Shown: piece by piece, positions 1 through 64,000 of the stretch
Numbering within the stretch: the first letter of the stretch is position 1
Layout of the letters: each line of letters opens with the position of its first letter
Source: Bdellovibrionales bacterium
GTDB taxonomy: Bacteria > Myxococcota > XYA12-FULL-58-9 > SYDY01
Reading direction: 5' to 3'
Length of the DNA stretch: 64,000 nucleotides
Assembly: GCA_005801425.1 (NCBI GenBank)
Contig: SYDY01000027.1
Coordinates: forward strand, 8,444-72,443
Notes under the pieces: generated by a model
What the model was told of the DNA's origin: nothing
Database searches by the model: none
Seen by the model: only the letters and a program-made list of their open reading frames with translations
Program-made: the position numbers and the translations under genes

Positions 1-1
1 G

Positions 2-838
2 GCTGATACATCGCGTTTGCAGCAGGTCATGCGCGATGAGGCTCCGAGCATTGTGTTGCATGCGGCTGCACACAAGCATGTTCCGTTGATGGAAGCACAT
101 CCTGGCGAAGCGGTGAAAAACAATCTTTTGGGAACTCACAAATTGCTTTCGTGTTGTGAAGCGATGGGTGTTGAACGGTTTGTTTTGGTGTCCACCGATA
201 AAGCGGTGAATCCATCATCGGTGATGGGTGCAACGAAACGTGGTGCCGAACTTGTGATGCAAGCATTTGCAGGCCGAAGCCATATGAATGTATGCGCTGT
301 GCGTTTTGGCAATGTATTGGGTTCTGCCGGAAGTGTCGTTCCCATTTTCCAAGAACAAATTAAACGCGGTGGACCTGTGACCATCACCGATCCTGAGATG
401 ACACGATATTTCATGACAATCCCCGAAGCGTCACAGTTGATTTTACAAGCAGGTGTGCTGGGCTCGGGCGGCGAAATTTTTATTCTCGATATGGGTGAAC
501 CGGTTCGTATTATGGATCTCGCACGTGATCTCATCGAATTGTCGGGTTTTGTACTTGGGCGCGATATCGACATCAAATTTACGGGCCTACGGCCTGGCGA
601 AAAATTATTTGAAGAGCTTGCTCTTGATCATGAAGATCTTCATGCAACATCGCATCTTAAAATCATGATGGCGCGAAAAACGAAAATCAACGCCGATTTG
701 ATAGATGTTTCATTGGCTGATCTGGCATTTGCGGCATCCACGGGCGATCACGATGAAATTCGTCAAGCACTTGCTCGACTGGTGCCTGAATGCACATGGA
801 GCCGCGCTCGCGCGCGACATGTGATGCCTGCGGCGTAA
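2..838 (+). CDS. Polysaccharide biosynthesis protein, CapD/PglF/WbpM-type UDP-sugar 4,6-dehydratase (C-terminal part; 5' end lies outside the window)
   Basis: ORF 17..838 in a frame open from base 2. Motifs [19 protein letters not shown] and [11 protein letters not shown](A)GSV(V)P are typical of the Polysacc_synt_2 family. Confidence 0.8.
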
Positions 839-880
839 TACGGTGCTGTCGCATATTTTCGCACATTCTTATGGGTCGAA

Positions 881-1804
881 ATGGCTGGTATTGTCACACC
901 TGATATGTCAATCATAGAATTTCATTCAGCGCAGAGCTTGAGACCAACGGTATCACTGCGTGTTGCAGAGCCAATGTTCATTGCACAGTCATTGATGGAT
1001 ATATATCTGCCCTCGGAACTGCAGATAAATCTCAAAAAAATACCCCTTGTGTCTCCTGCAGATCATGGGTCGTTGTGCTGGAAATTTAAGATCAAATGGG
1101 CTGATTGTACCGATGAAAATAACGTGATTGTTTTTTTTAGCGTTAAAAAAGATGAGCAAGGAAATACAGACGCGATCAATTTTAATATCAATTTTTCACA
1201 TGGAAAATATGACCGTGGCAGTGTCATACGCGACATAGAATTTAATCATGACAATGATCTGGTTCGATTTTCTCGCGAACTTACGCTGATCCCTGAGGGC
1301 CAGCGTGGTCATGGATATGGAACGCGCCTCTTGCAGGGTGAAATACAATGGGTGCGAGTTTATAGTAAGAATTTGGATAGTTCTATTACGGGTTTCTCGA
1401 TGCGCATGCCCTCCGTTGATAAACCACCGGGGCAGTTTGCCTGGCGCAAATCATTTGATTTTAAAAATGAATCGTCAAAATGTAATATTCAACGCCATTA
1501 CCATAGATGGCTCACAGAAAATATGCCGGTATGGGAAGACGCTACCAAGTTGTCGGAAGCTTCACTTCGTGAAGCTTTGCCCAAAACGATAGAGCATCCA
1601 TGGACTTTGGATGGATGTGTATTACCCTGTCCATTCGATCAGTATGTGAGCACGTTGGCCCAAGGCGAGGGCTATCCTGGTAGGGACATTTTTGCATGGG
1701 CATTTTGGAATGCTGACGCTCGAAATGCTACTTCTGCTGAATACTTGGATTTGACGTGGTATGGCATTCGCTATGTCAATCAACCGTGGCATGGCCCATT
1801 ATAA
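881..1804 (+). CDS. Uncharacterised protein, paralog 1 of 4, with a central GNAT-like R-x-x-G-x-G motif
   Basis: 307-aa ORF. Shares motifs QRGHGYG...E(I/M)xWV, PPGQF(A/V)WRK, EHPWxLDxCxLP, EGYPGxxxxAWxFWNxD and GIRYVNxxWxGP with the next three ORFs. Begins MAGI like its paralogs. Local GC is ~43%. Confidence 0.6.
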   Translation: MAGIVTPDMSIIEFHSAQSLRPTVSLRVAEPMFIAQSLMDIYLPSELQINLKKIPLVSPADHGSLCWKFKIKWADCTDENNVIVFFSVKKDEQGNTDAINFNINFSHGKYDRGSVIRDIEFNHDNDLVRFSRELTLIPEGQRGHGYGTRLLQGEIQWVRVYSKNLDSSITGFSMRMPSVDKPPGQFAWRKSFDFKNESSKCNIQRHYHRWLTENMPVWEDATKLSEASLREALPKTIEHPWTLDGCVLPCPFDQYVSTLAQGEGYPGRDIFAWAFWNADARNATSAEYLDLTWYGIRYVNQPWHGPL

Positions 1805-1822
1805 AATAATGAGAGAAAGATC

Positions 1823-2710
1823 ATGGCCTCAATACAATTGAATGATTCGCACCATACGAAGCAAATAACGCTACTGCATTATGAAGAACCGGCTTCTTTG
1901 GCCCAGTCTTTGCTCGATATTTATTTGCCTCCGGGAAGCCGTGTGCAGCTTCCACATTTTGGAAGTGAAGGTGAAGAGCTGGATGGTCCAGCTCTTCATA
2001 TGTGGAATGAAAAATTCCAATGGCCGGGGGACAAGGAAAAAACGCGGGTTGATGTTAGCTTGCAAAGCGTCGAGACTGGATCGGCGCGATACCTGATTGT
2101 TGGGATCCAAGCCACGTCGCTTGATGGCGGTCTTTTTGACATTGTTCGGCATCTCGAATGCCGCTTGGATGGTTCACTTGATTTTCGTCGTGAAAGAACA
2201 CTTCTCCCGGAGAGCTTACGTGGCAATGGCTATGGTACGGGATTGATTGAACGGGAAATGACCTGGGTGAGGGAGCGGAGCAGGTATCCAGAAAGTACCA
2301 TTTCTATTCTGGCAACGCGTTTAGGAAATCCACCCGGACAATTTGTGTGGAGAAAATTTTTTGACTTTGCAAACGAGGATACCCAATCGTTTATTTCTGG
2401 AAAATACAGTGCTTGGGTCGACAGCAATGTTGCGAAATGGGCCTATGCAGCCAAGGTACCTGAAGCCGACTTACGCGAAATTCTACCTGCGACCATGGAG
2501 CATCCTTGGTCTTTGGATCAATGTGAGCTTCCACCCCTCTTGATGTCGCATTTCAAAAAGAAGGCAGAAAAGGAAGGCTATCGTGGCAATGCACTTGTTG
2601 CCTGGTATTTTTGGAATAGCGATGGCCTTTCAGGAGGTCATACGGATAGCAAGGGACTGGGCTGGGAAGGGATCCGGGTTGTGAACAAATCATGGCATGG
2701 TCCTCAATAG
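1823..2710 (+). CDS. Uncharacterised protein, paralog 2 of 4 (GNAT-like motif)
   Basis: 295-aa ORF with the same motif set ([46 protein letters not shown]). A GAGAGAAAG purine-rich stretch precedes the ATG. Confidence 0.6.
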   Translation: MASIQLNDSHHTKQITLLHYEEPASLAQSLLDIYLPPGSRVQLPHFGSEGEELDGPALHMWNEKFQWPGDKEKTRVDVSLQSVETGSARYLIVGIQATSLDGGLFDIVRHLECRLDGSLDFRRERTLLPESLRGNGYGTGLIEREMTWVRERSRYPESTISILATRLGNPPGQFVWRKFFDFANEDTQSFISGKYSAWVDSNVAKWAYAAKVPEADLREILPATMEHPWSLDQCELPPLLMSHFKKKAEKEGYRGNALVAWYFWNSDGLSGGHTDSKGLGWEGIRVVNKSWHGPQ

Positions 2711-2725
2711 AATGGATAAAATAAT

Positions 2726-3577
2726 ATGGCAGCAATCGATTTTCATCCTCAACAGGTGCTCAACATCGCGTATGGGCAAAACGTAAATCCAGTGACATTG
2801 GTCCACTCGTTGGTTGATCTCTATGTTCCGGCAGGGCAATCAGTGGCATTGCGTGCCGTGTCGCACCCGCCCCATATCTTGGGCGCCTGGAAATTTAGGA
2901 TGCAATGGCCCCATGACGATGTTGCATATGAATATAGCGCGGACTTGATACAAAATGATTCAACGTTTAATTTTTTTATTGAGGGACACGATTTTGATGT
3001 GATTAGAAAGATTGATTTTTGTTCGGGGGGTGAAATCAATTTTTACCGTGATATTACAGAATATCCTTCCGATCAGCGTGGCCATGGTTATGGTCGCGAA
3101 GCATTGTATCGAGAAATAGACTGGGTGCGTTCGCGAAGTACGCATCCAGACAGTCGGATATCAACCCATGCTGGCAATATAGGTACAAAACCATCGGGAC
3201 AATTTGTTTGGCGCACGATGTTTGAATTTGATGTTAAATCGTGTGCGAGAATTTCTGAGATATACACCGCTTGGAAAGAAACAAATATTAAAGCTTGGGC
3301 TATTGCAACAGGATGCAGTGAAAGCATTTTGCGACAATCTTTGCCTGCGACCATGGTGCAACCATGGTCGTTGGATGATTGTGTCCTGCCCGAAAATTTT
3401 TCGAAATATTTAAAGACACATGCCCAATCGGAAGGCTACCCGGGAAGAGCAACACTTGCTTGGGCGTTTTGGAATAGCGACTTACGCGATCAAGATCCCA
3501 AAGATAAAAAACTATTGAGCTGGGATGGTTGTCGCTATGTGAATCGACCGTGGAACGGTCCTGAATCGAAAGCATGA
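2726..3577 (+). CDS. Uncharacterised protein, paralog 3 of 4 (GNAT-like motif)
   Basis: 283-aa ORF with the same motif set ([43 protein letters not shown]). Confidence 0.6.
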   Translation: MAAIDFHPQQVLNIAYGQNVNPVTLVHSLVDLYVPAGQSVALRAVSHPPHILGAWKFRMQWPHDDVAYEYSADLIQNDSTFNFFIEGHDFDVIRKIDFCSGGEINFYRDITEYPSDQRGHGYGREALYREIDWVRSRSTHPDSRISTHAGNIGTKPSGQFVWRTMFEFDVKSCARISEIYTAWKETNIKAWAIATGCSESILRQSLPATMVQPWSLDDCVLPENFSKYLKTHAQSEGYPGRATLAWAFWNSDLRDQDPKDKKLLSWDGCRYVNRPWNGPESKA

Positions 3578-3623
3578 TTCTCCACTTTTTGTTATAGAAT
3601 GATGGAATATAAAGGATACATTG

Positions 3624-4484
3624 ATGGCAGCGATAGAATTACACCGGCGAAATCCTGTGAATATTATCGCATTGGCAGAATCGAAACCGACAGATTTTGC
3701 ACAATCGTTGCTAGACCTTTATTTGCCTGCAAGAACCCGTGTGGATCTGAGTGCATACGAATCGAAAGAAGCATTAAAGCAAACTCATCTGGGATGTTGG
3801 AATTTTACGTTTCAATGGCGCGATGGATCTCCAAGGCAAATGGGCAGTGTGGAAATCAAGTCGCTTGGAAACAAGATTACTTTTTCTGTTGAAGCCGAGG
3901 GCTTTGACATTCTCCGAGATATTTATCAGCTCTCAGATGGCTCAGTGGAGTTCCATATTGAGATGACGCAATATCCTCAAGAGGAGCGTGGTCAAGGCTA
4001 TGGCCAACAATTGCGGGTCAATGAAATACAATGGGTTTGTTTGCAGAGTAAACATCCCGATAGTGCCATTTACAGCCAATCAGTACGTTTTAAGTATGCA
4101 GAAGCGCCTCCAGGTCAATTTGTATGGCGAAAATCACTGGAGTTTGATGGAGGTGCGAAGCATAGAATCTCGGGATTTTATAAAAAGTGGGTGACAAGAA
4201 ATATGGAACGATGGTCGTATGCGACCCATATTTCAGAGCGTAAAATTCGCAGCATTTTACCCAAAGAAATGCAGCATCCATGGTCACTGGATGGATGTGT
4301 TCTTCCTGGTTCCTTGGGTAGGCATTTAAAGAAGATGGCAGAATTGGAAGGCTATCCTGGCAAAGACGTTCTTGCATGGGCGTTTTGGAACAGTGATGTT
4401 CGCAAAGGTGATCCACTTTGTGGCAAGGTGCTGGGTTGGTCAGGCATTCGATATGTCAATCGACCGTGGAACGGTCCTATTTAG
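3624..4484 (+). CDS. Uncharacterised protein, paralog 4 of 4 (GNAT-like motif)
   Basis: ORF 3621..4484. The ATG at 3624 is preceded by AAAGGA 7 nt upstream. Motifs [32 protein letters not shown] and [12 protein letters not shown]. Begins MAAIELH like paralog 3 (MAAIDFH). Confidence 0.6.
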
Positions 4485-5995
4485 TACCGATATTGATCTG
4501 ACTTGAACGGTCCTGTTGGACTGATACCAATGTAATCGGCTTGGGCTGTGGTCAGTGTTGTGAGATGTGCACCAAAGCGATCGAGATGCAAACGTGCAAC
4601 CATTTCATCCAAGGCTTTTGGCAGTGTGGTGACTGTCTTACCATACTTTTCAGCATTGAGATGCAGATCAAGCTGGGCCAACACCTGATTGGTAAATGAC
4701 GTGGACATCACAAAACTTGGATGTCCTGTGGCACAACCAAGATTCACCAAACGACCTTCAGCCAATAGGATCACGCTGTGGCCGTCAGGAAAGCGCCATT
4801 CGTGCACTTGGGGTTTGATTTCAATTTTTTCAACTTCTTTTCGGCGTCGTAGTGCTTCAAGGCCAGCCATATCGATTTCGTTATCGAAATGTCCGATGTT
4901 GCATACAATCGCACCGTGGCGCATGCGTGCCATGTGATTGGCGGAAATGATATCAAAGTTGCCTGTGGCGGTGACGTAGATATCGAAATTTTGTTCAATG
5001 GCATCGTCGATGGTGATGACATCAAGACCTTGCATGCATGCTTGCAAGGCACAAATAGGGTCGATTTCCGCAATGGCGACACGCGCTGCTTGACCGCGCA
5101 AGGATTGCACGCAGCCTTTGCCCACATCACCGAAGCCTGCGACCAAAATGCGCTTGCCTGCGAGCATGACGTCGGTTGCACGCATGATGGCATCAACCAA
5201 TGAATGCCGGCAGCCATACAAATTATCGAATTTGCTCTTGGTCACCGAGTCGTTGACGTTGATGGCAGGAAAGAGCAACGTTTTGGCTTTTTGACGCTCA
5301 TACAAACGCAACACACCGGTGGTGGTTTCTTCGGACACACCACGAATGCTTTGAGCGTAGGGTTTCCAATAGCCTGGTGCAAGGGATTGCATGTCGCGAA
5401 GCAGTGTAAGGATGATGCCTTCTTCTTCGGAGCTTGCGCCATCGACATTAGGAACGCGTCCATCACGTTCGTGCTCAAAGCCTTGGTGGATCAACAAGGT
5501 GGCATCGCCACCATCGTCTACAAGCAACGTGGGCGATTGATTGCCAGGAAAACGAAGTGCCTGCAAAGTGCACCACCAATACTCGGCAAGTGTTTCACCT
5601 TTCCAAGCAAACACCGCGACACCTTTGGGATTCGTTGCTGTTCCCGTAGGGCCTGCAACCACGGCGGCGGCGGCGTGATCTTGGGTTGAGAAAATATTGC
5701 ATGAGCACCAGCGGACTTCTGCACCCAAATCCACAAGCGTTTCAATTAAAACCGCAGTTTGAATGGTCATGTGCAAAGAACCCATGATGCGTGCGCCACG
5801 CAGGGGATTTTTGCCTTTGTATTGTGCACGCAAAGCCATAAGGCCGGGCATCTCTTCTTCGGCAAGCTCAATTTCCTTGCGACCAAAACGAACGGCTTCA
5901 GGGGTCATGGTCGCAACGCGATACGGTGCATCTTCCATGAGAGATTCTTGGGTATCGAGAAATGTAAATTCTTGGACTTTTTTGGCTGCTAACAT
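4481..5995 (-). CDS. ahcY: Adenosylhomocysteinase (S-adenosyl-L-homocysteine hydrolase)
   Basis: ORF 4481..6133. The internal Met ([10 protein letters not shown]...) aligns with the AhcY N-terminus. An NAD-binding GFGDVGKG motif is present and homology runs along the full length. The upstream 46 codons are probably not translated. Confidence 0.9.
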
Positions 5996-6081
5996 TTTTT
6001 TGTCCTTGGCTGTACCCCCACCGCTCGCTTTGCGAGCAACTCCCCCTCGCTGACGCGAAGTGGAGTGCGTGAGGATGGAAA

Positions 6082-8739
6082 TTAAGCAATACGATCCAAT
6101 GCACGGGTCAGTTGTTGCATACGTTCGACACACGCCGCAATTTGTGCATTTTTTTCTGCAACGATCTCTTCGGGTGCACGGGCCACAAAATCGGCGTTAC
6201 TAAGCTGCTTGTCAATTTTTTCGTGGTCCTTTTGTACTTTGACCAATTCTTTGCGCAACCGATCGGATTCAGCGGCGAAATCCACAAGGCCTTCAAGAGG
6301 GACACGCACTTCCGCGTGAGGAAGCACTTCGGTGGCGGTGCGCTTGGGCAAACTGAGATCGGATGTCAGTGGATTGAGCGATGCTTTGCCCAAGGCTTCA
6401 ATGGCACTCTGATGTATTTTCAAGAGGGAAAATACGGCATCGTTGGTTTGTATGTAGGCGTTTACTTTATCTTTTGGGGATACTGTAAACTCCGCACGAA
6501 TGCGGCGAATAGCCGTAATCACGCTTTTGACGCATTCGATGTTTTCATACTCTTTGGTATTTTGCACAAGGCGCGGTTCAGGATAGCGCGCTTGCATCAC
6601 CGAGCCTTCGGTATTGGGAAGTGTTTGCCAGATCTCCTCGCTTAAAAACGGCATGACCGGATGCATCATGCGAGCAAGAGAATCAAAGATCTCAAGCAAG
6701 GTTTGTTGGACCAGCGATTTGTTGGCGCCGGAGGTTTCGCCATAGAGCGATGTTTTGGCAAGCTCTAAATACCAGTCGCAAAAGTCATCCCAAATGAATG
6801 CATACAGGGCCGAAGCGGCATCGTTAAATCGGTACGTCTCAAATGCGGCGCGCATGGCGACGATGGTGTGATCACGTTTCGATAAGATCCATTCGCGATA
6901 GGCAGCGGTTTCGGCATCCACCACACCATCATTTGCATCGGCGCGCTCTGCGGTGTTTTGCAATGAAAAACGAAATGCCTGCCAGATCTTGTTGCAAAAT
7001 TTGCTGTAACCCTCGGCACGGCTTTCATCCCAGCGTACGTCACGGCCTTGGCCTGCAAAGGCTATCATCGTGAAGCGAAATGCATCGCAACCGTATTTTT
7101 CGATCATCACCAAAGGATCGACCACGTTCCCTTTGGTTTTGGACATTTTTTCGCCCTTGGCATCGCGAATAAGCGCATGAATGTACACATCCGCAAAAGG
7201 CACATGGCCCATGAAGTGGATGCCAAACATCATCATGCGCGCAACCCAGAAAAAGATGATGTCAAAGCCTGTGGTGAGCACCGCGGTGGGGTACCAACGT
7301 TTGAGGTCCGGTGTTTTCGCAGGCCATCCCATGGTTGAAAATGCCCAAAGGGCCGAGCTGAACCAGGTATCGAGAATATCGGGATCGCGTGTGATGTTTG
7401 TGCTGCTGCAACCTGGGCATGCGGTAGGATCTTCGCGGGTAACAATTTCTTGCTGGCAATTCTGACAATACCACGCAGGAATTTGGTGGCCCCACCAAAG
7501 CTGACGCGAGACGCACCAATCTTTGATATTGCGGAGCCACGCATAATACGTATTTTCCCAGTGGGATGGCACAAATTTTGTGGTTCCGTTTTCGACGGCT
7601 GCAAGGGCAGGGCCTGCGAGGGCCCGTGCATTCACGTACCATTGTTTGGAGATCATGGGTTCTGCGATGGTATTGGAACGCTCGGATCGACCCACATTCA
7701 TCATGTGATCTTGGCTGCCACGATCAAGGCCCAATTCTGCGATGGCTTCTTTGACCGCAATGCGTGCTTTTTCTCGCGTAAGGCCTTCAAAGCGGCCTCC
7801 CACGGCATTGACTGTCGCATCGGGGTTGAACATATTGATCAAGGGCAAGTGGTGGCGTTTGGCCACCTCAAAGTCGTTGAAATCATGGGCAGGGGTTAGT
7901 TTGACAGCGCCTGTTCCAAATGCAGGATCGACCAAAATTGCATCGGCGATGATGGGAATTTCACGTCCGTTCAGCGGATGTGTCACCGTTTTTCCGATGA
8001 ATATTTTGTAACGTAAATCATCAGGATGCACAGCAATGCCGGTATCGGCCAGCATGGTTTCGGGTCTGGTGGTTGCAACGACGATTTCTTTGATATCATC
8101 GGTGGGGTTCGTGAGTGGGTATGCAAAGCTCCAGAGCTCACCTTTTACATTTTCTTCGTGCAATACTTCGAGGTCGGACAAGACCGTTTGGGCCACAGGG
8201 TCCCAATTGACAAGGCGTTCTGCGCGGTAGAGCAATCCTTCTTCGTACAAGCGCACAAACACTTCGCGTACTGCGGCCGAAAGACCTTCATCCATGGTGA
8301 AGCGCTGGCGCGACCAATCGCAACTGACACCCAGCGTACGCAACTGACCGATGATGTTGCTTTCGGCTTCGTTTTTAAATGCCCAAGCGCGCTTTAAAAA
8401 TTCTTCTCGGCCCAAATCAAATCGGTTGGTGCCTTCTTCGCGAAATTTTCGTTCAAGGACCCAGTGAACCGCGATGCTGGCATGATCGCATCCGGGGATC
8501 CAAACGACATTTTTACCAATCATACGATGGTAGCGCGCCATGGTATCTTGGAGCGTGTTGTTGAGCGCATGACCCATATGCAAGGAGCCCGTGACGTTGG
8601 GCGGGGGGATCACCATGCTGAACGATTCACCGGGTGCCTCGGGGTTGCCTTTGAAGAAACCTTGTGCTTCCCAGTGGTTGTAATAGCGTTTGCGTGCGGC
8701 CTCGGCGTCGTAATGCTTGGGTGTTTCGGCTGCGCTCAT
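6082..8739 (-). CDS. valS: Valine--tRNA ligase
   Basis: 895-aa ORF with the class I aaRS HMGH motif (SLHMGHALN) and a KMSKT-type motif ([13 protein letters not shown]). The start is probably the Met at 8739 ([11 protein letters not shown]...); the alternative is the ORF's first ATG at 8769. Confidence 0.9.
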
Positions 8740-8909
8740 GGGTGCCATCTCCGTGATCTGGGAAGGCATCGCTTAACGCGCTCCAGAATGGACGTCAACT
8801 CGGTGGCGTGAGAGATTATCTCTCTATCCCCGCGAAGCCCAGACAGCCCTTTGGGCCTAACAGGAAGTAGAGAAACTTGCGACGCAACGATACCACTTAT
8901 TTTTCTTAT

Positions 8910-8985
8910 GTAGGGGCGCTTCGCGAAGCGCCCGTGCGGCCTTTGAATCAACGTTTTATCGGGCGGTTCACGAACCGCCCCTACA
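8910..8985. repeat. Composite palindromic REP/MITE-like element (GTAGGGGCG...CGCCCCTAC), valS-murB intergenic
   Basis: A GTAGGGGCGCTTCGCGAAGCGCCC unit, a ~30 nt spacer, then the inverted unit GGGCGGTTCACGAACCGCCCCTAC. Member of a family seen at eight or more sites in this window. Confidence 0.85.
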
Positions 8986-9133
8986 AGAGAACACCTGCTC
9001 AATTCAAGTTTCTTAGGGAGGCGGGGATCCAGGTGCAGAACATCGGGGTTTCTGAAGGGATTACTAACTTGATGCGAGGCTGGGTCCCCGCCTTCGCGGG
9101 GATGACGTCTTCATTGATTCCGGTATTTTAAAT

Positions 9134-10174
9134 ATGGAAACTTTAGCGAAATACACAACTTTAGGGATCGGCGGGCCTTGTGCGCATATTGCCGTTGCTG
9201 GCGATAGTGAGGCTCTTTGTGCAGCACTTCGAAATGCCCCCGATGCGCTGATTTTGGGTGGCGGAAGCAATGTGGTGATCGCCGATGAAGGCTTTTCTGG
9301 CACGATCATTCGCCTCACCAACAAAACCATTGTTGTGCGCGATGAGGGATCGCATGTGCGTGTGATCGCTGATGCAGGCGTCGTGTGGGATTTTCTTGTG
9401 GCACAAACATGCCAGGCGGGATTGGCGGAGCTTGCATGCCTCTCTGGGATCCCAGGAAGTGTCGGCGCGGCGCCTGTACAAAACATAGGTGCTTATGGCA
9501 GCGAACTCGCCCAAACGCTTGATTGTGTGCATGCGATCTCGCGTGAAACCTTGCAACCCGTGAGGCTGAGCCGTGAAGCATGCGATTTTCATTATCGTCA
9601 TAGCATTTTCAAAGGCAAAGCCCGTGATCGGTTTGTGATCACGGGAATTGAATTGTGCTTAAGCAAAAAAGAACAGCCGCATATCGAACATGGTGAACTT
9701 GCGCAGGAATTGGCGTTGATTAAAGAAAAACCCGATGCAATGCGCATACGTGAAACGGTGATTGCCATTCGTCGGCGCAAATCCATGGTACTTGATGCAA
9801 ACGATGTGAACAGCCGAAGCGTGGGATCGTTTTTCATGAATCCCATCGTAGATAAGGCTACCGCGGATCATGTTGAAGAAATCATGCAGCCTATGGGCGA
9901 GCGTTGTCCTCGATTTGTGCAGGATGATGGCCGTGTGAAACTTTCCGCAGCGCGATTGCTTGAAGCCTCTGGCATCATACGTGGTTTGCAAGAGGGAGGG
10001 GCGCGTATTTCTCAGCATCATGTGCTTGCGATCACCAATATGGGGAATGCCACTGCGCGTGATGTGGTGGCGCTTGCACAGCGTATGCGCAATGCCGTTC
10101 GCGATACGTTGGGTGTGGTGCTTGTGCCCGAGCCTGTGTTTGTGGGCTTTCCTGAAGCCATGCCTCTCTGTTAG
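9134..10174 (+). CDS. murB: UDP-N-acetylenolpyruvoylglucosamine reductase
   Basis: 346-aa ORF. An FAD-binding PCMH-type N-terminus (LGIGGPCAHIAVA...GGGSNVV) and a MurB C-terminal domain. Confidence 0.9.
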   Translation: METLAKYTTLGIGGPCAHIAVAGDSEALCAALRNAPDALILGGGSNVVIADEGFSGTIIRLTNKTIVVRDEGSHVRVIADAGVVWDFLVAQTCQAGLAELACLSGIPGSVGAAPVQNIGAYGSELAQTLDCVHAISRETLQPVRLSREACDFHYRHSIFKGKARDRFVITGIELCLSKKEQPHIEHGELAQELALIKEKPDAMRIRETVIAIRRRKSMVLDANDVNSRSVGSFFMNPIVDKATADHVEEIMQPMGERCPRFVQDDGRVKLSAARLLEASGIIRGLQEGGARISQHHVLAITNMGNATARDVVALAQRMRNAVRDTLGVVLVPEPVFVGFPEAMPLC

Positions 10175-10184
10175 CTATCTGCAT

Positions 10185-11045
10185 ATGATCTCACATCCAG
10201 CCATCGTGACCTGTGCCCTTACCGGTGTTTTAACTGATCCTGCGCAACATGCTGTTCCTGTCACTCCTAAGGAAATGGCCCTCTCTGCCAAAGAAGCCCA
10301 CGACGCGGGTGCCAGTGTGGTGCATGTTCATTTTCGTCAGCAAGCCCAAGGCATGGGACGATTTCCCACGTGGGAGCCGAACGTTTGTGCAGAAATTGTC
10401 GACGCGATCCGAAGTGCATGTCCTGACATCATTATCAATATGAGTACAGGTATTGTGGGTCCGGATATATCACCTGTGGTTGCTGCTTTGCGTGCTGTGA
10501 AACCCGAAATGGCGGCACTTAATGCGGGTTCACTTAATTATTTAAAATTGCGGTCCGGAGGCCAATGGGCGTGGCCACCGATGCTTTTTGATAATCCTGT
10601 GGAGAAAGTTCAGGGTTTTATCAACGCAATGAATGAACTTGGCGTAACACCCGAATGTGAATGCTTTGATACAGGGATTTTGCGCAGTGTCATGATGTTT
10701 CAAGAAGCTGGAATGTTAAAAAAACCTGTCCATGTGTCGTTGGTGATGGGGGTCGCATCGGGAATGCCTGCGAAAGCCTCATGGTTGCCGCTGCTGCTTG
10801 AAGAGATGACACCAGGCACCCATTGGCAGGTGATCGGCATTGGACGCGAAGACGTATGGATTTTGCATCGGGCGGCAGCGCGTTTGGGTGGACATTTACG
10901 AACAGGTCTTGAAGATACGTTTTATTTACCCAGCGGCAGTAAAACCACGAGCAATGGAAAATTGGTTGAAGCATTGGTGAATATCGCGCGTGAAGAAGGA
11001 CGCAAGATCGCAACATGTGCTGAGGCGCGGCAAATGATTGCGTAA
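10185..11045 (+). CDS. kce: 3-keto-5-aminohexanoate cleavage enzyme family protein (BKACE/DUF849)
   Basis: The internal ATG at 10185 (MISHPAIVTCALTGV...) lies 11 nt after the murB stop. BKACE-type N-terminus (I(V/I)TCA(L/I)TG) and length ~286 aa. The upstream part of ORF 9960..11045 overlaps murB and is not coding. Confidence 0.75.
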   Translation: MISHPAIVTCALTGVLTDPAQHAVPVTPKEMALSAKEAHDAGASVVHVHFRQQAQGMGRFPTWEPNVCAEIVDAIRSACPDIIINMSTGIVGPDISPVVAALRAVKPEMAALNAGSLNYLKLRSGGQWAWPPMLFDNPVEKVQGFINAMNELGVTPECECFDTGILRSVMMFQEAGMLKKPVHVSLVMGVASGMPAKASWLPLLLEEMTPGTHWQVIGIGREDVWILHRAAARLGGHLRTGLEDTFYLPSGSKTTSNGKLVEALVNIAREEGRKIATCAEARQMIA

Positions 11046-11157
11046 GGTTATAATTTATTAGTTTGCGTAATATAGTTTATAGTGGCATGTTTTTGAGCGT
11101 GTTTGTTTTTCTATGGTATCGTCAGATCCCTTCCCAAACGATACTAAGGAGAACAAA

Positions 11158-12180
11158 TTGCGCCATACATCGAGGTTTCATGGTTTTTTTTGCTTGTTGT
11201 TGATGGGGTGTGCTGCTGGCAGTTCTGAAAACCAGAGATTAGGGGAAGGTCCCAATTCTCCGGCAGAAACCGGAGATCCACCTGCATGGGGACATAACGA
11301 AGGCGGTATGCCCGCCATGGGCGGTGTGGATGTGGGGCGCACGGGGGATGGAACGCATCTTAGTTATTGGGGATTCTTCTGGAAATCCACGGGGACGCCT
11401 GGTGTAGATCCCTATGCTATTTATGATTTGACAGTCGCAGGGCAAGTGATTGTCAGTTACTACGATGAAAATAACGTAACAGAAGGTGAGCAAGAATGTC
11501 ATTTTGTGGTGAATCACTACGATGAAAATGAAGGAACCAATGCAAACAGTTATTTGATCCTACAAAACGTCGCAGGTGGACCAACACCCTTTGGCTATGC
11601 GGCGGTGTACCGCAATGGACCCAAAGTATATTTGTGCGCTCCTCATGATGGCGCGGGCAATGTGCGTACCTTTGCAACAAAAGCACTTGCCGAGGCGGAT
11701 ATCACGGGAAGAGAGGATGGCATTGCTTCTGCCGATGAAACAAATCTAGGCGGTAACGGCTGCAACACCGATGTGTTTTTTACGGCCACCTCGAGCGATG
11801 GGGAGAGATGGACTTCTGGCGCGCAGGTTTATGGCGGCCTAGCCATCGCGGGTACATGGCAGGACAGTTATCCTGGCAATCTTGATCCTCCCACCACAAC
11901 TATAATTTCGAATACAGTCTGGGATGGTTTCTTCGGTGACAGAAATATCCCATGGTACGACAATACCGCCCAACAGTTGGTTTATATTTGGCCAGGTTCT
12001 CCGGATACGTACTCTGTGGTTGTTTGGACCTATGATGGCGGGCAGCTCTATTACTGTGAAGCGTCCTCTGGGCACGCAAACGCCGAAGCGGCACTCGCTG
12101 CAACATTATCATACGACGACACCGATCCTGGCACAGGGGGTTGTGGTGGCTTTGCCTGGTCTACTCTTAGTCCCCCTTAG
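11158..12180 (+). CDS. Hypothetical lipoprotein, paralog A
   Basis: ORF 11113..12180. An in-frame TTG at 11158 has AAGGAG 6 nt upstream and gives MRHTSRFHGFFCLLLMGC, a lipoprotein signal. The ATG at 11113 is an alternative start. Shares long conserved blocks with the next gene (PAWGH(N/S)EGGMPAMGG(V/A)DVGRTGDG, CHFVVNH, LQNVAGG). Confidence 0.55.
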   Translation: MRHTSRFHGFFCLLLMGCAAGSSENQRLGEGPNSPAETGDPPAWGHNEGGMPAMGGVDVGRTGDGTHLSYWGFFWKSTGTPGVDPYAIYDLTVAGQVIVSYYDENNVTEGEQECHFVVNHYDENEGTNANSYLILQNVAGGPTPFGYAAVYRNGPKVYLCAPHDGAGNVRTFATKALAEADITGREDGIASADETNLGGNGCNTDVFFTATSSDGERWTSGAQVYGGLAIAGTWQDSYPGNLDPPTTTIISNTVWDGFFGDRNIPWYDNTAQQLVYIWPGSPDTYSVVVWTYDGGQLYYCEASSGHANAEAALAATLSYDDTDPGTGGCGGFAWSTLSPP

Positions 12181-12321
12181 TTTTTCCCAAAAGATATAAG
12201 TGCATTTTTGTCCTCGGCTGTCCTGCGTCATGACTGCCGTTTGACAATGCCCGCCAAATTTTCAAAAAATATTTTTTCCTACGGTATCTTAGATCTTGCC
12301 TCACAGAACATTGGAGAAAAT

Positions 12322-13029
12322 GTGATTCACAAAACACGATTACATGGTGTGTGCTGTGTGTTGTTGATGGGATGTGCTGCAGGAAGCGCAGAAAGCCAGA
12401 ACCCAGAACAAAGCCAAAACGTGCCTTCCGAAGAGCCTGCTGCATGGGGACATAGCGAAGGGGGCATGCCTGCCATGGGCGGTGCGGATGTGGGGCGCAC
12501 CGGCGATGGGTCACATCTCAGATATTGGGGGGGATTTTGGAAAACGCCTACGGTGTCGAATGCGTATGATGTTTATGATATGACGATAGCCGGGCAGCTT
12601 ATTGTTACGCATTATGTGGACAACGTGCAACAGGGTGAATCAGAATGTCATTTCGTGGTGAATCACATCGATGAGCAAGCCGAGATTGATAACTACCGGG
12701 ATAGCTACTTGTTTCTGCAAAACGTAGCAGGTGGCGCAACCCCATTTAGCTATGTCGCCTTACACAAGAAAAATACAGGTACTGTTCCACTCCCTGTTTA
12801 TACACTGTTCATGTGCTTTCGTAACAATGCTGACGATACAAGGCATACTTTTTCGTCGCAAGCACTTGCCGAAGCGGATCTTGATTATCCCGAAGGTCCT
12901 GGGCGCCTCAATGCGGATGAAGAGCTCGAGGCTCCCGGCCAACTTGGATGCAATAAAGACATATCATTTACCCCCGCGCCGGCGACCGTCGGACGGGATT
13001 GGCTCACCGCGACAGTGTATACACCTTAA
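12322..13029 (+). CDS. Hypothetical lipoprotein, paralog B
   Basis: ORF 12208..13029. An in-frame GTG at 12322 is preceded by GGAGAAAA and gives VIHKTRLHGVCCVLLMGC (signal plus lipobox). The conserved blocks are shared with paralog A. Confidence 0.55.
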   Translation: MIHKTRLHGVCCVLLMGCAAGSAESQNPEQSQNVPSEEPAAWGHSEGGMPAMGGADVGRTGDGSHLRYWGGFWKTPTVSNAYDVYDMTIAGQLIVTHYVDNVQQGESECHFVVNHIDEQAEIDNYRDSYLFLQNVAGGATPFSYVALHKKNTGTVPLPVYTLFMCFRNNADDTRHTFSSQALAEADLDYPEGPGRLNADEELEAPGQLGCNKDISFTPAPATVGRDWLTATVYTP

Positions 13030-15212
13030 AGCGCCTTCAAAAAAGCGATCAACGCATTTTTGTCTTCGACAGACAGATTGCGGAATTTATTGCGCGAAGC
13101 TTCACCTTCTCCTGCGTGGCCCTCGATGGCTTCTTCCAACGTATCGGCAGCGCCTGAGTGAAGATAGGGTGCTGTTTGAGCGATACCCCACAAAGGCGGA
13201 GTGCGGAATTCATGGATCCCAGCAGGTCCATCTTCAATACCCAATGCATCTTCAGGCAAGATCGCATGCAAGAGCAGATCCGAATAGAGAAGCACTGGCG
13301 TGCCCGATCCATCGAGGCTCGGAATATGGCAGCTATCACAACCGAGTGTTCCAAAAATCTGTTCACCCTTTTGTTCCGTTGCTCCGCGTGGTCCAGGGAG
13401 TGGTGGTCCCAATGCGGCGACGAAAACGAGCAGATTGCGCATATCTGCGTCGGATGAGAATTCGGGATCATCCACCAGATCATCGTCGTGTTCTCGGCCG
13501 AATGTGAGTGGTGCTTGGTGCATGACAGTGATCCCAAGTTCAGCACTTGTTGCATCACGCATAAATTCGGCGAGACTCGGTACCTGTGCTTTCCAACCAA
13601 ATCGCCCAAGTCGGCCGTCCTGAAGAATCGCCGCGCGACCACTGATCCCATCAGCATTTTGATCGGTTGGATCTTCATTGTGTAAAATGGCGTTATCAGG
13701 AATTTTGTCCACAAGCCCAAGGCCCAACAAAGATGGCGTTTGGCGATGTTCAAAAACATTGATTGTAGGATCCGCAAAGACAGCACCGTTGTGGATGGCT
13801 GTGTGTTTGTGCAGAATTGTTCCACCGGCAGGTGTTTGGAATAGTCCATCAGAAAGAATTCCGTGGCGGATAACATTCACATCGTTGGGCCCTGCACCTC
13901 CTATGGCCGGTTGAAAATGACAGGCTCGGCATGAATCCGCATTAAATCGTGGTGAGCCAAGCCCCTGTGAGATCCCAATGTCGGCATCAAACAATCTTCG
14001 GCCCGCGAGGAAGATCTTTTCAATATAAGGGATCAGGGTTTCACTGGGGCCTCCCAAGCTTCCTGCCTCAGGCATGGGCGTATTGGGAGGAAGTAAACCT
14101 TGGCTTTTTGCGTAAGATCCACCCAATGATTTTAAAAACACAAGCAATGCGTTTTGATCGTCAGGACCAGCGGCTTGGAATTTTGTTCGAGAGGCCTCCG
14201 CCTCACCACCGTGCATCACAATAGCTTCTTTAATACTGGAAGCACGGCCATCGTGAAGGTATGGCCCAGTCGCTGCAATGCCCCACAAGGGCTGTGTACG
14301 AAATTCAGAACCACTTGCACGCTGCATCGTGATCCCATCGGCAAGATCGGGTCCCATGTCGTGCAGCAAAAGATCGCTAAAGAGATGAAGTGGCCCACGT
14401 GGAGAGAGAAGAGATGGCGTATGGCATGCGTTACAACCAAAATTGATAAATTGAGATTGTCCTCGTGTGCTTGTAGTGCTTAGGGGATCCAACTGGGGTG
14501 CAGCCAGTTGCGTCGCAAAGCTTACCAGATCCGAGAGGTCGTTGTCTGATAATTCAGGATCGGCAATATCATCTGTGTCTGTCTCGTTTTGCGTGGTGAT
14601 ACCCATGTGGTTCAATAACGAATGACGTACAATGCTTGCGATATCGGCGCTTTGCGCTTTGAGACCGAATCGACCAAGCTTTGATCCTTCATAGTTGGCG
14701 CGGCCACTGATCCCATCGGCATTCAAATCATCGGGATCTTCCCGCTGCATGATTTCGTGATCGGAAATTTCCTGAAGAAGCCCCATACCAAAAAGAGGGA
14801 CCGCATTTCGCTGTGCTGTGGATGCAATGGCGTGGTCGACGGCGGGGCGCGCAGAGATACCGGATCCGTAACCATACGCACGTATGATCACATGATCTGT
14901 AAGAACATAATTGCGATACAGCGAACTTGCGCCGCCGATCACGGGTCGCTCATGGCATGCAGCGCAGGATACAGCATTCAAAGTGGGGCCTACCCCCTCG
15001 GCATGTGTAAAGTGTTTGGCTGCCAATACTTTCCCTCGCTCAAAGGCCTGACGTTCTTCCTGGCTGATGGATGGAATACTCTCGCCAAGAGATGCCATGA
15101 GATCGCTTCCGAGTGGTGTATTCCTTGAATTGTCTCCATCGCGATGCTGGGCGCATCCTAGGGTCCCAGAGAGGATCAGCACGCATGATGCGAAAATAAT
15201 CCTATGGTGCAT
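13026..15212 (-). CDS. Di-haem cytochrome c peroxidase-like oxidoreductase (DUF1111 family), internally duplicated with four CXXCH motifs
   Basis: 728-aa ORF with an N-terminal signal (MHHRIIFASCVLILSGTLGC). Haem motifs CAACH, CNACH, CRACH and CDSCH. The N and C halves are repeated (DPDDLNADGISGRANYEGSKLGRFGLKAQ versus DPTDQNADGISGRAAILQDGRLGRFGWKAQ). Confidence 0.7.
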   Translation of the reverse strand: MHHRIIFASCVLILSGTLGCAQHRDGDNSRNTPLGSDLMASLGESIPSISQEERQAFERGKVLAAKHFTHAEGVGPTLNAVSCAACHERPVIGGASSLYRNYVLTDHVIIRAYGYGSGISARPAVDHAIASTAQRNAVPLFGMGLLQEISDHEIMQREDPDDLNADGISGRANYEGSKLGRFGLKAQSADIASIVRHSLLNHMGITTQNETDTDDIADPELSDNDLSDLVSFATQLAAPQLDPLSTTSTRGQSQFINFGCNACHTPSLLSPRGPLHLFSDLLLHDMGPDLADGITMQRASGSEFRTQPLWGIAATGPYLHDGRASSIKEAIVMHGGEAEASRTKFQAAGPDDQNALLVFLKSLGGSYAKSQGLLPPNTPMPEAGSLGGPSETLIPYIEKIFLAGRRLFDADIGISQGLGSPRFNADSCRACHFQPAIGGAGPNDVNVIRHGILSDGLFQTPAGGTILHKHTAIHNGAVFADPTINVFEHRQTPSLLGLGLVDKIPDNAILHNEDPTDQNADGISGRAAILQDGRLGRFGWKAQVPSLAEFMRDATSAELGITVMHQAPLTFGREHDDDLVDDPEFSSDADMRNLLVFVAALGPPLPGPRGATEQKGEQIFGTLGCDSCHIPSLDGSGTPVLLYSDLLLHAILPEDALGIEDGPAGIHEFRTPPLWGIAQTAPYLHSGAADTLEEAIEGHAGEGEASRNKFRNLSVEDKNALIAFLKAL

Positions 15213-15302
15213 AACCCTCTTGTTTGCTGTATTTTTGAGTATGTTGCCAAGATCTTGCAGAATGGTTCTTAACTATAAATTTCAACGGTTAAGGAGCCTA
15301 TT

Positions 15303-15485
15303 ATGAAGTTATTAATTGATCGAAGTGTTGTCTTTTTTACCGTATTATTCAGCACAGGTGTTGCGCATGCGATGATGCCTGAAATATCGCCTTCGAGCTT
15401 TCTTTCGCTGATATCGATGATTGGTGGCGGATGGGTTTTGTTCCGATATCGCCAGTACAGTTCAGCGCGCAGCAATAAGAGCTAA
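15303..15485 (+). CDS. Small secreted protein consisting only of a signal peptide and a PEP/VPEID-CTERM-like sorting signal (putative exosortase substrate)
   Basis: 60 aa. AAGGAG lies 7 nt upstream of the ATG. The layout is MKLLIDRSVVFFTVLFSTGVAHA signal peptide, then MPEIS, then a TM segment (FLSLISMIGGGWVLF), then RYRQ plus a tail. It sits 4 nt upstream of the exosortase gene. Confidence 0.6.
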   Translation: MKLLIDRSVVFFTVLFSTGVAHAMMPEISPSSFLSLISMIGGGWVLFRYRQYSSARSNKS

Positions 15486-15491
15486 TGCGTG

Positions 15492-16817
15492 ATGCTCGAT
15501 GCCAATGAGATCAGGCAATGGCTTGATTTCAACGTCGGATCTTTTCGGTTATCGCCTGTGTGGGTGCTCGTCTATTGGCCTATTCTTGTTGGCATCGCTG
15601 CTGCGTTTGCGTTGCGTAAAATCAAAAAAAATGAAGTGATTCGGCGTTACGGCATTCTTCTTGTGTTGCCATTGCTTATCAATATCGTGTTGCTGTTCAC
15701 GGGATGGTTTTTTCACGAGCGTATGGGACAACGCATCGATCATGCCTTGGTTCAGCATGCTGTGATTGCACCTGTGTCATGGATTTTTAATACTTTGCTT
15801 CAGATCCCTGTGATCAGAGATCAGCCTCTCCATATCGGTGTTGATTCCTTTTCTGGCTACATCGCGCCAAGTTGCGCAGGAACCCAAGGATTGTTTATTT
15901 TTACGATGCTTGCTGGCGCATGGTATTTTGTTCTTCGTCCGACGACTTTTCGGCATCGATTGATTTATTTGGTGCTTATGTGCGTTGGTCTTTGTTTGGG
16001 TTTTGTCGGCAATTGGCTGCGTCTTGTTGCGTTGCTTTATGTTGGGGCACGTGTTGATCGCGATCTGGCCCTCGCAGGATTTCATGACGCTGCAGGTGGG
16101 ATCATTGTGCTGTTGAATTTTGCATTGTTTGCGTGGGTCACGCATCGTGCATTGAAGGGTGATGATGGCAAAGCATGGTTTGCGGGCAATCCTGTGGTGC
16201 CCTATGTAATGCCTTGGATGGTGTGGATGGCATTGGGGATGCTTTCTGCGCTGGTCACGGTGCAATGGGATTGGTCGTATCCGTTGCGTGCTGTGATTGT
16301 ATTTATCATCCTAGGGGTGCTGGCTGCGCCTTTTCCTCAGACAATGATAAGGGCGGTTCGCGAACCGCCCCTACAGTCTGTTCTTGCAGGTCTATTCATC
16401 GCAGCTGTATGGATTATTTGGGGCCATTACGTGCTCGACCATGACTTTGCAGGTCGCATGCCAACTTCACTACGTTTTTATCACATGTGGATCGTCGGTC
16501 GCATTTTAGGAACCGTACTTCTGATTCCAGTGATTGAAGAACTCGCTTTTCGTGGATTTCTTGCGCGCGCTTTACAAAAGCCCATGTTTCAAGATCTCAC
16601 GCCATCGGATCTTCGTTGGCCGGCCATGCTTATTTCATCGGTGATTTTTGGTGTTTTTCACGACGCGCTTGCGGTCCCAGGCGTGGGTGCCGGATTTATA
16701 TTTGCGTTGCTTTATCGCAAGAGTGGGACGCTTGCATCCCCGATCATTGCGCATGCTGTTGCAAATCTTGGTGTCGCTTTGTACGCGCTAACCACAGGGC
16801 AGTGGCAGCATCTTTAA
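15492..16817 (+). CDS. Exosortase fused to a CPBP (CAAX protease/Abi) intramembrane metalloprotease domain (exosortase E/protease-like)
   Basis: N-terminal polytopic domain with the exosortase Cys motif (IAPSCAGTQG), GNWLRLV (Asn/Arg) and a GFHDAAGG His motif. C-terminal CPBP motifs EELAFRGF, FGVFH and HAVAN. The ORF's GTG at 15489 is an alternative start. Confidence 0.75.
   Translation: MLDANEIRQWLDFNVGSFRLSPVWVLVYWPILVGIAAAFALRKIKKNEVIRRYGILLVLPLLINIVLLFTGWFFHERMGQRIDHALVQHAVIAPVSWIFNTLLQIPVIRDQPLHIGVDSFSGYIAPSCAGTQGLFIFTMLAGAWYFVLRPTTFRHRLIYLVLMCVGLCLGFVGNWLRLVALLYVGARVDRDLALAGFHDAAGGIIVLLNFALFAWVTHRALKGDDGKAWFAGNPVVPYVMPWMVWMALGMLSALVTVQWDWSYPLRAVIVFIILGVLAAPFPQTMIRAVREPPLQSVLAGLFIAAVWIIWGHYVLDHDFAGRMPTSLRFYHMWIVGRILGTVLLIPVIEELAFRGFLARALQKPMFQDLTPSDLRWPAMLISSVIFGVFHDALAVPGVGAGFIFALLYRKSGTLASPIIAHAVANLGVALYALTTGQWQHL
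16351..16374. repeat. Single REP-like unit (GGGCGGTTCGCGAACCGCCCCTAC) inserted in-frame within the exosortase-CPBP coding sequence
   Basis: Exact match to the repeat family unit. It translates as (R)AVREPPLQ(S) at the junction between the exosortase and CPBP domains. Confidence 0.8.
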
Positions 16818-17506
16818 GCTTTATCTTTCCACAAATGCAAACTCACAAACAAAAACAGTTGATGCAGATGGGTGACGGCACTTTGATTCAGATCGTATGA
16901 ATCACGCCCTGACATATTGAAAATAAATGTTTGGTAGGGTGCACGGATGTAACTGTAGTCGAGGCCTACTTTGAGATAGGGCGGAAAATAATATTCGAGT
17001 GCAGTGCCAAGTCGCATACTCTTCCATGTTTTCCACGCCACTTCATTGTAACCCCCGGTGCCAGGATTGTAGCCCTGGTAGCTTAATCCCCAACCTCCGA
17101 AAAAAGAGGGCTCAAGAGGTTTAAGCCATTCGGGCAAACGTTGTTGCCAGTGCCATACGGGGTACACGCGCACGCCGGAATGCCAATGGGCCGACCACTC
17201 ACGATTTTTTTGATCGGTAATGTTGCGTCCGTGGCCCGTTAATGCGGTTTCAATCGCAGCGTAACCTTTGATATTGAAACCAAGATTAAGCAGCGTGCTT
17301 GCCCCTTTGCTTAAGTTGGTGCCAAGCAAATTGGCATCCCCTGGGGGTTGGTTGCTGGCCGAAAAATAACCGGTGTTGACGTTGGTGCCATTGACTGCGG
17401 ATCCGCCGAGGCCAATACCGATATAGCCACCTGGGCGTGCTTCCGCGTTGGACCACACAGTGCAAAGGAACAGCGGCAGAAGAAATCCAACAGAGGTGGT
17501 CTTCAT
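16814..17506 (-). CDS. Outer-membrane beta-barrel protein (OmpA-like/OmpW-like porin family), putative
   Basis: ORF 16814..17524. The internal start MKTTSVGFLLPLFLCTVWSNAEA is a typical Sec signal. Alternating aromatic/Gly-rich strands and a C-terminal aromatic (…YQTF-like) region. Confidence 0.55.
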   Translation of the reverse strand: MKTTSVGFLLPLFLCTVWSNAEARPGGYIGIGLGGSAVNGTNVNTGYFSASNQPPGDANLLGTNLSKGASTLLNLGFNIKGYAAIETALTGHGRNITDQKNREWSAHWHSGVRVYPVWHWQQRLPEWLKPLEPSFFGGWGLSYQGYNPGTGGYNEVAWKTWKSMRLGTALEYYFPPYLKVGLDYSYIRAPYQTFIFNMSGRDSYDLNQSAVTHLHQLFLFVSLHLWKDKA

Positions 17507-17582
17507 GCCTACTTCGTACCACATCTACGAAGAACTCTCAAACGCGGTTGACCCGAAGACAGCCTTCGGGCAACGTCGCTTC

Positions 17583-19100
17583 ATGCGAGGAATACTGAAT
17601 AAGTTGGGTCTCTACGGGACCCAATCGGGTGTGTGGTTTTCTGGTGAGCAAACCGCCAACGGAGGTCTGCTCGAAGTTACAACGCCTGTGGATGATAGCG
17701 TGATTGGCATGGTGCGTATGGCCACGCCGGAAGATTGCGATTGGATTATTGAAAAATCTCACGAAGCATTTTTGACGTGGCGCAATGTGCCCGCACCGAA
17801 GCGTGGCGAGGTGGTACGGCAGATCGGCAATGTTTTGCGTGAGAACAAAGCACTTCTTGGCCGACTTGTTTCGCTTGAGTGCGGAAAAATTTTAGCCGAA
17901 GGCGAAGGCGAAGTTCAGGAGATGATCGATATTGCCGACTTCGCGGTGGGTTTATCGCGTCAACTGTATGGCTTAACGATTGCATCCGAACGTTTTGAAC
18001 ATCGCATGCTTGAACAATGGCATCCGCTGGGTGTTGTGGGTGTTATTTCTGCATTTAATTTCCCTGTCGCGGTATGGGCGTGGAATGCGTTTCTTGCCCT
18101 CGTATGCGGCAATACTGTGGTTTGGAAGCCTTCAGAGAAAACACCGTTGTGTGCGATCGCATTGCAGAAGATGCTTGAGCCCGTGCTTGAAGAAAATGGG
18201 TGTTTAGGGGTGCTTGCAATCGGAGTGGGCGGGGTCGATGTGGGTCATGCGCTTGCATCACACGCGCGTGTGCCGTTGGTCTCCGCGACAGGTTCTACAC
18301 GCATGGGCAAGGCGGTGAATCAAACTGTGGCAGCACGATTGGGACGATCGCTGCTTGAGCTTGGCGGCAACAATGCGCTTGTGGTTGATAGTTCTGCCGA
18401 TTTGGATCTTGCGTTACGTGCTACTGTGTTTGGTGCAGTAGGAACCGCAGGACAACGCTGTACGACCACGCGTCGATTGCTGCTTCATCGTGATATTGCA
18501 CCGCAGTTTGTTAAAAAGTTAATAGAGTCCTATGGCCAGGTTCGCATTGGATCCCCTTTGAAAGCCGAAACTCTCATGGGGCCGTTAATCGATCACCCAA
18601 GTGTTGATGCGATGCAAAAAGCACTTCAAGAAGCACGCGAACAGGGTGCCGAAATATTGTACGGCGGTGATCGACTTTCCGGCGCATCCTATCCCGGAGG
18701 TGGTTATGTGCGTCCAGCGATTGTCAAAGCGCGTGCGGACATGCCCATTGTTCAAGAAGAGACCTTTGCACCTATTTTGTACGTGATCATTGTGGATAGC
18801 ATGGATGAAGCCATTGCCATCCAAAACGATGTGCCTCAGGGACTGTCCAGTGCGATATTTACCGATTCTGTGCGAAGTGCTGAACGGTTTCTTGCTGCGG
18901 ATGGTTCCGATTGCGGCATTGCCAACGTCAACATCGGCACCAGCGGTGCTGAAATTGGTGGTGCATTTGGTGGCGAAAAAGCCACAGGTGGTGGTCGTGA
19001 ATCCGGATCAGACGCTTGGAAAGTTTATATGCGAAGGCAAACACAAACCATCAATCGATCCAATGCATTGCCTCTCGCGCAAGGGATTGTTTTTGAATAA
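17583..19100 (+). CDS. Aldehyde dehydrogenase, ALDH7 (antiquitin/piperideine-6-carboxylate dehydrogenase-like) family
   Basis: ORF 17448..19100. Homology to ALDH7A1 begins near MRGILNKLGL. Motifs EGEGEVQEMIDIADFAVGLSR, catalytic Cys context GQRCTT and ELGGNNA. An alternative earlier start is 17505. Confidence 0.8.
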   Translation: MRGILNKLGLYGTQSGVWFSGEQTANGGLLEVTTPVDDSVIGMVRMATPEDCDWIIEKSHEAFLTWRNVPAPKRGEVVRQIGNVLRENKALLGRLVSLECGKILAEGEGEVQEMIDIADFAVGLSRQLYGLTIASERFEHRMLEQWHPLGVVGVISAFNFPVAVWAWNAFLALVCGNTVVWKPSEKTPLCAIALQKMLEPVLEENGCLGVLAIGVGGVDVGHALASHARVPLVSATGSTRMGKAVNQTVAARLGRSLLELGGNNALVVDSSADLDLALRATVFGAVGTAGQRCTTTRRLLLHRDIAPQFVKKLIESYGQVRIGSPLKAETLMGPLIDHPSVDAMQKALQEAREQGAEILYGGDRLSGASYPGGGYVRPAIVKARADMPIVQEETFAPILYVIIVDSMDEAIAIQNDVPQGLSSAIFTDSVRSAERFLAADGSDCGIANVNIGTSGAEIGGAFGGEKATGGGRESGSDAWKVYMRRQTQTINRSNALPLAQGIVFE

Positions 19101-19183
19101 TGGTAACCGCTCAGGAGATCTGGGCCATCGTATCTAAAATTGTTTCAGCGATCTCTGTTTAAGCATATCGTTAGCGTTGCCTT

Positions 19184-19663
19184 GCCATCCGTGTGCAGGT
19201 CCTCGCACGTCCACAAAAGCCACGTGACGCGCATGACTTTTGACTTGAATGTGTGTTTCTTGAGCGCGTCACAACGCTTTTGTGTCTTGTGCTCCGGTCC
19301 GTTCACACGGCAAGTGGCAAGGCAACGCTGTTTAGGGTTCGATGATTTTTCAGCCATCGCAGAGCCGGAGTTCCCGATTTTGCGGGGATGGCATCTTGAT
19401 ATGATCGGGCTGCATATCTACATATGTGACCAAGAGCGAGATACACGGGGTTCAATTTCAATCATAGAATGTTATCTGTTCTCTTTTGGTATACATGGTT
19501 AGTGTGACATGACAGCAAGCAGTGTCTCGCCACTTGCCGTGTGAACGGACCGGAGCACAAGACACAAAAGCGTTGTGACGCGTTTAAAAAATCCACTTCA
19601 CATCAAAATTTTATGCGCGTCACGTGGCTTTTGTGGACGTGCGAGGACCTGCACACGGATGGC
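19184..19663. repeat. Large imperfect inverted repeat (two perfect arm blocks of 51 and 54 bp separated by a symmetric 30-nt mismatch, with a 210-nt central loop)
   Basis: 19184-19234 is the reverse complement of 19613-19663, and 19265-19318 is the reverse complement of 19529-19582. The 30-nt segments 19235-19264 and 19583-19612 are not complementary. Intergenic between the ALDH gene and the GGDEF gene. Confidence 0.9.
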
Positions 19664-19704
19664 GAGATACTGCAAAAAAATAAGGATTTAAGCTTCGGAA
19701 TTTC

Positions 19705-20649
19705 TTAGCACTGCTCAGAAACCCGGTTTTTACCTGCCAATTTACTTTTTCGCAAAGCAATATCGGCATGCGCGAGAAGGTCGGTGATAGAATGTGTTTC
19801 AGCTGGAACTGGGCACACGCCCAAGCTGATGGTCTGTTGCATGGTGTGCTCTTTGATCTTGATGGGGCGTTCAGCAACGGCCTGTCGAACACGCTCAGCA
19901 AATCGAATGGCTTCATCAGAATGGTCACTGGGCAAAAGGATCAGAAATTCGTCGCCACCAATGCGTCCCACGTGGTCCATCGATCGTGCCGCGCCTCGAA
20001 TACGATGCGATATTTCCTTAAGAAACAGATCGCCGATATCATGGCCGAAGGTATCGTTGATCTTTTTGAAATTATCACAGTCCACAATAACGGCATGCAA
20101 GGGCTGACTGTATCGCGAAGCTCGCTCGAGATCGAGAAGCAAAATATGCTCAAGTCCTCGCCGGTTGAGTATCTCGGTGAGTGGGTCTAAAAATGCCAGG
20201 TGTTCGAGTTTTTCGTTGGCCTTTTCCAGCTGTGATTGAACGCGAAATCTTTCAATCGCATAGCGGATCGAACGGAGCAGTAGATCTCCAGGAATATTCC
20301 CTTTGATGATATAATCCTGAACGCCTTTATGCAAAGCATCCAGGGCGACGGATTCTTCATTGAGACTGGTAAGAATGACGACAGGGATCCGAATAAGTCC
20401 TGATGATTTCCACTCATCGAGCAACGAAAATGCATTGCCATCTGGAAGCTGAAAGTCCAAGAGCACACAATCGAAGGTGTGCCTTTGAAGTGCATCGAGC
20501 GCAGAATAGGTATCACTTACATGCTCAACGTCCACGAGCCGGGAATTTTCCGTTGCATGGAGTGCGCGCATAACGCTCATGCGATCGACTTCATCATCCT
20601 CGATATAGAGGAGTTTGATTCGTTCAGTGGGCCACGTGCAGCTTGTCAT
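19705..20649 (-). CDS. Response regulator receiver-GGDEF diguanylate cyclase
   Basis: REC domain (LLYIEDDEVD...LTSL) followed by GGDEF (RIGGDEFLIL). The ATG overlaps the stop of the upstream receiver gene (TGATG). Confidence 0.85.
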   Translation of the reverse strand: MTSCTWPTERIKLLYIEDDEVDRMSVMRALHATENSRLVDVEHVSDTYSALDALQRHTFDCVLLDFQLPDGNAFSLLDEWKSSGLIRIPVVILTSLNEESVALDALHKGVQDYIIKGNIPGDLLLRSIRYAIERFRVQSQLEKANEKLEHLAFLDPLTEILNRRGLEHILLLDLERASRYSQPLHAVIVDCDNFKKINDTFGHDIGDLFLKEISHRIRGAARSMDHVGRIGGDEFLILLPSDHSDEAIRFAERVRQAVAERPIKIKEHTMQQTISLGVCPVPAETHSITDLLAHADIALRKSKLAGKNRVSEQC

Positions 20650-21071
20650 CAGGGGATCTCCACAACCATCCAATAGGCATCAAGCATTTTGACGAGTCTT
20701 ATAAAGTCGAGGCCAACATTCGATTTGACGATGTAGCCGGCAATACATTTGCGGTACGCTGCGAGCTTATCTTCCTCAGCAGATGATGTTGTAAGTACAA
20801 AAATAGTAGCTCGGCTGTGTTCTGGATCATTGCGGATCTCAGTAAGAAATTCCACACCATTCATGCGTGGCATATTCAGATCAAGAAGAATAATGTAGGG
20901 TTTGGGAACCGCAGGGACGCCTTGGCCACGCAGCATTTCAAGTGCCTCGATGCCATCGTGGGCAACAAGAAGTGGATTTCCTATTTTGCTTTCACGGAAA
21001 GCGCGTTTGATCGCCATGATGTCAACATCATCGTCGTCAATGAGAAGAATATGAACCGGTTGTGTTGTCAT
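20649..21071 (-). CDS. Single-domain CheY-like response regulator receiver
   Basis: 140 aa with the phospho-acceptor context ILLIDDDDVD...LLDLNMP and the conserved Thr/Lys (VLTTS...K). No output domain. Confidence 0.85.
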   Translation of the reverse strand: MTTQPVHILLIDDDDVDIMAIKRAFRESKIGNPLLVAHDGIEALEMLRGQGVPAVPKPYIILLDLNMPRMNGVEFLTEIRNDPEHSRATIFVLTTSSAEEDKLAAYRKCIAGYIVKSNVGLDFIRLVKMLDAYWMVVEIP

Positions 21072-21080
21072 GATACACCT

Positions 21081-22523
21081 TTATTTTTTACCCGTTTTAA
21101 CCCTAGGCATGTTTTTGGGCCAAGTGAAGGAAAATGTTGAACCTCGATCCTTGGATTCAAGTGTGATGGTACCACCAGCCTGCTTTACGAGTTTTTTTAC
21201 GAGGGATAAACCAATGCCACTGCCTTCGACAGAATCGCGAGGCTTAAGTGTTTGAAACATTTGAAATATTTTATCGTGAAATTTGCTAGGGATCCCAGGG
21301 CCATCATCAGCGACGATGAAGTTGAAAAATGCTGTATTTTTTGCATCTTGGGCCGAGATTGTAATGCACCCATTGGTGCGATCATGGTGTTTGATGGCAT
21401 TTCCTATGAGGTTCATGAACACGCGTTTCAGTGACAATGGGGTCGTTGTTAAAATGGGCATGGGGTGCGTGATATTAATTGTAAAACCAGCGGGGATGTT
21501 TAATAGGTCGATGACCTCTTTGATGAGGGCTTTCGTATCGACCAACTCGACATTTTCTAAATCCTTTCCAGCCCGTGCATAGTCTAAAATATCCGTGAGA
21601 AGATGATCCATTCTTTTAACGCGCCCACGCAGGAGCTTCATGTGTTCTTGGCGTTCTCCAACAAGAACGTCTTTAAGATCCTCAATGAGCCATTGCGAAA
21701 GCGAGTCAATGGCACGCAGGGGTGCACGGAGATCATGGGAAGCGGCGTAGGCGAATTGCTGAAGTTCTGAGTTGACGTGTTCTAGCTCACCGTTGATTCG
21801 TGTCAGTGTGTTTTGGAACTCTTTTTGCTCTGTGATGTCGATGCATGAACCGATGAAACCTATCATGGTGCCATCTTCTTGAAAGCGTGGCACACCTTGG
21901 TCGTAAATCCATCGGTATTCGCCATCGGCGCGGCGAAGACGATACTCCATGACAAAAGATTGTCCTTCTACAAAGTGTTCCATATAGGTGTGCATACAAC
22001 GTTGGAAATCTTCAAAGTGCACACCTTCGACCCAACCGACGCCAAGTTCCTGCTCAATCGTTCTTCCTGTGAAGTGCAGCCATCCTTCATTGAAAAAATA
22101 GCATTCGGAATCGACTCCTGCCATCCAGATCATGACAGGCGCGTAATCGGCCATGACCCGAAAGCGTGTTTCGAGTTCTCGAATTTGTTGACCTGTGTGT
22201 GCCTGTTCGGAGATGTGGCGAACAAAGGTGACGGTACCGCGTTGACTGCGGACCATGCGTCCTTCGTACCAGCTTGAGGTATTGGGCGTGGGGAGTTCGT
22301 ATTCGAATGTCTCCACACCGCCTTCTAGAAGCACACGTGCGCTTCGATCCAGGATGAGCTTACTTACGTCTAGGGGAAATACTTCACGTATATGTTTACC
22401 ACGCGTCCATTTTGGCCATTTTTCCATGGGTTTGGGGGGATTGTGAAACGAAAGACATACACCTTTAGGATCAAGTTCGAAGGCCATGTCGGGAAGAAGA
22501 TCTAAAAGTGCAGGGTCGCTCAT
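21081..22523 (-). CDS. Cytoplasmic PAS-domain sensor histidine kinase
   Basis: 480 aa with no TM segments. PAS/PAC region, then HisKA (ASHDLRAPLRAI) and HATPase_c (GSGIGLSLVKKLV). The start ATG overlaps the stop of the monooxygenase beta-subunit gene (ATGA). Confidence 0.85.
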   Translation of the reverse strand: MSDPALLDLLPDMAFELDPKGVCLSFHNPPKPMEKWPKWTRGKHIREVFPLDVSKLILDRSARVLLEGGVETFEYELPTPNTSSWYEGRMVRSQRGTVTFVRHISEQAHTGQQIRELETRFRVMADYAPVMIWMAGVDSECYFFNEGWLHFTGRTIEQELGVGWVEGVHFEDFQRCMHTYMEHFVEGQSFVMEYRLRRADGEYRWIYDQGVPRFQEDGTMIGFIGSCIDITEQKEFQNTLTRINGELEHVNSELQQFAYAASHDLRAPLRAIDSLSQWLIEDLKDVLVGERQEHMKLLRGRVKRMDHLLTDILDYARAGKDLENVELVDTKALIKEVIDLLNIPAGFTINITHPMPILTTTPLSLKRVFMNLIGNAIKHHDRTNGCITISAQDAKNTAFFNFIVADDGPGIPSKFHDKIFQMFQTLKPRDSVEGSGIGLSLVKKLVKQAGGTITLESKDRGSTFSFTWPKNMPRVKTGKK

Positions 22524-23488
22524 GCTGAGATCCCTTCAAGACCGGCTTCACGCCAGAGTTTGTTTTGTAGTTGACGTACCGACGTACGTACGGATGCTCC
22601 TTTCGTTTCAAAAAGAGAAAGAAAAGGTGCAATCGCAGCGTCACAGATCGGCACCCATTTTTCGATCCAGCTCTGCACGAACATGGCATTTTTAGGCGAT
22701 TCGGTGATGCAAAATGTGACGAATGCTTGCATCCATTCGCGATGCCAGCGTGTATCCTCCTCAAGAGAAGCTAGGACTTTTGTGAGGATCTCGTCACCTG
22801 AGCGTTCAGCGAGACATGCCAATTGGGTGAGAAATAGGGCATCGAATGCGGGTTTTAGAACGAGGTTGAGTGCGGTGATTGTTTCACCCCACGCATATGT
22901 GACGAGAAGTTTTTCGATAGCCATCCGCATGGGTTGCCACATGGGATCTTCTTGCCAAAGGGCTTTTCCTGATTGAGCGAACTTGGGATGCGTGATCTGT
23001 ATTTGACGGAGACGATAGGCAAAGCGTTGGGTACGTCGCATTTCGTCGGCCGCTTGGAGTGCACAGGTGACAACCAAGCGACCACTTGGCGCGATGTGCC
23101 CCACGTATGCTGCAATCATTTGCAAGCCGTGGGTTGGATAAAGAATGGGACCCAAGATCCCACTCAGCGTTGCCAGCCACTGGGGTGTTAGGCGTTGATC
23201 GTATCCTGTCTCGTCGACGGATCGCAGAAGGCCATCGACGTAGATCTCCTTCTCATTCTGAAGCATCGTATATTTCGTATACGTGGTTTCACGCGGATCT
23301 CGGAATTGCTCCCAATCGGTTACTTGAAGCGGACAGTTTTTCTGTTGTGTGAGCAACCATTCGCCAGACGGGGTATGAACTTCAAAGCCTCGATTGGTGT
23401 AATAAAGAAGTTTTGATGTGCTGATATCATAATCCGACGGCTTTTTTTTCAAACCTTCAAGATGCCACCACGTACGTTGTGCTGTCAT
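22520..23488 (-). CDS. Soluble diiron monooxygenase hydroxylase beta subunit (TmoE/toluene-4-monooxygenase-like)
   Basis: ORF 22520..23506. The ATG at 23488 overlaps the effector gene stop (TAATG). Length ~322 aa and N-terminus RTWWHLEGLKKKPSDYDI resemble TmoE. Confidence 0.8.
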   Translation of the reverse strand: MTAQRTWWHLEGLKKKPSDYDISTSKLLYYTNRGFEVHTPSGEWLLTQQKNCPLQVTDWEQFRDPRETTYTKYTMLQNEKEIYVDGLLRSVDETGYDQRLTPQWLATLSGILGPILYPTHGLQMIAAYVGHIAPSGRLVVTCALQAADEMRRTQRFAYRLRQIQITHPKFAQSGKALWQEDPMWQPMRMAIEKLLVTYAWGETITALNLVLKPAFDALFLTQLACLAERSGDEILTKVLASLEEDTRWHREWMQAFVTFCITESPKNAMFVQSWIEKWVPICDAAIAPFLSLFETKGASVRTSVRQLQNKLWREAGLEGISA

Positions 23489-23784
23489 TATTTCCCAAAG
23501 GCCCAAATGGCCTCCTCCTCATTGATGGTCAACTTGCCTTTAAACGATGGCATGCAAAGTTCGAGATCACCTGGCAATAGGAATGGACGTCCGAGTGCTT
23601 GTTCGACAGCCGATCGTTTGAGTGTGCATTGCATAGGAACGGACACGCGGAGATAGGAACCTCGATCAAGGACAACGACACCCTTATTCAACTTTCGGAT
23701 TGCTGTGACGATGGCATTTGCAACATCACCGACTTCGAGAACCGGACCTACGCTATTGCTCTGCTCGCTAGGTATTGGCTTCAT
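23488..23784 (-). CDS. Monooxygenase effector/coupling protein (MmoB/DmpM/TmoD family)
   Basis: ORF 23488..23838. The internal start MKPIPSEQSNSVGPVLEVGD aligns with the TmoD N-terminus. ~98 aa. Confidence 0.7.
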   Translation of the reverse strand: MKPIPSEQSNSVGPVLEVGDVANAIVTAIRKLNKGVVVLDRGSYLRVSVPMQCTLKRSAVEQALGRPFLLPGDLELCMPSFKGKLTINEEEAIWAFGK

Positions 23785-24112
23785 GGTGTGTTCCGGGTGG
23801 GTTTGGTGGAATATCAACCAGTATATTGCCATCGACAATTTTTACGTCGAAAGGACGCAAGCAAACCGACCGAGGATTGATCCCTTGGCCTGTGCGCGCA
23901 TCGTAGGAGTAGAAATGTGCACAACATGTGAGTACATCATCTTGTAGCAAGCCTTCGCTGATGGCCACTCCCAAATGGGCACAACGATCTTCGTAGGCAT
24001 AGATGGTTTCATCGATGCGGACGAGTAGGACTTTCGTACCTTCAATTTCACATCCGATCATATCACCTTGCCAGAGTTCATCGACGGGCATTATTTTTTG
24101 GAATGCCATCAA
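23768..24112 (-). CDS. Rieske [2Fe-2S] ferredoxin component (TmoC-like)
   Basis: 114 aa with CxH...(17)...CxxH ligands (RCAHLG ... TCCAHF). Confidence 0.75.
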   Translation of the reverse strand: MMAFQKIMPVDELWQGDMIGCEIEGTKVLLVRIDETIYAYEDRCAHLGVAISEGLLQDDVLTCCAHFYSYDARTGQGINPRSVCLRPFDVKIVDGNILVDIPPNPPGTHHEANT

Positions 24113-24351
24113 ATATTCTCCGCAATCACATCGATTCGATCGAGTGCAGAAAGGCCGACTTCAGCGATGGTGAGTTCAGGATCTAGAAGTTCTCCATGAC
24201 GGTAGACTTGTGCATATGTTTTGGGTTTGACGCGGACCGAGGCGGCTTCTTGTAGACTTGCTGCGAGATCTTTGATCCTGTCTGTGTCATGCACGAGAAC
24301 GACCAGCCCGATGGTATCGCCTTTTAAGAATCCAAAGAGAGGTACAAGCAT
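24109..24351 (-). CDS. Monooxygenase gamma subunit (TmoB-like)
   Basis: ORF 24109..24474. The Met at 24351 (MLVPLFGFLKGDT...) starts 5 nt after the alpha-subunit stop. ~80 aa, the size of TmoB. Confidence 0.65.
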   Translation of the reverse strand: MLVPLFGFLKGDTIGLVVLVHDTDRIKDLAASLQEAASVRVKPKTYAQVYRHGELLDPELTIAEVGLSALDRIDVIAENI

Positions 24352-24355
24352 GGCA

Positions 24356-25843
24356 TTAACCTTTCGATAATTGCATCCAAGGGTATCTGCCTCCCGCAAC
24401 ATCTTTGCCCCATATGCTCGGCGTGAGATCGAAGTATCGTAGGAGTTCAAACAGATTGCCTGGCGCTTCTCCACTGAGGATCCGCATCACAACATCTTTG
24501 TGATGCTCATAACGTTCTGGCTCGCTTTCGAAGATCCAACGGCATGGTTTCGAACAGAAGACATACTTGCGCGCGCCGCGCGTGATCACCTCCGCGGAGT
24601 TACGTTCCGGCGAACCACCACACAAGACGAGCTGACAGAGGTTGCAAAAAGTAACGGGTGTTGCACCATGGGTGTACCACTCGACGCCAGGGCCAGATTT
24701 ACGCCAGCGGTTTGTGATTTGCTCCCAGATGGGATCGAAAAGCGGCCAGGTCTTTGCATATTTTTCCTGAAGCCAGGTTCTTTCTTCTGGACCTGGCAGT
24801 GCGAAGTTGAACCAGGTTGTTGCACGGTATGTGTAAGCACTTGCGTAAACCATGTGATGGTAGGTGTCGATGGCATCCAGGAACTGTTGCCAGTACCATG
24901 GCAATGCGAGCCCCATTTCTTCAAGTGAGCGCTTGAACTGATCGAGCACCCATTCTTGCATGAATTCTTTAAATGATTGTGTCCGATGTTTGAGCGGCGT
25001 CAGGTAATCCATGCTGAAGCCGGTGATGACGGCAAAGAAAAGCCAGTTTCGCCAGAACCATTTGTCGACCAGATATTGGGCACGCTTGGGATCGTGCGCG
25101 ATTATTTTTTGGAGGACGGGATGCCCTATTTGGGCGTGACGTGCTTCATCGGTTTGGATGCTTTTGACCATTTTCTCGAACATGCGATCGCCGGCAGCAT
25201 GTGCCATGGTCGATAGACCAATGAACTGGAGATTGGTGAAGCCGGTTTCAAAAACAAAATTGGTGCCGACAGCGAACTCCATGGGATCTGATGTGATAAG
25301 GAGTTCATCGACGAGATGACGGCCTGCGATGGCAATCCAGTTGTTGGTGTGAAAAAATTTGTGGGTCCAGTCAAATTGAGGATCCCATCGGACCAATTCG
25401 TGCATGATGAGCAGTGGGATCTGGGCGTGACGAAGTTCATCCAATGCGCCGAGGAGTGCTGTTGTGCGCCATGCGCTATCGCGCCCAAAGCGGGCCGCGC
25501 GAAGATTCCCCACAACTGCTGCAAATTCAGCCAATGCAAGTGTTGCCGCGTGGAGCTTTAATCCGTTGATCCAAGAAGGGTCATGTTTCTGAAAGTCCTC
25601 CACCTTGCCGACGGCATCACGCACCGCATGGACGGAAGCTTCTTTGATGGACTGATTTTTTACGTATTCTGTGTAGGATGTACGATAGGGTTCATCCCAA
25701 TCCTTCCATGTTTCGGCTGTGAGCCATGGGGAACCGCTGATTTCTTCGGGAAAGACCTCTCGTTCCTCAACATAAGAGAAGTCCCAATCGAGCTTTCGTG
25801 CTAGATCGAGCCAGTCGTCGCGCTTTAGCATGGCGCTCCCCAT
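24356..25843 (-). CDS. Soluble diiron monooxygenase hydroxylase alpha subunit (toluene-4-monooxygenase TmoA-like, group 2 SDIMO)
   Basis: 495 aa with diiron ligand motifs E...DELRH and E...DEARH (LGALDELRHAQ; SIQTDEARHAQ). Global similarity to the TmoA/TouA layout. Confidence 0.85.
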   Translation of the reverse strand: MGSAMLKRDDWLDLARKLDWDFSYVEEREVFPEEISGSPWLTAETWKDWDEPYRTSYTEYVKNQSIKEASVHAVRDAVGKVEDFQKHDPSWINGLKLHAATLALAEFAAVVGNLRAARFGRDSAWRTTALLGALDELRHAQIPLLIMHELVRWDPQFDWTHKFFHTNNWIAIAGRHLVDELLITSDPMEFAVGTNFVFETGFTNLQFIGLSTMAHAAGDRMFEKMVKSIQTDEARHAQIGHPVLQKIIAHDPKRAQYLVDKWFWRNWLFFAVITGFSMDYLTPLKHRTQSFKEFMQEWVLDQFKRSLEEMGLALPWYWQQFLDAIDTYHHMVYASAYTYRATTWFNFALPGPEERTWLQEKYAKTWPLFDPIWEQITNRWRKSGPGVEWYTHGATPVTFCNLCQLVLCGGSPERNSAEVITRGARKYVFCSKPCRWIFESEPERYEHHKDVVMRILSGEAPGNLFELLRYFDLTPSIWGKDVAGGRYPWMQLSKG

Positions 25844-26029
25844 CGGTTATCCGATTTATCATCATGAGAAATAGGGCATGATGATCTTATAGTGTAGTGC
25901 AATGTATGTAAAGGTTTTGTAGAGGCGATCAGGACCGCCCGGTTTGAACAATATTCTGCACCCTCGAGCTGTATATACTTGCTCCTGTCCTCGCCACGCT
26001 GCATGAATGCAAAATCTTTCGGAGTTTTG

Positions 26030-27220
26030 ATGAGCCAAATACCTTCAATGAACGATCTCGATCTGGATGGCCGCGCAGTTTTTTTGCGGCTCGATCTCAA
26101 TGTCCCCATGAAAGATGGTGTGATCACAAGTGACGCGCGTATTCGTGCATCGCTTCCTACCATTGAAAAGGCCTTGCTGGCAGGCGCACGTGTGGCCATT
26201 GCATCGCACTTTGGACGTCCCAAGGGCGGACCAGATCCCAAGTATTCGCTTGAGCCGGTCGCGGTGCACTTGGCATCGCTTCTCAATGTGGACGTGTTAT
26301 TTGTGGACGATTGCGTGGGTGATGGCGTGAAGGGCGTGATGCAATCGCTTCATACCGGACAAATCGCATTGCTTGAAAATTTGCGCTTCCATCCCGAAGA
26401 AGAGGCCGGAGATATCAATTTTGCCAAACGTTTGGCTGCGCCGTTTTCTGTTTACATCAACGATGCTTTTGGTGCGTCCCACCGCAAACATGCGTCCATC
26501 GTCGGTGTTCCAATGCAGATGCAGGTTGTTGCGGCAGGGCTTCTGATGGAACGCGAAGCGCAGGCTTTGGGCAGGCTTCTTGAAGCCCAAAAAGACCGTT
26601 TTGTGGCCATTGTGGGGGGCGCCAAAGTGAGCGACAAACTTGGCGTGATGCGATCGCTTCTAAATCGTGTGGATACGCTCTGTATAGGTGGCGCCATGGC
26701 CTACACGTTTTTAAAAGCATCGGGTGTGGATGTTGGCATTTCACGTATCGAATCGGATCAATTAAGAGTGGCCTCGGATATTTTGCTGGGTGCCCGTGCA
26801 CGCGGCGTACGCATCATGCTTCCGACCGATCACATTGTGGCCCATACATTTGAAGAAAGCGCCCGCCCACTTACCGTGGAAAACATCAATGTGAATGAAA
26901 TGGGACTTGATATTGGACCTCGGACCGCTGCGGCTTATGCCGAGGTGATCAAAGAAGCCAAAACTATTTTCTGGAATGGGCCCATGGGTGTGTTTGAATG
27001 GCCGTCATTTGCCAAAGGCACACAGGCTATTGCCCAAGCGGTTGCAGGATCGCGTGGCTACAGCGTGGTGGGTGGCGGTGATTCGGTGGCGGCGGTTGAA
27101 GCGAGCGGTGTTGCCAACAAGATCGATCATATTTCTACAGGCGGTGGTGCAAGTCTCGAATTTTTAGAATTGGGTGGCTTGCCTGGCATTGATGCTTTAA
27201 CCAACAAGGTTAGGAAATAA
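26030..27220 (+). CDS. pgk: Phosphoglycerate kinase
   Basis: ORF 25979..27220. The probable start is the Met at 26030 (MSQIPSMNDLDLDGRAVFLRLDLNVP). Typical Pgk motifs are present. Confidence 0.9.
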   Translation: MSQIPSMNDLDLDGRAVFLRLDLNVPMKDGVITSDARIRASLPTIEKALLAGARVAIASHFGRPKGGPDPKYSLEPVAVHLASLLNVDVLFVDDCVGDGVKGVMQSLHTGQIALLENLRFHPEEEAGDINFAKRLAAPFSVYINDAFGASHRKHASIVGVPMQMQVVAAGLLMEREAQALGRLLEAQKDRFVAIVGGAKVSDKLGVMRSLLNRVDTLCIGGAMAYTFLKASGVDVGISRIESDQLRVASDILLGARARGVRIMLPTDHIVAHTFEESARPLTVENINVNEMGLDIGPRTAAAYAEVIKEAKTIFWNGPMGVFEWPSFAKGTQAIAQAVAGSRGYSVVGGGDSVAAVEASGVANKIDHISTGGGASLEFLELGGLPGIDALTNKVRK

Positions 27221-27996
27221 TGCGCCGGATGATGATCGCAGGCAATTGGAAGCTTAACAAAACCATCGGTGAGGCGACGGCATTCGCCGATGTGTTGGCG
27301 AAGCGTCTTGTGTCTCATGATCTTCGCGATGTGGTGATCGCGCCACCCTATACGGCACTTGCGGCTGTGTCGCAGTCATTATCGGGAACGCATATTGCAG
27401 TTTCAGCGCAAGATGTATTTTACGAAACCGAAGGTGCATTCACGGGTGCCATCTCCGCAGCGATGATCAAAGATGCAGGATGTACGTACACGTTGGTGGG
27501 ACATTCGGAGCGTCGGCTTTATTTTGCTGAAACGGTTGAAACGACGGTCAAACGTTTGGTGGCCGCCAAAGCTGTGGGACTCATCCCTATTTTTTGCGTC
27601 GGCGAAACATTGCAAGAGCGTGAATCGGGACGCATGCATGATGTGTTACGATCACAATTGTCGGCGCTTGCGACACTTGACTTTTCTGCAAATGCCGTTG
27701 TTGTGGCCTACGAGCCTGTTTGGGCCATAGGAACTGGGGTCGTTGCGAGTGAATCACAAGCCCAAGAAGCCCATGCTTTTGTGCGTGGGATCCTTGCACC
27801 CATGGGATTATCAGAGACACGTATTTTGTATGGCGGGAGTGTCAAACCTTCCAATGCCGCAGGACTTCTCGCACAGTCTGACATCGATGGGCTTCTTGTG
27901 GGCGGCGCAAGCCTCAACATCACCGATTTTTTAAAGATCATTGCAGCTGGGCAACCCGGCTCCTACGAAGATTGGTTTGATCTCCAATTTCCTTGA
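27220..27996 (+). CDS. tpiA: Triose-phosphate isomerase
   Basis: 258 aa with AGNWKLNK and catalytic His/Glu motifs (VGHSERR ... EPVWAIGTG). The start overlaps the pgk stop. Confidence 0.9.
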   Translation: MRRMMIAGNWKLNKTIGEATAFADVLAKRLVSHDLRDVVIAPPYTALAAVSQSLSGTHIAVSAQDVFYETEGAFTGAISAAMIKDAGCTYTLVGHSERRLYFAETVETTVKRLVAAKAVGLIPIFCVGETLQERESGRMHDVLRSQLSALATLDFSANAVVVAYEPVWAIGTGVVASESQAQEAHAFVRGILAPMGLSETRILYGGSVKPSNAAGLLAQSDIDGLLVGGASLNITDFLKIIAAGQPGSYEDWFDLQFP

Positions 27997-28071
27997 TCGT
28001 AAACGTGGTCACAGAGGTTGTGAGCTTGATCTGAATCGTTTGCACCAAACACTTTCATGGTGCTCTTTTGT

Positions 28072-28136
28072 GTAGGGGCAGACCTCCGTGTCTGCCCTGA
28101 TCACGAACAAGAGCGGACACGGGGGTCTGCCCCTAC
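28072..28136. repeat. Variant composite palindromic element (GTAGGGGCAGACC...GGTCTGCCCCTAC)
   Basis: Shares the terminal GTAGGGGC/GCCCCTAC inverted ends of the repeat family, with a different inner hairpin. It lies in the tpiA-secG intergenic region and could serve as a bidirectional terminator. Confidence 0.7.
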
Positions 28137-28194
28137 ATGAAAGGCCCAATTGAAACGCAGTCCATCAAACAATTCAGATCAACCGGGAGTGGTA

Positions 28195-28671
28195 TTACTC
28201 GGCTTTTTTGGCGCCGTCGGCAGGCATAGGGGCAGGCGCTGCATTCGTTGGAGCCTGTTCGGTTTCTGGTGTCTTCTTGGGTTCATCCGATTCGTCGTTG
28301 GCTTCATCAGATTCATCATTGCCTTCATCGGCGTCGCCCGATTCGTCGGCGGCTTTATCAGCGCCTTCTTCACCCGCCTTGGGTGTGACTTCTTCCACCG
28401 TGGCTTTGGGGGTGTTGTCCTTTTCTTGAAGGACGACCGATTTATTGGCGGTGCTCATGCCTGACAGTACGAGTGAGGTGCAAAAGAAAATTGCAGCAAG
28501 AACGCTGGTCACTTTGACAAGAAAGGGCGCTGCGCCTTGCCCACCAAACACCTGGGCGCTGGCACCGCTTAAGCCTGCACCAAGTCCGCCGCCGCGTCCT
28601 GCCTGGAGCAAAACTACCAGAATGAGAAAAAGACATGTAAGAATATGAACGATGGTGATCAAGGTCTGCAT
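28195..28671 (-). CDS. secG: Preprotein translocase subunit SecG
   Basis: N-terminal TM with LLQAGRGGGLGA and a second TM, then an acidic low-complexity tail. Confidence 0.85.
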   Translation of the reverse strand: MQTLITIVHILTCLFLILVVLLQAGRGGGLGAGLSGASAQVFGGQGAAPFLVKVTSVLAAIFFCTSLVLSGMSTANKSVVLQEKDNTPKATVEEVTPKAGEEGADKAADESGDADEGNDESDEANDESDEPKKTPETEQAPTNAAPAPMPADGAKKAE

Positions 28672-28682
28672 GAAAGGGAGCC

Positions 28683-28768
28683 CCCGCGAGAATTGGTGCG
28701 GCAGGGGAGACTCGAACTCCCACGATATTTCTACCGCCAGCCCCTCAAGCTGGTGCGTCTACCATTCC
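28683..28768 (-). tRNA. tRNA-Leu (anticodon GAG), class II with a long variable arm
   Basis: The reverse complement reads GCGGCAG-TG-GCGG-AATGGTAGA-CGC-A-CCAGC-TTGAGGG-GCTGG-(15-nt variable arm)-GGGAG-TTCGAGT-CTCCC-CTGCCGC-A-CCA. Acceptor, anticodon and T stems are complementary, and the TTCGAGT T-loop and encoded CCA are present. Confidence 0.85.
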
Positions 28769-28893
28769 GCCACTGCCGCGGCTGTGCTTACTGCTGATAC
28801 CAGAGCACACCGCCGAGTACCAACCTGCTTACAGGTTGTCAACGGGGACAAAAGAGTCGTATGCAAGGATTTATTTGATGCACGGAGGAACCC

Positions 28894-29181
28894 ATGGCCA
28901 CGATGATTACGGAAGAATGCATTAATTGCGGCGCTTGTGAGCCGGAATGCCCCAACGAGGCCATCAGCGAAGGTGAGGACATTTTTATTATCGATCCCGA
29001 TCGTTGCACCGAATGTGTCGGTCATTTCGATACCGAGCAATGCGCTGCGGTATGTCCGGTCAATTGCTGTGTCACCGATCCCAACAACGAAGAAGCCGAG
29101 GCCCCTTTGCTCGCCCGCGCCAAGGTGGTTCATCCCTTGAAGATTTTTCCCGCCGATTATCCCTCGCGGTTTCGTCAGTAA
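28894..29181 (+). CDS. 2x[4Fe-4S] ferredoxin (YfhL-like)
   Basis: 95 aa with CINCGACEPECP and CTECVGH...C...CP cluster motifs. Confidence 0.8.
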   Translation: MATMITEECINCGACEPECPNEAISEGEDIFIIDPDRCTECVGHFDTEQCAAVCPVNCCVTDPNNEEAEAPLLARAKVVHPLKIFPADYPSRFRQ

Positions 29182-29954
29182 GGGTCTGCGAAAGTCTTAA
29201 ACGCACGTGCCAGTGATACTTTTCGATCATCTTTGAGAAAACTGTTGATGGTTTTTCCGTCAATGGCTGTCGCCTGATCGGGATTGCGTAAGTTGAACGT
29301 GGCGCGTGCGATCCCTGCCGCAAAAAAGCCAATGCATGTGACGGTTCCGTCGGCATCCACTTTTTCGACGATGGCGACCTGGGCAGGAATATCGGATGCT
29401 TTGCCAGTATTAAGAAAAACAAGGTCGCCGATTTTGGGATGTTCGCGGTGCAATTGTCGATTGCGATCTACCGATCGGTACAACACTTCCATGCCTTTGA
29501 TGTGATCACGTCGATAAACTGCAGGATGGATGATCTCCATATGGGCGCTCCAAAATGCTGCGCGCACCAAGCCGATGGGATCGGATTCAAATTTATAGCC
29601 GCGCACAAGCAGCGGTTGGCCCGATAAGAACTTTTTGGCTGCAGCAACCACGTGACTGCGTTTGCCCTGATTGGTGTCTTCTGACTTGTGATGTAGGGTA
29701 TCCGATGTGGAGAAGCTGATCACTTGAAGCAAGGCAGGCGCCCTTGGGCCTGTTGTGCAGGAAACACAGAAAAATATTATAATGGAATTAAAAAGAGCGG
29801 TTCGCTTTTTACGATCTGTTTTTCTCTTGTAGGGGCGCTTCGCGAAGCGCCCGTGCGGTTTTTGATTCAAAGTTTTATCGGGCGGCTCACGAGCCGCCCC
29901 TACTGGCAAGGCAATTTTGAATGGGGACCTCAATATAACCGCCTCGATGCGCAT
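29175..29954 (-). CDS. Hypothetical exported protein, distantly NlpC/P60-like (no catalytic Cys seen)
   Basis: 259-aa ORF starting at the ATG at 29954. The first ~30 codons read through palindromic element 29829-29903 (…GAAREPP…RFAKRPYKRK), followed by a hydrophobic segment ALFNSIIIFFCVSC. The family assignment is weak. Confidence 0.4.
   Translation of the reverse strand: MRIEAVILRSPFKIALPVGAAREPPDKTLNQKPHGRFAKRPYKRKTDRKKRTALFNSIIIFFCVSCTTGPRAPALLQVISFSTSDTLHHKSEDTNQGKRSHVVAAAKKFLSGQPLLVRGYKFESDPIGLVRAAFWSAHMEIIHPAVYRRDHIKGMEVLYRSVDRNRQLHREHPKIGDLVFLNTGKASDIPAQVAIVEKVDADGTVTCIGFFAAGIARATFNLRNPDQATAIDGKTINSFLKDDRKVSLARAFKTFADPY
29829..29903. repeat. Composite palindromic REP/MITE-like element, near-identical to the 8910-8985 copy
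   Basis: GTAGGGGCGCTTCGCGAAGCGCCC-GTGCGG-TTTTGATTCAA-AGTTTTATCG-GGCGGCTCACGAGCCGCCCCTAC. Located inside the 5' region of ORF 29175..29954. Confidence 0.85.
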
Positions 29955-29996
29955 ACCCTATCCTGATCAAATCGATGGCATGCGGCAAGAAAAATA

Positions 29997-32813
29997 TTAT
30001 TGTCTGCCTGTTTTCATACGAATGATGCCCGCCGCGGGATCAACGACCGGGAGTGCAAACTTGCGCAGGTGTGTTTGAGGTATTTCTGGAAACACAGAGG
30101 CCACAAGCTGTTTGATGTGTGCGGCACTTGTGGCCAATGCACGAGGCATGCATGAAAGCTTCCTAAAATCACTGCCTAAAGCCTGTTCAGGGCTTATTTG
30201 ATGCACCGCAGCAGTCACAGTGCCTGCTGCCAGCGCACGCATCCATAAGGCTGCGCCAACAGTTCTTGCCATGTTCTCGGGGTCTTTCAAGGCTTCGATG
30301 TCCGCTTTTAGCTTGATGAGACCACGACCCTCTACAGGAAGTGCATTGACCGCATCGAGTACAGAATTGACGATCATAGAGATATCACCATCACCCAAAA
30401 CCAGTGCATCCAAGGCTTCTGGTGTTAGCAATTGAGGTGATGTTGTTTTGATAGGGATGTTTTCCCCTATGCGTTCTTCATTGAGAACATCGGATGTTGT
30501 AAAATATTGGTGCACGTTGGTTAAAGCAACTTGAATGACGGCGATTCTTTCGATCAAGTTCCTGGCTGATACAAGTTGGGCTTGATGAACGCCATCCGGC
30601 AAAGGCGCCGTCGTGTTGTAAATAGCGCGTTGTAGGGATTTTACCGGACTTTGGGAGACGAGCAAATCGTCGAACATGGACGCATGGGTGTCGACCAATA
30701 AAGTGACGCATCCTTTTAATTGATCAGCCATCTGTAAAAATTTCTTGGTGATGGCGTACGCTGCTTTTCCATCGGCATTTGACGCTTCAAGGAATGCAGT
30801 CGGATCGTCGGTGCGAAGCGCTGCAAGCAAGCGTTCGCGATAATTATGTTTGATGGCCCATGGGATTTCGCGAATGTATTTTTCCATGGCAGGTGCCATG
30901 GATGGGGGAAAGCATGGATTGCGGATGATGGCGTGCGCAAGTACTTGAAGTGTATCCTCACCAGGAAAAAATCCATAAGGAAGAACTGCTTCGCATGCAT
31001 AACGAAGTGCTTTTTGTTGTTCTGAAGTCAATGGATTTTTAAGTGACTTCATGATCAATGCGGCTTGATTGATCACGTTTTCCAGAAGGGTCTCTCGTTC
31101 GAGATCCCAAAAAGCCCGTTGGGCGTTAATGATCACATGCGCGTCGTAGACGAGTACTTCAGGAAGTGCATCAATCTCACAATTTTTTCGTTCTACGATC
31201 CAGTCAACGATGCCCGCTTCGATAAGTTTTTTAGAACCATGGGCTTCGTGAAGCTCCGAAGCGCTTGTGCCATAGAGATTCGGATTGGATGTGATGGGTT
31301 TGAGCCATTCAAATGTACGTCTAGGATCGAGGCGCTTTATGGCCTTGCGCTCACGCTTAATCGTTATTTGTTGGACATCAAGCCGCTTTGTTTGTGATGT
31401 TACTGCTTCTCCTGCGAAGATAAGCGCTTCGTTCTGATGGCGCGTACGAATGCGATCGACTTCCACACGAATGCTCATGTTTTTGAGATGAACAGCAAGA
31501 AGACGCATTCTTTTGTCAAGGATACGCATGCCCACACAAATAGCGGCTTGAGGTGATAACTGTTTCCACTCTTCTCGATGGGTTCGTTTTTTCCATTCAA
31601 AATGCACCACATCTTCGGAGGATGCCACGCGATTGAGGAGTGTCATGGCAGCTTCAAGCATGGCAATCACGCGCTCAGGTTGAACGATATCATCTTCGTC
31701 ATGAAGCGATGCAATGATCAGTGTTTGTTCTACTTCAGCTTTCCATTTTTTTGCGCCCTCGACATCTCGGCTACTTTCGATGGGGCACAGGCGGAGCAAT
31801 TGTTCTTTGCAACTGGTTAACATGTCCAGTGTTCGCGTGAAATCCAATGACCCCCGATTCAGCATATCGGTTGCGAAATGTTGCCAATACGTATCCGCCG
31901 CCTGTTGTCCTTCGGGGGTTAGCCATGCGGGTGTGACTTCAAAATTAGGGTGGGCTGACACTTGATGTTCAACCCAATGGGCATTGTGTTCGGCCCAGGG
32001 TGGAAGTTGTTCGTACAGGGCATTTTCGAGCAAAACGATGGATTGTGGCCCTTCAGGAGAAGCGAGAAGCTGGCGTCGTATTTTTTCTTGAAGTTGAATC
32101 AAATTTTCGCGGCGTGGCGTTGCATCTTCAGAAAGGTCGTGCGTCAGACCTGACAGCATGCGTGTGACATCGATATATGTTTTGATCAATGCAGGGATGT
32201 GAGGTTCTTTATTTTCTTGAATGATTTTGGCTTGCAGCGGTTCTTGTTTGAAACACGTGAGATATGTATCCCAGCGCGCTTGCCAAGCTTGAGCAAGTAT
32301 GTCGATTTCTGCTTGGGGAAGATTGTGGGCAAGTGCGTCTTGAAAATTTTCAAACGCCTCGAGCATGACACATGCAGAATGTACGGAAGGGTTCTTCAAT
32401 AATTCTGAAGGTCTTTCGGAAGCATGGGATGGAAAGAAACGGCCCGTTCCCACGAGGTAGGCCATATGCAATTCTTGGACTGAAGGATTAAAATTAGGAA
32501 CGACCTGTTGTGCTTTGTGAATGTAGCGTCGACTATGCGCTTGCGTGAGTGGATCTTGCAATTCAAGCGTAAGATCCGAAAATCGTGTTGCGCTTGCTTT
32601 GGCCAGGGAAGGTGCTTGATAGGTAATGTCAGGGGTTAATGTACTTACCGATTGGCTTCGTTTAGGTTTTTTATGGGGATGTTCGTCGTTGGGGTTGAAG
32701 GAATCGTCTTTTGTTTTAAAGTTTCCAACAATCTTCATCCGCATTGCCCTTCTTCGATCCGCATGACGCATCAATTTGAAGTCTTGCACGTGGGCTATCT
32801 TTATCTTCGACAA
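29997..32813 (-). CDS. Large hypothetical protein (938 aa), no recognisable domain
   Basis: Long uninterrupted ORF, predicted mostly alpha-helical. Local GC (~46-48%) is lower than the flanks. No signal peptide was seen. Confidence 0.5.
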   Translation of the reverse strand: MSKIKIAHVQDFKLMRHADRRRAMRMKIVGNFKTKDDSFNPNDEHPHKKPKRSQSVSTLTPDITYQAPSLAKASATRFSDLTLELQDPLTQAHSRRYIHKAQQVVPNFNPSVQELHMAYLVGTGRFFPSHASERPSELLKNPSVHSACVMLEAFENFQDALAHNLPQAEIDILAQAWQARWDTYLTCFKQEPLQAKIIQENKEPHIPALIKTYIDVTRMLSGLTHDLSEDATPRRENLIQLQEKIRRQLLASPEGPQSIVLLENALYEQLPPWAEHNAHWVEHQVSAHPNFEVTPAWLTPEGQQAADTYWQHFATDMLNRGSLDFTRTLDMLTSCKEQLLRLCPIESSRDVEGAKKWKAEVEQTLIIASLHDEDDIVQPERVIAMLEAAMTLLNRVASSEDVVHFEWKKRTHREEWKQLSPQAAICVGMRILDKRMRLLAVHLKNMSIRVEVDRIRTRHQNEALIFAGEAVTSQTKRLDVQQITIKRERKAIKRLDPRRTFEWLKPITSNPNLYGTSASELHEAHGSKKLIEAGIVDWIVERKNCEIDALPEVLVYDAHVIINAQRAFWDLERETLLENVINQAALIMKSLKNPLTSEQQKALRYACEAVLPYGFFPGEDTLQVLAHAIIRNPCFPPSMAPAMEKYIREIPWAIKHNYRERLLAALRTDDPTAFLEASNADGKAAYAITKKFLQMADQLKGCVTLLVDTHASMFDDLLVSQSPVKSLQRAIYNTTAPLPDGVHQAQLVSARNLIERIAVIQVALTNVHQYFTTSDVLNEERIGENIPIKTTSPQLLTPEALDALVLGDGDISMIVNSVLDAVNALPVEGRGLIKLKADIEALKDPENMARTVGAALWMRALAAGTVTAAVHQISPEQALGSDFRKLSCMPRALATSAAHIKQLVASVFPEIPQTHLRKFALPVVDPAAGIIRMKTGRQ

Positions 32814-32833
32814 AATAGTGGAAATAGTTGCGT

Positions 32834-33451
32834 TTAATACGGGTGACCTGTGTCGACGGAATGAAAATGGGTGTGCTCTTGCGCCGTGGGGTCGTCAGGG
32901 CTTGGATGATGGACTGCCACGGGCGTATTTAAGACGCGCAAACGTGGATGTGATCGCATTTGTGTGACAGGACGTGCAGCCACTTGGTAACTGCAATAAG
33001 GCAAAATCTTGGGTGGTTCAAACCACGGCTGAAGAGGGAAATTGCGGCATAAAAATGGACGCCACGTATGAATGCCGCAGCGGTTGTCCGATTTTAAATA
33101 GTTGCATGAAAAGATCACTTCGCCCTGGTTGCCTCGGCCTACCACCTTAAAATTATGAATCGCGCGGTGATAGGCAAGAAAAAGCTCCATGGTGCGGGAT
33201 TTTTGGATCCATTTTGGGGCATGAAAAACGATCTCTTTGCAGCATCGCCCGCATTTGATGCATTCGCCGACCACAGGATAGCGGGGTGGTAAAATGCGCT
33301 GCACGAGTTTGAGCGCACTGACTTCCATGACAGCAAAAGCACGTAAAAAACTATGCAAAATGAATCGACTGATGTTTCCGTGGGTGACAGCTTCCACCAA
33401 TAAGATCAGGATCATCAAACATAGAAGTGTTATTTTGATATGTGTGTTCAT
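32834..33451 (-). CDS. YkgJ/UPF0153 family CxxCxxCC zinc/iron-chelating domain protein with an N-terminal TM anchor
   Basis: Motif ECIKCGRCCK. The start ATG overlaps the stop of the upstream smr-domain gene (ATGA). Confidence 0.6.
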   Translation of the reverse strand: MNTHIKITLLCLMILILLVEAVTHGNISRFILHSFLRAFAVMEVSALKLVQRILPPRYPVVGECIKCGRCCKEIVFHAPKWIQKSRTMELFLAYHRAIHNFKVVGRGNQGEVIFSCNYLKSDNRCGIHTWRPFLCRNFPLQPWFEPPKILPYCSYQVAARPVTQMRSHPRLRVLNTPVAVHHPSPDDPTAQEHTHFHSVDTGHPY

Positions 33452-33999
33452 GGCAGCCTGTCAGATTTTCGCAACAACACGTAAAATGCACCAGGTCCCC
33501 CATCATGACGATTTGCTGTCGTAAAAGCGAGAACCATGTCGCTTAAAGGCGGCTTACTGAGCCATTGGGGAACCGCGTCACGAATGACTGAAATGCCGCC
33601 TGGTGAGCTTTTGCCTCGCCCAGTGATTACCAAAATGCATCGTTCACCTTGTCTGCGCATGCGAACAATAAACGCGTGAAATACAAGTTTGGCTTGTTCA
33701 AGAAGCAATCCGTGTAAATCCATTTGCTGATGATAACGGATATCGCCCCGTGCAAGTGACAACACCAATTGCCGATTTACACCCGGTGCAGCGCCATGCA
33801 GAAAGGGTGTTGCATTGTCTTCGTCAAAGCCGGTTTGAATATCAAAAACGGGCGTGAGTGTTGTTTCTTGTATGGGGGCGCGGCGTGCAATCCGTATTGG
33901 GGTGGAGGGGGGTGATTTTTGTACCCGCCTATCCCGATTGCGCAAAGGCACGACATCGGCAAGCGCGCGCAAAAAATCGTCGTCGTCATCTTGGCCCAT
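33448..33999 (-). CDS. Smr (MutS2-related) domain protein
   Basis: The C-terminal region LHGLLLEQAK...ILVITGRGKSS...ISVIRDAVPQWL matches the Smr domain. Confidence 0.7.
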   Translation of the reverse strand: MGQDDDDDFLRALADVVPLRNRDRRVQKSPPSTPIRIARRAPIQETTLTPVFDIQTGFDEDNATPFLHGAAPGVNRQLVLSLARGDIRYHQQMDLHGLLLEQAKLVFHAFIVRMRRQGERCILVITGRGKSSPGGISVIRDAVPQWLSKPPLSDMVLAFTTANRHDGGPGAFYVLLRKSDRLP

Positions 34000-34011
34000 G
34001 ATGCAATCCTT

Positions 34012-36741
34012 TCAATGCGCTTCTGCCCATGTTCGTCCATGACCAACGTCCACCACGAGGGGGACATGAAGGCGCATGACGTGGCACATGTGATCGCGCA
34101 AAAGCGCTTGAACAGTCTCTGTGTGCTCCACAGGGCATTCGACGACCAACTCATCGTGGACTTGCAAAAGAAGATGGGCATCTAATTTCAAATTCGACAA
34201 GGCTTGATGGACACGGATCATCGCTAATTTGATAAGATCGGCGGCGCTACCTTGCAAGGGCGTATTCATGGCAATGCGTTCGGCCCCGCGTCGTACATTC
34301 ATATTGCGACTGTTTAAATCGGGCAAATAACGGCGTCTACCGCTGATGGTGCTGACAAAACCAGCATGCCGACCCTCTTCAATGGTTTTATCTAGAAAGG
34401 TTCGGATCCCAGGATAACGTGCAAAATAACGTTGGATATATGCAGAAGCTTCAGCCCGTCCAATATGAAGCTGTTTGGCCAAGCCAAATTCACTGAGGCC
34501 ATAGAGAATACCAAAATTAATGGCTTTGGCGCGTCTTCGTGCTTCTGCATCGGGTGGTGCGCCGCCTGTGAGAATTTCTTGCGCGGTTCGGCGGTGAATA
34601 TCTTCGCCATTAATAAACGCATCGCGAAAACTTTGATCATCACAAAGATGCGCAAGAATGCGCAATTCAATTTGTGAATAATCGGCAGAAACCAATACAT
34701 AACCTTCATCCGCGACAAACGCTTTTCGGATGCGTAAACCATCTTCCGTGCGAATGGGGATATTTTGCAAATTGGGATCGGAGCTTGAAAGTCTGCCAGT
34801 GGCAGTGCCGGTCTGGCGGTAGCTTGTGTGTACACGACCTGTACGTGGATTAAGCATTTTAGGAAGTGAGTCGACGTAGGTGGAGCATAATTTGGCCAGC
34901 ATACGATGTTCGATGATCCATCCTGCCAAGGGATAGGTTTCGGCAAGTTGTTCGAGCACTTCTTGATCGGTGCTAAAGCCTGTTTTTGTCTTTTTGAGGG
35001 CTGGATAGCCAAGCTCAACAAATAAAAGTTCGGCAAGTTGTTTGGGGCTTGCAAGATTGATTTCGTGACCCACTTCACGCACGATCCGTTGCTCAACTTC
35101 TGTCATTCTTCCACTAAATTCCACGGACAATGCTGCAAGTGCATCGAGATCAACCCGGATCCCCTTGGTTTCCATGGCGGCCAATACAGGAATAAGCGGA
35201 AGCTCTATATTGCGATACACATCGTCCAACGGTGTGCCCTGCAGTTTGGCAGAAAAATGCTGGCAGAGTTGCAGCGCAATATCGGCATCTTCTGCCGCGT
35301 AGGCTGTGGCTTCATCGACGGGAACCTGATCAAAGCCCACTTTGCCCTCGGGTCGTGTTGTCACATCTTCATAGGTGATCGTTTTGTAGCCAAGTGCTTG
35401 GTGTGCGAGGCTGTCCATGCTGAAGGATGCACGTGTGGGATCGAGCACGTAGGCAGCAAGCATCGAATCATCACGAATGCCTGCCAGTTGTATGCCGTGA
35501 TTGAGAAGCACCATCATGTCGTATTTCAGATTTTGTCCCAGCTTGCCGATCTTCGGATTTTCAAAAATCGGTTTCATCGCATGTAAAACATCTTCGTTGC
35601 TCAGATGCAGTGGCACTTTCTCGTCGTGATGCCCGGTTGGAATATAGCATGCATCATCGCTTGTCGTTGCCAATGAAAATCCGACAATATGTGCCTCGGT
35701 GGTATCAAGCGAAGTTGTTTCGAGATCGACACTCACAAAACCAACTTTTTGTATGCGTGCGATGATTGTGTTGAGATCGTTGATCGTAAGTATCGTTTTA
35801 TAATTGCGCTCAGGAATTGGCAAAGTCGTTTGGGTTTGGAATAAATCCTGTTGATTGGGAGGCGCTGGTTTAACAGGGTTCGAACGATGAAGATCACGGA
35901 GCAGCGATGAAGCTTCGATGCGTTCTAGAAAGGGTGCGAGGCGTGCTTCTTCTGGATGGCTGTAGCGCAGGGCATCAAGATCAAGCGCCACGGGGACGTG
36001 GCTATCCAAAGTGACCAGTCGCATGGACAATCGTGCACTTTCGATATGATCAATTACCGATTGTTCGGCTGCTTTGCGTTTTTGCACGCTTTGAAGTCCG
36101 CGGTAAACCGCTTCAATATCGCCATACGTATTGATTAATTTGGCAGCCGTTTTCACACCCACTTTGGGCACGCCCGGAATATTGTCGCTGGTGTCACCGG
36201 CCATGGCTTGAACTTGCGTGACGAGATTTGGGGGAACACCAAATTTTTCAATCACATCGGCATCGCTCATGTCTTTGTCTTTCATGGGATCAAAGAGCGC
36301 GATGCCTTCTTGCATCAATTGCATGAGATCTTTATCGGAACTTACAACCACAACCTGGTGTCCAGCCGCATGGGCTTTTTGTGCCAGAGTCGCAATGATA
36401 TCATCGGCTTCGTAGCCAGGGTTATACAGTACCGGAATGCCCATGGCCTCAACCAATTCACGGATCAATGCAAATTGGGGAACAAGATCTTCAGGCGGTT
36501 CTTCGCGATTGGCTTTGTATTCGGCATAAATGTTTTTTCTAAAATTTTCTCGTGAATCAAATGCAATGCCCAAATAATGGGGTGATCTGTCTTTGATCAA
36601 TTTGAGCAACATGCGCGCGGTGCCTATGACCGCGTTGGTGGGGGTACCATCGCGTGTGGATAACGGGCGTATGGCATAATAGGCACGAAAAATGAAACCG
36701 CTACCATCAACAAGGTACACTTTTTCTTCAGACAAACTCAT
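34012..36741 (-). CDS. polA: DNA polymerase I
   Basis: 909 aa with 5'-3' exonuclease, 3'-5' exonuclease and polymerase domains (…RRRAKAINFGILYGLS…, …LLQVHDELVVE…). Confidence 0.95.
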   Translation of the reverse strand: MSLSEEKVYLVDGSGFIFRAYYAIRPLSTRDGTPTNAVIGTARMLLKLIKDRSPHYLGIAFDSRENFRKNIYAEYKANREEPPEDLVPQFALIRELVEAMGIPVLYNPGYEADDIIATLAQKAHAAGHQVVVVSSDKDLMQLMQEGIALFDPMKDKDMSDADVIEKFGVPPNLVTQVQAMAGDTSDNIPGVPKVGVKTAAKLINTYGDIEAVYRGLQSVQKRKAAEQSVIDHIESARLSMRLVTLDSHVPVALDLDALRYSHPEEARLAPFLERIEASSLLRDLHRSNPVKPAPPNQQDLFQTQTTLPIPERNYKTILTINDLNTIIARIQKVGFVSVDLETTSLDTTEAHIVGFSLATTSDDACYIPTGHHDEKVPLHLSNEDVLHAMKPIFENPKIGKLGQNLKYDMMVLLNHGIQLAGIRDDSMLAAYVLDPTRASFSMDSLAHQALGYKTITYEDVTTRPEGKVGFDQVPVDEATAYAAEDADIALQLCQHFSAKLQGTPLDDVYRNIELPLIPVLAAMETKGIRVDLDALAALSVEFSGRMTEVEQRIVREVGHEINLASPKQLAELLFVELGYPALKKTKTGFSTDQEVLEQLAETYPLAGWIIEHRMLAKLCSTYVDSLPKMLNPRTGRVHTSYRQTGTATGRLSSSDPNLQNIPIRTEDGLRIRKAFVADEGYVLVSADYSQIELRILAHLCDDQSFRDAFINGEDIHRRTAQEILTGGAPPDAEARRRAKAINFGILYGLSEFGLAKQLHIGRAEASAYIQRYFARYPGIRTFLDKTIEEGRHAGFVSTISGRRRYLPDLNSRNMNVRRGAERIAMNTPLQGSAADLIKLAMIRVHQALSNLKLDAHLLLQVHDELVVECPVEHTETVQALLRDHMCHVMRLHVPLVVDVGHGRTWAEAH

Positions 36742-37961
36742 GGTTTTGGAATCGTTTCATCGTAAATTTTTAGACCGCGAATGGCCGTTGAATAGTAGGC
36801 GATCACAAGACGACCTTGGCTGTCTGCAGCCATGGCAAGATATTTCCCCACGGGGCCTTCGGTGTCGATGACGGTATGCGTCCATACGCCGCTCGCATAG
36901 CGCAAAAGATCAAACGTTTCGTGGTCGGGCCGCCTCGGGGTGATATGCTCAAAGGCAATGGCCAAATCACCGTTGGGCAATTGCGCTTGTGCCATATTGC
37001 CGACGCCCTTAAACACGCGCTGATCATGCCATGTTCCGGTGCTGTCTTGTTCTGCAACACGGATATTGATGGGGAGACCGGCTGTGTACGTCACACGCGG
37101 CAATTGACCGACCCAGCTTAATTGACTGTGCCAACCATGGGAATGATCTTCTCCGATGCGTTCTTGTTTGAGTGCATTGAGTGGGCCATGGGCCACGTAA
37201 AGTTCGGTGTCTCGGGCATTCCAATCCACAAAAGAGATCCACCATTGATCGCCCTGTTGCTGTACATCGATGCGGGCAGAATATCCGCCGGTGGCGTCAA
37301 ATAGGATGGTTTTTACCCACTCGCCATCTTTGGGCCCGCGTGTGGCATGGACCAATTTTCCACCGGCTGTGTAATAAAAAACATGCGGACTATTTTGTGC
37401 GTCAAATCGCAATTCCGCACCCATGCCGACTTCATGGCCCCATGCAATCTCTTCGGTTTTCCAAGGTGCAGCTTCGTTGTCGCGCGTTGCGATGCGTAAC
37501 TTTTTCTGATCTTGATCGTGAAATGCGATGGCAAGGTGATTATTTTTGTCGGAAGCGATTGACGTGTATTTGCCTATATTGCCTTGGGTGATGACGTCTT
37601 CAACAACCCATGAATCGCCATGTTTTGTGGCGTATTTAAGATCGCCTTGGTGGGCATCGCAAAAGCTGACGTGGGGTCGGTCTTTGGCATCAAAGATAAC
37701 GCTTGGCCACCATCCTGTGTCGCCTTCTTCACCGCCACTTGCAAGGACGCCTAAACTTGCATGCGGTGGATTTTGTTCTTCGACAACAACGATGTTTTTT
37801 GTGCATGCGGTGAGGATAAGCAAAATCACTGCAAGGCATTTATAGGTAGGGGTGGTTCGTGAACCGCCCTTAACAAAATCGTCATTCTCATGAATACGGG
37901 GTTCTGTGAAGAAGGGCGGTTTGCGAACCGCCCCTACAACGCTGCAATTCTTTCTCTTCAC
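36738..37961 (-). CDS. Hypothetical lipoprotein with beta-propeller-like repeats
   Basis: The ATG at 37961 overlaps the holA stop (ATGA). The N-terminus reads through repeat element 37846-37937 (…VGAVRKPP…GGSRTTPTY), then KCLAVILLILTAC (lipobox LTAC). The mature part contains repeated W/D-rich blades. Confidence 0.55.
   Translation of the reverse strand: MKRKNCSVVGAVRKPPFFTEPRIHENDDFVKGGSRTTPTYKCLAVILLILTACTKNIVVVEEQNPPHASLGVLASGGEEGDTGWWPSVIFDAKDRPHVSFCDAHQGDLKYATKHGDSWVVEDVITQGNIGKYTSIASDKNNHLAIAFHDQDQKKLRIATRDNEAAPWKTEEIAWGHEVGMGAELRFDAQNSPHVFYYTAGGKLVHATRGPKDGEWVKTILFDATGGYSARIDVQQQGDQWWISFVDWNARDTELYVAHGPLNALKQERIGEDHSHGWHSQLSWVGQLPRVTYTAGLPINIRVAEQDSTGTWHDQRVFKGVGNMAQAQLPNGDLAIAFEHITPRRPDHETFDLLRYASGVWTHTVIDTEGPVGKYLAMAADSQGRLVIAYYSTAIRGLKIYDETIPKP
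37846..37937. repeat. Composite palindromic REP/MITE-like element embedded in the 5' end of a lipoprotein gene
   Basis: GTAGGGGTGGTTCGTGAACCGCCC, a 44-nt spacer, then GGGCGGTTTGCGAACCGCCCCTAC. Confidence 0.85.
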
Positions 37962-38968
37962 GTATGTTCTCCTGCAATCGCATCAATAAATTGCTCAAGT
38001 GCCGTGGCGGGCGGTATGGCGCTGCCTTTGAGCGCGCTGTCGGTATCCATGGCCTGCTGTAACGCGATCATGAGTTGATGGGTGGTATGGTGTTTGGCTT
38101 GCGCGGCAAAGCTGTCGTTCAGAAAAGGCGGTACGCCTGCATCGCGGAGCGCCTGGGCGCGGGAAATCCCAGAATCCAAAGTTGATCGAAACAACAACAG
38201 CATGCGCAATTGCCTGGTGATCATGGCGAGAATTTGCAGGGGCGCATCACCGCGGCGCATGGCATAGCGCAGGGCCATGCGTGCTTTGTCTTTGTCTTTG
38301 TTGCCGATGGCATCGGTGAGTGCAAAGATCGATTGAATATCACCGAGATCGCATGTTTCGCGAATCGCTTCGACGTCCACCGATTTTTTGGGGTCACCAT
38401 GATAACAAAATGCGCGATCCAAGGCCATATCGATGCTTGCGGTTTCGGCCTGGATGTTCATGGCCAATAGGGCAATGGCATCGTGATCTATGGTGATCCC
38501 GAGGCGATCAGCACGGCGTTTGATAAATGCGGGAAGCTGTGCACGACCCGGCGGTTCGAGAAGGAAGCATGCAGGGAGTGATGCGAGTTGTTTTCCTAAG
38601 AGTGTACGTAAATCGGGTTTTTGTCCCGAGAGGCAGAGGGTCGTGGTTGAGGCCGGTGCTTGCACATATTTAAGCAGCACATCGTTGGCGGCTTTTGGAA
38701 GCTCATGCAGATCCATCACATGCACAAAACGTCGGGATGCCATCATCGGCAAGGTATGAACAGCGGCTGAAAAACGGTCGGCGTCAAATTCGCGTCCGTT
38801 AAATATATCGTGATTGAAATCCCAGGCTTGGTTTGTGCAAAGCGTTTGAACGAAATGTATTGCTTCCTCATTCAACGCGCGATCGGATCCAAAGACACCA
38901 AAGATCGCGGGTGGACCCTGTTTTGCGAGTATGTTCTGGTAAGCATCAAAATCGTGTCGTAAAGGCAT
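37958..38968 (-). CDS. holA: DNA polymerase III subunit delta
   Basis: ORF 37958..39025. The HolA-like N-terminus begins at the Met at 38968 (MPLRHDFDAYQNILAKQGPPAIFGVFGSD). The size is typical of HolA. Confidence 0.75.
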   Translation of the reverse strand: MPLRHDFDAYQNILAKQGPPAIFGVFGSDRALNEEAIHFVQTLCTNQAWDFNHDIFNGREFDADRFSAAVHTLPMMASRRFVHVMDLHELPKAANDVLLKYVQAPASTTTLCLSGQKPDLRTLLGKQLASLPACFLLEPPGRAQLPAFIKRRADRLGITIDHDAIALLAMNIQAETASIDMALDRAFCYHGDPKKSVDVEAIRETCDLGDIQSIFALTDAIGNKDKDKARMALRYAMRRGDAPLQILAMITRQLRMLLLFRSTLDSGISRAQALRDAGVPPFLNDSFAAQAKHHTTHQLMIALQQAMDTDSALKGSAIPPATALEQFIDAIAGEHT

Positions 38969-39093
38969 TGCGTTGGGATTAAACCGGCAACCCCCTGGCT
39001 TGCAAGGCACCTGGTCTTGCATCACCTTGCATCCGTACCCGGCCGGATGATAGATGTCACGGGGTTTAGTGGGGACTTCGTAAGCAAACGTAA

Positions 39094-40143
<1,050 letters not shown>

Positions 40144-40147
40144 GATC

Positions 40148-41104
40148 ATGACCCGATCAAAACCAAGGCAATCTGCGAAGGGGCGAGGTTCCTGGGGTTC
40201 GAGCTTAGGGCACCACGGCGGCCTGATGGTCGTATGCGTGCTCGTTGCCATCTCCACGATCATCTACTTTTCACAACGACATGACAGTGTTCGTGTCTCA
40301 TCGTGGTTTGATGAAACCATTGTCACACTGACAGCACCGTTTTCCTGGATAGGTTCATTCACTGCCCAGGGCGTGGGAGGTGTGTGGTCATCGTATGTGA
40401 TGCTTGTGAACACCGAGGCCGATAACAAACGCCTGCTCGCCGAAAACGATGTGCTCAAGCGTGAGCTTGTGCAGCGTGAAGAGATACAACTTGAAAATGC
40501 ACGGCTCAATGCTTTGCTCGGTTTACAACATAAGCTCCCCAATACCCAAATGATCGTCGCCCATGTGATTGCGAGTTCTCCATCGACGCTCTATCGCTCC
40601 ATTCGTATCGATCGCGGTACCAGCGATGGGATCCGTTTGGGGGCCGCGGTATTATCTCACGAGGGTGTGGTGGGCCGCATTGGTGCGGTAACGCGTCATT
40701 TTAGCGATGTGATCCTTGTGGTCGATCCCAACAGTTCAATTGATGTTTTGGTGCAGCGTACGCGCGCTTGGGCACGGATCCGAGGCAGTGGAACACGCAT
40801 GGATCCAGGCATTCGTGTGGAATATTTACGACGTACCGATGACGTCGCACCAGGCGATCAGTTTATCACCAGCGGGCGTGGATCTGTATTTCCCAAAGGG
40901 ATCCCCGTTGGGCAGGTGCGTGAAGTGGAACATGGTGCATTTGGATTGTATCAATACGCCGATGTGACACCCGTCGCTGATTTTTCACGTTTGGAAACGG
41001 TGATGGTGGTGACGTCAACATCGGATCTGGGTGTGGATGATGTTATGATTGAAACCGAAGCAATATGGCCTGACGCTTCAACTGATCCTGGGTCAGCACA
41101 GTGA
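40148..41104 (+). CDS. mreC: Rod shape-determining protein MreC
   Basis: Follows mreB directly. N-terminal TM, a coiled-coil region and the MreC beta domain. Confidence 0.85.
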   Translation: MTRSKPRQSAKGRGSWGSSLGHHGGLMVVCVLVAISTIIYFSQRHDSVRVSSWFDETIVTLTAPFSWIGSFTAQGVGGVWSSYVMLVNTEADNKRLLAENDVLKRELVQREEIQLENARLNALLGLQHKLPNTQMIVAHVIASSPSTLYRSIRIDRGTSDGIRLGAAVLSHEGVVGRIGAVTRHFSDVILVVDPNSSIDVLVQRTRAWARIRGSGTRMDPGIRVEYLRRTDDVAPGDQFITSGRGSVFPKGIPVGQVREVEHGAFGLYQYADVTPVADFSRLETVMVVTSTSDLGVDDVMIETEAIWPDASTDPGSAQ

Positions 41105-41619
41105 GCGGCATTGCTTGGGCATTGGGTGGCACGCTGTGGTTTTTGATGACCACAACCTGCGCTGCCTGGTGGCAGCGGGTGGCAGCATGGCCTATGCCCG
41201 TTGTGATTCTCGTTGTGTTTTTGTCGAGTCGTTGGTCGGCGCCCGCAGTCGTTATTCTTGCCATGTGGCTCGGCTATTTGATGGGCCTCCAAGATGGCAT
41301 GCCTGTTGGGCATGAAGTGTTGGCCGCCGTGCTGATGGCCTTGACGATGTTTGTGGTGACGGGGCGTATGATCCCCCAAGGCGCGTTTTCGTTTGCGGCT
41401 TTATGTCTCTTTGCGACCGTGGTCCACGAACTGATGTTGTGGATGTTGCGTTTACCGCAGAGCACCGTGTCGTTTGCCGATTTGATGCCGATCCTTGGGT
41501 GGCGTGCTGGGGTAACAGGTTGCACGGGACTTGTTTTGTATCCTGTTTTTATTCGTATATCACCAAGCAGCGGTTTTGATATGTCGCTTCCGCGTGCACG
41601 GGTGATGGGGGTGCGTTAG
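41101..41619 (+). CDS. mreD: Rod shape-determining protein MreD
   Basis: 172-aa polytopic membrane protein overlapping the mreC stop, in the conserved mreBCD position. Confidence 0.7.
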   Translation: MSGIAWALGGTLWFLMTTTCAAWWQRVAAWPMPVVILVVFLSSRWSAPAVVILAMWLGYLMGLQDGMPVGHEVLAAVLMALTMFVVTGRMIPQGAFSFAALCLFATVVHELMLWMLRLPQSTVSFADLMPILGWRAGVTGCTGLVLYPVFIRISPSSGFDMSLPRARVMGVR

Positions 41620-41623
41620 ATTC

Positions 41624-43615
41624 ATGTTTCGGCAGACACCAGCGCAGTGGACCGTGCGCGGTATGCGACAACGGCTTGGCATTGCAGGTGCTTTTATTGG
41701 GATTTGTTTTTTAATCCTGATCGGGCGCTTGTATTTGTTACAAATCGTTCGTGGCGACGAATTGACCAACCAAGGGCAACGCAACTTTGTACAGCGCGCG
41801 CGTATTCAACATGATCGTGGGATTGTGTATGATCGCAACGGCCATATTTTAGCCGACAATCGCCCATCGCTTGATGTGCAAGTGACCAGTGCATTTTTAG
41901 GCCGTGGTCGCGAAGGTGAAGCCACGTTGCAACGTCTTGCACAGCTTCTCGATCTTGAAGAGAATGTTTATAAAACTGCCGTAAAAACCCACCGTCAAAA
42001 TAAAGGGCTTGAGCTGTTTCGCTCGTTTATTGTCGCGCGCGATTTAAGCCCCGACCAAATTGATGCCATCGAAACACAACGCGCTTTGTTTCAATTGGAT
42101 GGCGTTGAAGTGGTGGTGGGCCGTAGGCGTTTTTATCCTTATGGTAAAGTTGCGGCCCATGTTTTGGGCTTTGTAAATGAAATCGATCCGCAAGCACTGG
42201 CGCAAGAGCGTGCACGGGGCAATCCGCAGCGATACATGGCGGGTGATGCGACAGGACGTTTTGGGATTGAACGATCGTTTGAGTCGTATTTGCGCGGACA
42301 GGATGGTGTTGAAAAAGTTGTTGTAGACGCCAAAGGACGGCGCCAAGAAGAGTCTTTGGTTGCAGCGCTCTTAGGCGAAAAACGACGCATTGTGCCCGTA
42401 CCTGGTGATAATTTATATCTTACGATCGACATTGAATTGCAAAAGGCCGCAGAAGCCGCTTTCTTTGGGCGTTCAGGCAGTGCCATCGCCATGGATCCCA
42501 ACACGGGTGAAGTGCTCGCCATGCTGTCGTTTCCTGCCTTTGATCCCAATTTGGTGGGTGAAAAAGTAGATGTCGATGTCAAGCGTGCGCTTGATAATGA
42601 TCCTCTCAAGCCATGGATCAACCGCACCATCGCAGGCCAATATGTGCCGGGCTCTACATTTAAAGTTGTTGGCGCTCTGGCGGGATTGAACTCTCATGTT
42701 GTGAGTGCGCACGACAATATCGATTGTCGTGGTACATTTCACATGGGTCGTCACGTGTGGCGTTGCCACAAAGATGAAGGCCATGGTCATGTCGATCTTA
42801 CGCGCTCACTTCAGGTGTCGTGCGACGTGTTTTATTACACGGTTGCGTCGCGGATGGGGATTGAGCCCCTGGCGGCCATGGGACGCATGTTGGGGCTTGG
42901 GCATCGTACGGGCATTGAGCTTGTGGGCGAAAAATCGGGTGTAGTCCCTGATGAAGCGTACCATGATAAGTACGACCGTTTAAGCGGTGGTTATCAACGC
43001 GGCATGGTGATCAATGATGTGATCGGTCAAGGCGCTGTGCTGGTGACGCCGATCCAACTGGCGCGCGCCTATGCCGCCATTGCCAATGGTGGACGTGTTC
43101 TTAAACCGCAAATTGTACACCATGTTGAAACGGCTGATTTTCGTTTGACACGGCGTGGGTTGTGGGAATCGGGCGGCGCCATCGGCGAAGATGTCATCGG
43201 TACACCGGCTTCCACCGTACGGGTTTTCGAGCCTGAGCTTGTCAATCAGATGAGTGTTCCTGCCAGCGAATTGCGTGCAGTGCTTGATGGCTTGGAAGCC
43301 GTGATGCAACCAGGCGGTACAGGCTACAGCAATCGATCAAAACTTGTGACGATGGGTGGTAAAACAGGAACGGCACAGGTGGTGCAGCTTGGAAAAAAAC
43401 GACTCGATGTTGAAGACATGGATTATTTCACCCGCGATCATGCGTGGTTTGTGGGATATGCGCCGACTGAACATCCAGAAATTGTGGTGACCGTGCTCAA
43501 TGAACACTCAGGCCATGGCGGTAGTCAATCGGCGCCCATTGCAACGGCAATTATTGATGCATTTTTTACGTTGAAGGCCGCACGCCTTGCGGCTGCCGCA
43601 GGAGATGAACCGTGA
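41624..43615 (+). CDS. mrdA: Penicillin-binding protein 2 (peptidoglycan D,D-transpeptidase)
   Basis: SxxK (GSTFKVV), SxN (SCD) and KTG (KTGTAQ) motifs, with an N-terminal TM anchor. Confidence 0.9.
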   Translation: MFRQTPAQWTVRGMRQRLGIAGAFIGICFLILIGRLYLLQIVRGDELTNQGQRNFVQRARIQHDRGIVYDRNGHILADNRPSLDVQVTSAFLGRGREGEATLQRLAQLLDLEENVYKTAVKTHRQNKGLELFRSFIVARDLSPDQIDAIETQRALFQLDGVEVVVGRRRFYPYGKVAAHVLGFVNEIDPQALAQERARGNPQRYMAGDATGRFGIERSFESYLRGQDGVEKVVVDAKGRRQEESLVAALLGEKRRIVPVPGDNLYLTIDIELQKAAEAAFFGRSGSAIAMDPNTGEVLAMLSFPAFDPNLVGEKVDVDVKRALDNDPLKPWINRTIAGQYVPGSTFKVVGALAGLNSHVVSAHDNIDCRGTFHMGRHVWRCHKDEGHGHVDLTRSLQVSCDVFYYTVASRMGIEPLAAMGRMLGLGHRTGIELVGEKSGVVPDEAYHDKYDRLSGGYQRGMVINDVIGQGAVLVTPIQLARAYAAIANGGRVLKPQIVHHVETADFRLTRRGLWESGGAIGEDVIGTPASTVRVFEPELVNQMSVPASELRAVLDGLEAVMQPGGTGYSNRSKLVTMGGKTGTAQVVQLGKKRLDVEDMDYFTRDHAWFVGYAPTEHPEIVVTVLNEHSGHGGSQSAPIATAIIDAFFTLKAARLAAAAGDEP

Positions 43616-45246
43616 AACGTTCGTGGTTTGGGCTCGCGGAAATTCATTGGGGTCTTATTGCCGTCACGTGCTGTATCATCGCTTTGGGTGTGTACAACTT
43701 GCATTCGGCTGCGGCTGCACATGCGCCTGATTTGTATATGACCCAATTGAGTTGGGCGGGTGCCGGTGCGCTTGGTGTGATTGTGTTGATGATGGTGGAT
43801 TACCGTTTTTCAGGGACGGTGGCCTACATCTTTTATGCCATTGCTTGTGTGTTGCTGGCCATGGTGTTGGTTCATGGTCGCATTGTGAGTGGATCACAAC
43901 GTTGGCTTGCCATTGGGCCGATCTTGTTTCAGCCCAGTGAAATTGCAAAACTTGCAACTCTATGTTGTGTGGCACGCTATTTTTCCCATCGCATACAACC
44001 CGAAGGTTACACGTTGGGATGGATTGTGCGTCCATTAAACATCTCTCGCCCGCTCGCTGGGATTGCGGCGTTGGCGATGGCCTGGAATAATCCATGGCTT
44101 GCCGATCCTGTTCAGAAACTCGCGCTTCGCGTGCAAGAAGGTATTGATCCAGCAGCCGTTACAGTGCCCACGGAAGAGCTGTGGTGGTTTCGTGGTGTGT
44201 GGGTTTTTTTAATCGCGCTTTGTTCAACGCTCGCGGTGCTCGCCATTCTTCGCATTAAAAAAAATCGTGAGTTGCTAGACCCATGGCCGCCTGGCCGTGC
44301 GCGTTTGTGGTTGATTTTAACAGGTGTCCTGACCGCCGCGTTGGTTGGGTGTTTGGCCTATCAATGGCAAACACCGTTTATTCGCGATCCTGTTGGTACG
44401 CTCTTGCAGTGGCTCATTCAGATTGTCGTTGTGTCTGAAGAGCCTTCTCCCTACGCATGGCTTGGGCTTGCACTGCGATTGGGATTTTCGCTTGTCTTGA
44501 TTCTTTACTTGTTTTTGGCTGTGCACACGTCGATACGTTTTAAAGGTTCACGTATCGATTTGTTGGTCGCTCCCCTGGATATTTTGGCGCTGCCCACGGC
44601 CCTGGTGCTCGTTCAGCCTGATTTGGGCACAGCAGGGATCATCGGTCTGATTGGGTTTAGCATTGTTTTGATTGCAGGGATCAGGGCACGTTCTTTAATT
44701 TCTCTTGGAATTGCTTCTGCATTTCTTGCGTATATCGGCTGGTTTGGTGTGCTTAAAGAATATCAAAAGCAGCGTATTCTTACGTTTATTGCCCCCGAAG
44801 AAGACACCATGGGTTCAGGTTGGAATGCCATTCAATCGATGATTGCTGTTGGATCGGGACGATGGCTTGGCAAAGGCCACATGGAAGGCACGCAAACCCA
44901 GCTTTCATTTTTGCCGGAGCAACATACCGATTTTGCGTTCAGTGTATGGTCTGAAGAACAGGGTTTTGTGGGCTGTGTGCTTGTCCTTTGTTTGTATCTT
45001 GTTTTTTTGGGGATGGCCTTATCGATTGCGAGCAGTGCCCGTGATCATTACGGTACGTTGCTTGCCACAGGTGTTGCAGCCATGATCGCGTGGCAAGTCT
45101 TGATCAACGTCGGGATGGTGATCGGTGCGTTCCCTGTGGTTGGGATCACGCTGCCTATGTTTTCTTACGGCGGTTCAAGCATGCTTACTATTTTGGCAGG
45201 TATCGGCTTGCTTCTTAGTATCCACGGGCGGCGAAAAGCGGCGTAA
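43612..45246 (+). CDS. mrdB: SEDS-family peptidoglycan glycosyltransferase RodA (FtsW/RodA/SpoVE), with a ~150-aa insertion
   Basis: Start overlaps the mrdA stop. C-terminal SEDS motifs are present (…PMFSYGGSSML…). At 544 aa it is longer than the typical ~370 aa because of an internal inserted segment. Confidence 0.85.
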   Translation: MKRSWFGLAEIHWGLIAVTCCIIALGVYNLHSAAAAHAPDLYMTQLSWAGAGALGVIVLMMVDYRFSGTVAYIFYAIACVLLAMVLVHGRIVSGSQRWLAIGPILFQPSEIAKLATLCCVARYFSHRIQPEGYTLGWIVRPLNISRPLAGIAALAMAWNNPWLADPVQKLALRVQEGIDPAAVTVPTEELWWFRGVWVFLIALCSTLAVLAILRIKKNRELLDPWPPGRARLWLILTGVLTAALVGCLAYQWQTPFIRDPVGTLLQWLIQIVVVSEEPSPYAWLGLALRLGFSLVLILYLFLAVHTSIRFKGSRIDLLVAPLDILALPTALVLVQPDLGTAGIIGLIGFSIVLIAGIRARSLISLGIASAFLAYIGWFGVLKEYQKQRILTFIAPEEDTMGSGWNAIQSMIAVGSGRWLGKGHMEGTQTQLSFLPEQHTDFAFSVWSEEQGFVGCVLVLCLYLVFLGMALSIASSARDHYGTLLATGVAAMIAWQVLINVGMVIGAFPVVGITLPMFSYGGSSMLTILAGIGLLLSIHGRRKAA

Positions 45247-45268
45247 AACACGTGGGTAGGATTGTTTT

Positions 45269-45359
45269 GTAGGGGCGGTTCGCGAACCGCCCTGTTGTTC
45301 TCAATACATTGTTCGCGCCAATACGTTTGCCTAACGGGCCGTTCACGAACGGCCCCTAC
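45269..45359. repeat. Composite palindromic REP/MITE-like element
   Basis: GTAGGGGCGGTTCGCGAACCGCCC, a 43-nt spacer, then GGGCCGTTCACGAACGGCCCCTAC. It lies between rodA and a truncated nucleotidyltransferase ORF. Confidence 0.85.
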
Positions 45360-45390
45360 AGGATTTTGATATGATGCGTTTTTTTCGCGC

Positions 45391-45606
45391 GTGAAAGGAA
45401 CATCACGTCCCAACTCTGATTTGGATATGGTGGTCTTTTCTGGGCCTCAGCAGAAGACTCAAGTGTCCAACCTGAAAGAGGCATTCGAAGAAAGCAATCT
45501 GCCTTTTAGAGTGGACGTATTTGTGTGGGATGAAATCCCACACAGCTTTCAAGAGAATATTGCTCTGGAACACAAAGTATTGCAGCAGGATATTTCCAAA
45601 AAATAG
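45391..45606 (+). pseudogene. Truncated minimal nucleotidyltransferase (Pol-beta/MNT-like) remnant
   Basis: 71-aa ORF starting at a GTG. It contains (K)GTSRPNSDLDMVVF, which resembles the G[ST]x(9-13)DxD nucleotidyltransferase motif, but lacks the usual N-terminal ~25 residues. The repeat element sits immediately upstream in the same frame. Confidence 0.4.
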
Positions 45607-45633
45607 AGTTCATTCTCTAGTACAATCTATCCT

Positions 45634-48075
45634 ATGGGCGCATTCTTTCGTTTCGCTTTTTTATTGCTCGTTGGGTGTAGTGCTTGCACGAAAGCAGCAG
45701 CTCCGCGTGCTCCTTCTGAGTGTGACATTAGCGAAGTGCTTGTCGGTGATTTATGTCGTAAAGCTTGCAGCACAAACGGCGATTGCGACGGCACTGTATG
45801 CAAAGACTATCAGGGTTTAAATGCATGTAGCGACGATGTTGCGTGCTTAGATACACAAGCATTCGATGGCGCAAAGTGTCGCGATCTCTGCAATGACGAC
45901 AGCACATGCGATGGCAACATGTGCAAAGTGGTGGATCAATCTTCCGTGAAAGTATGCAGCGATGACATGGCCGAAATTGGTGGTGTTGGCTGTGGTTATG
46001 TTGACAATGATGCTGATGGATATGGTGACAGTTGCGATGCATGTCCAGGTGAAATTAGAATTTGGGGTATCGGAAATACGCGAACAGGATGTGCGGATTC
46101 TGATTTAGATTGCATATGCAATGATGAAGACAGTTGTGTGGATGGGGTCACTGATGGTGACCAGGATGGCACACCCGATGCCTGCGATATTTGCCCCAGC
46201 GACAATACCGCATATGCAGGGCATTACAATTCGGCATGTCTGATTGACAGTATGCAGTATTGCCTGCGTACTGGATTGGTTGATGTACCTCAGGAATTAA
46301 GTCAGCCGACCACATGTCTTCCTTCCCCAGAAGATTCCATGAAGTCACAAACCATTGCGGGTTCGCAATATCATGCCGACAGTGATTGTGATGGGGTGGA
46401 TGGTGTTAAGTCACAATCCCTTTTTGTGCGGTGTGATGCTGACGCAATAGTTGCTGATGGAACTTTAGATAAGCCATTCCAAACCATATCAAAGGCCCTT
46501 GCGTGCATTGTGAATTCTTCTTTAAGCGGATGCAGTAATGTTGCTAATGTTATTGGGGTTATCAGCACATTCAATGCGACGCACGATCCAGATATTAAAA
46601 TCAATGTGATGGTGAGTGCAGAAAATGTGAATGGGGATCCTTGCACGTATGCAGAATCTCTCGATGTGAGCAATGCGGTTGTCAATGTTTTTGGTGCCTA
46701 TCGTCAGGATTTCCATGTGCGTTTGCCAGGAAGTCCAAGTGTTGTAGCGCCCACAACAACAGGCCCAGCACTTTTTGGAAATGGCCAATATACCGATGTT
46801 CTTTTTGATGGATTCAAGTTTGTTGCTCAAGTGGGCAATGTTTCCGCTCCAACATCTGTGGGTATTGTTATAGGCAACGCGAGAGCCTTCAAACTAAAAA
46901 GTAGCGAGGTTCAGTCGGGGAAAGGATATGATAATGCCACACTTTCCGCACCAGTTGCGCCGTCACCATCAACCGTAAAAGGATGTAATGGCGGAATAGC
47001 CACGTGCCAGGGGCAACAAAACGATAACGATGCAACATACACCAGCGCAGGTGGGCAGAATCTGAACACCGGTAGTTGTCGCCATGATTCAGGTATTAAT
47101 GGAGGTGAGGGCAAGGCCACCCGCCCAAGCGGTGGCTGTAGCGGCGGTTCATCCAAGCAGAATTTCGCTGCAGGTAATACTTCACAAGTATCATTGGAGA
47201 TTGCGGGTCAACCGGGCACTGGTGGAACCGCTGCTAACCAAGGTTGTACCAGCGACAGTGGTAATTGTTGTGGTTGTGCGAGGCTATATTCTGGAGGTGG
47301 TGGTGGTAGCGGGAGTACTCCTGCAGGTTCCAGCATCAACCTAAGTACATATTGGAATTTCCTGTCACAGATATCATTGGCAACACCCAGTGCTCTCAAG
47401 GCAGTCAATGGCGCCAATGGCCTCAATGGTCTCCATGGTGGGTCAGGCGGTGGTGGCGCAGGGGGTGGTCTGTGGCAATGTGAAAACGACGATAATTATG
47501 TCGCCGTGGGTGGATCTGCAGGAGGCGCGGGTGGAACTGGCGGTACAGGCGGTATCGGTGGTATCGGAGGTGGCCATAGCATTGCGTTATGGATCCATCA
47601 GAGCAGCAGTAGCAATGCTGTCGAATTGAGCTGTAATCGCTTAAACGTGCAATCAGGTGGCATTGGGCAAAGTGGTGGTTCTGGTGGCTTGGGCGCTGCG
47701 GGTGGTTCGGGTGGTGAGACTAAATACTGTGATATTGATGAGACGGATATTACCTCTGGTGCTGGGGGAAATGGTGGCCAAGGGGGGCGAGGTGCACCAG
47801 GTCAAGGAGGCAGCGGTGGTGCATCGGTGCCGATTTTATTCACCACGGATGGCGTAAACAGTGCAGGACCCTACTGTATCGAACCAAATATCTATTGCAT
47901 GATTTCAACACAAACCCCAGCGATGGGTGGTGCTGGTGGTGCGGGCTACACGACATCAACATCAACGACGTTGTTGGATCCAACCAAAAATGGATTGAAG
48001 GGCTTAGATGGAGTGATAAACAAAGAATGCGCATGCAATGTGAGTTCTTCGCCGGTGAGCTGCAGCTGCAATTGA
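45634..48075 (+). CDS. Large Cys-rich lipoprotein with thrombospondin-type-3-like Ca-binding repeats, a beta-helix-like core and a Gly-rich C-terminal region
   Basis: Signal plus lipobox (LLVGCSAC). Repeats of the form DNDADGYGDSCDACP and DGDQDGTPDACDICPSD. A long GGxGGxGG Gly-rich tract and a Cys-rich C-terminus (KECACN…CSCN). Confidence 0.6.
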   Translation: MGAFFRFAFLLLVGCSACTKAAAPRAPSECDISEVLVGDLCRKACSTNGDCDGTVCKDYQGLNACSDDVACLDTQAFDGAKCRDLCNDDSTCDGNMCKVVDQSSVKVCSDDMAEIGGVGCGYVDNDADGYGDSCDACPGEIRIWGIGNTRTGCADSDLDCICNDEDSCVDGVTDGDQDGTPDACDICPSDNTAYAGHYNSACLIDSMQYCLRTGLVDVPQELSQPTTCLPSPEDSMKSQTIAGSQYHADSDCDGVDGVKSQSLFVRCDADAIVADGTLDKPFQTISKALACIVNSSLSGCSNVANVIGVISTFNATHDPDIKINVMVSAENVNGDPCTYAESLDVSNAVVNVFGAYRQDFHVRLPGSPSVVAPTTTGPALFGNGQYTDVLFDGFKFVAQVGNVSAPTSVGIVIGNARAFKLKSSEVQSGKGYDNATLSAPVAPSPSTVKGCNGGIATCQGQQNDNDATYTSAGGQNLNTGSCRHDSGINGGEGKATRPSGGCSGGSSKQNFAAGNTSQVSLEIAGQPGTGGTAANQGCTSDSGNCCGCARLYSGGGGGSGSTPAGSSINLSTYWNFLSQISLATPSALKAVNGANGLNGLHGGSGGGGAGGGLWQCENDDNYVAVGGSAGGAGGTGGTGGIGGIGGGHSIALWIHQSSSSNAVELSCNRLNVQSGGIGQSGGSGGLGAAGGSGGETKYCDIDETDITSGAGGNGGQGGRGAPGQGGSGGASVPILFTTDGVNSAGPYCIEPNIYCMISTQTPAMGGAGGAGYTTSTSTTLLDPTKNGLKGLDGVINKECACNVSSSPVSCSCN

Positions 48076-48159
48076 CCCAAGCATTGCCATAGGAAATACA
48101 CACGATCCTAAAGCGTTTTTTTTCGCGATGTGTGGGACCATGTCGTGCCGATGCCGTGA

Positions 48160-48609
48160 TGTGGACAAAAAGGTGGCTCTGGAGGTGGGGGTGGTGAGGG
48201 TAAATATTCGGCTGTTGCGAATACCTGGGATTGGTACCCAGAGACCTCATATTGCCCGGCTGACGGCGTTTACATTCTTGGTGGCTTTGGGGGTAATGGT
48301 TTCAGCGGCTTTGATGGTACGCCCGGACAAGGTGGCAGTGGCGGTGCATCGTTGCCGCTCTTGATTGTTACGCCCACCCCGTTTTCTTCACATTATTGTA
48401 GTTCTCTTAACAACTGCACGAACGTTGCACAAACCGGATTGCCTGGTGCGGGCGGTGATGCCCTTTCGGGAGAGCATGGACCCAGGGGACCCAATGGCAA
48501 TCCCGGCTTAACGGGGGTTCTGGCAAAAGAATGCATTTGCAATGACCCCGGATCGGGCAATGTGTGCTGCAACTGCGATGTTGATTCGAGAAATTCTTGT
48601 GCTCAGTAA
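48160..48609 (+). pseudogene. Partial tandem duplicate of the C-terminal module of the preceding lipoprotein gene (no obvious start codon)
   Basis: The frame is open from the stop at 48157-48159. It translates as GQKGGSGGGGG…GFDGTPGQGGSGGASLPLLIVTPTP…KECICNDPGSGNVCCNCDVDSRNSCAQ, which parallels …GQGGSGGASVPILFTTDG…KECACNVSSSPVSCSCN of the upstream gene. ORF 48352..48609 is the tail of this frame. Confidence 0.4.
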
Positions 48610-48712
48610 GGCACATGGCCCTGCTGTAATTGGCCGAAGCGAACACCGAGGCCATGTCTTTGAGCTGCAGGGGGGCGGTTTCAGTAGCAATTATTATATG
48701 ACATGGTACAAT

Positions 48713-48742
48713 AAAACCGCCGTTTGTATTATTCGGTTTTCG
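48713..48742 (+). terminator. Putative rho-independent terminator
   Basis: AAAACCG stem, 14-nt loop, CGGTTTT stem, then a T-rich stretch. Located downstream of the lipoprotein/duplicate region. Confidence 0.35.
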
Positions 48743-48797
48743 ACTATTTCTGGAGGCTATCATTTCCATATTTAATGTCTCTCCAGAAATCCAGTAC

Positions 48798-49922
48798 ATG
48801 CTTTTGATCTTTGGTCTCTTTATTGTACCACGTGCACTGCAACGATACCGGTTACCCAGTGCGATTACATGTCTAGGCTTCGGTGCGCTCTTGAGCATGG
48901 GATTTGGCCTTTTTGATGGCGACCCAACAATTAAATTTTTGGCAACACTGGGCATTGTTACCATGTTCCTCTTTGCAGGGCTCGAAGTGGATTTTCACGA
49001 ACTTCGAAAAGGAAAAAAAACACTCATTGAACATCTCATCATCCAATTTGTAATGCTCATCATTGGAACCGTAGTCATTCATCAAATTACTCTTCTTGAG
49101 AGACGTCCTTCATTGCTATTTGCCTTGGCACTTTTAACACCATCCACAGGCTTCATTCTCGATTCATTAAATGATTTCAAATTAAGCGACGAAGAAAAAT
49201 TTGGGGTAAAGTCAAAAGCTATCGCGACCGAACTGATGGCATTGGGTGTTTTATTCATTACAACTCAAAGCACAGCCATAACCACGTTGGCATTTTCAAC
49301 ACTTGTGCTTGTCTTATTGGTCGTTGTGATCCCTCATGTTTTTCATATCTTCGCATGTGTGATAGCCCCCTTTGCGCCAAAAACGGAGTTTTCATTTCTC
49401 ATTATCATGGCGCTGCTATGTGCATATATTACGCGAGAACTTGGCGTTTATTATCTCGTGGGTGCATTCATCGTTGGCCTCACAGCCGTACGACTTCAAC
49501 ATGAGCTTCCTGAATTAAGCTCGACAAGTCTCATGCAAAGCGTTGGATTGTTTTCCTCATTTTTTATCCCATTCTATTTTTTCAAATCAGGCCTTCATCT
49601 AAGAAGTGAATACTTTACCTGGAGCTCAATCAAAGTTGCTATTATCGCTTTTGTCTTTGTGACTCCCATTAAAATTGGATCAGTCGCTATTTATCGCCGC
49701 TACAGACTCCTCAACTCTTGGGGTACGGGACTGCGCATCGGAAGCGCAATGACACCAACACTCGTTTTTACAATTGTCATTGCAGACATACTGCAAGAAC
49801 GGTTTAATCTTTCACCTGAACTTTTCGGTGGTCTCATTTTGTTTGCCTTAAGCAACACGGTTCTATCCGGAGTGATGACACGATTCATCATATCGTATGA
49901 AAAGTCGATGGATTTGTATTAA
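48798..49922 (+). CDS. Cation:proton antiporter family membrane protein (CPA/KefB-like transporter domain)
   Basis: 374-aa polytopic membrane protein. Local GC (~43%) is clearly below the neighbouring genes. Confidence 0.65.
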   Translation: MLLIFGLFIVPRALQRYRLPSAITCLGFGALLSMGFGLFDGDPTIKFLATLGIVTMFLFAGLEVDFHELRKGKKTLIEHLIIQFVMLIIGTVVIHQITLLERRPSLLFALALLTPSTGFILDSLNDFKLSDEEKFGVKSKAIATELMALGVLFITTQSTAITTLAFSTLVLVLLVVVIPHVFHIFACVIAPFAPKTEFSFLIIMALLCAYITRELGVYYLVGAFIVGLTAVRLQHELPELSSTSLMQSVGLFSSFFIPFYFFKSGLHLRSEYFTWSSIKVAIIAFVFVTPIKIGSVAIYRRYRLLNSWGTGLRIGSAMTPTLVFTIVIADILQERFNLSPELFGGLILFALSNTVLSGVMTRFIISYEKSMDLY

Positions 49923-50102
49923 CGCCGAGGAACCACGCCGGGTATTGCAATGTGCATTTTCGCATATCAGCTTGTCACTTCAGCGGAGATTGACCGAAAG
50001 TCTTGCGGGAAGATTTGAGCTTTTGCGTGTGCCGCATATTCTTTTGGCGTTTGCGGGTGGTACTGTGCTCGGGTGAGATTTGTGCACAAATTTTATTACC
50101 GC

Positions 50103-50432
50103 TCACACTACATGTTTCTTAATCATCTCTTCAATCTTGGCTTGATTGGCGAGTCCTACCGATTGTTCCACCGGTTTTCCGTTGCTGAACAAAATCATGG
50201 TGGGAATGGCCTGCACGGAATATTTGCTCGGCGTGTTGGGGTTTTCGTCGATGTTCATTTTGGCGATGGTCGCTTGGCCTGAAAAATTCTCTGCAACTTT
50301 TTCAAGCACGGGTGCGAGCGCACGACATGGTCCACACCAAGCGGCCCAAAAATCCACCAAGACAGGATGCTTGGCATTGAGTACTTGGGTTTGAAACTCA
50401 TCATCGGTAACGTTGATAATATTCTGGCTCAT
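50103..50432 (-). CDS. trxA: Thioredoxin
   Basis: 109 aa with the WCGPC active site. Confidence 0.9.
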   Translation of the reverse strand: MSQNIINVTDDEFQTQVLNAKHPVLVDFWAAWCGPCRALAPVLEKVAENFSGQATIAKMNIDENPNTPSKYSVQAIPTMILFSNGKPVEQSVGLANQAKIEEMIKKHVV

Positions 50433-50480
50433 GATTGCGTATTCCTTTGGGTTGTTAAAGTTCGTACATTCTATGCGGTT

Positions 50481-51209
50481 TTAAGGTAAATCCGCAATCT
50501 TTGATGGTGTTAAATCCCAGGTCATTTGAGTGGTTCCAAGTGCGCTTGCGATGCGCATAACAAACTTGGTGGTATGGGGCTCTATGACCAATTTGTCTGT
50601 GGGGTCAATCAGAGGAAAGCGGACCAAATACGCTCGGTCAAAATCCCCGAGATAGCCATAAACGGCTTTTAAATTGGCATCGATTTTGACCCGTGAAATT
50701 TGGGCGGCCTGAACGGTAATATTCTGATCCGGATTGGTGAGCGTGATGCGCCAAATGGAGTCTGCGCGATCAAGGTCGTTCCATTTGAGATCGGGTGTAT
50801 AGGCTTTGAGTAAAAACGTATGGAACGTTTCGGCGTCGCTTGAAAGATCAACCAATTCGCGGCGTGTAACCTCGCCCCCATGACCGTAGATATCGGGGAA
50901 TTTTAAACCGAATGCACGCCTAAATTGCGGGGCATGAAATGTTGATGATGCAAACAATACATTGTCGAGAACATTGTAGAGTTTGGCATGTCGTGTCCAT
51001 TGGGCGAACGTACGATCGTAATCACGATCGTCAACTTCGCTGATAGAACCGAACAGTGTAGGCGGTGGGATAGGTTTGCATGCCGAAAGGAGCGCGAGCA
51101 AGATGAAGGCAAGGGCGGTTCGCGAACCGCCCCTACAAAAAAACAGTGTGGGGGTCGTTCGTGAACGACCCTTATTTAATAAAATCAGATTTCTTAAAGA
51201 GACTCGCAT
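50481..51209 (-). CDS. Hypothetical lipoprotein
   Basis: ORF 50481..51350 overlaps pyrE upstream. The first ATG at 51209 gives MRVSLRNLILLNKGRSRTTPTLFFCRGGSRTALAFILLALLSAC (lipobox LSAC). This N-terminus is encoded by repeat units 51113-51170. Start uncertain. Confidence 0.45.
   Translation of the reverse strand: MRVSLRNLILLNKGRSRTTPTLFFCRGGSRTALAFILLALLSACKPIPPPTLFGSISEVDDRDYDRTFAQWTRHAKLYNVLDNVLFASSTFHAPQFRRAFGLKFPDIYGHGGEVTRRELVDLSSDAETFHTFLLKAYTPDLKWNDLDRADSIWRITLTNPDQNITVQAAQISRVKIDANLKAVYGYLGDFDRAYLVRFPLIDPTDKLVIEPHTTKFVMRIASALGTTQMTWDLTPSKIADLP
51113..51170. repeat. Two adjacent REP-like units (GGGCGGTTCGCGAACCGCCCCTAC, a short A-rich spacer, then GTGGGGGTCGTTCGTGAACGACCC)
   Basis: The units are arranged opposite to the composite elements elsewhere (inverted unit first). 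Located at the pyrE 3' end and the lipoprotein 5' end. Confidence 0.8.
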
Positions 51210-51750
51210 AGGGGAGACCCGTCGCACGAATGTTGTTGGCACCGTTGTCCTCTTCCCTGTCCACCAAAGCAAGTACTGCAATGGGCAGCAAGCCTTCCTC
51301 ACGCACGCGTTCGATAGCCCGCAAGGTGGAACCGCCGGTGGTGACCACATCTTCGATCACCAGGACTGGATCGCCAATTTTTAGCGCTTTTAGACCTTCG
51401 ATCCAGCGACCAGTTCCATGGCCTTTGGGCTCTTTGCGCACGATAAATGCGTGGGCTGGGGCGCCCTTTTGTTGGCTGATCACGGCTGCGGCCGCAGCCA
51501 TGGGATCGGCGCCGAGCGTAATGCCGCCAACGCCTACGATGGTTGCGCCTTCATGACGCAGTGTTTGAATGTGTTCAAAAATCAATTCACCGATCAGCAG
51601 ACATCCTTCGGCTTGAAGTGCCGTTTGTTTGCAATCGACATAAAAATCGCTGGTTTTGCCAGATGCCAAGGTAAAAGTTCCGGTACGCACCGAATATTCT
51701 TGGAGCAATTGGCGGAGTCTGTTGATTTTATCGGTATTGAAATTTGTCAT
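51172..51750 (-). CDS. pyrE: Orotate phosphoribosyltransferase
   Basis: 192 aa with the PRPP-binding motif (VLVIEDVVTTGGS). Confidence 0.9.
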   Translation of the reverse strand: MTNFNTDKINRLRQLLQEYSVRTGTFTLASGKTSDFYVDCKQTALQAEGCLLIGELIFEHIQTLRHEGATIVGVGGITLGADPMAAAAAVISQQKGAPAHAFIVRKEPKGHGTGRWIEGLKALKIGDPVLVIEDVVTTGGSTLRAIERVREEGLLPIAVLALVDREEDNGANNIRATGLPYASLFKKSDFIK

Positions 51751-51774
51751 GGACGGACACTGTAGCGGAGTTAT

Positions 51775-52353
51775 TTAACCGCGTCGACGTCGGCCGACCG
51801 CTTTTTTTGTGGGTTCGGCGACAGCAGCTGCAGCGGCCGTCGCTTTGGCCTTGGCGGCGTCTTTGATGTTTACAGGCGTACGTTTCACCACTGTTTCCAC
51901 GGGTGTTGGGCGTCGTTCAGGCAATCGACTGCCAAGACGTGGCAACGCGGCTCTGGCCAATGCGGTGGTTGAAGCATCCAGTGTTTCAACTTTTTTGTGG
52001 GAGGGGATACTTACATGGGCCACTTTGGCATCGCTCATGTCTATTTCGCCGCGCACGCGTGCACCTGGCTGGATGACGAGGCGTTCCGTTTTGATATTGC
52101 CAACAACGCGGCCCGTAGAGCCGATTTCGACCCGTTCGGCCGATTCAATATTGCCGACCAAGATCCCATGGACCACAATTTCGGATGCATCGATATCGGC
52201 TTTTACGATGCCATGTTCCTCAATGGTCACGGTTCCGCCGACTTGGATGGCTCCCTCAACACGGCCCCGAATAATGAGATCATCATCCTCGCCGACAATA
52301 TTGCCTGTGATGATGATAGATGCACCAATGACAGTGGTTTGTGCGTCAGACAT
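51775..52353 (-). CDS. Bactofilin (DUF583) family cytoskeletal protein with a basic Ala/Pro-rich C-terminal tail
   Basis: Beta-helical repeats I.G.V.G... (IITGNIVGEDDDLIIRGRVEGAIQVGGTVTI…). Confidence 0.7.
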   Translation of the reverse strand: MSDAQTTVIGASIIITGNIVGEDDDLIIRGRVEGAIQVGGTVTIEEHGIVKADIDASEIVVHGILVGNIESAERVEIGSTGRVVGNIKTERLVIQPGARVRGEIDMSDAKVAHVSIPSHKKVETLDASTTALARAALPRLGSRLPERRPTPVETVVKRTPVNIKDAAKAKATAAAAAVAEPTKKAVGRRRRG

Positions 52354-52364
52354 GGTTCGTGTCC

Positions 52365-52694
52365 TTAGTTAGAGCCCATTTCAACGTTGCCTGCGAAATA
52401 TGCACCGTCGGCGATTAAGATCCGTTTTGCTTTGGCATTGCCGATCATCCGGCACGTGCTTTCCATCTGGATACGATCGACCGCGATGATATTTCCGGTG
52501 ACCTGCCCCGCGACATGGACCTCGGGCGCTTCAATGGTGGCATCGACTTGGCCACTTTCGGCGATATCGATACGGCCCGCCATGGCTATTTTGCCTTTAA
52601 CGCGTCCTTCGACCACAATGCCGGCGCTGCCGACGATCTCGCCTTCAATCACAATATGTTCCGCAATAATTGTATCGTTTTCGGTGTGATGCAT
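52365..52694 (-). CDS. Bactofilin family protein
   Basis: ORF 52365..52769. The ATG at 52694 (MHHTENDTIIAEHIVIEGEIVG…) has AGGAGA 6 nt upstream. Confidence 0.7.
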   Translation of the reverse strand: MHHTENDTIIAEHIVIEGEIVGSAGIVVEGRVKGKIAMAGRIDIAESGQVDATIEAPEVHVAGQVTGNIIAVDRIQMESTCRMIGNAKAKRILIADGAYFAGNVEMGSN

Positions 52695-52707
52695 GTGTTC
52701 TCCTGGT

Positions 52708-53049
52708 TCATAGGCCTTCAGGCAGTTCGACATCCATGAGAAGTCGTCCCGAAAAGAGGGCGCCGTCACGGATCTCTATTTCTTGGGCAGTGATATCGCC
52801 GCGTACGGAAGCACCGGCAGCGATGGTGAGCAAATCGATGATATCCAGCGTGCCTTCAACATCGCCACCGTTGACGGTGAGGTCTTGGGCTTTGATATCG
52901 GCACCCACACGGCCTGCATCGATCACAACGCTACCGTCGGTGAGATTGATCTCACCGTCGATCTGTCCTCCGCGAACCTCAAGCGTTCCGCTTCCCGATA
53001 CACGACCTCGAATGTGGACTTGTTCCCCGATGACACAAGGGTTCGACAT
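52708..53049 (-). CDS. Bactofilin family protein
   Basis: ORF 52708..53067. The probable start is MSNPCVIGEQVHIRGRVSG. Bactofilin-type repeats. Confidence 0.65.
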   Translation of the reverse strand: MSNPCVIGEQVHIRGRVSGSGTLEVRGGQIDGEINLTDGSVVIDAGRVGADIKAQDLTVNGGDVEGTLDIIDLLTIAAGASVRGDITAQEIEIRDGALFSGRLLMDVELPEGL

Positions 53050-53138
53050 GGCGCTAGACTCCTGCATATGTATTCAAACAGTGGTTAATCGACCACCTAC
53101 ATGGAGTCAAGTTTGTCGGAAGAGGTGGTGGGGGTTAC

Positions 53139-54032
53139 TTAGGGGGCGATTGCTTTTAGCTCTGAGAGCAACCGATCATCAATCTGATTAATTTGAGCGA
53201 CACGCGCATCTCTTAAAAGCTCTAGTTTGAAATGCAGCCTAGAGTCTGCAGCCCATGATTTTGCAATATCGATAAGAAGTCCTCGATGTTCAGCCGAGTC
53301 TTTGGCATTGCTCTTTTTTGAGATCGCAAGATCAAGTGTTTGATCAAACATGTCTCTCAGTTTTTCAAATTTTGTGGCTGGGTCCGTAGGAGGCGCCACA
53401 GGTTCTGCTTGCTGGATCCATGAAGCGGGGACTTCGTTTCCACGGGGTTGTGTTTTCGATGGAACGGGTGCCTCTTGCGATTTTTCGTGATGCGTTGTGA
53501 ATCCCGCTTCTAATTCTGCTTCCTGCGCTTTGACCCAACCGCTCAGCGCATCGCGCTGGCTTGTATGATAAGAAAGCAGCGATCGGACATCCGCGGGCCT
53601 GTAGAGCCCTGCCATGTTGACAAGTTCTTTTTTCCCGAAGAATCCGTCTTTGACGAACCTTTGCTGTCCGCCTTCGCCGAGTGCAGCCGATAAAAGCGTG
53701 ATCGCATTTTGATGTGCATCTAAGATCTTGGCGGCATAGTAGTAGTCGCCTTTGCGCGCATCTTCATCGGCTTTCGATTGTTTTTTTTCTTTGCTCCCAA
53801 TTCTCGCAACGACCTCTTTGTAGTCCTTTTCGAGCTGCTTTCCTGCTGTTTGAACAATGGGGATCGTCCAATTGGGATGGGTTGTATGGAAATGGTCGAG
53901 AGAAAAATCAGGAGGCATTGGCTGGCTGCCTTGTGCAGAGCTGCCCTGGGGCTGGCCCTCCATGTATATTTGCTGGGCTGTGCGCGGTGGAGCAGATGAG
54001 GTGTCTGTTACTTTGGGAAACTGTGAAGCCAT
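53139..54032 (-). CDS. Hypothetical protein (Pro/Gln-rich N-terminus), immediately upstream of the bactofilin genes
   Basis: 297-aa ORF on the same strand, with a small gap to the bactofilin cluster. No recognised domain. Confidence 0.4.
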   Translation of the reverse strand: MASQFPKVTDTSSAPPRTAQQIYMEGQPQGSSAQGSQPMPPDFSLDHFHTTHPNWTIPIVQTAGKQLEKDYKEVVARIGSKEKKQSKADEDARKGDYYYAAKILDAHQNAITLLSAALGEGGQQRFVKDGFFGKKELVNMAGLYRPADVRSLLSYHTSQRDALSGWVKAQEAELEAGFTTHHEKSQEAPVPSKTQPRGNEVPASWIQQAEPVAPPTDPATKFEKLRDMFDQTLDLAISKKSNAKDSAEHRGLLIDIAKSWAADSRLHFKLELLRDARVAQINQIDDRLLSELKAIAP

Positions 54033-54098
54033 AAGATGCAGCCTCTGTTGTGGTTATCTTATGAGTGTAACCCAGCTTTCTATTTTTTCATGTGTTTT

Positions 54099-55379
54099 TT
54101 AAGTTTCAAGCGCTTTAGCAAACGCTTGAATGGCTTCATCCAAAATCGCATCGATATGGGCGTTGGACACAAATCCCACTTCAAAGGCGCTTGGGGCGAT
54201 CATCACACCATGCTTGAGCAATCCTAAAAACAGTGGAGTGAAAGCATGGGCATCGGCTTGTTTGATTTCTGTGTAATTGGCAGGTGCGTGGGTCGCATTG
54301 TTTTTAGGCCAAAGGTGAAAAATTGACGCGCATTGGGAGATCCACCAGGTGCGGCCATGTTGGGCAAGGACAGCACGAAGTTTGTTGCAGAAACGTGCAG
54401 TGCGGGCTTCAAGCGTGGGATAAAAATCTGGGGTTTCGAGTGTTTCCAACATGGCGAGTCCTGCAGCCATGGCCAATGAATTTCCCGACAACGTTCCAGC
54501 TTGGTACACAGGGCCGATGGGCGCGATCATGTTCATGATGTCGCGACGTCCACCATAAGCTCCTACAGGCAGTCCACCTCCGATGATTTTTCCGAAGGTG
54601 GTGAGATCTGGTCGAACATCAAACATGGCTTGTGCACCACCGAGTCCCACGCGAAAGCCTGTGATCACTTCGTCAAACACAAGAAGCGCGCCGTGTTGAT
54701 CGCATAGTTTCCGCAGGGTTTGTAAAAAGCCATCGGCGGGCAAAACCATACCCATATTGCATGCGATGGGTTCAACGAATACTGCCGCGATATTGGCGCC
54801 ATGGACGCGCATGACATCGGTAAATGCTTCTATGTTATTATATGGGACGGTGATGGTATCGCGGGCGACCCCTTCAGGCACCCCTGCGCAACCAGGAATA
54901 CCCAGTGTGGCCACGCCGGATCCTGCTTCCGACAAAAACGCGTCGCCGTGGCCATGATAACAGCCTGCAAACTTCACCATCAGTGTGCGACCCGTAAATC
55001 CACGTGCGACGCGCAAAGCACTCATGGTGGCTTCTGTGCCCGAATTGACGAATCTCATCATTTCAACGGAGGGAACATGGCTTGAAACTTTTTCAGCCAT
55101 GCGCACTTCGAGTTCGGTGGCGGCACCAAAGCAGGTGCCCTGTGCTGCTGTTTCAGCAATGACGCGCGTAATATTCTCGGGACTGTGCCCTAAAATATGA
55201 GGGCCGTAAGAACACACAAAATCGATATAGCGTCGGCCTTGGCGATCAAGCACGTAAGCGCCGTGCCCACTTTGGATAAACACCGGATCGCCACCTACGG
55301 ATCCATAGGCGCGCACCGGCGAATTAACACCGCCAGGCAAAAGATTTTGGGCTTGTAAAAAGAGATCTCGGTCAGACAT
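54099..55379 (-). CDS. hemL: Glutamate-1-semialdehyde 2,1-aminomutase
   Basis: PLP aminotransferase class III. The start is probably MSDRDLFLQAQNLLPGGVNSPVRA. Confidence 0.9.
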   Translation of the reverse strand: MSDRDLFLQAQNLLPGGVNSPVRAYGSVGGDPVFIQSGHGAYVLDRQGRRYIDFVCSYGPHILGHSPENITRVIAETAAQGTCFGAATELEVRMAEKVSSHVPSVEMMRFVNSGTEATMSALRVARGFTGRTLMVKFAGCYHGHGDAFLSEAGSGVATLGIPGCAGVPEGVARDTITVPYNNIEAFTDVMRVHGANIAAVFVEPIACNMGMVLPADGFLQTLRKLCDQHGALLVFDEVITGFRVGLGGAQAMFDVRPDLTTFGKIIGGGLPVGAYGGRRDIMNMIAPIGPVYQAGTLSGNSLAMAAGLAMLETLETPDFYPTLEARTARFCNKLRAVLAQHGRTWWISQCASIFHLWPKNNATHAPANYTEIKQADAHAFTPLFLGLLKHGVMIAPSAFEVGFVSNAHIDAILDEAIQAFAKALET

Positions 55380-55411
55380 GGATGTATTTTGCATTGTACA
55401 ACCTTGCTCAA

Positions 55412-55435
55412 GGGCGGTTCGCGAACCGCCCCTAC
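55412..55435. repeat. Single REP-like unit (GGGCGGTTCGCGAACCGCCCCTAC), followed by a GC-rich hairpin
   Basis: Exact family unit upstream of hemL. The adjacent sequence CGCCCCCGCCTTCGCGAGGG resembles the CCCCGCCTTCGCGGGG hairpin at 9084-9100. Confidence 0.8.
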
Positions 55436-55498
55436 AAAAAAGGGAGGTCGTCGCCCCCGCCTTCGCGAGGGCAGGCTGTGCGACGGGTGGGGGTACAT

Positions 55499-56056
55499 TT
55501 ATCCGCGTTTGTTTTTTGCGATCTGGCTTTGCAGACCTTCGACGTAGGTACGTGTCACCGGTTCTTGGGTGCGCGTTAAAACATCTTTAAGGCGCTCTTC
55601 AAGAAGAATGGTGGGGACCACGCGTCCTTGCATCAGAAGCGATGAGATCTGGCCGATGGCCTCGCGTATCACGGGTTCAGACGAGTGACGTAAAAGCTTG
55701 TAGAGAACATCAAGATCATCGGGGATCTGATGATGTTCTAAAAACGTATTGGCCGCTTCGATAATTTCGCTGTCTTCACGGGCGATGCGCAATCGTTCAA
55801 GCCGCAAGCGATATTTGGAAGGTGTACGTCCCGATTTACGTGGATTGGCAAACACCTGTCGCTCAGGCGCGTTGCTGCTGCGACTCACCTCGGTGGTAGG
55901 CGTTCCGCCAAACATGGCTTCCAGTTTGCGACGTGCTTCTGCACTTGAATCTTCGCGCTGGGTGACCGTGTGGGTTTTCGATCCGCTCCATGGGCTACGT
56001 GATGCCATGTGCGGGTGGTCTTTATGGTTACTGTTCAAAACTACATCTCCACTCAA
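55499..56056 (-). CDS. Hypothetical protein
   Basis: 185-aa ORF whose stop overlaps the trmB start region. No recognised domain. Confidence 0.4.
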   Translation of the reverse strand: MSGDVVLNSNHKDHPHMASRSPWSGSKTHTVTQREDSSAEARRKLEAMFGGTPTTEVSRSSNAPERQVFANPRKSGRTPSKYRLRLERLRIAREDSEIIEAANTFLEHHQIPDDLDVLYKLLRHSSEPVIREAIGQISSLLMQGRVVPTILLEERLKDVLTRTQEPVTRTYVEGLQSQIAKNKRG

Positions 56057-56754
56057 TTGAATACATTATGGAAGGTGGGTTGCTCTGGCAAGAGGGTTTC
56101 GCATTGCGGTTCCATCTTTTGCGCAACCACACGATAGCGCATGCGGCAAATAGCATCGCCGCGTGCAACATGGGTTCGTTCTCGTTCGGTTAAGATCCCC
56201 GTGGTACTTTCTGGTGCAAAGTTTCCGGCACCATCGATGTTTTCAAATCCAGCGAAGTTGTCAAGAACATCGCGCATTTCATGACCGATGGGTTGATAGT
56301 CGGTCATGGCATGCACTTGGGCATCGGCACGTAATTTGGAAAGCAGGGGTTCAAGAAACTCGGGGCGGATCACGCGTCGTTTGTGATGCCGCTTTTTGAA
56401 CCATGGATCGGGGAAATTAACACTGACAAAGATGAGGCTGTCAGCAGGAAACAGTTCAGCAAGGTGCAAATTGGCGTTTGCGAGCATACCATGCACGTTG
56501 CTGATGTTTTCAGCCTGTGCCCGCTGGTTGAGATGGTCAACATATTGCTGCCGGATTTCAAGGCCAACCACGTTCCACTCAGGATGTTCTTGGCCCAATG
56601 CCATAGGGAAATCGCCACAGCCGAAGCCTATATCGAGGGCGAAAGGTGCTGCGCGTGGGAATATGTCGGCCCAGACGACAGGTTCATCGGGGCCACGGAT
56701 CGAAAATGGGTTTGCGTGCATCCGAAGGCGGTGTCGGCCTAAAATGATCATCAT
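56053..56754 (-). CDS. trmB: tRNA (guanine-N7)-methyltransferase
   Basis: SAM-MTase motifs (LDIGFGCGDF; FPDPWFKKRHHKRR). The start overlaps the epmA stop (ATGA). Confidence 0.8.
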   Translation of the reverse strand: MMIILGRHRLRMHANPFSIRGPDEPVVWADIFPRAAPFALDIGFGCGDFPMALGQEHPEWNVVGLEIRQQYVDHLNQRAQAENISNVHGMLANANLHLAELFPADSLIFVSVNFPDPWFKKRHHKRRVIRPEFLEPLLSKLRADAQVHAMTDYQPIGHEMRDVLDNFAGFENIDGAGNFAPESTTGILTERERTHVARGDAICRMRYRVVAQKMEPQCETLLPEQPTFHNVFN

Positions 56755-57749
56755 TGCATCCAGGGGAGAGTCGTCACGTCGTCAATGTTTGAGGCACCAC
56801 CCAGCGCCATCAAGAGACGATCGAAGCCAAGGGCCATTCCGGCCGCTTCTCCCATCTCCTCTAACGCAAGGAGGAAGTGCTCGTCCAGGGGATACGTTCG
56901 CATACCTTGCACTTCACGTGCTTGAAGGTCGATTTCGAAGCGTTGCCGTTGTTCCTGGCTATCTGAAAGCTCACCAAAGCCGTTGGCCAGCTCCATGCCG
57001 TTGCAGTAGAGCTCCATGCGCTCAGCCGTACCCGGTGTACTTGGGGAGAGGCGTGCGAGGCTTGCAAGCGGGGCGGGGTAATGGGTCAGAAACAGGGGTT
57101 CGGGGGATGCCAAAAGCTGGGGCTCAACCCGCGTGAGAAACACCCGATGAAAGAGGTCGTTCCAGCTATCATCGGCCTGGGTGTGAATGCCCAAGGCATG
57201 CACCTGGGTGCGCAAGCTGTCATCGGTTAAATGATCAAGAATTGAAAAGCCGGCATGGGTGCGAAATGCGGTATCGACGTCGATGCGTCGAAAATGTGTG
57301 GGAAGTTTGTGTTGCGTGCCGTTGTGCACGAATACCGATTTACCGAAAAGTGCATGGGCCACGCGGTGAAGCAATGCTTCGCAATCCTCAAAAAGAACAT
57401 CCCACGTTTCATTTTGGCGATACCATTCGAGCATGCAAAATTCGGGACGATGCTGAGGACTTACGTCACCATCTCTAAAAGCAGATCCTATTTGGTAAAT
57501 GCGCGGCATACCCGCTGCCACCACACGCTTCATGGCAAGTTCAGGCGAAGGCCTTAAAAAATAATCCAAAGCCGATCCATCAACGTTTTTAAAACATACG
57601 GATGGCGCTTCAATCGTCGGTTCGGGTGCGGGTGCACGGATAGCAATGGGCGTATCCACTTCGACAAAGCCTTGTTCGTCAAAATAGGATCGTATGGCGT
57701 TTCGTGCTTTTGCGCGCACATGGATACGGTTAAATGGACTGTGATTCAT
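56751..57749 (-). CDS. epmA: Elongation factor P--(R)-beta-lysine ligase (PoxA/GenX, truncated LysRS paralog)
   Basis: Class II aaRS catalytic core without an anticodon-binding domain. ~330 aa with LysRS-like motifs (…ELANGFGEL…, …GFDRLLM…). Confidence 0.8.
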   Translation of the reverse strand: MNHSPFNRIHVRAKARNAIRSYFDEQGFVEVDTPIAIRAPAPEPTIEAPSVCFKNVDGSALDYFLRPSPELAMKRVVAAGMPRIYQIGSAFRDGDVSPQHRPEFCMLEWYRQNETWDVLFEDCEALLHRVAHALFGKSVFVHNGTQHKLPTHFRRIDVDTAFRTHAGFSILDHLTDDSLRTQVHALGIHTQADDSWNDLFHRVFLTRVEPQLLASPEPLFLTHYPAPLASLARLSPSTPGTAERMELYCNGMELANGFGELSDSQEQRQRFEIDLQAREVQGMRTYPLDEHFLLALEEMGEAAGMALGFDRLLMALGGASNIDDVTTLPWMQ

Positions 57750-57924
57750 GGGTGTCTCATTAATCTTGATATCTTCTTGATATGATTTCGATGCAGCTTA
57801 AGATGATGCTGACCTCTTTTATGCTAAAAGGTGTCAGTATGGATTCTGTTTCCGTTCTTATCCTCATTAGCTTTTCTCTTCTTTCCTGGGGATTTATTCG
57901 CCTCTGCGAAAAGGTGTAGCCACC

Positions 57925-58017
57925 ATGGATATGCTCTCTCTGATCGGCGGCATTTTAGCCGTTCTTTTGCTGGGTTACCTCGGCTTCGCACTTCTTTTTC
58001 CGGAAAAACTGTCATGA
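57925..58017 (+). CDS. kdpF: K+-transporting ATPase subunit F
   Basis: 30-aa single-TM peptide [30 protein letters not shown]. Its stop overlaps the kdpA ATG (ATGA). Confidence 0.6.
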   Translation: MDMLSLIGGILAVLLLGYLGFALLFPEKLS

Positions 58018-59732
58018 CAGCCAACGCACTTCTTCAGATGGTCGCATATTTTGTATTTCTTGTCGCGCTTGCGGTGCCCCTTGGGGGATACATGGCCCGT
58101 GTTTATACCCATGAAGCAGGTGTTGCACAACGCGGGTTGGGTGCTGTGGAGCGATGTTTGTATCGCTTGTGTGGCATCCGTGCCGATGAAGAAATGACAT
58201 GGAAGCGCTATGCTTTTTCGGTTTTGCTCTTTAATGCCGTGGGCATTCTCGCAGTGTACGGACTCCAACGGCTCCAACATTTTTTGCCGCTCAATCCAGT
58301 GGGGCTTGGTGCTGTATCCCCTGAAGTCTCTTTTAATACAGCGGTAAGCTTTGCCTCCAACACCAATTGGCAAGCCTACGCAGGAGAAACAACGCTCAGT
58401 TATTTGACGCAGATGATTGGGCTTACCGTCCAGAACTTTGTTTCGGCGGCAACCGGCATGGCGGTGCTTGTCGCGTTGATCCGGGGATGGACGAGGCGCA
58501 CAACCGAAGGTCTCGGAAGTTTTTGGGTCGATTTAACCCGAAGCACGCTTTACATCCTGCTACCGCTGTCGCTCGTTTTAGCGATTGCTCTTGTATCCCA
58601 GGGTGTTGTGCAAACATTGGATCCGCAGGCGACGGTATCGCTTCTGGATCCATGGGCCACCGATGCGGGCGAGATAATCACCGAACAAACCATTGCGCGC
58701 GGTCCTGCGGCATCGCAAGTTGCGATCAAACAATTGGGCACCAATGGTGGTGGCTTTTATAATGTTAATTCAGCCCATCCACTTGAAAATCCAACGCCAC
58801 TCTCAAATTTTCTTCAACTGCTGTCGATTCTTCTGATCCCTGCGGCGTTGTGCTTCACGTTTGGAACGCTTGTTAAAGATAAGCGCCAAGGCTGGGCCAT
58901 TTTTGCGGCGATGATGCTTATTTTTGTGCCGATGACTGTTCTAACGGTTGTTGCGGAGCAATCAGGAACACCGCTTCTTTCATCCCTGGGACTCCATGAG
59001 AACATGGAAGGGAAAGAAGTACGATTTGGCATTGTGAACAGCGCCTTGTGGGCAACAGCAACCACCGCAGCATCCAATGGTTCGGTCAATGCCATGCACG
59101 ACAGTTTTACACCGCTTGGCGGGATGATCCCCATGGTGCTGATGCAGTTGGGTGAAATTGTTTTTGGTGGCGTAGGTTCAGGACTCTACGGCATGTTGAT
59201 CTACGCGATCATGGCGGTGTTTATCGCGGGCCTGATGGTGGGTCGAACGCCCGAATATCTGGGTAAAAAAATTGAAGCATTTGAAATGAAAATGGCATCG
59301 CTTGTCATTTTGCTTCCAGCTTCTGCAGTATTGCTTGGGACGGCCATTGCATGTGTGTTGCCTGCGGGAACAGCACCCCTCGGGAATCCTGGTATCCATG
59401 GCTTTAGTGAAATTTTGTATGCATTTTCTTCGGGAGCCAACAACAATGGATCAGCATTTGGTGGTCTTACTGTCAATGGAACTTTCTACAGCATTGGCAT
59501 AGGACTTTGCATGCTCGTTGGACGGTACTGGGTGATTATTCCGGTGCTTGCTATCGCGGGATCATTGGCAAAGAAAAAGACAATTCCTATATCCGTGGGC
59601 ACACTGCCTACGCACACACCTTTGTTTGTCCTTTTGTTGGTCGCAACGATTATTCTTGTGGGTGCATTAACGTTTATACCGGCCCTGGCGTTAGGCCCGG
59701 TGGTTGAGCATCTAACACTCTCAAATCGATGA
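58014..59732 (+). CDS. kdpA: Potassium-transporting ATPase subunit A
   Basis: ORF 57831..59732. The KdpA-like N-terminus begins at the Met at 58014 ([30 protein letters not shown]). Confidence 0.9.
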
Positions 59733-59743
59733 AAGGTGCTCCA

Positions 59744-61864
59744 ATGGGTACTTCGACAAAAAATAGACAGCCTGTAGAACTTCTTACAACAAAAGCTGTT
59801 GTGCGTGCAGTGACTGATGCTTTCAAAAAACTTAACCCAAGGCACATGGCCAAAAATCCGGTCATGTTTGTGGTGGAGGTGGGTAGCGCATTCACAAGCT
59901 TTTTATATATTCACGCGATAATTACAGGCAGGGCCGATGCACCTCCGGGCTTTATTCTCGCGGTCTCTTTGTGTCTGTGGTTCACGGTGTTGTTCGCCAA
60001 TTTTGCAGAAGCCGTGGCGGAAGGTCGTGGTCGCGCGCAAACGGAGACGCTGCGTAAAGCACGAAAAGATATCATCGCAAAACGATTGAAAAGTCCCTGT
60101 CCGGATATCAAACGCGTTGCAGAACATTACGCTGCCTATACAGAGATATTCGAAAAAGTTGCATCATCCATCCTTCATGCAGGTGATCGTGTTCTTGTAT
60201 TGGCCGGCGATATTATTCCTGCCGATGGTGAAATAGAGGAAGGTGTCGCATCCGTGGATGAGAGTGCGATCACAGGTGAAAGTGCACCGGTGATCCGTGA
60301 AAGCGGTGGGGATCGAAGTGCGGTGACCGGTGGAACCCGTGTGCTCTCCGATTGGCTTCTCGTGCGTATTGCAACCAATCCAGGTGAGACGTTTCTTGAT
60401 CGCATGATTGCTATGGTAGAAGGCGCGAAACGTCAAAAAACGCCCAATGAGATTGCACTCGATATTCTTCTTGCAGGACTTACCATTGTCTTTTTGCTCG
60501 CAACAGCGACGGTGCTTCCATATACGCTATACGCTGTTGCAAGTTCTGGTCATGGTGTGCCGGTTCCATTGACCGTGCTCGTGGCGCTTCTTGTGTGTCT
60601 TATTCCAACGACCATTGGTGGTCTTCTCTCTGCAATTGGTATCGCGGGCATTAATCGGATGATGCAGGCCAATGTACTCGCAACATCGGGTCGTGCAGTA
60701 GAGGCTGCGGGTGATGTGGATGTCCTTCTTCTCGATAAAACAGGCACCATCACCCTAGGTAACAGACAAGCGACCGCATTTTTCCCGGCACCCGGTGTGT
60801 CGGAAGCAGAGCTGGCCGATGCTGCACAGCTGTCGTCGTTGGCCGATGAAACACCCGAAGGTCGCAGTATTGTTTTGTTGGCGAAGTCAAAACACGATCT
60901 TGCTGATCGTGATATTCAATCATTGGGTGCAGTATTTGTTCCTTTCACTGCACAAACGCGGATGAGCGGCGTCGACTTCGAAGGTCGATGTATCCGAAAA
61001 GGTGCGACCGATGCCATCGCAAAATTTGTGGAAGCGAAAGGTGGAACACTGTCATTGACCGTGCGATCGGTGGTGGAGGATATCGCGAAAAAAGGTGCGA
61101 CGCCGCTCGTCGTTGCGGATGGTGCACGGGTCATCGGTGTCGTGCAGCTCAAGGATATTGTCAAAACGGGGATCCGAGAGCGCTTTGCAGAGATGCGCCG
61201 AATTGGGATCCGCACCGTGATGATCACGGGCGAGAATCCACTGACGGCTGCAGCGATTGCTGCAGAAGCGGGTGTGGATGATTTTCTTGCCGAAGCGACA
61301 CCCGAAGCAAAGCTTGTGATGATCCGAGACTATCAACAAAAAGGACATCTTGTCGCCATGACCGGCGATGGCACCAACGATGCACCCGCACTTGCACAAG
61401 CCGATGTAGCGGTTGCGATGAATACGGGTACACAAGCGGCAAAAGAAGCGGCCAATATGGTCGATCTGGATTCCAATCCGACGAAGCTTCTTTCCATTGT
61501 TGAAATAGGCAAACAAATGTTGATGACGCGCGGTGCGTTGACAACATTTAGCATTGCCAATGATATCGCAAAATATTTTGCGATTATTCCTGCGGCTTTT
61601 GTCGTGACGTATCCTGAACTTGCCGATTTGAATGTGATGCAATTGCATTCTCCTACAACGGCGGTATTGTCGGCTGTTATTTTTAATGCATTGATCATCA
61701 TGGCGTTGATCCCACTGGCGCTGCGTGGGATCCCATACCGTGCGGCGCCGGCCTCAGCACTTTTACAACACAATATTCTTGTTTATGGGCTTGGAGGCCT
61801 TGTGCTTCCATTTCCATGTATCAAATTGATCGATCTCGTGCTTACAGCCATAGGAGTTAATTAG
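59744..61864 (+). CDS. kdpB: Potassium-transporting ATPase subunit B (P-type ATPase)
   Basis: DKTGT phosphorylation motif (LLDKTGTIT) and [10 protein letters not shown]. An alternative start is 59729. Confidence 0.9.
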
Positions 61865-61865
61865 C

Positions 61866-62441
61866 ATGCGCACACTTATTAGGCCTGCGTTATCTCTTTT
61901 TGTGTTGCTTACGGTGATGACAGGTTTCATCTACCCTCTTGTCGTGACAGGCATTGCCCAGGCGGTATTTTCCCATGAGGCAAACGGTAGTTTGATAGGT
62001 GATGGGACTGTTGGATCTGAACTGATTGGGCAACCTTTTGATGATCCCAAGTATTTTTGGGGCCGTCCTTCTGCGACGAGTCCTGTGCCATACAATGCAG
62101 GTGCTTCTTCGGGTTCTAATCTTGGGCCGTCAAATCCAGCTTTGGCGGAAGCGTTGCGTGCGCGTGTGGAGGCGATCCGTTCGGTGCACGGCGAGTCATT
62201 GCACAATATTCCTGTTGATCTTGTGACTGCATCAGGAAGCGGCCTTGATCCCCATGTGTCTCCAGTAGGTGCATTGTACCAGATTGATCGCATTGCCAAT
62301 AACCGACATCTACCGAGAACGCGTGTACGCGAACTTGTGGAAAGTCATATCGAAGGGCGCACTTTTGGATTTTTAGGTGAGCCTCGTGTCAACATTCTTC
62401 GATTGAATTTTGCACTGGATGGCTTGGAACCAAACGAATGA
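61866..62441 (+). CDS. kdpC: Potassium-transporting ATPase subunit C
   Basis: 191 aa with an N-terminal TM, in the conserved kdpABC position. Confidence 0.85.
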   Translation: MRTLIRPALSLFVLLTVMTGFIYPLVVTGIAQAVFSHEANGSLIGDGTVGSELIGQPFDDPKYFWGRPSATSPVPYNAGASSGSNLGPSNPALAEALRARVEAIRSVHGESLHNIPVDLVTASGSGLDPHVSPVGALYQIDRIANNRHLPRTRVRELVESHIEGRTFGFLGEPRVNILRLNFALDGLEPNE

Positions 62442-64000
62442 CTGAATTGAGCAGACCCGATCCTGATGCTTTGCTTCGACGTATGAAAGAAGAAGAGGCA
62501 CGCGCAAAACGGGGCAAACTCCGAATTTTTTTCGGTTTTGCACCCGGGGTTGGAAAAACGTATCGCATGTTGCAGGTGGCCCGTGATTGGGTTGTCGATC
62601 ATAAAGGCGATCTTGTGGTGGGTATTGTGGAAACCCATCAACGTTCTGAAACCGCTGCATTGATGCAGGGACTCGAACTTCTTCCACGGCGTAAAATCGA
62701 GTATCGTGGCCGGATCCTTGAAGAGTTCGATCTTGATGCGGCGATTGTGCGCAAACCCAAAATCGTTCTCGTTGACGAATTGGCTCACAGCAATGCGCCA
62801 GGTTCTCGTCATGCCAAAAGATGGCAGGATGTGATCGAATTGCTTGATGAGGGCATCGACGTTCTCACCACGATGAATGTTCAGCACGTCGAAAGTCTCA
62901 ACGACGTGATTTCTCAGATCACCCGTATCCAAGTGCGTGAAACAGTCCCTGATTCGGTTCTTGACGATGCCGACTCGATTGAGCTTGTGGATATTGCGCC
63001 TGAGGAACTTCTTCAGCGTTTGAAAGAAGGCAAAGTTTACCTTCCTGAGCAGGCTCTAAGAGCCGCCGAGCATTTTTTTCAGCGTGGTAATTTACTCGCA
63101 TTGCGTGAGCTCGCCCTGCGGCGAACAGCGCAACATGTTGACGAGGATGTACAGAAATACCGTGAACAGCACGGTGTGGATGTGACGTGGGCTGCGGGCG
63201 AACGCATTTTGGTGTGCGTGGGCCCTGCGCCCAGTTCAGGACGCTTGATCCGCGCTGCAGCGCGCATGGCAGCGGGTTTGCGATGTCCTTGGGTTGCGGC
63301 TTACGCCGATTCGACGGCTCTCGCGAATATGACTGAAGAAGATCGTGCATGTCTTGAGGTTCACCTTCGCGTTGCGGAGTCATTGGGTGGTACGGTCACA
63401 CGGCTTTCAGGGGCTCGTATCTCAGAGGCACTTCTGACGTATGCCCGGAGGCACAATGTCACACGCATTGTGATAGGAAAACCGACCCATTCACGTTTTC
63501 GCGATCGCGTGAAGGGCTCTCTCCTGGATGAGGTGGTTCGAGGCAGTGGCGATATTGATGTGCATGTCATCAATGGCGACATGATTGCAGATACAGCACC
63601 ACGCCATCGGAAAGAAACGAAAGATCGGCCTGTTGCATGGCACTATCTTGTATCGGTTTTGTTGGTGGGAGCGACCCTTGGCGTGGCACTGATCCTCCGT
63701 CGCTTTCTCAGCTTGCCCGATCCTGAAATGTTATTTTTACTTGCGGTGATGCTCGCGGCGGTCCTTTTGGGTCGCGGGCCTTCTCTTTTGTCTGCAGGGC
63801 TTGGTGTTGCTTGCTACGATTTCTTTTTCGTTCTTCCATTTCATACGTTTGCTGTCTCCGATCGAAGATATATTCTTACCTTTGCGATGATGTTTGGTGT
63901 TGGTTTTGTATTAAGTGAGCTTGCTGGTCGTCTCAAACGGCAAGAAAAAGATGCATTGTCTCGCGAAGAGCGAACAGCTGTTTTGTATGCATTGAGTCGC
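62438..64000 (+). CDS. kdpD: Sensor histidine kinase KdpD (N-terminal part; 3' end outside the window)
   Basis: KdpD N-terminal domain with a Walker A motif (FFGFAPGVGKTY), a USP-like domain and the beginning of the membrane region. The ATG overlaps the kdpC stop. Confidence 0.85.
   Translation, partial: MTELSRPDPDALLRRMKEEEARAKRGKLRIFFGFAPGVGKTYRMLQVARDWVVDHKGDLVVGIVETHQRSETAALMQGLELLPRRKIEYRGRILEEFDLDAAIVRKPKIVLVDELAHSNAPGSRHAKRWQDVIELLDEGIDVLTTMNVQHVESLNDVISQITRIQVRETVPDSVLDDADSIELVDIAPEELLQRLKEGKVYLPEQALRAAEHFFQRGNLLALRELALRRTAQHVDEDVQKYREQHGVDVTWAAGERILVCVGPAPSSGRLIRAAARMAAGLRCPWVAAYADSTALANMTEEDRACLEVHLRVAESLGGTVTRLSGARISEALLTYARRHNVTRIVIGKPTHSRFRDRVKGSLLDEVVRGSGDIDVHVINGDMIADTAPRHRKETKDRPVAWHYLVSVLLVGATLGVALILRRFLSLPDPEMLFLLAVMLAAVLLGRGPSLLSAGLGVACYDFFFVLPFHTFAVSDRRYILTFAMMFGVGFVLSELAGRLKRQEKDALSREERTAVLYALSR

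Follow-up and report, generated by a model that had tools for sequence, protein, structure and literature searches.

The systems closest to the repeat examined here are the bacterial MITEs, the REP/BIME/REPIN sequences, the ISPepr1 insertion sequences and, in outline, the invertons. MITEs such as Correia/NEMIS in Neisseria, ERIC in enterobacteria and RUP/BOX/SPRITE in pneumococcus are small (<600 bp), non-coding, multi-copy and mostly intergenic, and the features of Correia, ERIC and other bacterial MITEs used for comparison are those given in a review (PMC10969869). In REPINs, inverted conserved arms enclose a less conserved spacer, giving a long hairpin with compensatory changes (PMC3116915). 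The ISPepr1 subgroup of the IS4 family has 5'-CT ends, is flanked by 7-8-bp direct repeats and uses AT-rich targets (PMC2266710). Invertons, of the fimS type or the invertible promoters of Bacteroides, carry inverted repeats around a short non-coding segment.

Here we compared these systems with a region of a 64-kb stretch of DNA (hereafter the window) and found that its interval from about 19120 to 19680 is very probably one copy of a non-autonomous, non-coding, MITE-like transposable repeat, mosaic in composition and built of twin hairpins. The copies share with the MITEs named above their small size, non-coding content, copy number and mostly intergenic location; one subfamily has terminal inverted repeats (TIRs) and target-site duplications (TSDs), transcripts would fold into long stable hairpins, and mosaic or recombinant forms as well as deletion derivatives occur. 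Unlike those MITEs, the element holds two separate hairpins of ~155 nt (with imperfect stems of ~60 bp) inside short TIRs, and not one end-to-end fold-back, its TSD is 7 bp, and searches of Rfam, plasmids, viral contigs and 185k species genomes found no family similar to it in sequence. The family thus appears to be undescribed while the kind of element is well known, and its body plan, with two long covarying hairpins inside short TIRs, is unusual but not unprecedented.

The original prediction for this region was one long stem with exact arms of 51 and 54 bp and a symmetric internal bubble. Direct string comparison bore out the arms, with 19184-19234 being the exact reverse complement of 19613-19663 (51/51) and 19265-19318 that of 19529-19582 (54/54), and exact inverted matches of these two lengths cannot have arisen by chance in 64 kb. 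The equal-length 30-nt segments between the arms (19235-19264 and 19583-19612) are non-complementary, as had been described, matching as reverse complements at only 15/30 positions, and the sequence CACGTGACGCG, said to be shared, is present in both arms of the window element. A repeat search of the window extended the arms to 19181-19329 and 19518-19666, that is, 149 nt with 87% complementarity and 188 nt between them. The single bubbled stem, however, did not survive, because both the repeat search and folding revealed each arm to be an imperfect palindrome by itself. The structure therefore consists of two ~155-nt hairpins, and the supposed symmetric bubble corresponds to their two apical loops of 30 nt.

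The first hairpin, H1, spans 19173-19329 on the plus strand (outer arm a at 19173-19234, apical loop at 19235-19264 and inner arm b at 19265-19329), and the second, H2, spans 19519-19673 with its a-loop-b order on the minus strand (inner arm at 19519-19582, loop at 19583-19612 and outer arm at 19613-19673). The base of the H1 stem is formed by 19173-19187, the perfect 15-nt complement of 19315-19329, and that of H2 by GCAGTATCTCGCC/GGCGAGACACTGC; the two bases are unlike each other (AGCGTTGCCTTGCC… in H1 and GCAGTATCTCGCC… in H2), and each is complementary within its own hairpin. Predicted folding energies were -84.7 kcal/mol (z -7.4) for H1 on the plus strand and -81.4 on the minus strand, and -78.2 kcal/mol (z -8.1) for H2 on the minus strand and -79.4 on the plus strand, so that the window hairpins overall range in dG from -78 to -85 kcal/mol and in z from -7.4 to -8.2. 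With nhmmer, H1 and H2 were recovered at E = 3.5e-43 and E = 7.3e-44, respectively. The variable, non-coding centre between them (19330-19518) is not conserved across the family; it aligns partially to loci L005 and L017, and only its H2-proximal ~44 nt match L005.

Outside H1, the motif CTGGGCCATCGTATCTA (19120-19136, plus strand), the subfamily-A version of CAGGGCYATCGCATCTA, probably marks the outermost end on that side, and is followed by a subterminal region (AAAATTGTTTCAGCGATCTCTGTTTAAGCATATCGTT, 19137-19172, plus strand) that shows partial conservation with the corresponding flanks of L005, L016, L017 and L023. Outside H2, an A-run (…CTGCAAAAAAA, 19674-19680, plus strand) closes the conserved sequence, and similarity to L005, L017, L008 and L009 is lost after CTGCARAAA. 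A consensus scan of the region returned promoter-like and terminator-like sites at counts no higher than in shuffled sequence, and no U-tract follows the window hairpins. The sole sigma-70-like match of the region, TCCACA-18-TAAAAT at 19608-19637 on the minus strand, falls in the outer arm and loop of H2; shuffled sequences yield such matches at least as often, and this one is not conserved in the loops of other copies.

The element occupies a 604-bp gap between two convergent genes, one for an aldehyde dehydrogenase (ALDH; 17505-19100, plus strand; Pfam Aldedh E = 6e-132) and one for a response-regulator/GGDEF diguanylate cyclase (RR-GGDEF; 19705-20673, minus strand; Pfam Response_reg and GGDEF). 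Both genes are also called in L001, a 253-kb ENA metagenome contig that is 100% identical to the window over 13.6 kb including the element and may be its source assembly. The two 3' ends face the element, with the ALDH stop codon 72 nt before H1 and the RR-GGDEF stop codon 31 nt after H2. The element therefore does not lie just upstream of a promoter region, as had been proposed, since each of its two convergent neighbours turns its 3' end towards it.

The RR-GGDEF gene belongs to a minus-strand cluster (19705-25843) that encodes a multicomponent phenol/toluene-type monooxygenase (Phenol_Hydrox, MmoB/DmpM, Rieske and TmoB) and, after the monooxygenase genes, a PAS histidine kinase, a stand-alone receiver and the receiver-GGDEF protein, and an exosortase/CAAX-protease fusion is encoded upstream of ALDH at 15489-16817. 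In a protein-based scan of 185,579 species genomes, the best match of the ALDH had 66% identity and the matches were of mixed phyla, which indicates that the lineage is poorly represented; the 90%-identity protein cluster of the ALDH has this one member only. The same ALDH protein scan, used to look for syntenic relatives or an empty site, found no synteny. Within the 64-kb window, neither blastn nor a profile HMM found a second copy of the element.

Further copies were sought with a pattern derived from the top of the hairpin, AAGCNNNGTGACGCG-N18-48-CGCGTCACNNNGCTT, and 22 loci matched it, all of them in two metagenomes (SXGS and SXGR). After removal of the duplicate pairs (L003 = L022 and L009 = L012) and pairing of halves at contig ends, these represent about 18 distinct sites with unrelated flanking genes, and the idea of an inverted duplication specific to the window locus is refuted by these other insertion sites. 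The tetranucleotide signatures of the loci correlate with that of the window at r 0.90-0.97, compared with at most 0.725 for 80 unrelated control loci, and they therefore come from the same organism as the window or from closely related, uncultured ones. The hairpin-top pattern had 0 matches in the 185,579 species genomes (one genome per species) and 0 matches in viral contigs, and blastn with A-type and B-type elements had no match in plasmids. No match reached the gathering score of an Rfam 15 family in a permissive search of the window region or in three other copies. Below that threshold, MIR848 in L023 was the only match inside an element, and an sX2 match at window 19755-19830 lies outside it.

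Seven contigs end inside the element, as expected of a multi-copy repeat. An all-against-all comparison of open reading frames (ORFs) found no conserved ORF, the only matches between copies running through the repeat DNA itself, and likewise no recurrent protein gene near the elements. The window copy measures about 560 bp and complete copies of subfamily B 467-557 bp.

The body of the element consists of four related units of ~55 nt in alternating orientation, in the order outer arm a, loop, inner arm b, variable centre, b, loop and a, and in complete copies the two hairpins are always "+ then -" relative to the left arm of the window, never the reverse. Centres measure about 60 to 190 nt, and their conservation does not reach beyond sub-groups. 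Subfamily A comprises the window copy, L005, L017, L008 and L009, with arms 88-97% identical to those of the window, and subfamily B comprises L002, L003, L004, L011 and others. In L008 and L009 the two hairpins have differing arm types, which shows that the conserved feature is each hairpin and not the long repeat between the hairpins. Another five loci (L015, L019, L021, L016 and L013) are single perfect palindromes whose tops mix a-arm and b-arm sequence, as expected from deletion between direct-oriented units.

Several loci combine parts of different origin. One side of L013:2433-2715 has a subfamily-A end and the other a subfamily-B TIR, L009:6635-7035 joins an A-type H2 to a B-type H1, and an A-type outer motif stands directly outside a B-type TIR at L002:2818-2840; the subfamilies appear to have recombined, or nested in one another, frequently. 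Contig-end hairpins at L007:1-158 and L018:4867-5026 join the outer arm of one type to the inner arm of the other, which could equally be the product expected of an inversion of the centre or an assembly chimera. Two other contig-end loci, L010:12880-13083 and L014:14011-14192, are perfect palindromes that continue through ~70-100 nt of flank (dG -171 and -139 kcal/mol) and are, for this reason and because of their position at contig ends, probably assembler fold-backs. A 376-aa ORF at L009:5578-6708 enters the outer arm of a hairpin by ~70 nt and, if real, takes its C-terminus and stop codon from the repeat.

Evidence of transposition comes from the ends of subfamily B, which are 14-bp TIRs (CTGAYSTTACGCGG … CCGCGTAASRTCAG) located outside the hairpins and flanked by perfect 7-bp direct repeats, namely GTTTTAA in L003, TTCCTAA in L004 and TATGTAA in L019. 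Two split pairs, taken to be halves of single elements, likewise carry TAAATAA (L006/L020) and TTAAGAT (L007/L018). These 14-bp TIRs together with 7-bp AT-rich TSDs show that subfamily B copies were inserted by transposition, and hence that the family transposes. The TSD of L019 (5228-5234 and 5487-5493) includes the TAA stop codon of the upstream gene, and several other copies begin within ~12 nt of a stop codon, so there may be a target preference for stop-codon-proximal AT-rich sequence. Of the four options first put forward (inverted duplication, MITE or transposon remnant with long TIRs, cruciform regulatory site and long structured ncRNA), the MITE or transposon is thus the one upheld as to the kind of element, by the dispersed family and by the TIRs and TSDs of subfamily B, but not as to the termini, since the long arms do not form the ends and the 14-bp repeats lie outside the hairpins.

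Subfamily A has less clearly delimited ends. Its outer motif CAGGGCYATCGCATCTA adjoins elements in 7/8 matches in about 246 kb searched; L008 carries the motif at both ends in inverted orientation, and L005, L013, L002 and the window have it at one end. The subfamily-B TIR is absent from the window copy, no right end matching CTGGGCCATCGTATCTA was found for it, and local alignments of its right flank to other copies were not significant. Across the subfamily-A copies, the window included, no clean pair of TIR and TSD was recognised, only offset and imperfect direct-repeat candidates. The candidate TSD of the window copy, CTCAGGA (19110-19116) and CTCAGAA (19714-19720), is doubtful, being offset from the motif and placing the GGDEF stop codon inside the element. 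The window copy is an old member of subfamily A and, with its termini degenerate or not delimited, may no longer be mobile.

No autonomous insertion sequence or transposase with matching ends was found in ~250 kb of the lineage by TIR scan, ORF comparison and megablast. The subfamily-B ends resemble those of the ISPepr1 subgroup in beginning with CTGA… and in their 7-bp AT-rich TSDs, and 5/8 conserved positions of the ISPepr1 end consensus YT-AA-YTT---A (PMC2266710) match CTGAYSTTACGCGG; with only these five positions shared and no gene found for a DDE transposase, which in this group would carry the YREK motif, ISPepr1 is a lead and not an assignment.

The elements are distributed unevenly with respect to gene ends. 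Among the 15 with both flanks known, 10 have convergent genes on either side, where 25% would be expected (binomial P about 8e-4), and 27/34 flanking gene ends are 3' ends, usually with the element 0-70 nt from the stop codon. REP/BIME sequences and many MITEs have a similar bias to gene 3' ends. Selection against insertions on the promoter side, a target preference or a function could each produce the bias to convergent sites.

To examine constraint on the hairpins, 21 intact hairpins were aligned for covariation. RNAalifold predicted 33 pairs, and 3 of them change on both sides yet stay paired (columns 13/156, 37/128, with CG, GC and AU, and 39/126). The stem bases fall into the classes …GCCTTGCC, …GTCTCGCC and …GCCTCGCC, each matched by its own 3' partner, so the hairpin stems are maintained by compensatory substitutions. 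Identity among A-type hairpins was 96-98% in the arms, 61% in the loops and 62-69% in the stem bases, where the loop value mixes the H1 and H2 loop types (same-type loops of close copies are ~90% identical by eye) and the conservation of the arms is partly an effect of ascertainment, since the search pattern itself dictated 24 positions in the arms. Folding energy did not differ between sense and antisense, and the hairpins could accordingly act as RNA, as single-stranded DNA or on both strands; with no U-tract and no strand bias in energy, a terminator or RNA role lacks direct support.

These comparisons show a family that is dispersed at ~18 distinct sites, moves by transposition and gathers between convergent genes beside stop codons, and whose collapsed copies with a single palindrome are deletions by recombination between direct-oriented units. 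A DDE transposase acting in trans, perhaps one of the ISPepr1 type within the IS4 family, would supply the mobilisation. With the units in this order, a transcript entering from either side would read the same a-loop-b hairpin. It is therefore most likely that the hairpins serve both convergent genes as orientation-independent 3'-UTR structures, or are tolerated as such, as the analogy with REP, ERIC and Correia elements suggests. In this role they could serve as a barrier to read-through, as a barrier to exonucleases or as an RNase III substrate.

Cut-and-paste transposition by a DDE enzyme does not by itself explain the compensatory upkeep of hairpins that lie inside the ends. Because the stems covary and the arms are far better conserved than the rest of the element, some weight stays with the views that a module is selected or that the hairpins are a substrate. 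As an addition to transposition, we consider it rather unlikely, though worth keeping in view, that the twin hairpins are a selected orientation-independent module for the transcript or the replication fork (a bidirectional 3'-end or insulator, spread by transposition and kept where convergent genes end) or are the substrate of an as yet undescribed hairpin-recognising mobilisation system. A stronger form, in which the hairpins are primarily an RNA- or ssDNA-level module (bidirectional 3'-end, insulator or stability) selected for convergent genes and transposition is merely the vehicle, is tentatively the most plausible of the alternatives to a transposable repeat. It would account for the compensatory changes that keep the stems across subfamilies, for arms much better conserved than loops, centre and outer ends, for the strong bias to convergent 3' ends 0-70 nt from stop codons and for the same a-loop-b sense met by transcripts from both sides, and REP, ERIC and Correia elements offer precedents. 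Against it, the hairpins lack a U-tract or any other sign of a terminator and do not differ in folding energy between sense and antisense, the convergent bias is also expected from purifying selection against promoter-side insertions, and the conservation of the arms is in part the ascertainment described above.

A related question is whether the element might be of the REPIN/BIME type and be moved as a single-stranded hairpin by a RAYT (Y1 HUH) transposase and not by a DDE enzyme. Its palindromic units alternate in orientation as in BIMEs, its extragenic, 3'-proximal location is also that of REP/BIME/REPIN sequences, it has the inverted conserved arms, less conserved variable spacer, long hairpin and compensatory changes of REPINs (PMC3116915), and conservation of the hairpin is what an enzyme recognising ssDNA hairpins would impose. 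However, units of ~55 nt and hairpins of ~155 nt are several times larger than REPs (~20-35 nt), and neither a RAYT-like gene nor any other recurrent gene lies near the elements. Y1 enzymes, as in IS200/IS605, transpose without TIRs or TSDs, so the classical TIRs and perfect 7-bp TSDs of subfamily B place the family outside the REPIN class, and we regard mobilisation by a RAYT as improbable.

Still less probable is an invertible DNA switch, in which the 149-nt repeats would invert the 188-nt centre, or a cruciform or other regulatory palindrome specific to this locus. Long near-perfect inverted repeats around a short centre are what a switch would need, and the L007 and L018 hairpins, the only hint of the other orientation, join outer and inner arms of unlike types as an inversion of the centre would, but those hairpins stand at contig ends and may be assembly chimeras. 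Compared with invertons, the element has repeats that are 5-10 times longer, each of them a hairpin in itself, and it lacks an adjacent invertase and a downstream gene, and no recombinase was found among the flanking genes; at a site between two gene 3' ends, a promoter flip would have nothing to control. The centre is moreover not conserved and has promoter-like content no higher than shuffles, and the window element is one of many dispersed copies, so that the proposed locus-specific cruciform regulatory site is contradicted by both its context and the family. An assembly artefact, that is, a collapsed or fold-back hairpin, had been named as what would undo the original prediction and is hardly credible. 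The palindromes of L010 and L014 at contig ends, flanks included, do resemble assembler fold-backs, but the flanks of the window copy are unique and unlike each other, its loops differ and its centre is unique, it is identical in the 253-kb ENA contig, and the same architecture recurs at many interior positions of long contigs in other metagenome assemblies, which excludes an artefact of one assembly. Three further candidates were set aside, an integron attC site (orientation inverted and not tandem, and no integrase), a template/variable pair of a DGR (loop differences not adenine-specific) and a retron or IS605 omega-RNA (no reverse transcriptase or TnpB, and no Rfam match).

A transposable repeat with twin hairpins thus remains the reading we prefer. 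It means that the conspicuous feature of this region is a member of a repeat family and not a locus-specific regulator, which guards against reading it as a control site for the monooxygenase, two-component and GGDEF genes. The family is apparently confined to a lineage without a close representative among 185,579 species genomes, and because the element breaks metagenome contigs, it matters when genomes of that lineage are assembled and binned. Should the hairpins prove to be functional 3'-end modules, the family would offer a clear case in nature of a symmetric RNA structure that was spread by a transposon and serves convergent genes.

Follow-up and report, generated by a model that had tools for sequence, protein, structure and literature searches.

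Gene content and organisation of the cluster

In the 64-kb stretch of DNA analysed here (the window), eight minus-strand genes at 19705-25831 form a monooxygenase-signalling cluster (Table 1). All eight ORFs of the original prediction were recovered at their coordinates, with junctions of +9 to -19 nt. The Pfam profiles agree with its assignment of the alpha, gamma, Rieske, effector, and beta proteins, and the gene order is that of tmoABCDE. The longest ORF of the alpha gene starts at 25843 (24356-25843), whereas gene callers choose the ATG at 25831, giving a protein of 491 aa. The cluster is bounded by opposite-strand genes: upstream are pgk/tpiA, and downstream is an aldehyde dehydrogenase gene. 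The rest of the window contains housekeeping genes.

Table 1. Genes of the cluster and the intergenic region upstream of it
Feature	Coordinates	Strand	Evidence and remarks
pgk-alpha intergenic region	25832..26029	(-)	198 nt, divergent: pgk (+) versus tmoA-like alpha (-)
Alpha (TmoA/TouA-like hydroxylase, 491 aa)	24356..25831	(-)	Phenol_Hydrox 4e-63 and YHS (Pfam)
Gamma (TmoB-like hydroxylase subunit, 80 aa)	24109..24351	(-)	PF06234 TmoB 1.8e-9, 38 bits versus cutoff 25
Rieske [2Fe-2S] ferredoxin (TmoC-like, 113 aa)	23768..24109	(-)	PF00355 8e-16
Cofactor-less effector/coupling protein (TmoD-like, 98 aa)	23488..23784	(-)	PF02406 MmoB_DmpM 7.5e-18
Beta (TmoE-like hydroxylase, 328 aa)	22520..23506	(-)	Phenol_Hydrox (PF02332) 6e-61; alternative ATG start 23488
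Soluble sensor histidine kinase (480 aa)	21081..22523	(-)	PAS, HisKA, HATPase_c (Pfam)
Single-domain CheY-like receiver (140 aa)	20649..21071	(-)	Response_reg 8e-16
Receiver-GGDEF diguanylate cyclase (PleD/WspR-like, 314 aa)	19705..20649	(-)	Response_reg and GGDEF 4e-43

The genes are packed from end to end. Alpha and gamma are 4 nt apart (+4), gamma and the Rieske gene share a TGATG overlap (-1), and the Rieske and effector genes overlap further (-17). The effector-beta junction is -19 from a TTG start of beta, or TAATG (-1) from its ATG start. The kinase start overlaps the beta stop in ATGA (-4), the receiver follows the kinase at +9, and the receiver and REC-GGDEF genes meet in another TGATG (-1). 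Judged by these junctions, the whole eight-gene block is translationally coupled. From the gene packing alone, we infer a single transcript of the block, initiated in the pgk-tmoA intergenic region, the probable site of the operon promoter. Upstream of alpha, positions 25912-25884 carry a sigma-70-like TTTACA-N17-TAAGAT, a match at chance level, and a search for a sigma-54 -24/-12 promoter upstream of alpha found none. Promoter and terminator scans across the cluster junctions gave counts no better than chance.

The hydroxylase and its missing reductase

The alpha subunit has the two E...(D/E)ExxH motifs of a carboxylate-bridged diiron protein in a Phenol_Hydrox fold. All six ligands are present (E104, E134, H137, E197, E231, and H234 in ToMO numbering), as the original prediction of intact diiron motifs required. 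Alpha matches the TouA/TmoA structures of the PDB at E about 1e-119, and its T201/N202 and Q204/F205 are identical to theirs. The other parts of a four-component SDIMO are also in place: beta and TmoB-type gamma subunits, a Rieske-type ferredoxin with CxH...CxxH ligands in its translation, and an MmoB/DmpM effector, in the order alpha-gamma-Fd-effector-beta. The beta subunit scores 57.5 bits against the NCBIfam aromatic/alkene monooxygenase beta model, far under its 700-bit cut-off. In the translations, all enzyme and signalling active-site motifs of the locus are intact. The sequence is best read as an SDIMO system of the toluene/alkene-monooxygenase type with all five genes intact, from a clade that is uncharacterised and known from MAGs alone.

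SDIMOs are usually regarded as enzymes of catabolism or co-metabolism, encoded by six genes in a fixed operon. The nearest characterised systems, TmoABCDEF of Pseudomonas mendocina KR1 and TouABCDEF of P. stutzeri OX1, share with the window locus all five proteins, their order, and the metal ligands. However, the window alpha is only about 43% identical to theirs, its pocket is altered, tmoF is missing, and the locus lies outside any catabolic island. The clade signature in the alpha pocket consists of Q141P, which is fixed, together with L192T, F176V/A/I, M180L, and I100L. Because this pocket differs from that of the classical toluene monooxygenases, the hydroxylase would oxidise a small hydrophobic substrate other than theirs. 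Uncharacterised TMO-type alphas found in MAGs, among them those of Acidobacteria, Planctomycetota, and Pseudomonadota, have been described as TMO subgroups A/B (Environ Microbiol 2025, PMC11825192). From the fit of the taxa, the window clade would correspond to these subgroups. The same paper gives TMO operons as six genes including the reductase and has no mention of 'kinase' (PMC11825192).

The claim that the locus lacks a TmoF-like reductase held for the whole window. An HMM of 17 TmoF homologues matched no Fer2-FNR (TmoF-like) ORF in the 64 kb at E<0.01, and neither a Pfam scan nor the precomputed Pfam record gave a ferredoxin reductase among the non-shadow ORFs of at least 250 aa. The in-operon NADH:ferredoxin oxidoreductase (Fer2-FAD-NAD, TmoF) of a four-component SDIMO is absent here, and the TmoF HMM detected none in any clade locus within 10 kb on either side. 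A reductase just beyond the region first described is ruled out for the entire window and for the 10-kb flanks of the relatives. Among 14 classical loci with a TmoF-type gene, tmoF directly follows beta in 10 and lies elsewhere in or near the cluster in four. The signalling genes do occupy the reductase slot, as had been proposed: the classical operons of Pseudomonas and Burkholderia (about 43% identity) have tmoF in this slot, whereas the window has the PAS kinase. Several actinobacterial TMO loci are likewise without a reductase within 10 kb, and a missing linked reductase is not unique to this clade. We assume that the enzyme is functional and that its Rieske ferredoxin receives electrons in trans from a reductase encoded elsewhere.

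The missing tmoF could instead mark a decaying operon which lost its reductase and now encodes a non-functional enzyme, and the relative on contig P0279 is also without the Rieske gene. This explanation is barely credible, as all five subunits are intact, their genes free of frameshifts and internal stops, the metal ligands are invariant in 57/57 clade members, and sequence conservation is high. The clade appears as a widespread uncultured branch in which the reductase gene has been dropped and a sensor kinase has been fixed into the operon. Surveys scoring 'complete tmoABCDEF operons' will miss or misread it.

Enzyme-kinase linkage across the clade

Relatives of the window locus were retrieved by alpha (at least 59% identical), giving 53 loci, 47 of them with readable flanks. 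Their MAGs belong to Myxococcota, Acidobacteriota, and Planctomycetota, among others, and were recovered from soil, groundwater, and wetland. A PAS kinase of the same family adjoins the monooxygenase in 47/47 of the loci with readable flanks. It is directly after beta in 39, directly before alpha in one, and divergently upstream in seven, these last being Acidobacteriota loci with a NarL-type (REC-GerE) regulator. Further cases of the linkage are L083, L084, L165, L168, and the P0005 and P0279 contigs. The kinase is kept across transmitter types (HisKA, HisKA_2/HWE, and HisKA_3) and despite rearrangement, being found after beta, before alpha, divergent, or between beta and alpha. The linkage spans at least six phyla, and the output modules vary. 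Distances between alphas correlate with those between PAS domains (Mantel r 0.57-0.66, p 0.0005). In neighbour clustering, only SDIMO, HK, and REC proteins recur, and no conserved catabolic neighbours recur near the clade loci. The clade is absent from the plasmids of PLSDB, since the best match there has just 43% identity. Across the loci compared, the window locus stands for an entire uncultured clade with an invariable linkage of enzyme and kinase.

The original prediction called the physical coupling of enzyme and signalling genes unusual relative to described systems. This view is strengthened beyond what could be known from one locus, because the coupling is conserved in all informative clade loci. 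We found no paper that describes a kinase gene within a TMO-type SDIMO operon or connects such an operon with c-di-GMP, and the arrangement is apparently undescribed so far. The accompanying statement that known regulators are encoded separately from the structural genes holds only in part: in L058, L062, and L065, the classical tmo operon has a TodS/TmoS-type kinase immediately upstream, and sMMO is regulated by the PAS kinase MmoS (PMC8534201).

Close precedents for the kinase are the two-component systems TodS/TodT and TmoS/TmoT, which sense aromatics; there, too, the operon of a toluene oxygenase has a cytoplasmic PAS kinase in genetic linkage. The kinase partner in the acidobacterial relatives is NarL-type, as TodT is. 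TodS and TmoS are double kinases of about 978 aa with an internal receiver and are encoded divergently, whereas the window kinase is a 480-aa single kinase within the structural operon with non-DNA-binding partners. The MmoS/MmoQ system of Methylococcus capsulatus Bath is a second case of a PAS-containing sensor kinase tied to an SDIMO gene cluster, the MmoS gene being located in the mmo cluster. MmoS, a large hybrid kinase, binds FAD in its PAS-A, and the window sensor region has no PDB sequence match to it.

Kinase, outputs, and a possible role in signalling

The window kinase is soluble, with the architecture PAS(4-103)-helix-PAS(131-229)-DHp-CA in its 480 aa (AF2 model pLDDT 89.5), and three of its Cys residues (141, 176, and 227) are conserved. 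Its translation carries the H-box His and the N, G1, and G2 motifs, and that of the receiver carries the acidic pocket, the phospho-acceptor Asp, Thr, and Lys. From these translations and Pfam, the two proteins have the features of a two-component pair. Homologous receivers follow the kinase in L004, L005, L030/L084, and L165. The domain order PAS-PAS-HisKA-HATPase differs from the PAS-HK-REC-PAS-HK of the TodS/TmoS double kinases (about 970 aa). A fold search with the AF2 model returned generic PAS kinases only. Sequence searches of the sensor region likewise gave just generic PAS matches, and none of its 14 PDB matches at E<=1 was named MmoS. Both an MmoS-like FAD sensor and a TodS-like toluene sensor were rejected, having neither a sequence nor an architectural match.

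The PAS region itself is not specialised, by sequence, relative to homologues without a monooxygenase nearby. The kinase is equally similar to cyanobacterial multi-PAS kinases (45-53%) and to SDIMO-linked ones. No SDIMO-specific residues were found in the PAS; two positions are typical of the clade, and the window protein has neither. A metagenome scan with the PAS alignment retrieved 80 loci, of which 16 had SDIMO genes alongside and 15 had long flanks without SDIMO. These 15 loci and the equally similar cyanobacterial kinases exclude a PAS exclusive to SDIMO loci. The HK-REC-(REC-HK) cassette is also found without any SDIMO in L166.

The linked kinases nevertheless cluster in a BLOSUM NJ tree and in a nearest-neighbour test, which separated them in 61/61 and 26/26 cases. 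In a prediction test, each of two homologues taken from the cluster of linked kinases lay directly after an SDIMO beta gene, and a cyanobacterial one did not. Bootstrap support for a separate SDIMO-linked clade is weak (86/200 with a lenient criterion), and robust monophyly was rejected despite the clustering. This weak monophyly, and the HK-REC cassettes without SDIMO in cyanobacteria and soil MAGs, would fit hitch-hiking, with a mobile generic HK-REC cassette placed beside an ancestral SDIMO and co-inherited or co-transferred with no functional connection. Such an origin is improbable, considering that the kinase is kept in every readable locus of at least six phyla despite rearrangement and swapped transmitter domains, that the nearest-neighbour separation is complete, and that start and stop codons are translationally coupled.

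The last gene of the cluster, in what is a Myxococcota-like genome, encodes a predicted active diguanylate cyclase. Its translation contains RSMDHVGRIGGDEF, with an intact GGDEF motif and the RxxD inhibitory site (RSMD), the combination GG(D/E)EF plus RxxD expected of an active enzyme. It scores 160.9 bits against the NCBIfam GGDEF domain model (cut-off 37.4) and 188 bits against the PleD model, under the cut-off of 474. PleD and WspR likewise join REC to GGDEF and have both the GGDEF motif and the RxxD I-site, but PleD has two receivers where the window protein has one, and the window cyclase is co-encoded with a monooxygenase. The c-di-GMP output suggested originally is not part of what is conserved, as REC-GGDEF occurs in only 3/56 clade loci. 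In the others, REC, REC-HK hybrids or REC-GGDEF-EAL come after the kinase, or the kinase has a NarL- or NtrC-type regulator as its partner. What is conserved is the monooxygenase plus the kinase, and the c-di-GMP output is specific to the lineage.

The variable partners include DNA-binding regulators in some lineages, which bears on a conventional explanation. The kinase could be an ordinary TodS/TmoS-like regulator which binds the substrate and activates a catabolic operon via a DNA-binding response regulator. The Acidobacteriota kinase, divergent from the operon, is paired with REC-GerE (NarL-type), a REC-sigma54 activator is present at P0279, and an FHA-sigma54 activator is present in eight Polyangia loci. 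In addition, TodS-type kinases stand beside classical tmo loci, and TodS binds toluene in its PAS domain (PMC8534201). In the window, the regulator would have to be unlinked or a c-di-GMP-responsive factor, and the operon position of the kinase would give only autoregulation. We consider this possible but doubtful. The window cluster lacks both a DNA-binding regulator and a sigma-54 promoter, its kinase is unlike TodS in architecture and sequence, no downstream catabolic genes are near any clade locus, and the PAS is common to kinases with no monooxygenase nearby.

The constant enzyme-kinase linkage suggests that hydrocarbon oxidation in this clade is wired into cell signalling. Our preferred explanation, to which we give an even chance, is a working SDIMO that obtains its electrons in trans and is expressed together with its own two-component system, which relays to REC and REC-GGDEF. 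The kinase, made in step with the enzyme, would relay a cytoplasmic cue tied to the operation of the enzyme. The substrate or the product could be this cue, but a generic signal (redox, O2 or thiol-reactive) is more probable. Phosphotransfer from the kinase would then reach the single receiver and the REC-GGDEF protein. The raised c-di-GMP could couple hydrocarbon oxidation to surface-lifestyle decisions, feed back on operon expression, or both. The conserved coupling offers a testable idea, that monooxygenase activity is functionally linked to two-component/c-di-GMP signalling.

A bolder version, anticipated in the original prediction, makes the monooxygenase a signalling input instead of an enzyme of catabolism. 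From O2, or from a volatile or aromatic cue, it would generate a product or redox change read by the co-translated kinase, or single-domain receivers would act directly on the hydroxylase, with lineage-specific outputs that here would include c-di-GMP. Indirectly consistent with it are the complete linkage across phyla with often overlapping stop and start codons, clade loci with neither reductase nor catabolic neighbours, the housekeeping context of the window, and outputs that are signalling proteins. Alpha is also unusually conserved between phyla (60-81%), with a fixed clade-specific pocket. Even so, we regard this version as unlikely: the generic PAS speaks against a dedicated product sensor, and many catabolic or co-metabolic oxygenases are equally without nearby pathway genes. 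If true, it would mean an unrecognised hydrocarbon perception in soil bacteria of at least six phyla.

Besides the relative on contig P0279 without a Rieske gene, other relatives carry natural ferredoxin-effector and ferredoxin-effector-beta fusions. These fusions may help mechanistic work on the sharing of one docking site by ferredoxin and effector.

Operon structure and the missing reductase

The eight minus-strand genes of the original prediction were confirmed by ORF translation and Pfam. Their junctions are +4 nt (alpha to gamma), −1 (gamma to Rieske, TGATG), −17 (Rieske to effector), −19 (effector to beta, or TAATG with the alternative ATG of beta), −4 (beta to kinase, ATGA), +9 (kinase to receiver) and −1 nt (receiver to REC-GGDEF, TGATG). 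Opposite-strand genes, pgk/tpiA and aldehyde dehydrogenase, bracket the block, so that the operon stands as a self-contained unit; the intergenic region upstream of it is 198 nt long. Since promoter and terminator consensus scans of the operon gave matches at chance level and no sigma-54 site was found upstream, we infer co-transcription of the eight genes from their packing.

Coordinates of the operon genes and of other features in the window
Feature	Position	Strand	Remarks
Alpha	24356-25843	-	Phenol_Hydrox + YHS; ATG at 25831 preferred by gene callers
Gamma	24109-24351	-	TmoB
Rieske ferredoxin	23768-24109	-	Rieske
Effector	23488-23784	-	MmoB/DmpM
Beta	22520-23506	-	Phenol_Hydrox
Kinase	21081-22523	-	PAS/HisKA/HATPase_c
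Receiver	20649-21071	-	Response_reg
Receiver-cyclase	19705-20649	-	Response_reg + GGDEF
Four tandem paralogous genes	881-4484	+	307, 295, 283, 287 aa; 37-42% pairwise identity; no Pfam match; common motifs include RGxGYG and PGQFxWRK
Two adjacent paralogues	11113-13029	+	355 and 273 aa; 50% identity over ~240 aa; no Pfam match
Di-haem DHOR/RoxA-like cytochrome c protein	13026-15212	-	728 aa
Exosortase (EpsH) + CAAX-protease (Rce1-like) protein	15489-16817	+	442 aa; adjoins DHOR/RoxA-like gene
tRNA-Leu(GAG)	28694-28779		
4Fe-4S ferredoxin	28894-29181	+	95 aa
ORFs of 938, 259 and 813 aa	29175-32813; 45634-48075	-; +	No Pfam domain at E<1e-3/1e-4

The predicted absence of a reductase was borne out. 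An HMM built from 17 TmoF-type (Fer2-FAD-NAD) reductases of classical loci, with a verified seed, had no match at E<0.01 across the 64-kb window, inside or outside 19705-25843. No ferredoxin reductase was found among the non-shadow window ORFs of at least 250 aa, all of which were covered by a Pfam scan or a precomputed Pfam record. The operon neighbourhood is housekeeping, with genes for ValRS, AdoHcy hydrolase, MurB, MreBC, PBP2, RodA, PolA, holA, KdpAB, pgk, tpiA and secG. The closest named relatives of PolA (53-59% identical) are Myxococcota or 'Deltaproteobacteria' MAGs; the source is probably a Myxococcota-like organism, uncultured and of ~50% GC. The operon locus is also present in ENA and Logan assemblies. 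The 4Fe-4S ferredoxin gene ~3 kb upstream of the operon, beside tRNA-Leu(GAG) and secG, does not encode a reductase.

Against solved structures of TouA and TmoA, the window alpha matched at E ~1e-119, with all six iron ligands and T201/N202 aligned, and the Rieske CxH/CxxH ligands are readable in the ferredoxin translation. The five enzyme genes carry every sequence feature of the four-component toluene-monooxygenase (TMO) family except an operon-encoded reductase. No part of the operon looks degenerate in sequence, and operon decay, which conservation contradicts, is highly improbable.

Linkage of the monooxygenase and a PAS kinase across the clade

Hundreds of relatives of the window alpha at 69-81% identity were found, exclusively in metagenomes and MAGs. 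An alpha scan with one genome per species gave 80 loci; 53 at ≥59% alpha identity form the clade, and the other 27 are classical or actinobacterial TMOs (41-51%). Clade hosts are Myxococcota/Polyangia, Acidobacteriota, Planctomycetota, Nevskiaceae, Rhodocyclaceae, Fibrobacterota, Elusimicrobiota, Leptospiraceae (Turneriella) and Candidatus Obscuribacterales (locus L041, uninformative). PLSDB plasmids contain no member of the clade (best match 43%). A TmoF-like gene lies within 10 kb in none of the 53 clade loci by the TmoF HMM; 14 non-clade loci have one, directly after beta in 10. Nine actinobacterial TMO-type loci (L049, L054, L060, L068, L069, L071, L073, L074, L077; alpha 42-51% identical) also showed no TmoF-like reductase within available flanks, and several have the order alpha, effector, beta, Rieske.

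Of the 53 clade loci, 47 have readable flanks, and every one of these has a kinase homologous to that of the window beside the soluble diiron monooxygenase (SDIMO), directly after beta in 39 and directly before alpha in one. Independent look-ups found it after beta in the relatives' contigs L083, L084, L165, P0005 and P0279 as well. The kinase overlaps the alpha start in L168, where receivers follow beta, and receivers precede alpha in L167. The transmitter domain varies (HisKA, HisKA_2/HWE or HisKA_3), but a kinase of this PAS family is always present. In clustering of neighbouring ORFs across loci, only SDIMO, HK and REC proteins recurred, with no recurrent catabolic genes, and distances between alphas correlate with those between PAS domains (Mantel r 0.57-0.66, p 0.0005). 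The kinase arrangement is a clade character. That a generic cassette hitch-hikes here without functional relevance is improbable, being hard to reconcile with kinase retention in 47/47 loci through rearrangements and domain swaps. In seven Acidobacteriota clade loci, the kinase is upstream and divergent, accompanied by a REC-GerE regulator. This acidobacterial arrangement with a NarL-type regulator lends support to a conventional TodS-like pathway regulator, a reading that we consider possible but doubtful.

Pocket residues (ToMO numbering) were compared between 57 clade and 25 classical alphas. Q141P occurs in 57/57 clade alphas, versus Gln in 25/25 classical enzymes, and L192T in 54/57; F176 is mostly V, A or I, and M180L and I100L were also seen. 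The altered pocket, together with invariant iron ligands, T201, N202, Q204 and F205, indicates that the enzyme is catalytically competent and prefers other substrates than classical toluene monooxygenases do.

Kinase family and signaling outputs

In an AlphaFold2 model (pLDDT 89.5), the kinase consists of PAS(4-103), a helix as linker, PAS(131-229), DHp and CA and lacks a membrane segment; its H-box and N/G1/G2 boxes are readable in translation. The DHp-adjacent PAS is 50-62% identical among 36 SDIMO-linked orthologues. The kinase family is not SDIMO-specific: when metagenomes were scanned with the alignment of these PAS domains, 80 loci of similar identity were recovered, of which 16 have adjoining SDIMO genes and 15 have long flanks free of them. 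Most unlinked kinases are long, with multiple PAS domains, and precede a NarL-type regulator; over its full length, the window kinase is closest to cyanobacterial multi-PAS kinases (45-53%). Loci of these cyanobacterial kinases, such as L166 8001-12918 in a Trichormus/Nostoc-type genome, carry the same REC, REC-HK, REC-HK cassette downstream and no monooxygenase.

Linked PAS domains group together in distance trees. Nearest neighbors were linked for 61/61 linked and unlinked for 26/26 unlinked domains, and identity averages 0.67 inside the linked set against 0.57 between the two sets; a clean split has weak bootstrap support (86/200, lenient criterion). In a prediction test, 2/2 kinase homologues from the linked cluster immediately follow SDIMO beta, and a cyanobacterial kinase outside it lacks SDIMO despite the same HK-REC-(REC-HK) cassette. 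Residue comparison of linked, unlinked and cyanobacterial proteins found no SDIMO-specific PAS signature; conserved residues including Cys141, Cys176 and Cys227 are common to all three groups, except that in the seven divergent kinases of Acidobacteriota Cys176 is the only one of these Cys left. PDB sequence and fold searches with the kinase matched generic PAS kinases only, and neither MmoS nor TodS.

The Asp pockets of both receivers, the GGDEF motif and the RxxD I-site are readable in the translations. The c-di-GMP link is genuine in the window, where REC-GGDEF belongs to the operon, but is lineage-specific (REC-GGDEF in 3/56 clade loci: window, L064 and L083). Other lineages have a single-domain REC, REC-HisKA-HATPase(-REC), REC-Ser/Thr kinase or REC-GGDEF-EAL after the kinase, Polyangia a 650-aa REC-PAS-HK-REC hybrid, and some loci NarL- or NtrC-type regulators nearby. 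The cyclase is a local elaboration of the monooxygenase-kinase unit. The original observation holds, and its interpretation is supported in part. The reductase-less operon with a kinase is clade-wide; the c-di-GMP output is not. Several Polyangia loci have REC-Ser/Thr kinases or FHA-sigma54 activators nearby. In L167, the genes upstream of and divergent from the REC-REC-SDIMO operon (701-2550, minus strand) encode a truncated globin (Bac_globin) and an RDD-domain Ser/Thr kinase.

Possible function and relation to known systems

The probable counterpart of the clade in a 2025 SDIMO survey (PMC11825192) is its 'uncharacterised subgroups A/B'; in that survey TMO operons have six genes including the reductase and the word 'kinase' is absent. 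Another survey, of MAGs in 2026, scored full tmoABCDEF operons and detected them in Burkholderiales and Alphaproteobacteria alone (PMC13603553). The known SDIMO-linked sensors are TodS and TmoS, in which a PAS domain binds toluene, and MmoS, which carries an FAD-PAS (PMC8534201); all three differ from the window kinase in architecture, and none is translationally embedded among the structural genes. Our literature search found no paper that connects TMO operons with a kinase inside the operon or with c-di-GMP. The reach is broader than originally proposed, with a sensor kinase in place of the operon reductase across an entire widespread uncultured TMO clade.

The best-supported reading, which we hold with about even confidence, is a functional hydroxylase reduced by an unlinked reductase and co-expressed with a two-component system that changes c-di-GMP. 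Electrons would pass from the unlinked reductase via the operon's own Rieske ferredoxin; Yen and Karl reportedly found in 1992 that T4MO is still active in E. coli without tmoF. The hydroxylase would be co-expressed with its dedicated two-component system largely via translational coupling, and the kinase would phosphorylate both the CheY-like receiver and the REC-GGDEF protein, changing c-di-GMP. Because the kinase PAS is generic, a general cue (redox, O2 or thiol-reactive species tied to oxygenase turnover or uncoupling) is more likely than one particular hydrocarbon; the kinase may instead bind substrate or product, which is less likely. It is unlikely that the monooxygenase is a signaling input device and not a catabolic enzyme, and we put a similarly low probability on the clade enzyme being an enzyme-coupled hydrocarbon or oxygen sensor.

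Clade members also vary in their ferredoxin and effector genes. The P0279 contig (JGI 3300056388) encodes the PAS kinase along with alpha, TmoB, MmoB and beta, but no Rieske ferredoxin gene was called on it and it has no reductase; upstream it has two receivers, and its REC-sigma54 activator points the other way. A 198-aa Rieske-MmoB fusion occurs in L084 (8640-9236) and L030, and Rieske, MmoB and beta share a single 655-aa reading frame in seven Acidobacteriota loci (L018 11567-13531; L019, L021, L022, L023, L026 and L028). Ferredoxin and effector compete for one hydroxylase site in T4MO, which makes their covalent fusion mechanistically intriguing.

Follow-up and report, generated by a model that had tools for sequence, protein, structure and literature searches.

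In-frame REP elements at the 5' ends of three predicted lipoprotein genes in a Bdellovibrionales bacterium

The locus and its repeat

The window, by which we mean the whole 64-kb stretch of DNA analysed, comes from a Bdellovibrionales bacterium known from metagenome assemblies only. It carries three minus-strand open reading frames that, as an earlier note on this DNA had claimed, run through a palindromic repeat ahead of a hydrophobic core and a lipobox (genes 1 to 3; Table 1); each passes through two copies of the repeat without a stop. Gene 1 is translationally coupled, with holA upstream and polA downstream, and the identical 407-aa protein, insertion included, is found in three independent assemblies (NCBI, ENA, and Logan). 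Gene 3 follows pyrE, an order that is conserved in homologs.

Table 1. Positions of genes, repeats, and start signals in the window
Feature	Position	Strand	Remarks
Intergenic 75-nt doublet, valS/murB interval	8910..8984	.	Gene names inferred from translations
Single repeat, in frame, mid exosortase E/CPBP protease fusion gene	16350..16374	-	Gene 15489-16817 (+)
Gene 2, CHAP-like lipoprotein	29175..29954	-	259 aa from ATG 29954
Gene 2 lipobox Cys (CVSC)	29757-29759	-	Residue 66
Gene 2 doublet, 75 nt (25 codons)	29829..29903	.	Hairpin, -55.7 kcal/mol
Gene 2 Shine-Dalgarno AGGA	29961-29964	-	
Gene 1, family-less lipoprotein	36738..37961	-	407 aa from GTG 37961; ORF and homolog alignment
Gene 1 lipobox Cys codon (LTAC)	37803..37805	-	Residue 53
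Gene 1 core-proximal repeat	37846..37870	+ (head strand)	Read GGSRTTPT in mRNA
Gene 1 doublet, 92 nt	37846..37937	.	One long REPIN-type hairpin, -51.8 kcal/mol, z = -6.2
Gene 1 start-proximal repeat GTAGGGGCGGTTCGCAAACCGCCCT	37913..37937	-	Read V-GAVRKPP
Gene 1 start GTG	37959..37961	-	Overlaps holA stop (37958-37960) as GTGA
Gene 1 Shine-Dalgarno AGGAG	37969..37973	-	7 nt 5' of GTG
holA, upstream of gene 1	37958..39025	-	TIGR01128, E = 2e-57 (NCBIfam)
Intergenic doublet 3' of rodA/ftsW-like gene	45269..45359	.	
Gene 3, conserved lipoprotein	50481..51209	-	Annotated start ATG 51209 (tentative), 242 aa
Gene 3 lipobox Cys (LSAC)	51078-51080	-	Residue 44
Gene 3 core-proximal repeat	51112..51136	-	Read RGGSRTA; ends 12 codons before Cys
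Gene 3 start-proximal repeat GTGGGGGTCGTTCGTGAACGACCCT	51148..51172	+	Read GRSRTTPT; tail abuts pyrE stop
pyrE, upstream of gene 3	51172..51750	-	TIGR00336, E = 7e-38 (NCBIfam); stop 51172-51174
Single repeat, 5' UTR of hemL-like gene	55411..55435	-	ATG 17 nt downstream, own AAGG Shine-Dalgarno

The repeat is a GTAG-headed palindrome of the form GTAG-GGGCGGTTCGCGAACCGCCC, present in the 64-kb window as 12 copies at seven loci. A search with its 21-nt core, GGGGCGGTTCGCGAACCGCCC, tolerating at most three mismatches, matched 11 sites where shuffled sequences gave an expectation of 0, and the twelfth copy (51151-51172) was picked up by a looser pattern. The unit is 24 nt long, from GTAG to CCC; the head, which occurs on one side of the palindrome only, reads GTAG in all copies but one (11/12) and GTGG in the remaining copy. 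The element occurs singly or as a doublet of 75-92 nt, with doublets at five of the seven loci and single repeats at the other two, and the predicted doublet hairpins reach about -52 kcal/mol in gene 1 and -56 kcal/mol in gene 2. The 75-nt doublet, whose spacer carries an in-frame TTG, is kept as a unit, spacer included, both within the window and among related contigs. With its unpaired GT(A/G)G beside a GC-rich palindrome, its dispersed copies, and its inverted dimers, the element is a GTAG-type REP, that is, a non-autonomous palindromic element here often arranged as inverted doublets (REPINs). No RAYT-like ORF was detected by tblastn in the 64-kb window. In other genomes, RAYT-like genes adjoin or surround the same palindrome (NF047646, E = 1e-16 to 1e-19, below the curated cutoff; PF01797), and in other phyla the palindrome lies inside RAYT-like ORFs, not at their flanks.

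Outside the window, copies of the element are mostly extragenic. In 107 kb of related contigs there are 26 further copies at 15 loci, most of these loci being extragenic and just 3' of gene ends, and in other genomes only nine of 87 copies fall within long ORFs, compared with 62% of random positions. Within the window, four of the seven loci lie inside reading frames. The element is open in five of six frames, and each of these contains one or more Arg codons. A clean mid-gene case is provided by the exosortase/CPBP fusion gene, in which a single copy encodes RAVREPPL, residues 288-295, within a loop that joins transmembrane helices; the insert is spanned by one HMM stretch, and 53 or more of the 59 homologs lack RAVR. 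Judged by its translation and alignment, this gene is independent proof that copies of the element can be coding and in frame, and the nine copies within long ORFs of other genomes point the same way.

Repeats within open reading frames of three predicted lipoprotein genes

A lipoprotein signal peptide consists of a short cationic n-region and a hydrophobic core of 7-22 residues followed by a lipobox, [LVI][ASTVI][GAS]C, and typically comprises 15-30 residues. The lipoboxes proposed for gene 1 (LTAC) and gene 3 (LSAC) are present and preceded by 10-12 hydrophobic residues; the lipobox of gene 2 is an atypical CVSC. All three products are predicted lipoproteins. In all three genes the Cys aligns with the lipobox Cys of homologs. 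Ahead of it lie 52, 65, and 43 residues in genes 1, 2, and 3, respectively, with a positive net charge, and its positions (53, 66, and 44) compare with 13-26 (median 18), 13-17 (median 15), and 10-51 (median 20) in the respective homologs. Re-translation confirmed the peptides quoted earlier for the repeats (GGSRT(T/A), GAVRKPP, and GAAREPP); in gene 2 the two repeats read VGAAREPP and then GRFAKRPY. A common orientation of the repeats had also been claimed, but the two repeats within each gene face opposite ways, and the core-proximal copy, which runs tail-to-head (CTAC end) in genes 1 and 2, runs head-to-tail (GTAG start) in gene 3. The frame through the repeat likewise differs from gene to gene.

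The strongest case for coding repeats is gene 1. Its start, previously given as ATG, is a GTG codon; the proposed coupling to holA through overlap with the stop codon stands and is conserved in relatives, although the tetranucleotide is GTGA rather than ATGA. The comparison with a repeat-free ortholog that the earlier note called for could be made with the closest relative (L001, 82% identity), which starts at the holA stop, has a signal peptide of 14 residues, and shows TGATG at the holA junction and GGAGGA where gene 1 has AGGAG; more distant homologs overlap holA by 4 or 7 nt. A Shine-Dalgarno motif of at least 5 nt occurs at just 3.5% of random positions. Relative to L001, gene 1 contains 38 additional in-frame codons, upstream of which the ancestral start and MKRK N-terminus are kept, and excision of the 92-nt doublet does not restore the frame. 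Given the conserved start on the holA stop, the Shine-Dalgarno upstream of it, and the in-frame insert, the reading of the gene 1 repeats as coding sequence rather than 5' UTR is well supported.

For genes 2 and 3 the argument proceeds by elimination. None of the three genes has an ATG, GTG, or TTG that follows its core-proximal repeat yet precedes a workable hydrophobic core, and in gene 2 there is none as far as the Cys, so initiation past the repeat would leave signal peptides of at most eight residues without a charged n-region. This supports the placement of the repeats of genes 2 and 3 in the coding frame as well, in line with what had been proposed for all three. The alternative is that the repeats are 5'-UTR control hairpins, that initiation occurs downstream (at a GTG or TTG in the core, or at a non-canonical codon), and that the apparent extension is an annotation artefact. 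This is the usual account of REPs at annotated N-termini (PMC3733652), and an element open in most frames can extend an ORF by chance: in L004 the ORF does so and the gene has its own Met 3' of the repeat, as does L133, the one comparable N-terminal case in the related contigs. Many genes here also lack a Shine-Dalgarno, which is in any case a weak discriminator, being matched in 14 of 40 long ORFs of the window against a background of 14%. However, the downstream canonical starts would yield only MILLILTAC in gene 1, MLALLSAC in gene 3, and nothing in gene 2; such leaders have no Lys or Arg, are shorter than those of any homolog in which a lipobox was detected (smallest Cys position 13, 13, and 10 for genes 1, 2, and 3), and are not preceded by a Shine-Dalgarno, whereas gene 1 has its conserved start position and Shine-Dalgarno upstream of the repeats. 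We therefore regard downstream initiation as improbable. In none of the three genes was a sigma-70-like promoter found past the repeats and ahead of the gene body.

Gene 3 differs from the others in what the insertion replaced. Homologs overlap pyrE by 4 nt or follow it after a gap of 2 nt, which suggests an ancestor without a spacer able to hold a UTR element, and in gene 3 the space from the pyrE stop to the hydrophobic core is wholly occupied by the doublet; neither the ancestral start nor the ancestral n-region survives. As had been noted, ATG 51209 lies 38 nt inside the 3' end of pyrE, but it is not the only upstream start, because GTG 51227, GTG 51242, and ATG 51350 are also in frame. 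No Shine-Dalgarno was found at ATG 51209. Repeat-encoded Arg residues are the sole charges beside the hydrophobic core. The proposal that repeats supplied cationic n-regions or new starts is thus borne out only in part, by gene 3, the only gene in which a new start is required: gene 1 retains its own MKRK and start, and the KRKTDRKKR cluster of gene 2, which follows the core-proximal repeat and precedes the core, is outside the 24-nt unit. The gene 2 doublet, spacer included, has near-identical counterparts in related contigs and in the intergenic copy of the window (8910-8984), and the first codons of the cluster (AAGAGAA) match the flank of that intergenic copy and may be repeat-derived.

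The loss of the gene 3 start raises the question of whether insertion abolished initiation, leaving at least one gene, most plausibly gene 3, as a young pseudogene with an intact body. The nearest ATG, within pyrE and without a Shine-Dalgarno, and the nearer repeat of gene 3, which was flagged as weakly terminator-like, would both fit such a history. However, the bodies of all three genes are full length, align end to end with homologs, and keep their invariant residues; the frames are open in all three, for which we estimate a chance of roughly 1/8 each for a random doublet (from frame, the TAG of the head, and spacer); and gene 1 retains its start, Shine-Dalgarno, and frame. Pseudogenization thus seems unlikely.

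Tolerated insertion or recruitment

We think it probable, though far from assured, that the repeats are tolerated in-frame REP insertions, translated as overlong cleavable leaders, and we disfavour adaptive recruitment. In a gene-dense genome, three doublets would have inserted into the opening codons of lipoprotein coding sequences that begin on, or right beside, the preceding gene's stop codon. The n-region should tolerate changes in length and sequence and would be removed by signal peptidase II, so that in-frame, stop-free inserts would be close to neutral and be kept. They would add 24-51 residues before the hydrophobic core and leave the mature proteins unaltered. Gene 3 may now start within the 3' end of pyrE, or re-initiate at the pyrE stop. 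Several observations count against this explanation, including the presence, within 40 codons of the start, of hairpins near -50 kcal/mol; the 43-65 residues before the Cys, far outside the range of homologs (10-51 for gene 3); the E, D, and D in the N-terminal extension of gene 1; the gene 1 frame, which simple excision of the doublet does not restore; the gene 3 start without a Shine-Dalgarno; and the weak discriminating power of Shine-Dalgarno matches in this genome. The post-repeat Met of L133 counts on the same side, as does the verdict of PMC3733652 that REPs at N-termini are mostly artefacts of annotation.

Recruitment would mean that the repeats were taken up to supply cationic n-regions or starts, or that their hairpins tune coupling with the upstream housekeeping gene. 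Three of the five lipoprotein-like genes of the window have repeats at their 5' ends, and the Arg of every open frame, the entirely repeat-encoded core-adjacent charges of gene 3, and the in-frame TTG of the 75-nt spacer could be read in this light, as could a G-to-A change in the start-proximal repeat of gene 1 that disrupts the palindrome and replaces Glu by Lys (GAVRKPP for GAVREPP). However, at none of the 15 further loci in the related contigs (107 kb) does a repeat run into the signal peptide of a lipoprotein, and so the arrangement is not a general property of the element; among copies in other genomes, one of 128 does, and that gene has its own Met after the repeat. Further, orientation and frame vary from gene to gene, clusters of Lys and Arg lie beyond the 24-nt units in genes 1 and 2, signal peptides of 13-25 residues suffice for homologs, and the enrichment was spotted post hoc and is explained by survivorship at a tolerant site. 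Recruitment is, accordingly, very unlikely in our view. A narrower possibility, itself unlikely, is that REP DNA has since become indispensable coding sequence, with gene 3 starting inside pyrE (an overlap of at least 38 nt), its n-region charged solely by repeat-encoded Arg, and the Glu-to-Lys change in gene 1 hinting at later adaptation.

REPs are "extragenic" by name, and copies on annotated N-termini are routinely discounted as start-codon errors, whereas the window offers three linked cases that resist this dismissal, together with one mid-gene case. These suggest that the n-regions of signal peptides and the loops of membrane proteins are safe landing sites for REPs in gene-dense genomes. 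Annotation that shortens ORFs to the next start codon past a REP would strip these proteins of their signal peptides. The locus is also a small, testable example of mobile DNA becoming translated sequence, possibly with a new pyrE overlap, and if the reading of gene 3 is true, REPs would be a documented route to new functional N-termini of secreted proteins.

Comparison with known systems

To be translated as a signal-peptide leader would be unusual for selfish DNA of this kind, though there is precedent, and because in-frame intragenic REPs and RPEs are already documented, the advance is incremental. Intragenic REPs with GTAG or CGTC tags were described by Di Nocera, De Gregorio and Rocco (2013; PMC3733652), who found that the elements mostly lie outside genes, that a smaller number are in frame within genuine genes and encode 8-30 residues, and that a sizeable share coincide with annotated N-termini, most of which were judged to be misannotations with the true start downstream. 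Their elements share with ours the GTAG head and GC-rich palindrome, and occur as singles and as inverted dimers whose spacers are conserved; neither the text nor the supplements of PMC3733652 mention signal peptides or lipoproteins. Here, in contrast, the gene 1 comparison and the missing downstream starts of genes 2 and 3 oppose misannotation.

Rickettsia palindromic elements (RPE-1 and related), reportedly described by Ogata and colleagues in 2000, lie in frame within protein genes. They resemble the present case as selfish palindromes in frame at permissive sites of protein-coding genes, and N-terminally RPE-decorated proteins have been reported as expressed (PMC3733652). RPE-4 and RPE-6 are members of the CGTC super-family, and RPE-1 is a longer palindromic insertion (PMC3733652). 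We considered our element as a member of the RPE/CGTC family and ruled this out, since its head is GTAG, not CGTC. Only its behaviour is RPE-like, in that the ORF is intact and homologs align on either side (in the exosortase/CPBP gene, and in gene 1 against L001). The hosts also differ, RPEs occurring in an obligate intracellular alphaproteobacterium and our element in a free-living, metagenome-assembled genome that looks Myxococcota-like from the names of its homologs.

The REPIN/RAYT system is said to have been treated by Bertels and Rainey in 2011. As in that system (Nunvar et al. 2010, PMC2817692; TnpA-REP, PMC8266576), our doublets are inverted, form one hairpin, and are copied with their spacer, and the GTAG tetranucleotide is the recognition site of the RAYT (REP-associated tyrosine transposase). 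Unlike it, the 64-kb window holds no RAYT gene, and whereas REPINs are described as extragenic, most of the loci here (four of seven) lie in reading frames.

REP copies in the window

The palindrome is a genuine multicopy element. Its core, GGGGCGGTTCGCGAACCGCCC, occurs at 11 sites in the window with no more than three mismatches, against none in 100 shuffled sequences, and a looser pattern recovers a twelfth copy at 51151-51172, for a total of 12 copies at seven loci (see table). When copies are oriented and aligned, each has a GC-rich palindrome with an unpaired GTAG head (GTGG in one) at one side only, and the head is usually preceded by a pyrimidine-rich run. By sequence, the element meets the definition of GTAG-type REPs, and the pairs of oppositely oriented copies can be described as REPIN-like doublets. 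The 75-nt doublets between valS and murB and in gene 2 are near-identical, including the spacer, and the same unit is found again in related metagenome contigs, so copying involves the whole doublet. The gene 1 and gene 2 doublets are each predicted to fold into one long hairpin (-52 and -56 kcal/mol, respectively).

Positions of REP copies in the window (valS and murB named from their translations)
Feature	Position	Location
Doublet	8910-8984	Intergenic, valS/murB
Single copy	16350-16374	In frame, exosortase E/CPBP protease fusion ORF
Doublet	29829-29903	Gene 2
Doublet	37846-37937	Gene 1
Doublet	45269-45359	
Doublet	51112-51172	Gene 3
Single copy	55411-55435	hemL 5' UTR

Read directly, the repeat consensus is open in five of the six frames and closed only where the TAG within the GTAG head is read as a codon; the open frames encode VGAVREPP, RGGSRTA, GRFANRPY, AVREPPL, and GGSRTAPT, each with at least one Arg. 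No RAYT (REP-associated tyrosine transposase) gene was found within the 64-kb window, and an Rfam scan of the window returned a tRNA as the sole match at threshold, leaving the repeats covered by no RNA family. Around the valS/murB intergenic doublet, similarity to related contigs extends beyond 75 nt, reaching 208 nt (8825-9032) at 90% identity (locus L127); the REP doublet may be only part of what is repeated at this site. Separately, the window has an inverted repeat of 149 nt (19181-19329 and 19518-19666) with 87% complementary arms that lie 188 nt apart, and similar sequence is present in the related contig L136.

Repeats in the predicted leaders of three lipoprotein genes

The earlier note described three minus-strand lipoprotein genes, 36738-37961 (gene 1), 29175-29954 (gene 2), and 50481-51209 (gene 3), whose reading frames pass through the repeat. 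On re-reading the sequence, these ORFs and the quoted repeat translations are correct, and NCBIfam matches confirm the upstream genes as holA (gene 1) and pyrE (gene 3). Other details need revision: rather than a single unit in one orientation, each gene traverses two repeats facing opposite ways; genes 1 and 2 share one orientation of the repeat adjoining the hydrophobic core, gene 3 has the other, and the reading frames vary from gene to gene. The codon at 37961, reported as an ATG coupled to holA through ATGA, is GTG, and the overlap with the holA stop is GTGA.

The main alternative to translated repeats, also raised in that note, is that initiation occurs downstream and the repeats are 5' UTR elements. 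All in-frame ATG, GTG, TTG, CTG, and ATH codons were enumerated and scored for Shine-Dalgarno sequences, and no candidate downstream of the repeats yields a workable signal peptide in any of the three genes. Promoter prediction found none in the stretches that separate the repeats from the gene bodies.

Gene 1 is the best resolved of the three cases. No repeat is present in the closest relative (P0002/L001, 82% identity), which encodes the signal peptide MHTKYVIVCTFITA directly before the lipobox Cys; its lipoprotein ATG overlaps the holA stop as TGATG, with GGAGGA just upstream. Two distant homologs (37-42% identity) also directly follow holA, with overlaps of 4 nt and 7 nt. The window keeps this arrangement, with AGGAG, a 7-nt gap, and a GTG overlapping the holA stop; Shine-Dalgarno matches of at least 5 nt occur at 3.5% of random positions. 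Between GTG 37961 and the hydrophobic core there are 38 extra in-frame codons relative to L001, which contain the 92-nt doublet and place the Cys at residue 53 (13-26 in homologs), and this insert is identical across three independent metagenome assemblies (NCBI, ENA, and Logan). Canonical starts past the repeats yield MILLILTAC or MLILTAC, lacking both a charged n-region and a Shine-Dalgarno sequence, and the out-of-frame ATG 37834 opens a frame that meets a stop and lacks a signal peptide. Because the start and Shine-Dalgarno arrangement is kept, the 38 codons are in frame, and the downstream starts are unworkable, we conclude that the repeats sit within the predicted coding sequence and would lengthen the leader.

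When the 92 nt of gene 1 from GTAG to CTAC are excised, the frame shifts and a TAA appears, so the insert did not arise by simple cut-and-paste. The doublet flanks have a possible 8-nt similarity (TTGCAGYG) that is not significant by estimate, and no further copies of the spacer or of the 22-nt flank were found among the loci compared. holA, gene 1, and polA (36738-39025) are chained by 4-nt stop/start overlaps (GTGA at 37958-37961; 36738-36741), and distant homologs keep the holA-lipoprotein pairing, with lptE and leuS upstream of it.

Homologs of gene 3 are ordinary lipoproteins (median Cys position 20) encoded just downstream of pyrE; the two genes overlap by 4 nt (L122) or are separated by 2 nt. 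In the window, two repeats begin immediately after the pyrE stop, the second ending 12 codons ahead of the Cys, and the repeat-encoded R-T-A aligns with K-T-A of the L122 leader. The downstream TTG 51101 would yield only MLALLSAC. Given that no workable canonical start lies past the repeats, the sequence implies that translation must start upstream, at one of three codons within pyrE (ATG 51209, GTG 51227, or GTG 51242) or through re-initiation close to the stop of that gene, and with every one of these options the repeats would be translated. Possibly, gene 3 expression was instead lost after insertion; terminator prediction gave a single weak hit, which falls on the repeat of this gene nearer the hydrophobic core.

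In gene 2, for which the Cys of homologs falls at residues 13-17, a Shine-Dalgarno sequence (AGGA) lies 6 nt ahead of ATG 29954, the doublet spans exactly 25 codons, and KRKTDRKKRTALFNSIIIFFCVSC, the stretch that comes after it, has no canonical start codon. Without the doublet, TTG 29909 would join PKRKTDRKKRT... to form a normal 26-residue leader. No homologs closer than 42% identity to gene 2 or 54% to gene 3 were found, and the ancestral 5' ends are thus beyond DNA-level alignment.

In-frame copies elsewhere and the question of targeting

A further in-frame copy, which the earlier note did not report, lies mid-ORF in a 442-aa gene (15489-16817, plus strand). The ORF has one continuous match to the exosortase E/CPBP protease fusion family (TIGR04162, 148 bits), and its homologs cover both halves. 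The repeat encodes RAVREPPL, which falls in a loop flanked by transmembrane helices; at least 53 of the 59 aligned homologs lack RAVR. In-frame coding copies of the element thus occur in this genome. Of the 87 listed copies in other genomes with the same core, 9 are well inside long ORFs, compared with 62% of random positions. One cyanobacterial MAG (L016, 5439-5458) has the same REP in frame in a hydantoinase/oxoprolinase-like ORF (...PVFPGRGGSRTAPTDPIFYVASRGH...).

Repeats are present in three of the five lipoprotein-like genes of the window. Related SXGR/SXGS contigs (107 kb) contain 15 repeat loci, none of which leads into a lipoprotein leader, the one look-alike (L133) having its own Met after the repeat; in other phyla, one of 128 listed core copies leads into a lipoprotein-like leader, again with its own Met. 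These counts do not support preferential insertion into signal peptides, and because of them we favor survivorship over targeting or recruitment for the three lipoprotein genes. These genes would have started without an intergenic spacer, only in-frame, stop-free insertions would have survived, and the cleaved, permissive leader segment would have been the tolerated site. Overall, the observation in the earlier note was largely right, and its interpretation is borne out in part, with support for the repeats being coding but none for adaptive recruitment.

Distribution across phyla and RAYT-like ORFs

A scan of genome contigs located the same 20-nt core in at least 117 stretches from a wide range of phyla, with GTAG/CTAC heads in nearly every case; among the matches listed are MAGs of Chloroflexota, Acidobacteriota, Omnitrophota, Cyanobacteriota, Nitrospinota, and Desulfobacterota. 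Such near-identity of a REP family over these phyla is unusual. The complete 28-nt palindrome GTAGGGGCGGTTCGCGAACCGCCCCTAC also occurs inside RAYT-like Y1 transposase ORFs from Dehalococcoidia, Calditrichaceae, and Chloroflexota genomes (L065 540-559, L021 48-67, and L081 2086-2105), where it is read as (G)RGGSRTAPT in the same loop just past the HUH motif, in proteins only 54-64% identical. A REP "seed" within its own transposase gene could account for the distribution over so many phyla.

Comparison with known systems

In-frame intragenic REPs, many of them at N-termini, have already been described in a survey of GTAG/CGTC-tagged elements, which also mentions expression of RPE-decorated N-termini in Rickettsia (PMC3733652). 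The phenomenon is therefore known, and the novelty of our cases is modest. Signal peptides are nowhere mentioned in the text or the supplements of that survey, and its supplements refer to neither lipoproteins nor these peptide motifs. The specific twist here is that the repeat would form part of a lipoprotein leader. The N-terminal REPs of the survey were mostly judged to be misannotated starts (PMC3733652), whereas for the window genes a downstream start fails as an explanation, as judged from the candidate codons.

Follow-up and report, generated by a model that had tools for sequence, protein, structure and literature searches.

The window analysed here, a 64,000-nt stretch of DNA, carries a complete, functional gene for an 813-aa lipoprotein and, after its stop codon, a second copy of the C-terminal module of that gene in an open frame without a usable start (Table 1). 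The explanation that we prefer, with a probability of about 0.6, is that this copy is a tandem paralog that was truncated recently, or a former 3' end that was displaced, and that it is not expressed.

The encoded protein had been described beforehand as a Cys-rich lipoprotein with a beta-helix-like middle, glycine-rich tracts and a KECACN...CSCN tail, and its translation, motifs and structural model bear this out. It contains 133 Gly and 48 Cys, 30 of them within the first 300 aa; the N-terminal region is Cys-rich as described, with a count lower than the "about 35" initially given. The N-terminus shows one basic residue, a hydrophobic core and then L-V-G-C. The lipobox LLVG-C15 fits the pattern [LVI][ASTVI][GAS]C; in the mature protein, Cys15 would come first and carry the lipid. 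The homologs P0005, P0007 and P0009 share this ...GC(T/S)K junction at the N-terminus. Both tandem Cys-rich modules are also found in the paralog P0003, and the AlphaFold model contains short beta-hairpins at aa 34-66 (pLDDT 76-84). The motif DxDxDGxxDxCDxCP, which occurs twice in this Cys/Asp-rich region, looks like the thrombospondin type 3 repeat (PF02412) or the MopE-type motif (PF11617), the latter being a "putative metal-binding motif" of myxobacterial Cys-rich proteins. The short motif was thus correctly noticed, but its reading as thrombospondin type 3 or OmpA-like calcium-binding repeats is not backed by Pfam: TSP_3 gives no match on the whole protein and only 6.9 bits (E = 6.7) on the excised region, against a cut-off of 25, and PF11617 has no match in the 813-aa protein. 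PF11617 is passed by the distant family members L015, L017, L022 and P0011 (33-58 bits, cut-off 27).

The conserved core may be pictured as a beta-helix-like domain that runs on into glycine-rich rungs, with a small Cys-knotted tail at the end. It starts at the DSDCDGVDG motif, in which D249 and C252-G257 are invariant in the family alignment A2. Judging from the model, aa 257-450 probably form a right-handed parallel beta-helix. As in beta-helix surface proteins of the pectin-lyase fold (DUF1565, PF07602), there is an N-cap-like motif, FV...G.D..DGS..PF.TI..AL, and the model is beta-rich. When this region was compared with the PDB by Foldseek, nearly all top matches were beta-helix proteins (tailspikes, pectin methylesterase, alginate lyase). 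However, none was significant (best E 0.14-0.22), nor was any sequence match; a DUF1565 match in the relative P0009 is sub-threshold. The sequence DKPFQTISKALA is present in the protein, as are the long GGxGGx tracts and the tail. Across the family the consensus of the Gly-rich unit is GGAGGxGGxGGxGGxGGxSIAL, and the strands inside aa 613-737 are modelled at pLDDT 63-81. Long GGxGGx tracts are also known from the PGRS domains of mycobacterial PE_PGRS proteins (PMC9436101, PMC10216338). In contrast to those, the window protein has no PE domain, its Gly tracts alternate with hydrophobic strands, and it carries 48 Cys and a lipobox. Taken together, we infer a Sec/Lol-exported, disulfide-rich surface lipoprotein, probably stabilised by calcium, which most likely serves a Bdellovibrionota/Myxococcota-like bacterium as an adhesin or as a glycan-binding or glycan-cleaving surface protein.

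By its sequence, the protein is a member of a rare, unnamed, Cys/Gly-rich multi-copy family. This DxxCDGVDG / beta-helix / Gly-rich family is defined in the present work and has no solved or named relative. The family search returned twelve matches among 1.84 billion cluster representatives, and use of DSDCDGVDG as a scan pattern added 15 further family loci; the family alignments are A1, A2 and A4. In every member the core extends from the DxxCDGVDG motif as far as the C-terminus; the 813-aa protein has this core, with GGxGGx...S[IV][AG]L units. At least three further paralogs (P0003, P0004 and P0005) exist within the same sample. These full-length homologs (791-962 aa) have the Gly-rich region and Cys tail of the window protein at their C-termini, in line with a complete main gene. 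The locus of P0003 and that of a P0004-like paralog contain the window's own REP-like element and have equal GC content. Paralogs also lie side by side at other loci: L017 has two full-length paralogs head-to-tail, 12 nt apart, and L014 has a divergent pair.

Table 1. Features of the lipoprotein gene and of the downstream copy (positions in the window)
Feature	Position	Strand	Remarks
Complete lipoprotein gene, 813 aa	45634..48075	+	ATG start, TGA stop; called as gene in source records
Signal peptide with lipobox (MGAFFRFAFLLLVG-C15)	45634..45678	+	Read from translation
Two tandem Cys-rich modules, ~40 aa each, aa 28-110	45715..45963	+	Pattern C..G..CR..C....CDG..CK......CSDD, from translation
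First DxDxDGxxDxCDxCP motif (DNDADGYGDSCDACP), aa 124-138	46003..46047	+	Regex match
Second DxDxDGxxDxCDxCP motif (DGDQDGTPDACDICP), aa 174-188	46153..46197	+	Regex match
DSDCDGVDG motif, aa 249-257	46378..46404	+	Marks start of family-wide conserved core, ~460-565 aa
Beta-rich domain, aa 257-450	46402..46983	+	Confidently modelled; pLDDT 81-94 over most of span
Gly-rich repeat region, aa 553-760	47290..47913	+	(GGx)n units, each followed by short strand S-[IV]-[AGP]-[LI]
Parent C-terminal module, aa 674-813	47653..48072	+	Last Gly-rich unit and Cys tail KECACN...CSCN; part duplicated downstream
In-frame 3-nt polymorphism	47970..47972	+	Absent in ERZ27257035: one Leu fewer in TTLLDP, 812-aa product
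Spacer between gene and copy, ~85 nt	48076..48159	+	In-frame stops 48109, 48157; T8 tract 48116-48123
Start-less copy of C-terminal module	48160..48609	+	149 open codons and TAA (48607-48609); frame of main gene; no signal peptide
SNP C>A	48257	+	Copy's frame CCG to CAG, Pro to Gln, just after conserved Cys of ETSYCP
SNP C>T	48453	+	Copy's frame GGC to GGT, synonymous

The copy is homologous to aa 672-813 of the main protein, with 47% identity over 130 aligned sites (44% over 108 aa in BLASTP). The Smith-Waterman score of copy and parent is 215, against 53 +/- 10 for shuffled sequences (z = 17), and z is still 10.7 when shuffling is confined to 12-residue blocks. The similarity is not a matter of glycine repeats only, as it persists with the glycine columns removed: at non-glycine columns the copy is 38% identical to its parent and 13-23% identical to the paralogs. 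Moreover, a family profile built from seven members, the window protein left out, matches the copy at profile positions 108-221 of 224 (36.5 bits), in frame 1 only and from nt 48163, and the whole copy can be aligned with the final ~130 aa of each family member. On these alignments, the copy is a true C-terminal module of the family. In 96-98% of bootstraps the copy and its parent are each other's nearest neighbours, which places the duplication within this lineage. At the DNA level, homology starts at 47664 in the parent and at 48162 in the copy, with ~61% identity in the first 200 nt; no exact match exceeds 10 nt, and the best patch reaches 79% over 47 nt. The patches encoding PGQGGSGGAS, at 47791-47837 and 48316-48362, are 525 nt apart.

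The preliminary description of a module copy in direct orientation and without a usable start is correct. Its 5' edge coincides exactly with a repeat-unit boundary. The earliest ATG, GTG or TTG in its frame is TTG 48352, downstream of conserved sequence, and the copy lacks a functional start that could cover its conserved part. The main-ORF frame has its first stop at 48073, followed by the two in the spacer. Apart from the T8 tract of the spacer there is an A5 tract at 48167-48171; a check for such tracts as a means of restoring the frame had been proposed, but no single +/-1 change can link the main ORF with the copy. In none of its frames is the spacer homologous to the gene or the family, and it has neither a coding signature nor a terminator-like site. 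The copy is absent from the gene calls of every source record, and between it and the next gene the sole call is a 71-aa ORF without relatives that overlaps the copy's end. The lack of a Shine-Dalgarno sequence at the copy is uninformative, because the window genes checked (lipoprotein, rodA and Na/H exchanger) have no clear one either. Just upstream lies a 5'-truncated nucleotidyltransferase fragment, and in the nearest RodA relatives no lipoprotein gene follows rodA; the intergenic region is a "dumping ground". Neither a recombinase nor a reverse transcriptase is among the gene calls within about 10 kb on either side, and no immunity-like gene is called nearby.

By its divergence from the parent, the duplication is old (pS 0.59, pN 0.43, dS about 1.15). 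Nevertheless, the copy does not look decayed, a possibility that had been raised. It has no stop in 149 codons and no frameshift, and every homology anchor is still in one frame although at least 5 indels separate it from the parent. In simulations of unconstrained decay, 149 codons stayed free of stops with a probability of 0.05 at d = 0.2 and of 0.006 at d = 0.5. Copy and parent differ most at third codon positions, and frame 1 of the copy keeps a coding signature (GC at positions 1/2/3 0.56/0.60/0.45, versus 0.50/0.62/0.43 in the parent). It also retains 23 of the 27 family-invariant columns. Relative-rate counts of 11/16, 11/7 and 11/10 indicate that it evolves no faster than the intact gene, with low power at ~20 informative sites. 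Neither the disabling mutations nor the faster rate of a pseudogene fragment are seen, and the sole defect is the missing start and 5' part. Unconstrained decay since the duplication is unlikely. Because stops, frameshifts and a rate excess are absent and most invariant columns are kept in spite of the old age, the copy was coding sequence for nearly all its history.

The copy is not an assembly artefact, since the identical sequence was obtained from two samples and two assemblers: region 41634-52075 is the same in ENA ERZ27257033 (MEGAHIT, a different sample) and in Logan SRR8894381 (a different assembler). The source contig comes from a MEGAHIT metagenome assembly, and the region has many low-complexity GGN repeats, where a strain variant or paralog might be wrongly joined to the gene. 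However, the two copies share no exact match above 10 nt, so k-mer graphs cannot confuse them, and a third assembly, ERZ27257035, has the same arrangement of gene and copy with three small differences. The probability of such a joining error is negligible. Over 22.4 kb these three differences are the only ones, and all lie in the tail and the copy. They distinguish two population haplotypes with the same arrangement; the 812-aa and 813-aa forms of the protein are P0001 and P0013. Neither the 3-nt indel nor the two SNPs match the other copy. A single imported recombination tract would explain why the three differences are clustered.

To the observed homology, boundaries, missing start, absence of decay, reproducible arrangement and family context we add an order of events, a recent truncation and a lack of expression that we infer. 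The 149-codon frame would be the surviving 3' end of a second gene copy, which diverged for a long time as a working coding sequence and then lost everything 5' of its last Gly-rich unit, i.e., promoter, start, signal peptide and ~2 kb of coding sequence. The loss may have occurred by deletion or by insertion of a new 3' end in front (C-terminal displacement). The remnant probably rides on the 3' end of the lipoprotein transcript, untranslated and without a switching mechanism, and it would look intact only because much less time has passed since the truncation than since the duplication. No intact second paralog was found at this locus in a relative, and for that reason the ancestral state of the locus is a reconstruction. 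Remnants of tandem-paralog turnover resemble the copy in several respects: they are fragments homologous to an adjacent intact gene, lack start, signal peptide and promoter, and belong here to a multi-copy family with tandem pairs elsewhere, at a variable intergenic site next to a truncated nucleotidyltransferase. In contrast to such remnants, the window fragment shows none of the usual signs of decay though it is very diverged from its neighbour. This points either to a gene that worked for a long time and was truncated very recently or to selection that still acts. Zero disabling mutations and the lack of a rate excess are equally expected of a still-selected sequence. The module-boundary 5' edge and the shared frame would be coincidences under random deletion (the frame alone has a 1-in-3 chance), and a plain remnant does not predict that all three assembly differences fall in the tail and the copy.

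The tandem copy that was initially read as a partial duplication is real. As a structure, it is indistinguishable from a whole-gene tandem duplication followed by 5' deletion, and the copy's conservation favours the whole-gene event. A tandem duplication of only the 3' 0.5 kb, non-functional and decaying ever since, is consistent with the direct arrangement, with the missing start codon and with the absence of homology in the spacer or anywhere 5' of 48160; the Gly-rich repeat at which the copy begins is a plausible site for slippage or illegitimate recombination. However, dS exceeds 1 and ~47% of the nucleotides in aligned codons differ, so that an unconstrained copy would be expected to have stops and frameshifting indels; the simulated chance of no stop is 0.003-0.05. 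The preserved frame in the face of the indels, the retained invariant columns, the unaccelerated rate and the predominance of third-position changes likewise make this origin quite unlikely. It is very unlikely that the copy is expressed alone as a small protein, either from TTG 48352 (85 aa) or from ATG 48128 with a frame shift (~165 aa). The second route would use the neighbouring frame 2, open from 48059 to 48362 with ATG at 48128 and 48140, and a -1 ribosomal slip or an A5-to-A6 change at GAC-AAA-AAG (48161-48169), and the A5 tract is situated exactly where a one-base shift enters the copy's frame. But C-AAA-AAG is not the canonical slippery heptamer X-XXY-YYZ, neither product would have a signal peptide although the parent module is the exported, Cys-rich part, and the 64 conserved codons upstream of TTG 48352 would be left unexplained. 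Also, no gene is called there in any record and no similar protein occurs in a 5.8-billion-cluster collection. The predicted peptides would span MCGTMSCRCRDVDKK-GGSGG or begin at MPLLIVTP.

Continuing selection would fit a reserve C-terminal cassette that is occasionally recombined into the expressed gene to give the surface protein a changed tail. Under this possibility, which we consider unlikely, it would make sense that the copy is constrained though start-less, that it lies immediately 3' of the gene in direct orientation and shared frame, and that its 5' edge falls exactly on a module boundary. Crossing over between the two PGQGGSGGAS patches would yield an in-frame chimera, and the sole variation between two assemblies sits in the tail and the copy. 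However, the short matches described above offer no recombination substrate, and about half of the best-patch codons differ at synonymous sites, so that no recent conversion has taken place. There is one cassette only, the gene calls nearby include neither a recombinase nor a reverse transcriptase nor an immunity-like gene, and the haplotypes share one arrangement with 0/3 variants matching the other copy. At 13 other family loci, no additional C-terminal module lies beyond the ORF, in a test that does find the window's own copy (120 aa, E = 0.002). The same observations, together with the absence of a single slip that restores the frame, speak against the early suggestion of a switchable cassette.

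A reserve cassette of this kind would be comparable to silent cassettes such as pilS and vls, to orphan cdiA-CT modules or to the C-terminal tips of rhs genes, which are conserved though displaced. In antigenic variation by silent cassettes (pilE/pilS, vlsE, tprK, msp2), promoterless and start-less partial copies of a surface-protein gene also lie near the expressed gene. In those systems, however, there are several cassettes with highly conserved flanks and visible gene-conversion tracts, in contrast to the one copy with ~61% nucleotide identity, no conserved flanks and no conversion signal seen here. A diversity-generating retroelement was considered and rejected; these have two near-identical repeats that differ at adenines and a reverse transcriptase gene nearby, whereas the repeats here are ~61% identical with indels and the genes called within +/-10 kb do not include a reverse transcriptase. 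Another parallel is C-terminal displacement in rhs genes and orphan cdiA-CT/rhs-CT modules (Jackson et al. 2009, PMC2935791; Poole et al. 2011, PMC3150448), in which a start-less 3' tip lies directly downstream in the same orientation, starts at a module boundary and is conserved though detached; the reported evolutionary conservation of dissociated rhs tips (Jackson et al. 2009, PMC2935791) also lends some weight to the reserve cassette. In Rhs/CDI systems, however, the tips are polymorphic toxin domains that are not related to one another, each with a cognate immunity gene downstream, and a tip carries a core fragment nearly identical to the main gene as recombination substrate. In the window, homology between the tips covers their full length (47%), neither of them is followed by a small gene, the longest match is that of 10 nt, and the arrangement is not recurrent in the family. 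There is, at a distinctly low probability, a bolder reading in which the start-less module is a selected, detached alternative tail, 47970-48609 is a local diversification hot spot in the population, and exchange proceeds without long identical flanks. If true, this would be a new example of surface-protein tail swapping outside toxin systems, and it would extend C-terminal displacement from Rhs/CDI toxins to non-toxin beta-helix/Gly-rich lipoproteins of Bdellovibrionota/Myxococcota-like bacteria.

For annotation, the complete 813-aa gene should be kept apart from the downstream frame, neither fused with it nor lengthened into it. A gene-remnant flag, in place of a protein call, is what the downstream frame should receive. 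If the recently truncated tandem paralog is the right explanation, the remnant would be a dated snapshot of gene-family turnover, in which a paralog long under selection was truncated only recently. The rare, unnamed Cys/Gly-rich lipoprotein family to which it belongs is now defined and is multi-copy in this organism, and it offers a defined target for structural and functional work on predatory or social bacteria.

The lipoprotein gene is followed, beyond an 85-nt spacer, by a second version of its C-terminal module, as had been described from the sequence. The frame of the main gene has stops at 48073, 48109 and 48157, after which 149 codons are open. The first ATG, GTG or TTG in this frame is the TTG at 48352, downstream of 64 conserved codons, so the copy lacks a plausible start. 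In Smith-Waterman comparison with the parent module (aa 672-813 of the lipoprotein) it scores 215, versus 53 +/- 10 for shuffled sequences (z = 17; z = 10.7 with block shuffling), and BLASTP aligns the two at 44% identity over 108 aa. In a five-sequence alignment, copy and parent are 47% identical (38% at non-glycine columns, which takes the similarity beyond low-complexity Gly), versus 13-23% with the paralogs, and they are mutually nearest neighbours in 96-98% of bootstraps. A profile of seven family members, with the window protein left out, hits the copy in a single frame, starting at nt 48163, over profile positions 108-221 of 224. On this evidence, the copy is neither a small gene with a functional start of its own nor a case of glycine-only similarity. 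In the spacer, none of the frames shows homology, and a coding signature is lacking. An apparent continuation of the homology into it in frame 2 ('PSIAI...MSC' versus 'HSIAL...LSC') was rejected, as the family profile is silent there even at E-values up to 100. Used as a query, the 149-aa copy has no match in the protein collection or in the JGI metagenome contigs; the stretch YSAVANTWDWYPETSYCPADGVYILGGFGGNGFSGFDGTPGQGGSGGASLPLLIVTPTPFSSHYCSSLNNCTNVAQTGLPGAGGDALSGEHGPR is unique to it.

Features of the lipoprotein locus and its surroundings (nt positions refer to the window, aa positions to the 813-aa protein)
Feature	Position	Strand	Remark
Lipoprotein ORF	45634-48075	+	813 aa
Two Cys-rich modules	aa 28-110		about 40 aa each; translation
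DxDxDGxxDxCDxCP motif	aa 124 and aa 174		exact, twice; translation
DSDCDGVDG motif	aa 249		translation
DKPFQTISKALA			present in main protein; translation
GGxGGx tracts	aa 553-760		long; translation
Tail KECACNVSSSPVSCSCN	C-terminus		main protein; translation
Start-less copy	48160-48609	+	same frame as main gene; open for 149 codons to TAA 48607
3-nt in-frame deletion	47970-47972		tail of main gene; ERZ27257035 vs window
C>A	48257		Pro to Gln in copy frame; ERZ27257035 vs window
C>T	48453		synonymous in copy frame; ERZ27257035 vs window
REP-like palindrome	8915, 8962, 16352, 29834, 29881, 37851, 37915, 45274, 45337, 51114, 55413		also on contig loci L002, L003, L009, L011
RodA gene	43612-45246	+	544 aa
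Nucleotidyltransferase fragment	45391-45606	+	71 aa, 5′-truncated
GCG-T7-CGCG	45376-45389
GCG-T8-CGCG	48113-48127
Inverted repeat	48701-48715 / 48819-48833		15 nt, 93% complementary
Three bactofilin genes	~51770-53050	-	L001 12139-13413

The translation of the main gene begins with the lipobox MGAFFRFAFLLLVG followed by C, as read from the 813-aa sequence. The N-terminal part, thought to hold about 35 Cys, is indeed Cys-rich, with 30 Cys within residues 1-300; the whole protein has 48, along with 133 Gly. The protein has zero matches in Pfam and NCBIfam, and the excised motif region scores 6.9 bits against TSP_3, below the cut-off of 25. Therefore, 'TSP3-like' stands as a description of the exact motif found twice, not as a family assignment. 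From its lipobox, 48 Cys and Asp-rich motifs, the main product looks like a surface protein that is exported, held by disulfide bonds and probably stabilised by metal. AlphaFold models aa 257-450 confidently and parts of aa 590-740 with moderate confidence. In a Foldseek comparison with the PDB, nearly all top matches are right-handed beta-helix proteins, none of them significant (best E-values 0.14-0.22), and searching PDB sequences with a profile yielded nothing but artificial Gly linkers and further unrelated chains with low scores. With its beta-helix-like core and Gly-rich rungs, the protein may be a rigid adhesin or carry a domain that binds or cleaves polysaccharides. Such a function is hypothetical, since neither a catalytic motif nor a significant structural neighbour was found for the main protein.

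The family is small: among 1.84 billion cluster representatives, all scanned with HMMER, 12 proteins only were recovered, and another 15 loci came from scanning JGI metagenome contigs for a family motif. The contig scan used one family alignment (A2), another (A1) being too diverse for scanning. All members share a core that starts at DxxCDGVDG, reaches the C-terminus and is about 460-565 aa long, whereas the N-termini are variable; several distant members pass PF11617, a MopE-type metal-binding motif. A word search with the whole protein returned the query alone, glycine words dominating, and a search with the mid-region matched only the 305-aa fragment P0002. This closest relative of the main gene, on a 1097-nt contig (ERZ27280223 k141_456808, locus L004), is 50-52% identical to aa 216-485. 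It diverges from the main gene about as much as the copy does and does not overlap with the copy; P0002 could be the intact counterpart of a lost paralog in a related organism. Three full-length relatives, P0003 (795 aa, 38% identity), P0004 (791 aa) and P0005 (962 aa), share the Gly-rich unit and Cys tail at their C-termini, which indicates that the 813-aa gene is complete without the downstream piece.

The sample of the window organism is also the source of P0003, P0004 and P0005. A REP-like palindrome, GGCGGTTCGCGAACCGCC, 18 nt long, occurs at 11 window sites with at most 3 mismatches, versus 0.02 expected; the sites often form intergenic pairs, 47-64 nt apart. Exact copies of it, together with the same GC content, are present at the P0003 locus and at a P0004-like paralog locus. 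The exact copies suggest that these two loci belong to the same genome as the window or a very close one. Given the shared sample, the palindromes and the GC content, the window organism probably has several family paralogs.

The copy had also been suspected of decay. Over 134 codons aligned with the parent, pS is 0.59 and pN 0.43 (dS about 1.15), with conservation lowest at the third codon position. Free drift since the duplication should have left stops and frameshifts in the copy; in simulation, such drift leaves zero stops with a probability of 0.05 at d = 0.2 and of 0.006 at d = 0.5. All homology anchors nevertheless lie in one frame despite at least 5 indels, and the copy retains 23 of the 27 columns that are invariant in four complete genes. 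Rate counts against three outgroups (11/16, 11/7 and 11/10) show no acceleration, and the copy agrees with the parent module in codon-usage score and GC1/2/3 pattern. Taken together, the open frame, the retained columns, the steady rate and the codon signature indicate that the copy was coding and under selection for almost its whole history, so the term 'decayed' is not supported.

We favor, with a probability of about 0.6, a reading in which this site formerly held a second gene copy that recently lost its 5′ part and is now an untranslated remnant. That copy may have been a whole tandem paralog, as on the metagenome contig L017, where two full-length family genes (9-3194 and 3207-6644) lie head-to-tail, 12 nt apart and 39% identical over about 700 aa; another metagenome contig, L014, carries a divergent pair (1916-4531, minus strand; 4863-7751, plus strand). 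Alternatively, it may have been the former 3′ end of the gene, displaced downstream by an inserted related end. In either case, the second copy would have diverged under selection before the recent loss of its 5′ part, and the lipoprotein transcript would carry the remnant, untranslated, at its 3′ end.

An assembly artefact is extremely improbable, as three independent assemblies, reached from protein look-ups, show the same arrangement. Two of them are identical to the window: ENA ERZ27257033 (349-kb contig) over 41634-52075 and the Logan assembly of SRR8894381 over 41634-50445. That the copy arose as a partial, 3′-only duplicate and never functioned is quite unlikely, being hard to reconcile with selection for almost all of its history. 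A cassette exchanged with the expressed gene, the 'switchable' option of the preliminary description, is unlikely too. The DNA identity of copy and parent is about 61%, with homology setting in at 47664/48162; the best patch is 79% identical over 47 nt, and the longest exact match, 10 nt, leaves no usable identity. The best-conserved patch has synonymous differences in about half of its codons, so recent gene conversion has not taken place. Moreover, there is a single cassette, and an extra C-terminal module is found at 0 of 13 other family loci by a test that does detect the one in the window. A diversity-generating retroelement and an invertible or shufflon-type switch were considered and rejected, since no recombinase or reverse transcriptase gene is called within 10 kb and the inverted repeats are weak, none being strong. 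Among described phenomena, the displacement of rhs C-termini (PMC2935791) comes closest to one in which the remnant would be functional. Of the four features that define it, three proved absent here when tested.

Expression of the copy would need either a joined frame or a start of its own. A check had been suggested for a slippery or homopolymeric tract near 48076-48160 that could restore the frame. No single slip joins the main ORF to the copy, at T8 (48116) or at A5 (48167), because frame 1 has the stops at 48073, 48109 and 48157 and frame 0 has one at 48090; a compensating pair of shifts alone would work. A ribosomal bypass of the stop, leading from AAT-TGA to an AAT further on, fails because the only such AAT (48095) is in the wrong frame. 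Reading TGA as a sense codon would still leave the TAA at 48109, and TGA also ends the PBP2 gene. Independent expression is conceivable from the ATG at 48128, if a one-base gain in A5, or else slippage by -1 at GAC-AAA-AAG, connected it to the copy. Yet neither this product nor the 85-aa product from TTG 48352 has a signal peptide, while the parent module is exported and cysteine-rich, and a start at the TTG would leave the 64 conserved codons upstream unexplained. The source records call no gene at the copy, and the protein collection holds nothing similar to it. We therefore regard independent expression as very improbable. In or near the spacer, a search for known RNA elements found nothing relevant, with no terminator in the spacer and no tRNA nearby. 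The observation itself is confirmed, and its earlier interpretation is partly supported.

A third assembly, ENA ERZ27257035 (253-kb contig; L026), differs from the window at only 3 sites over 22.4 kb (35634-58075). All three lie within 484 nt spanning the tail of the main gene and the copy (47970-48453). This clustering would be accounted for by the import of a single recombination tract whose donor is about 0.6% diverged, or else by locally relaxed or diversifying evolution, three variants being too few to separate the two.

The surroundings do not offer an orthologous locus for comparison: at the loci of the nearest RodA relatives (L005 and L006; a Bdellovibrionales MAG and a Myxococcota MAG, 48-49% identity) there is no lipoprotein gene after rodA. 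RodA is much longer in the window than the typical ~370 aa. Its residues 1-542 are matched in both relatives, which makes the extra length a feature of the lineage. The bactofilin genes, in a row downstream of the mreBCD-pbp2-rodA cluster, make up with it a compact neighbourhood of cell-shape genes. The lipoprotein gene is closely preceded by a nucleotidyltransferase fragment, uncalled in the source records, which matches positions 24-87 of 93 of the Polbeta/NTP_transf_2 profile; this indicates that the intergenic region collects gene debris. The GCG-T7-CGCG and GCG-T8-CGCG sites, the only two of their kind in 64 kb, each lie just 5′ of a start-less fragment, and the pair brackets the nucleotidyltransferase fragment and the complete lipoprotein gene. 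As ends of a repeated element they were not supported, their flanks having no significant similarity. An inverted repeat straddling the Na+/H+ exchanger start codon at 48798 may be a regulatory hairpin or operator.

As a remnant, the copy is an ordinary kind of object, left next to a gene from a surface-protein family with rapid turnover. Two details are unusual: the remnant is without decay, and the sole population variation in 22 kb falls on the remnant and on the tail of the intact gene.
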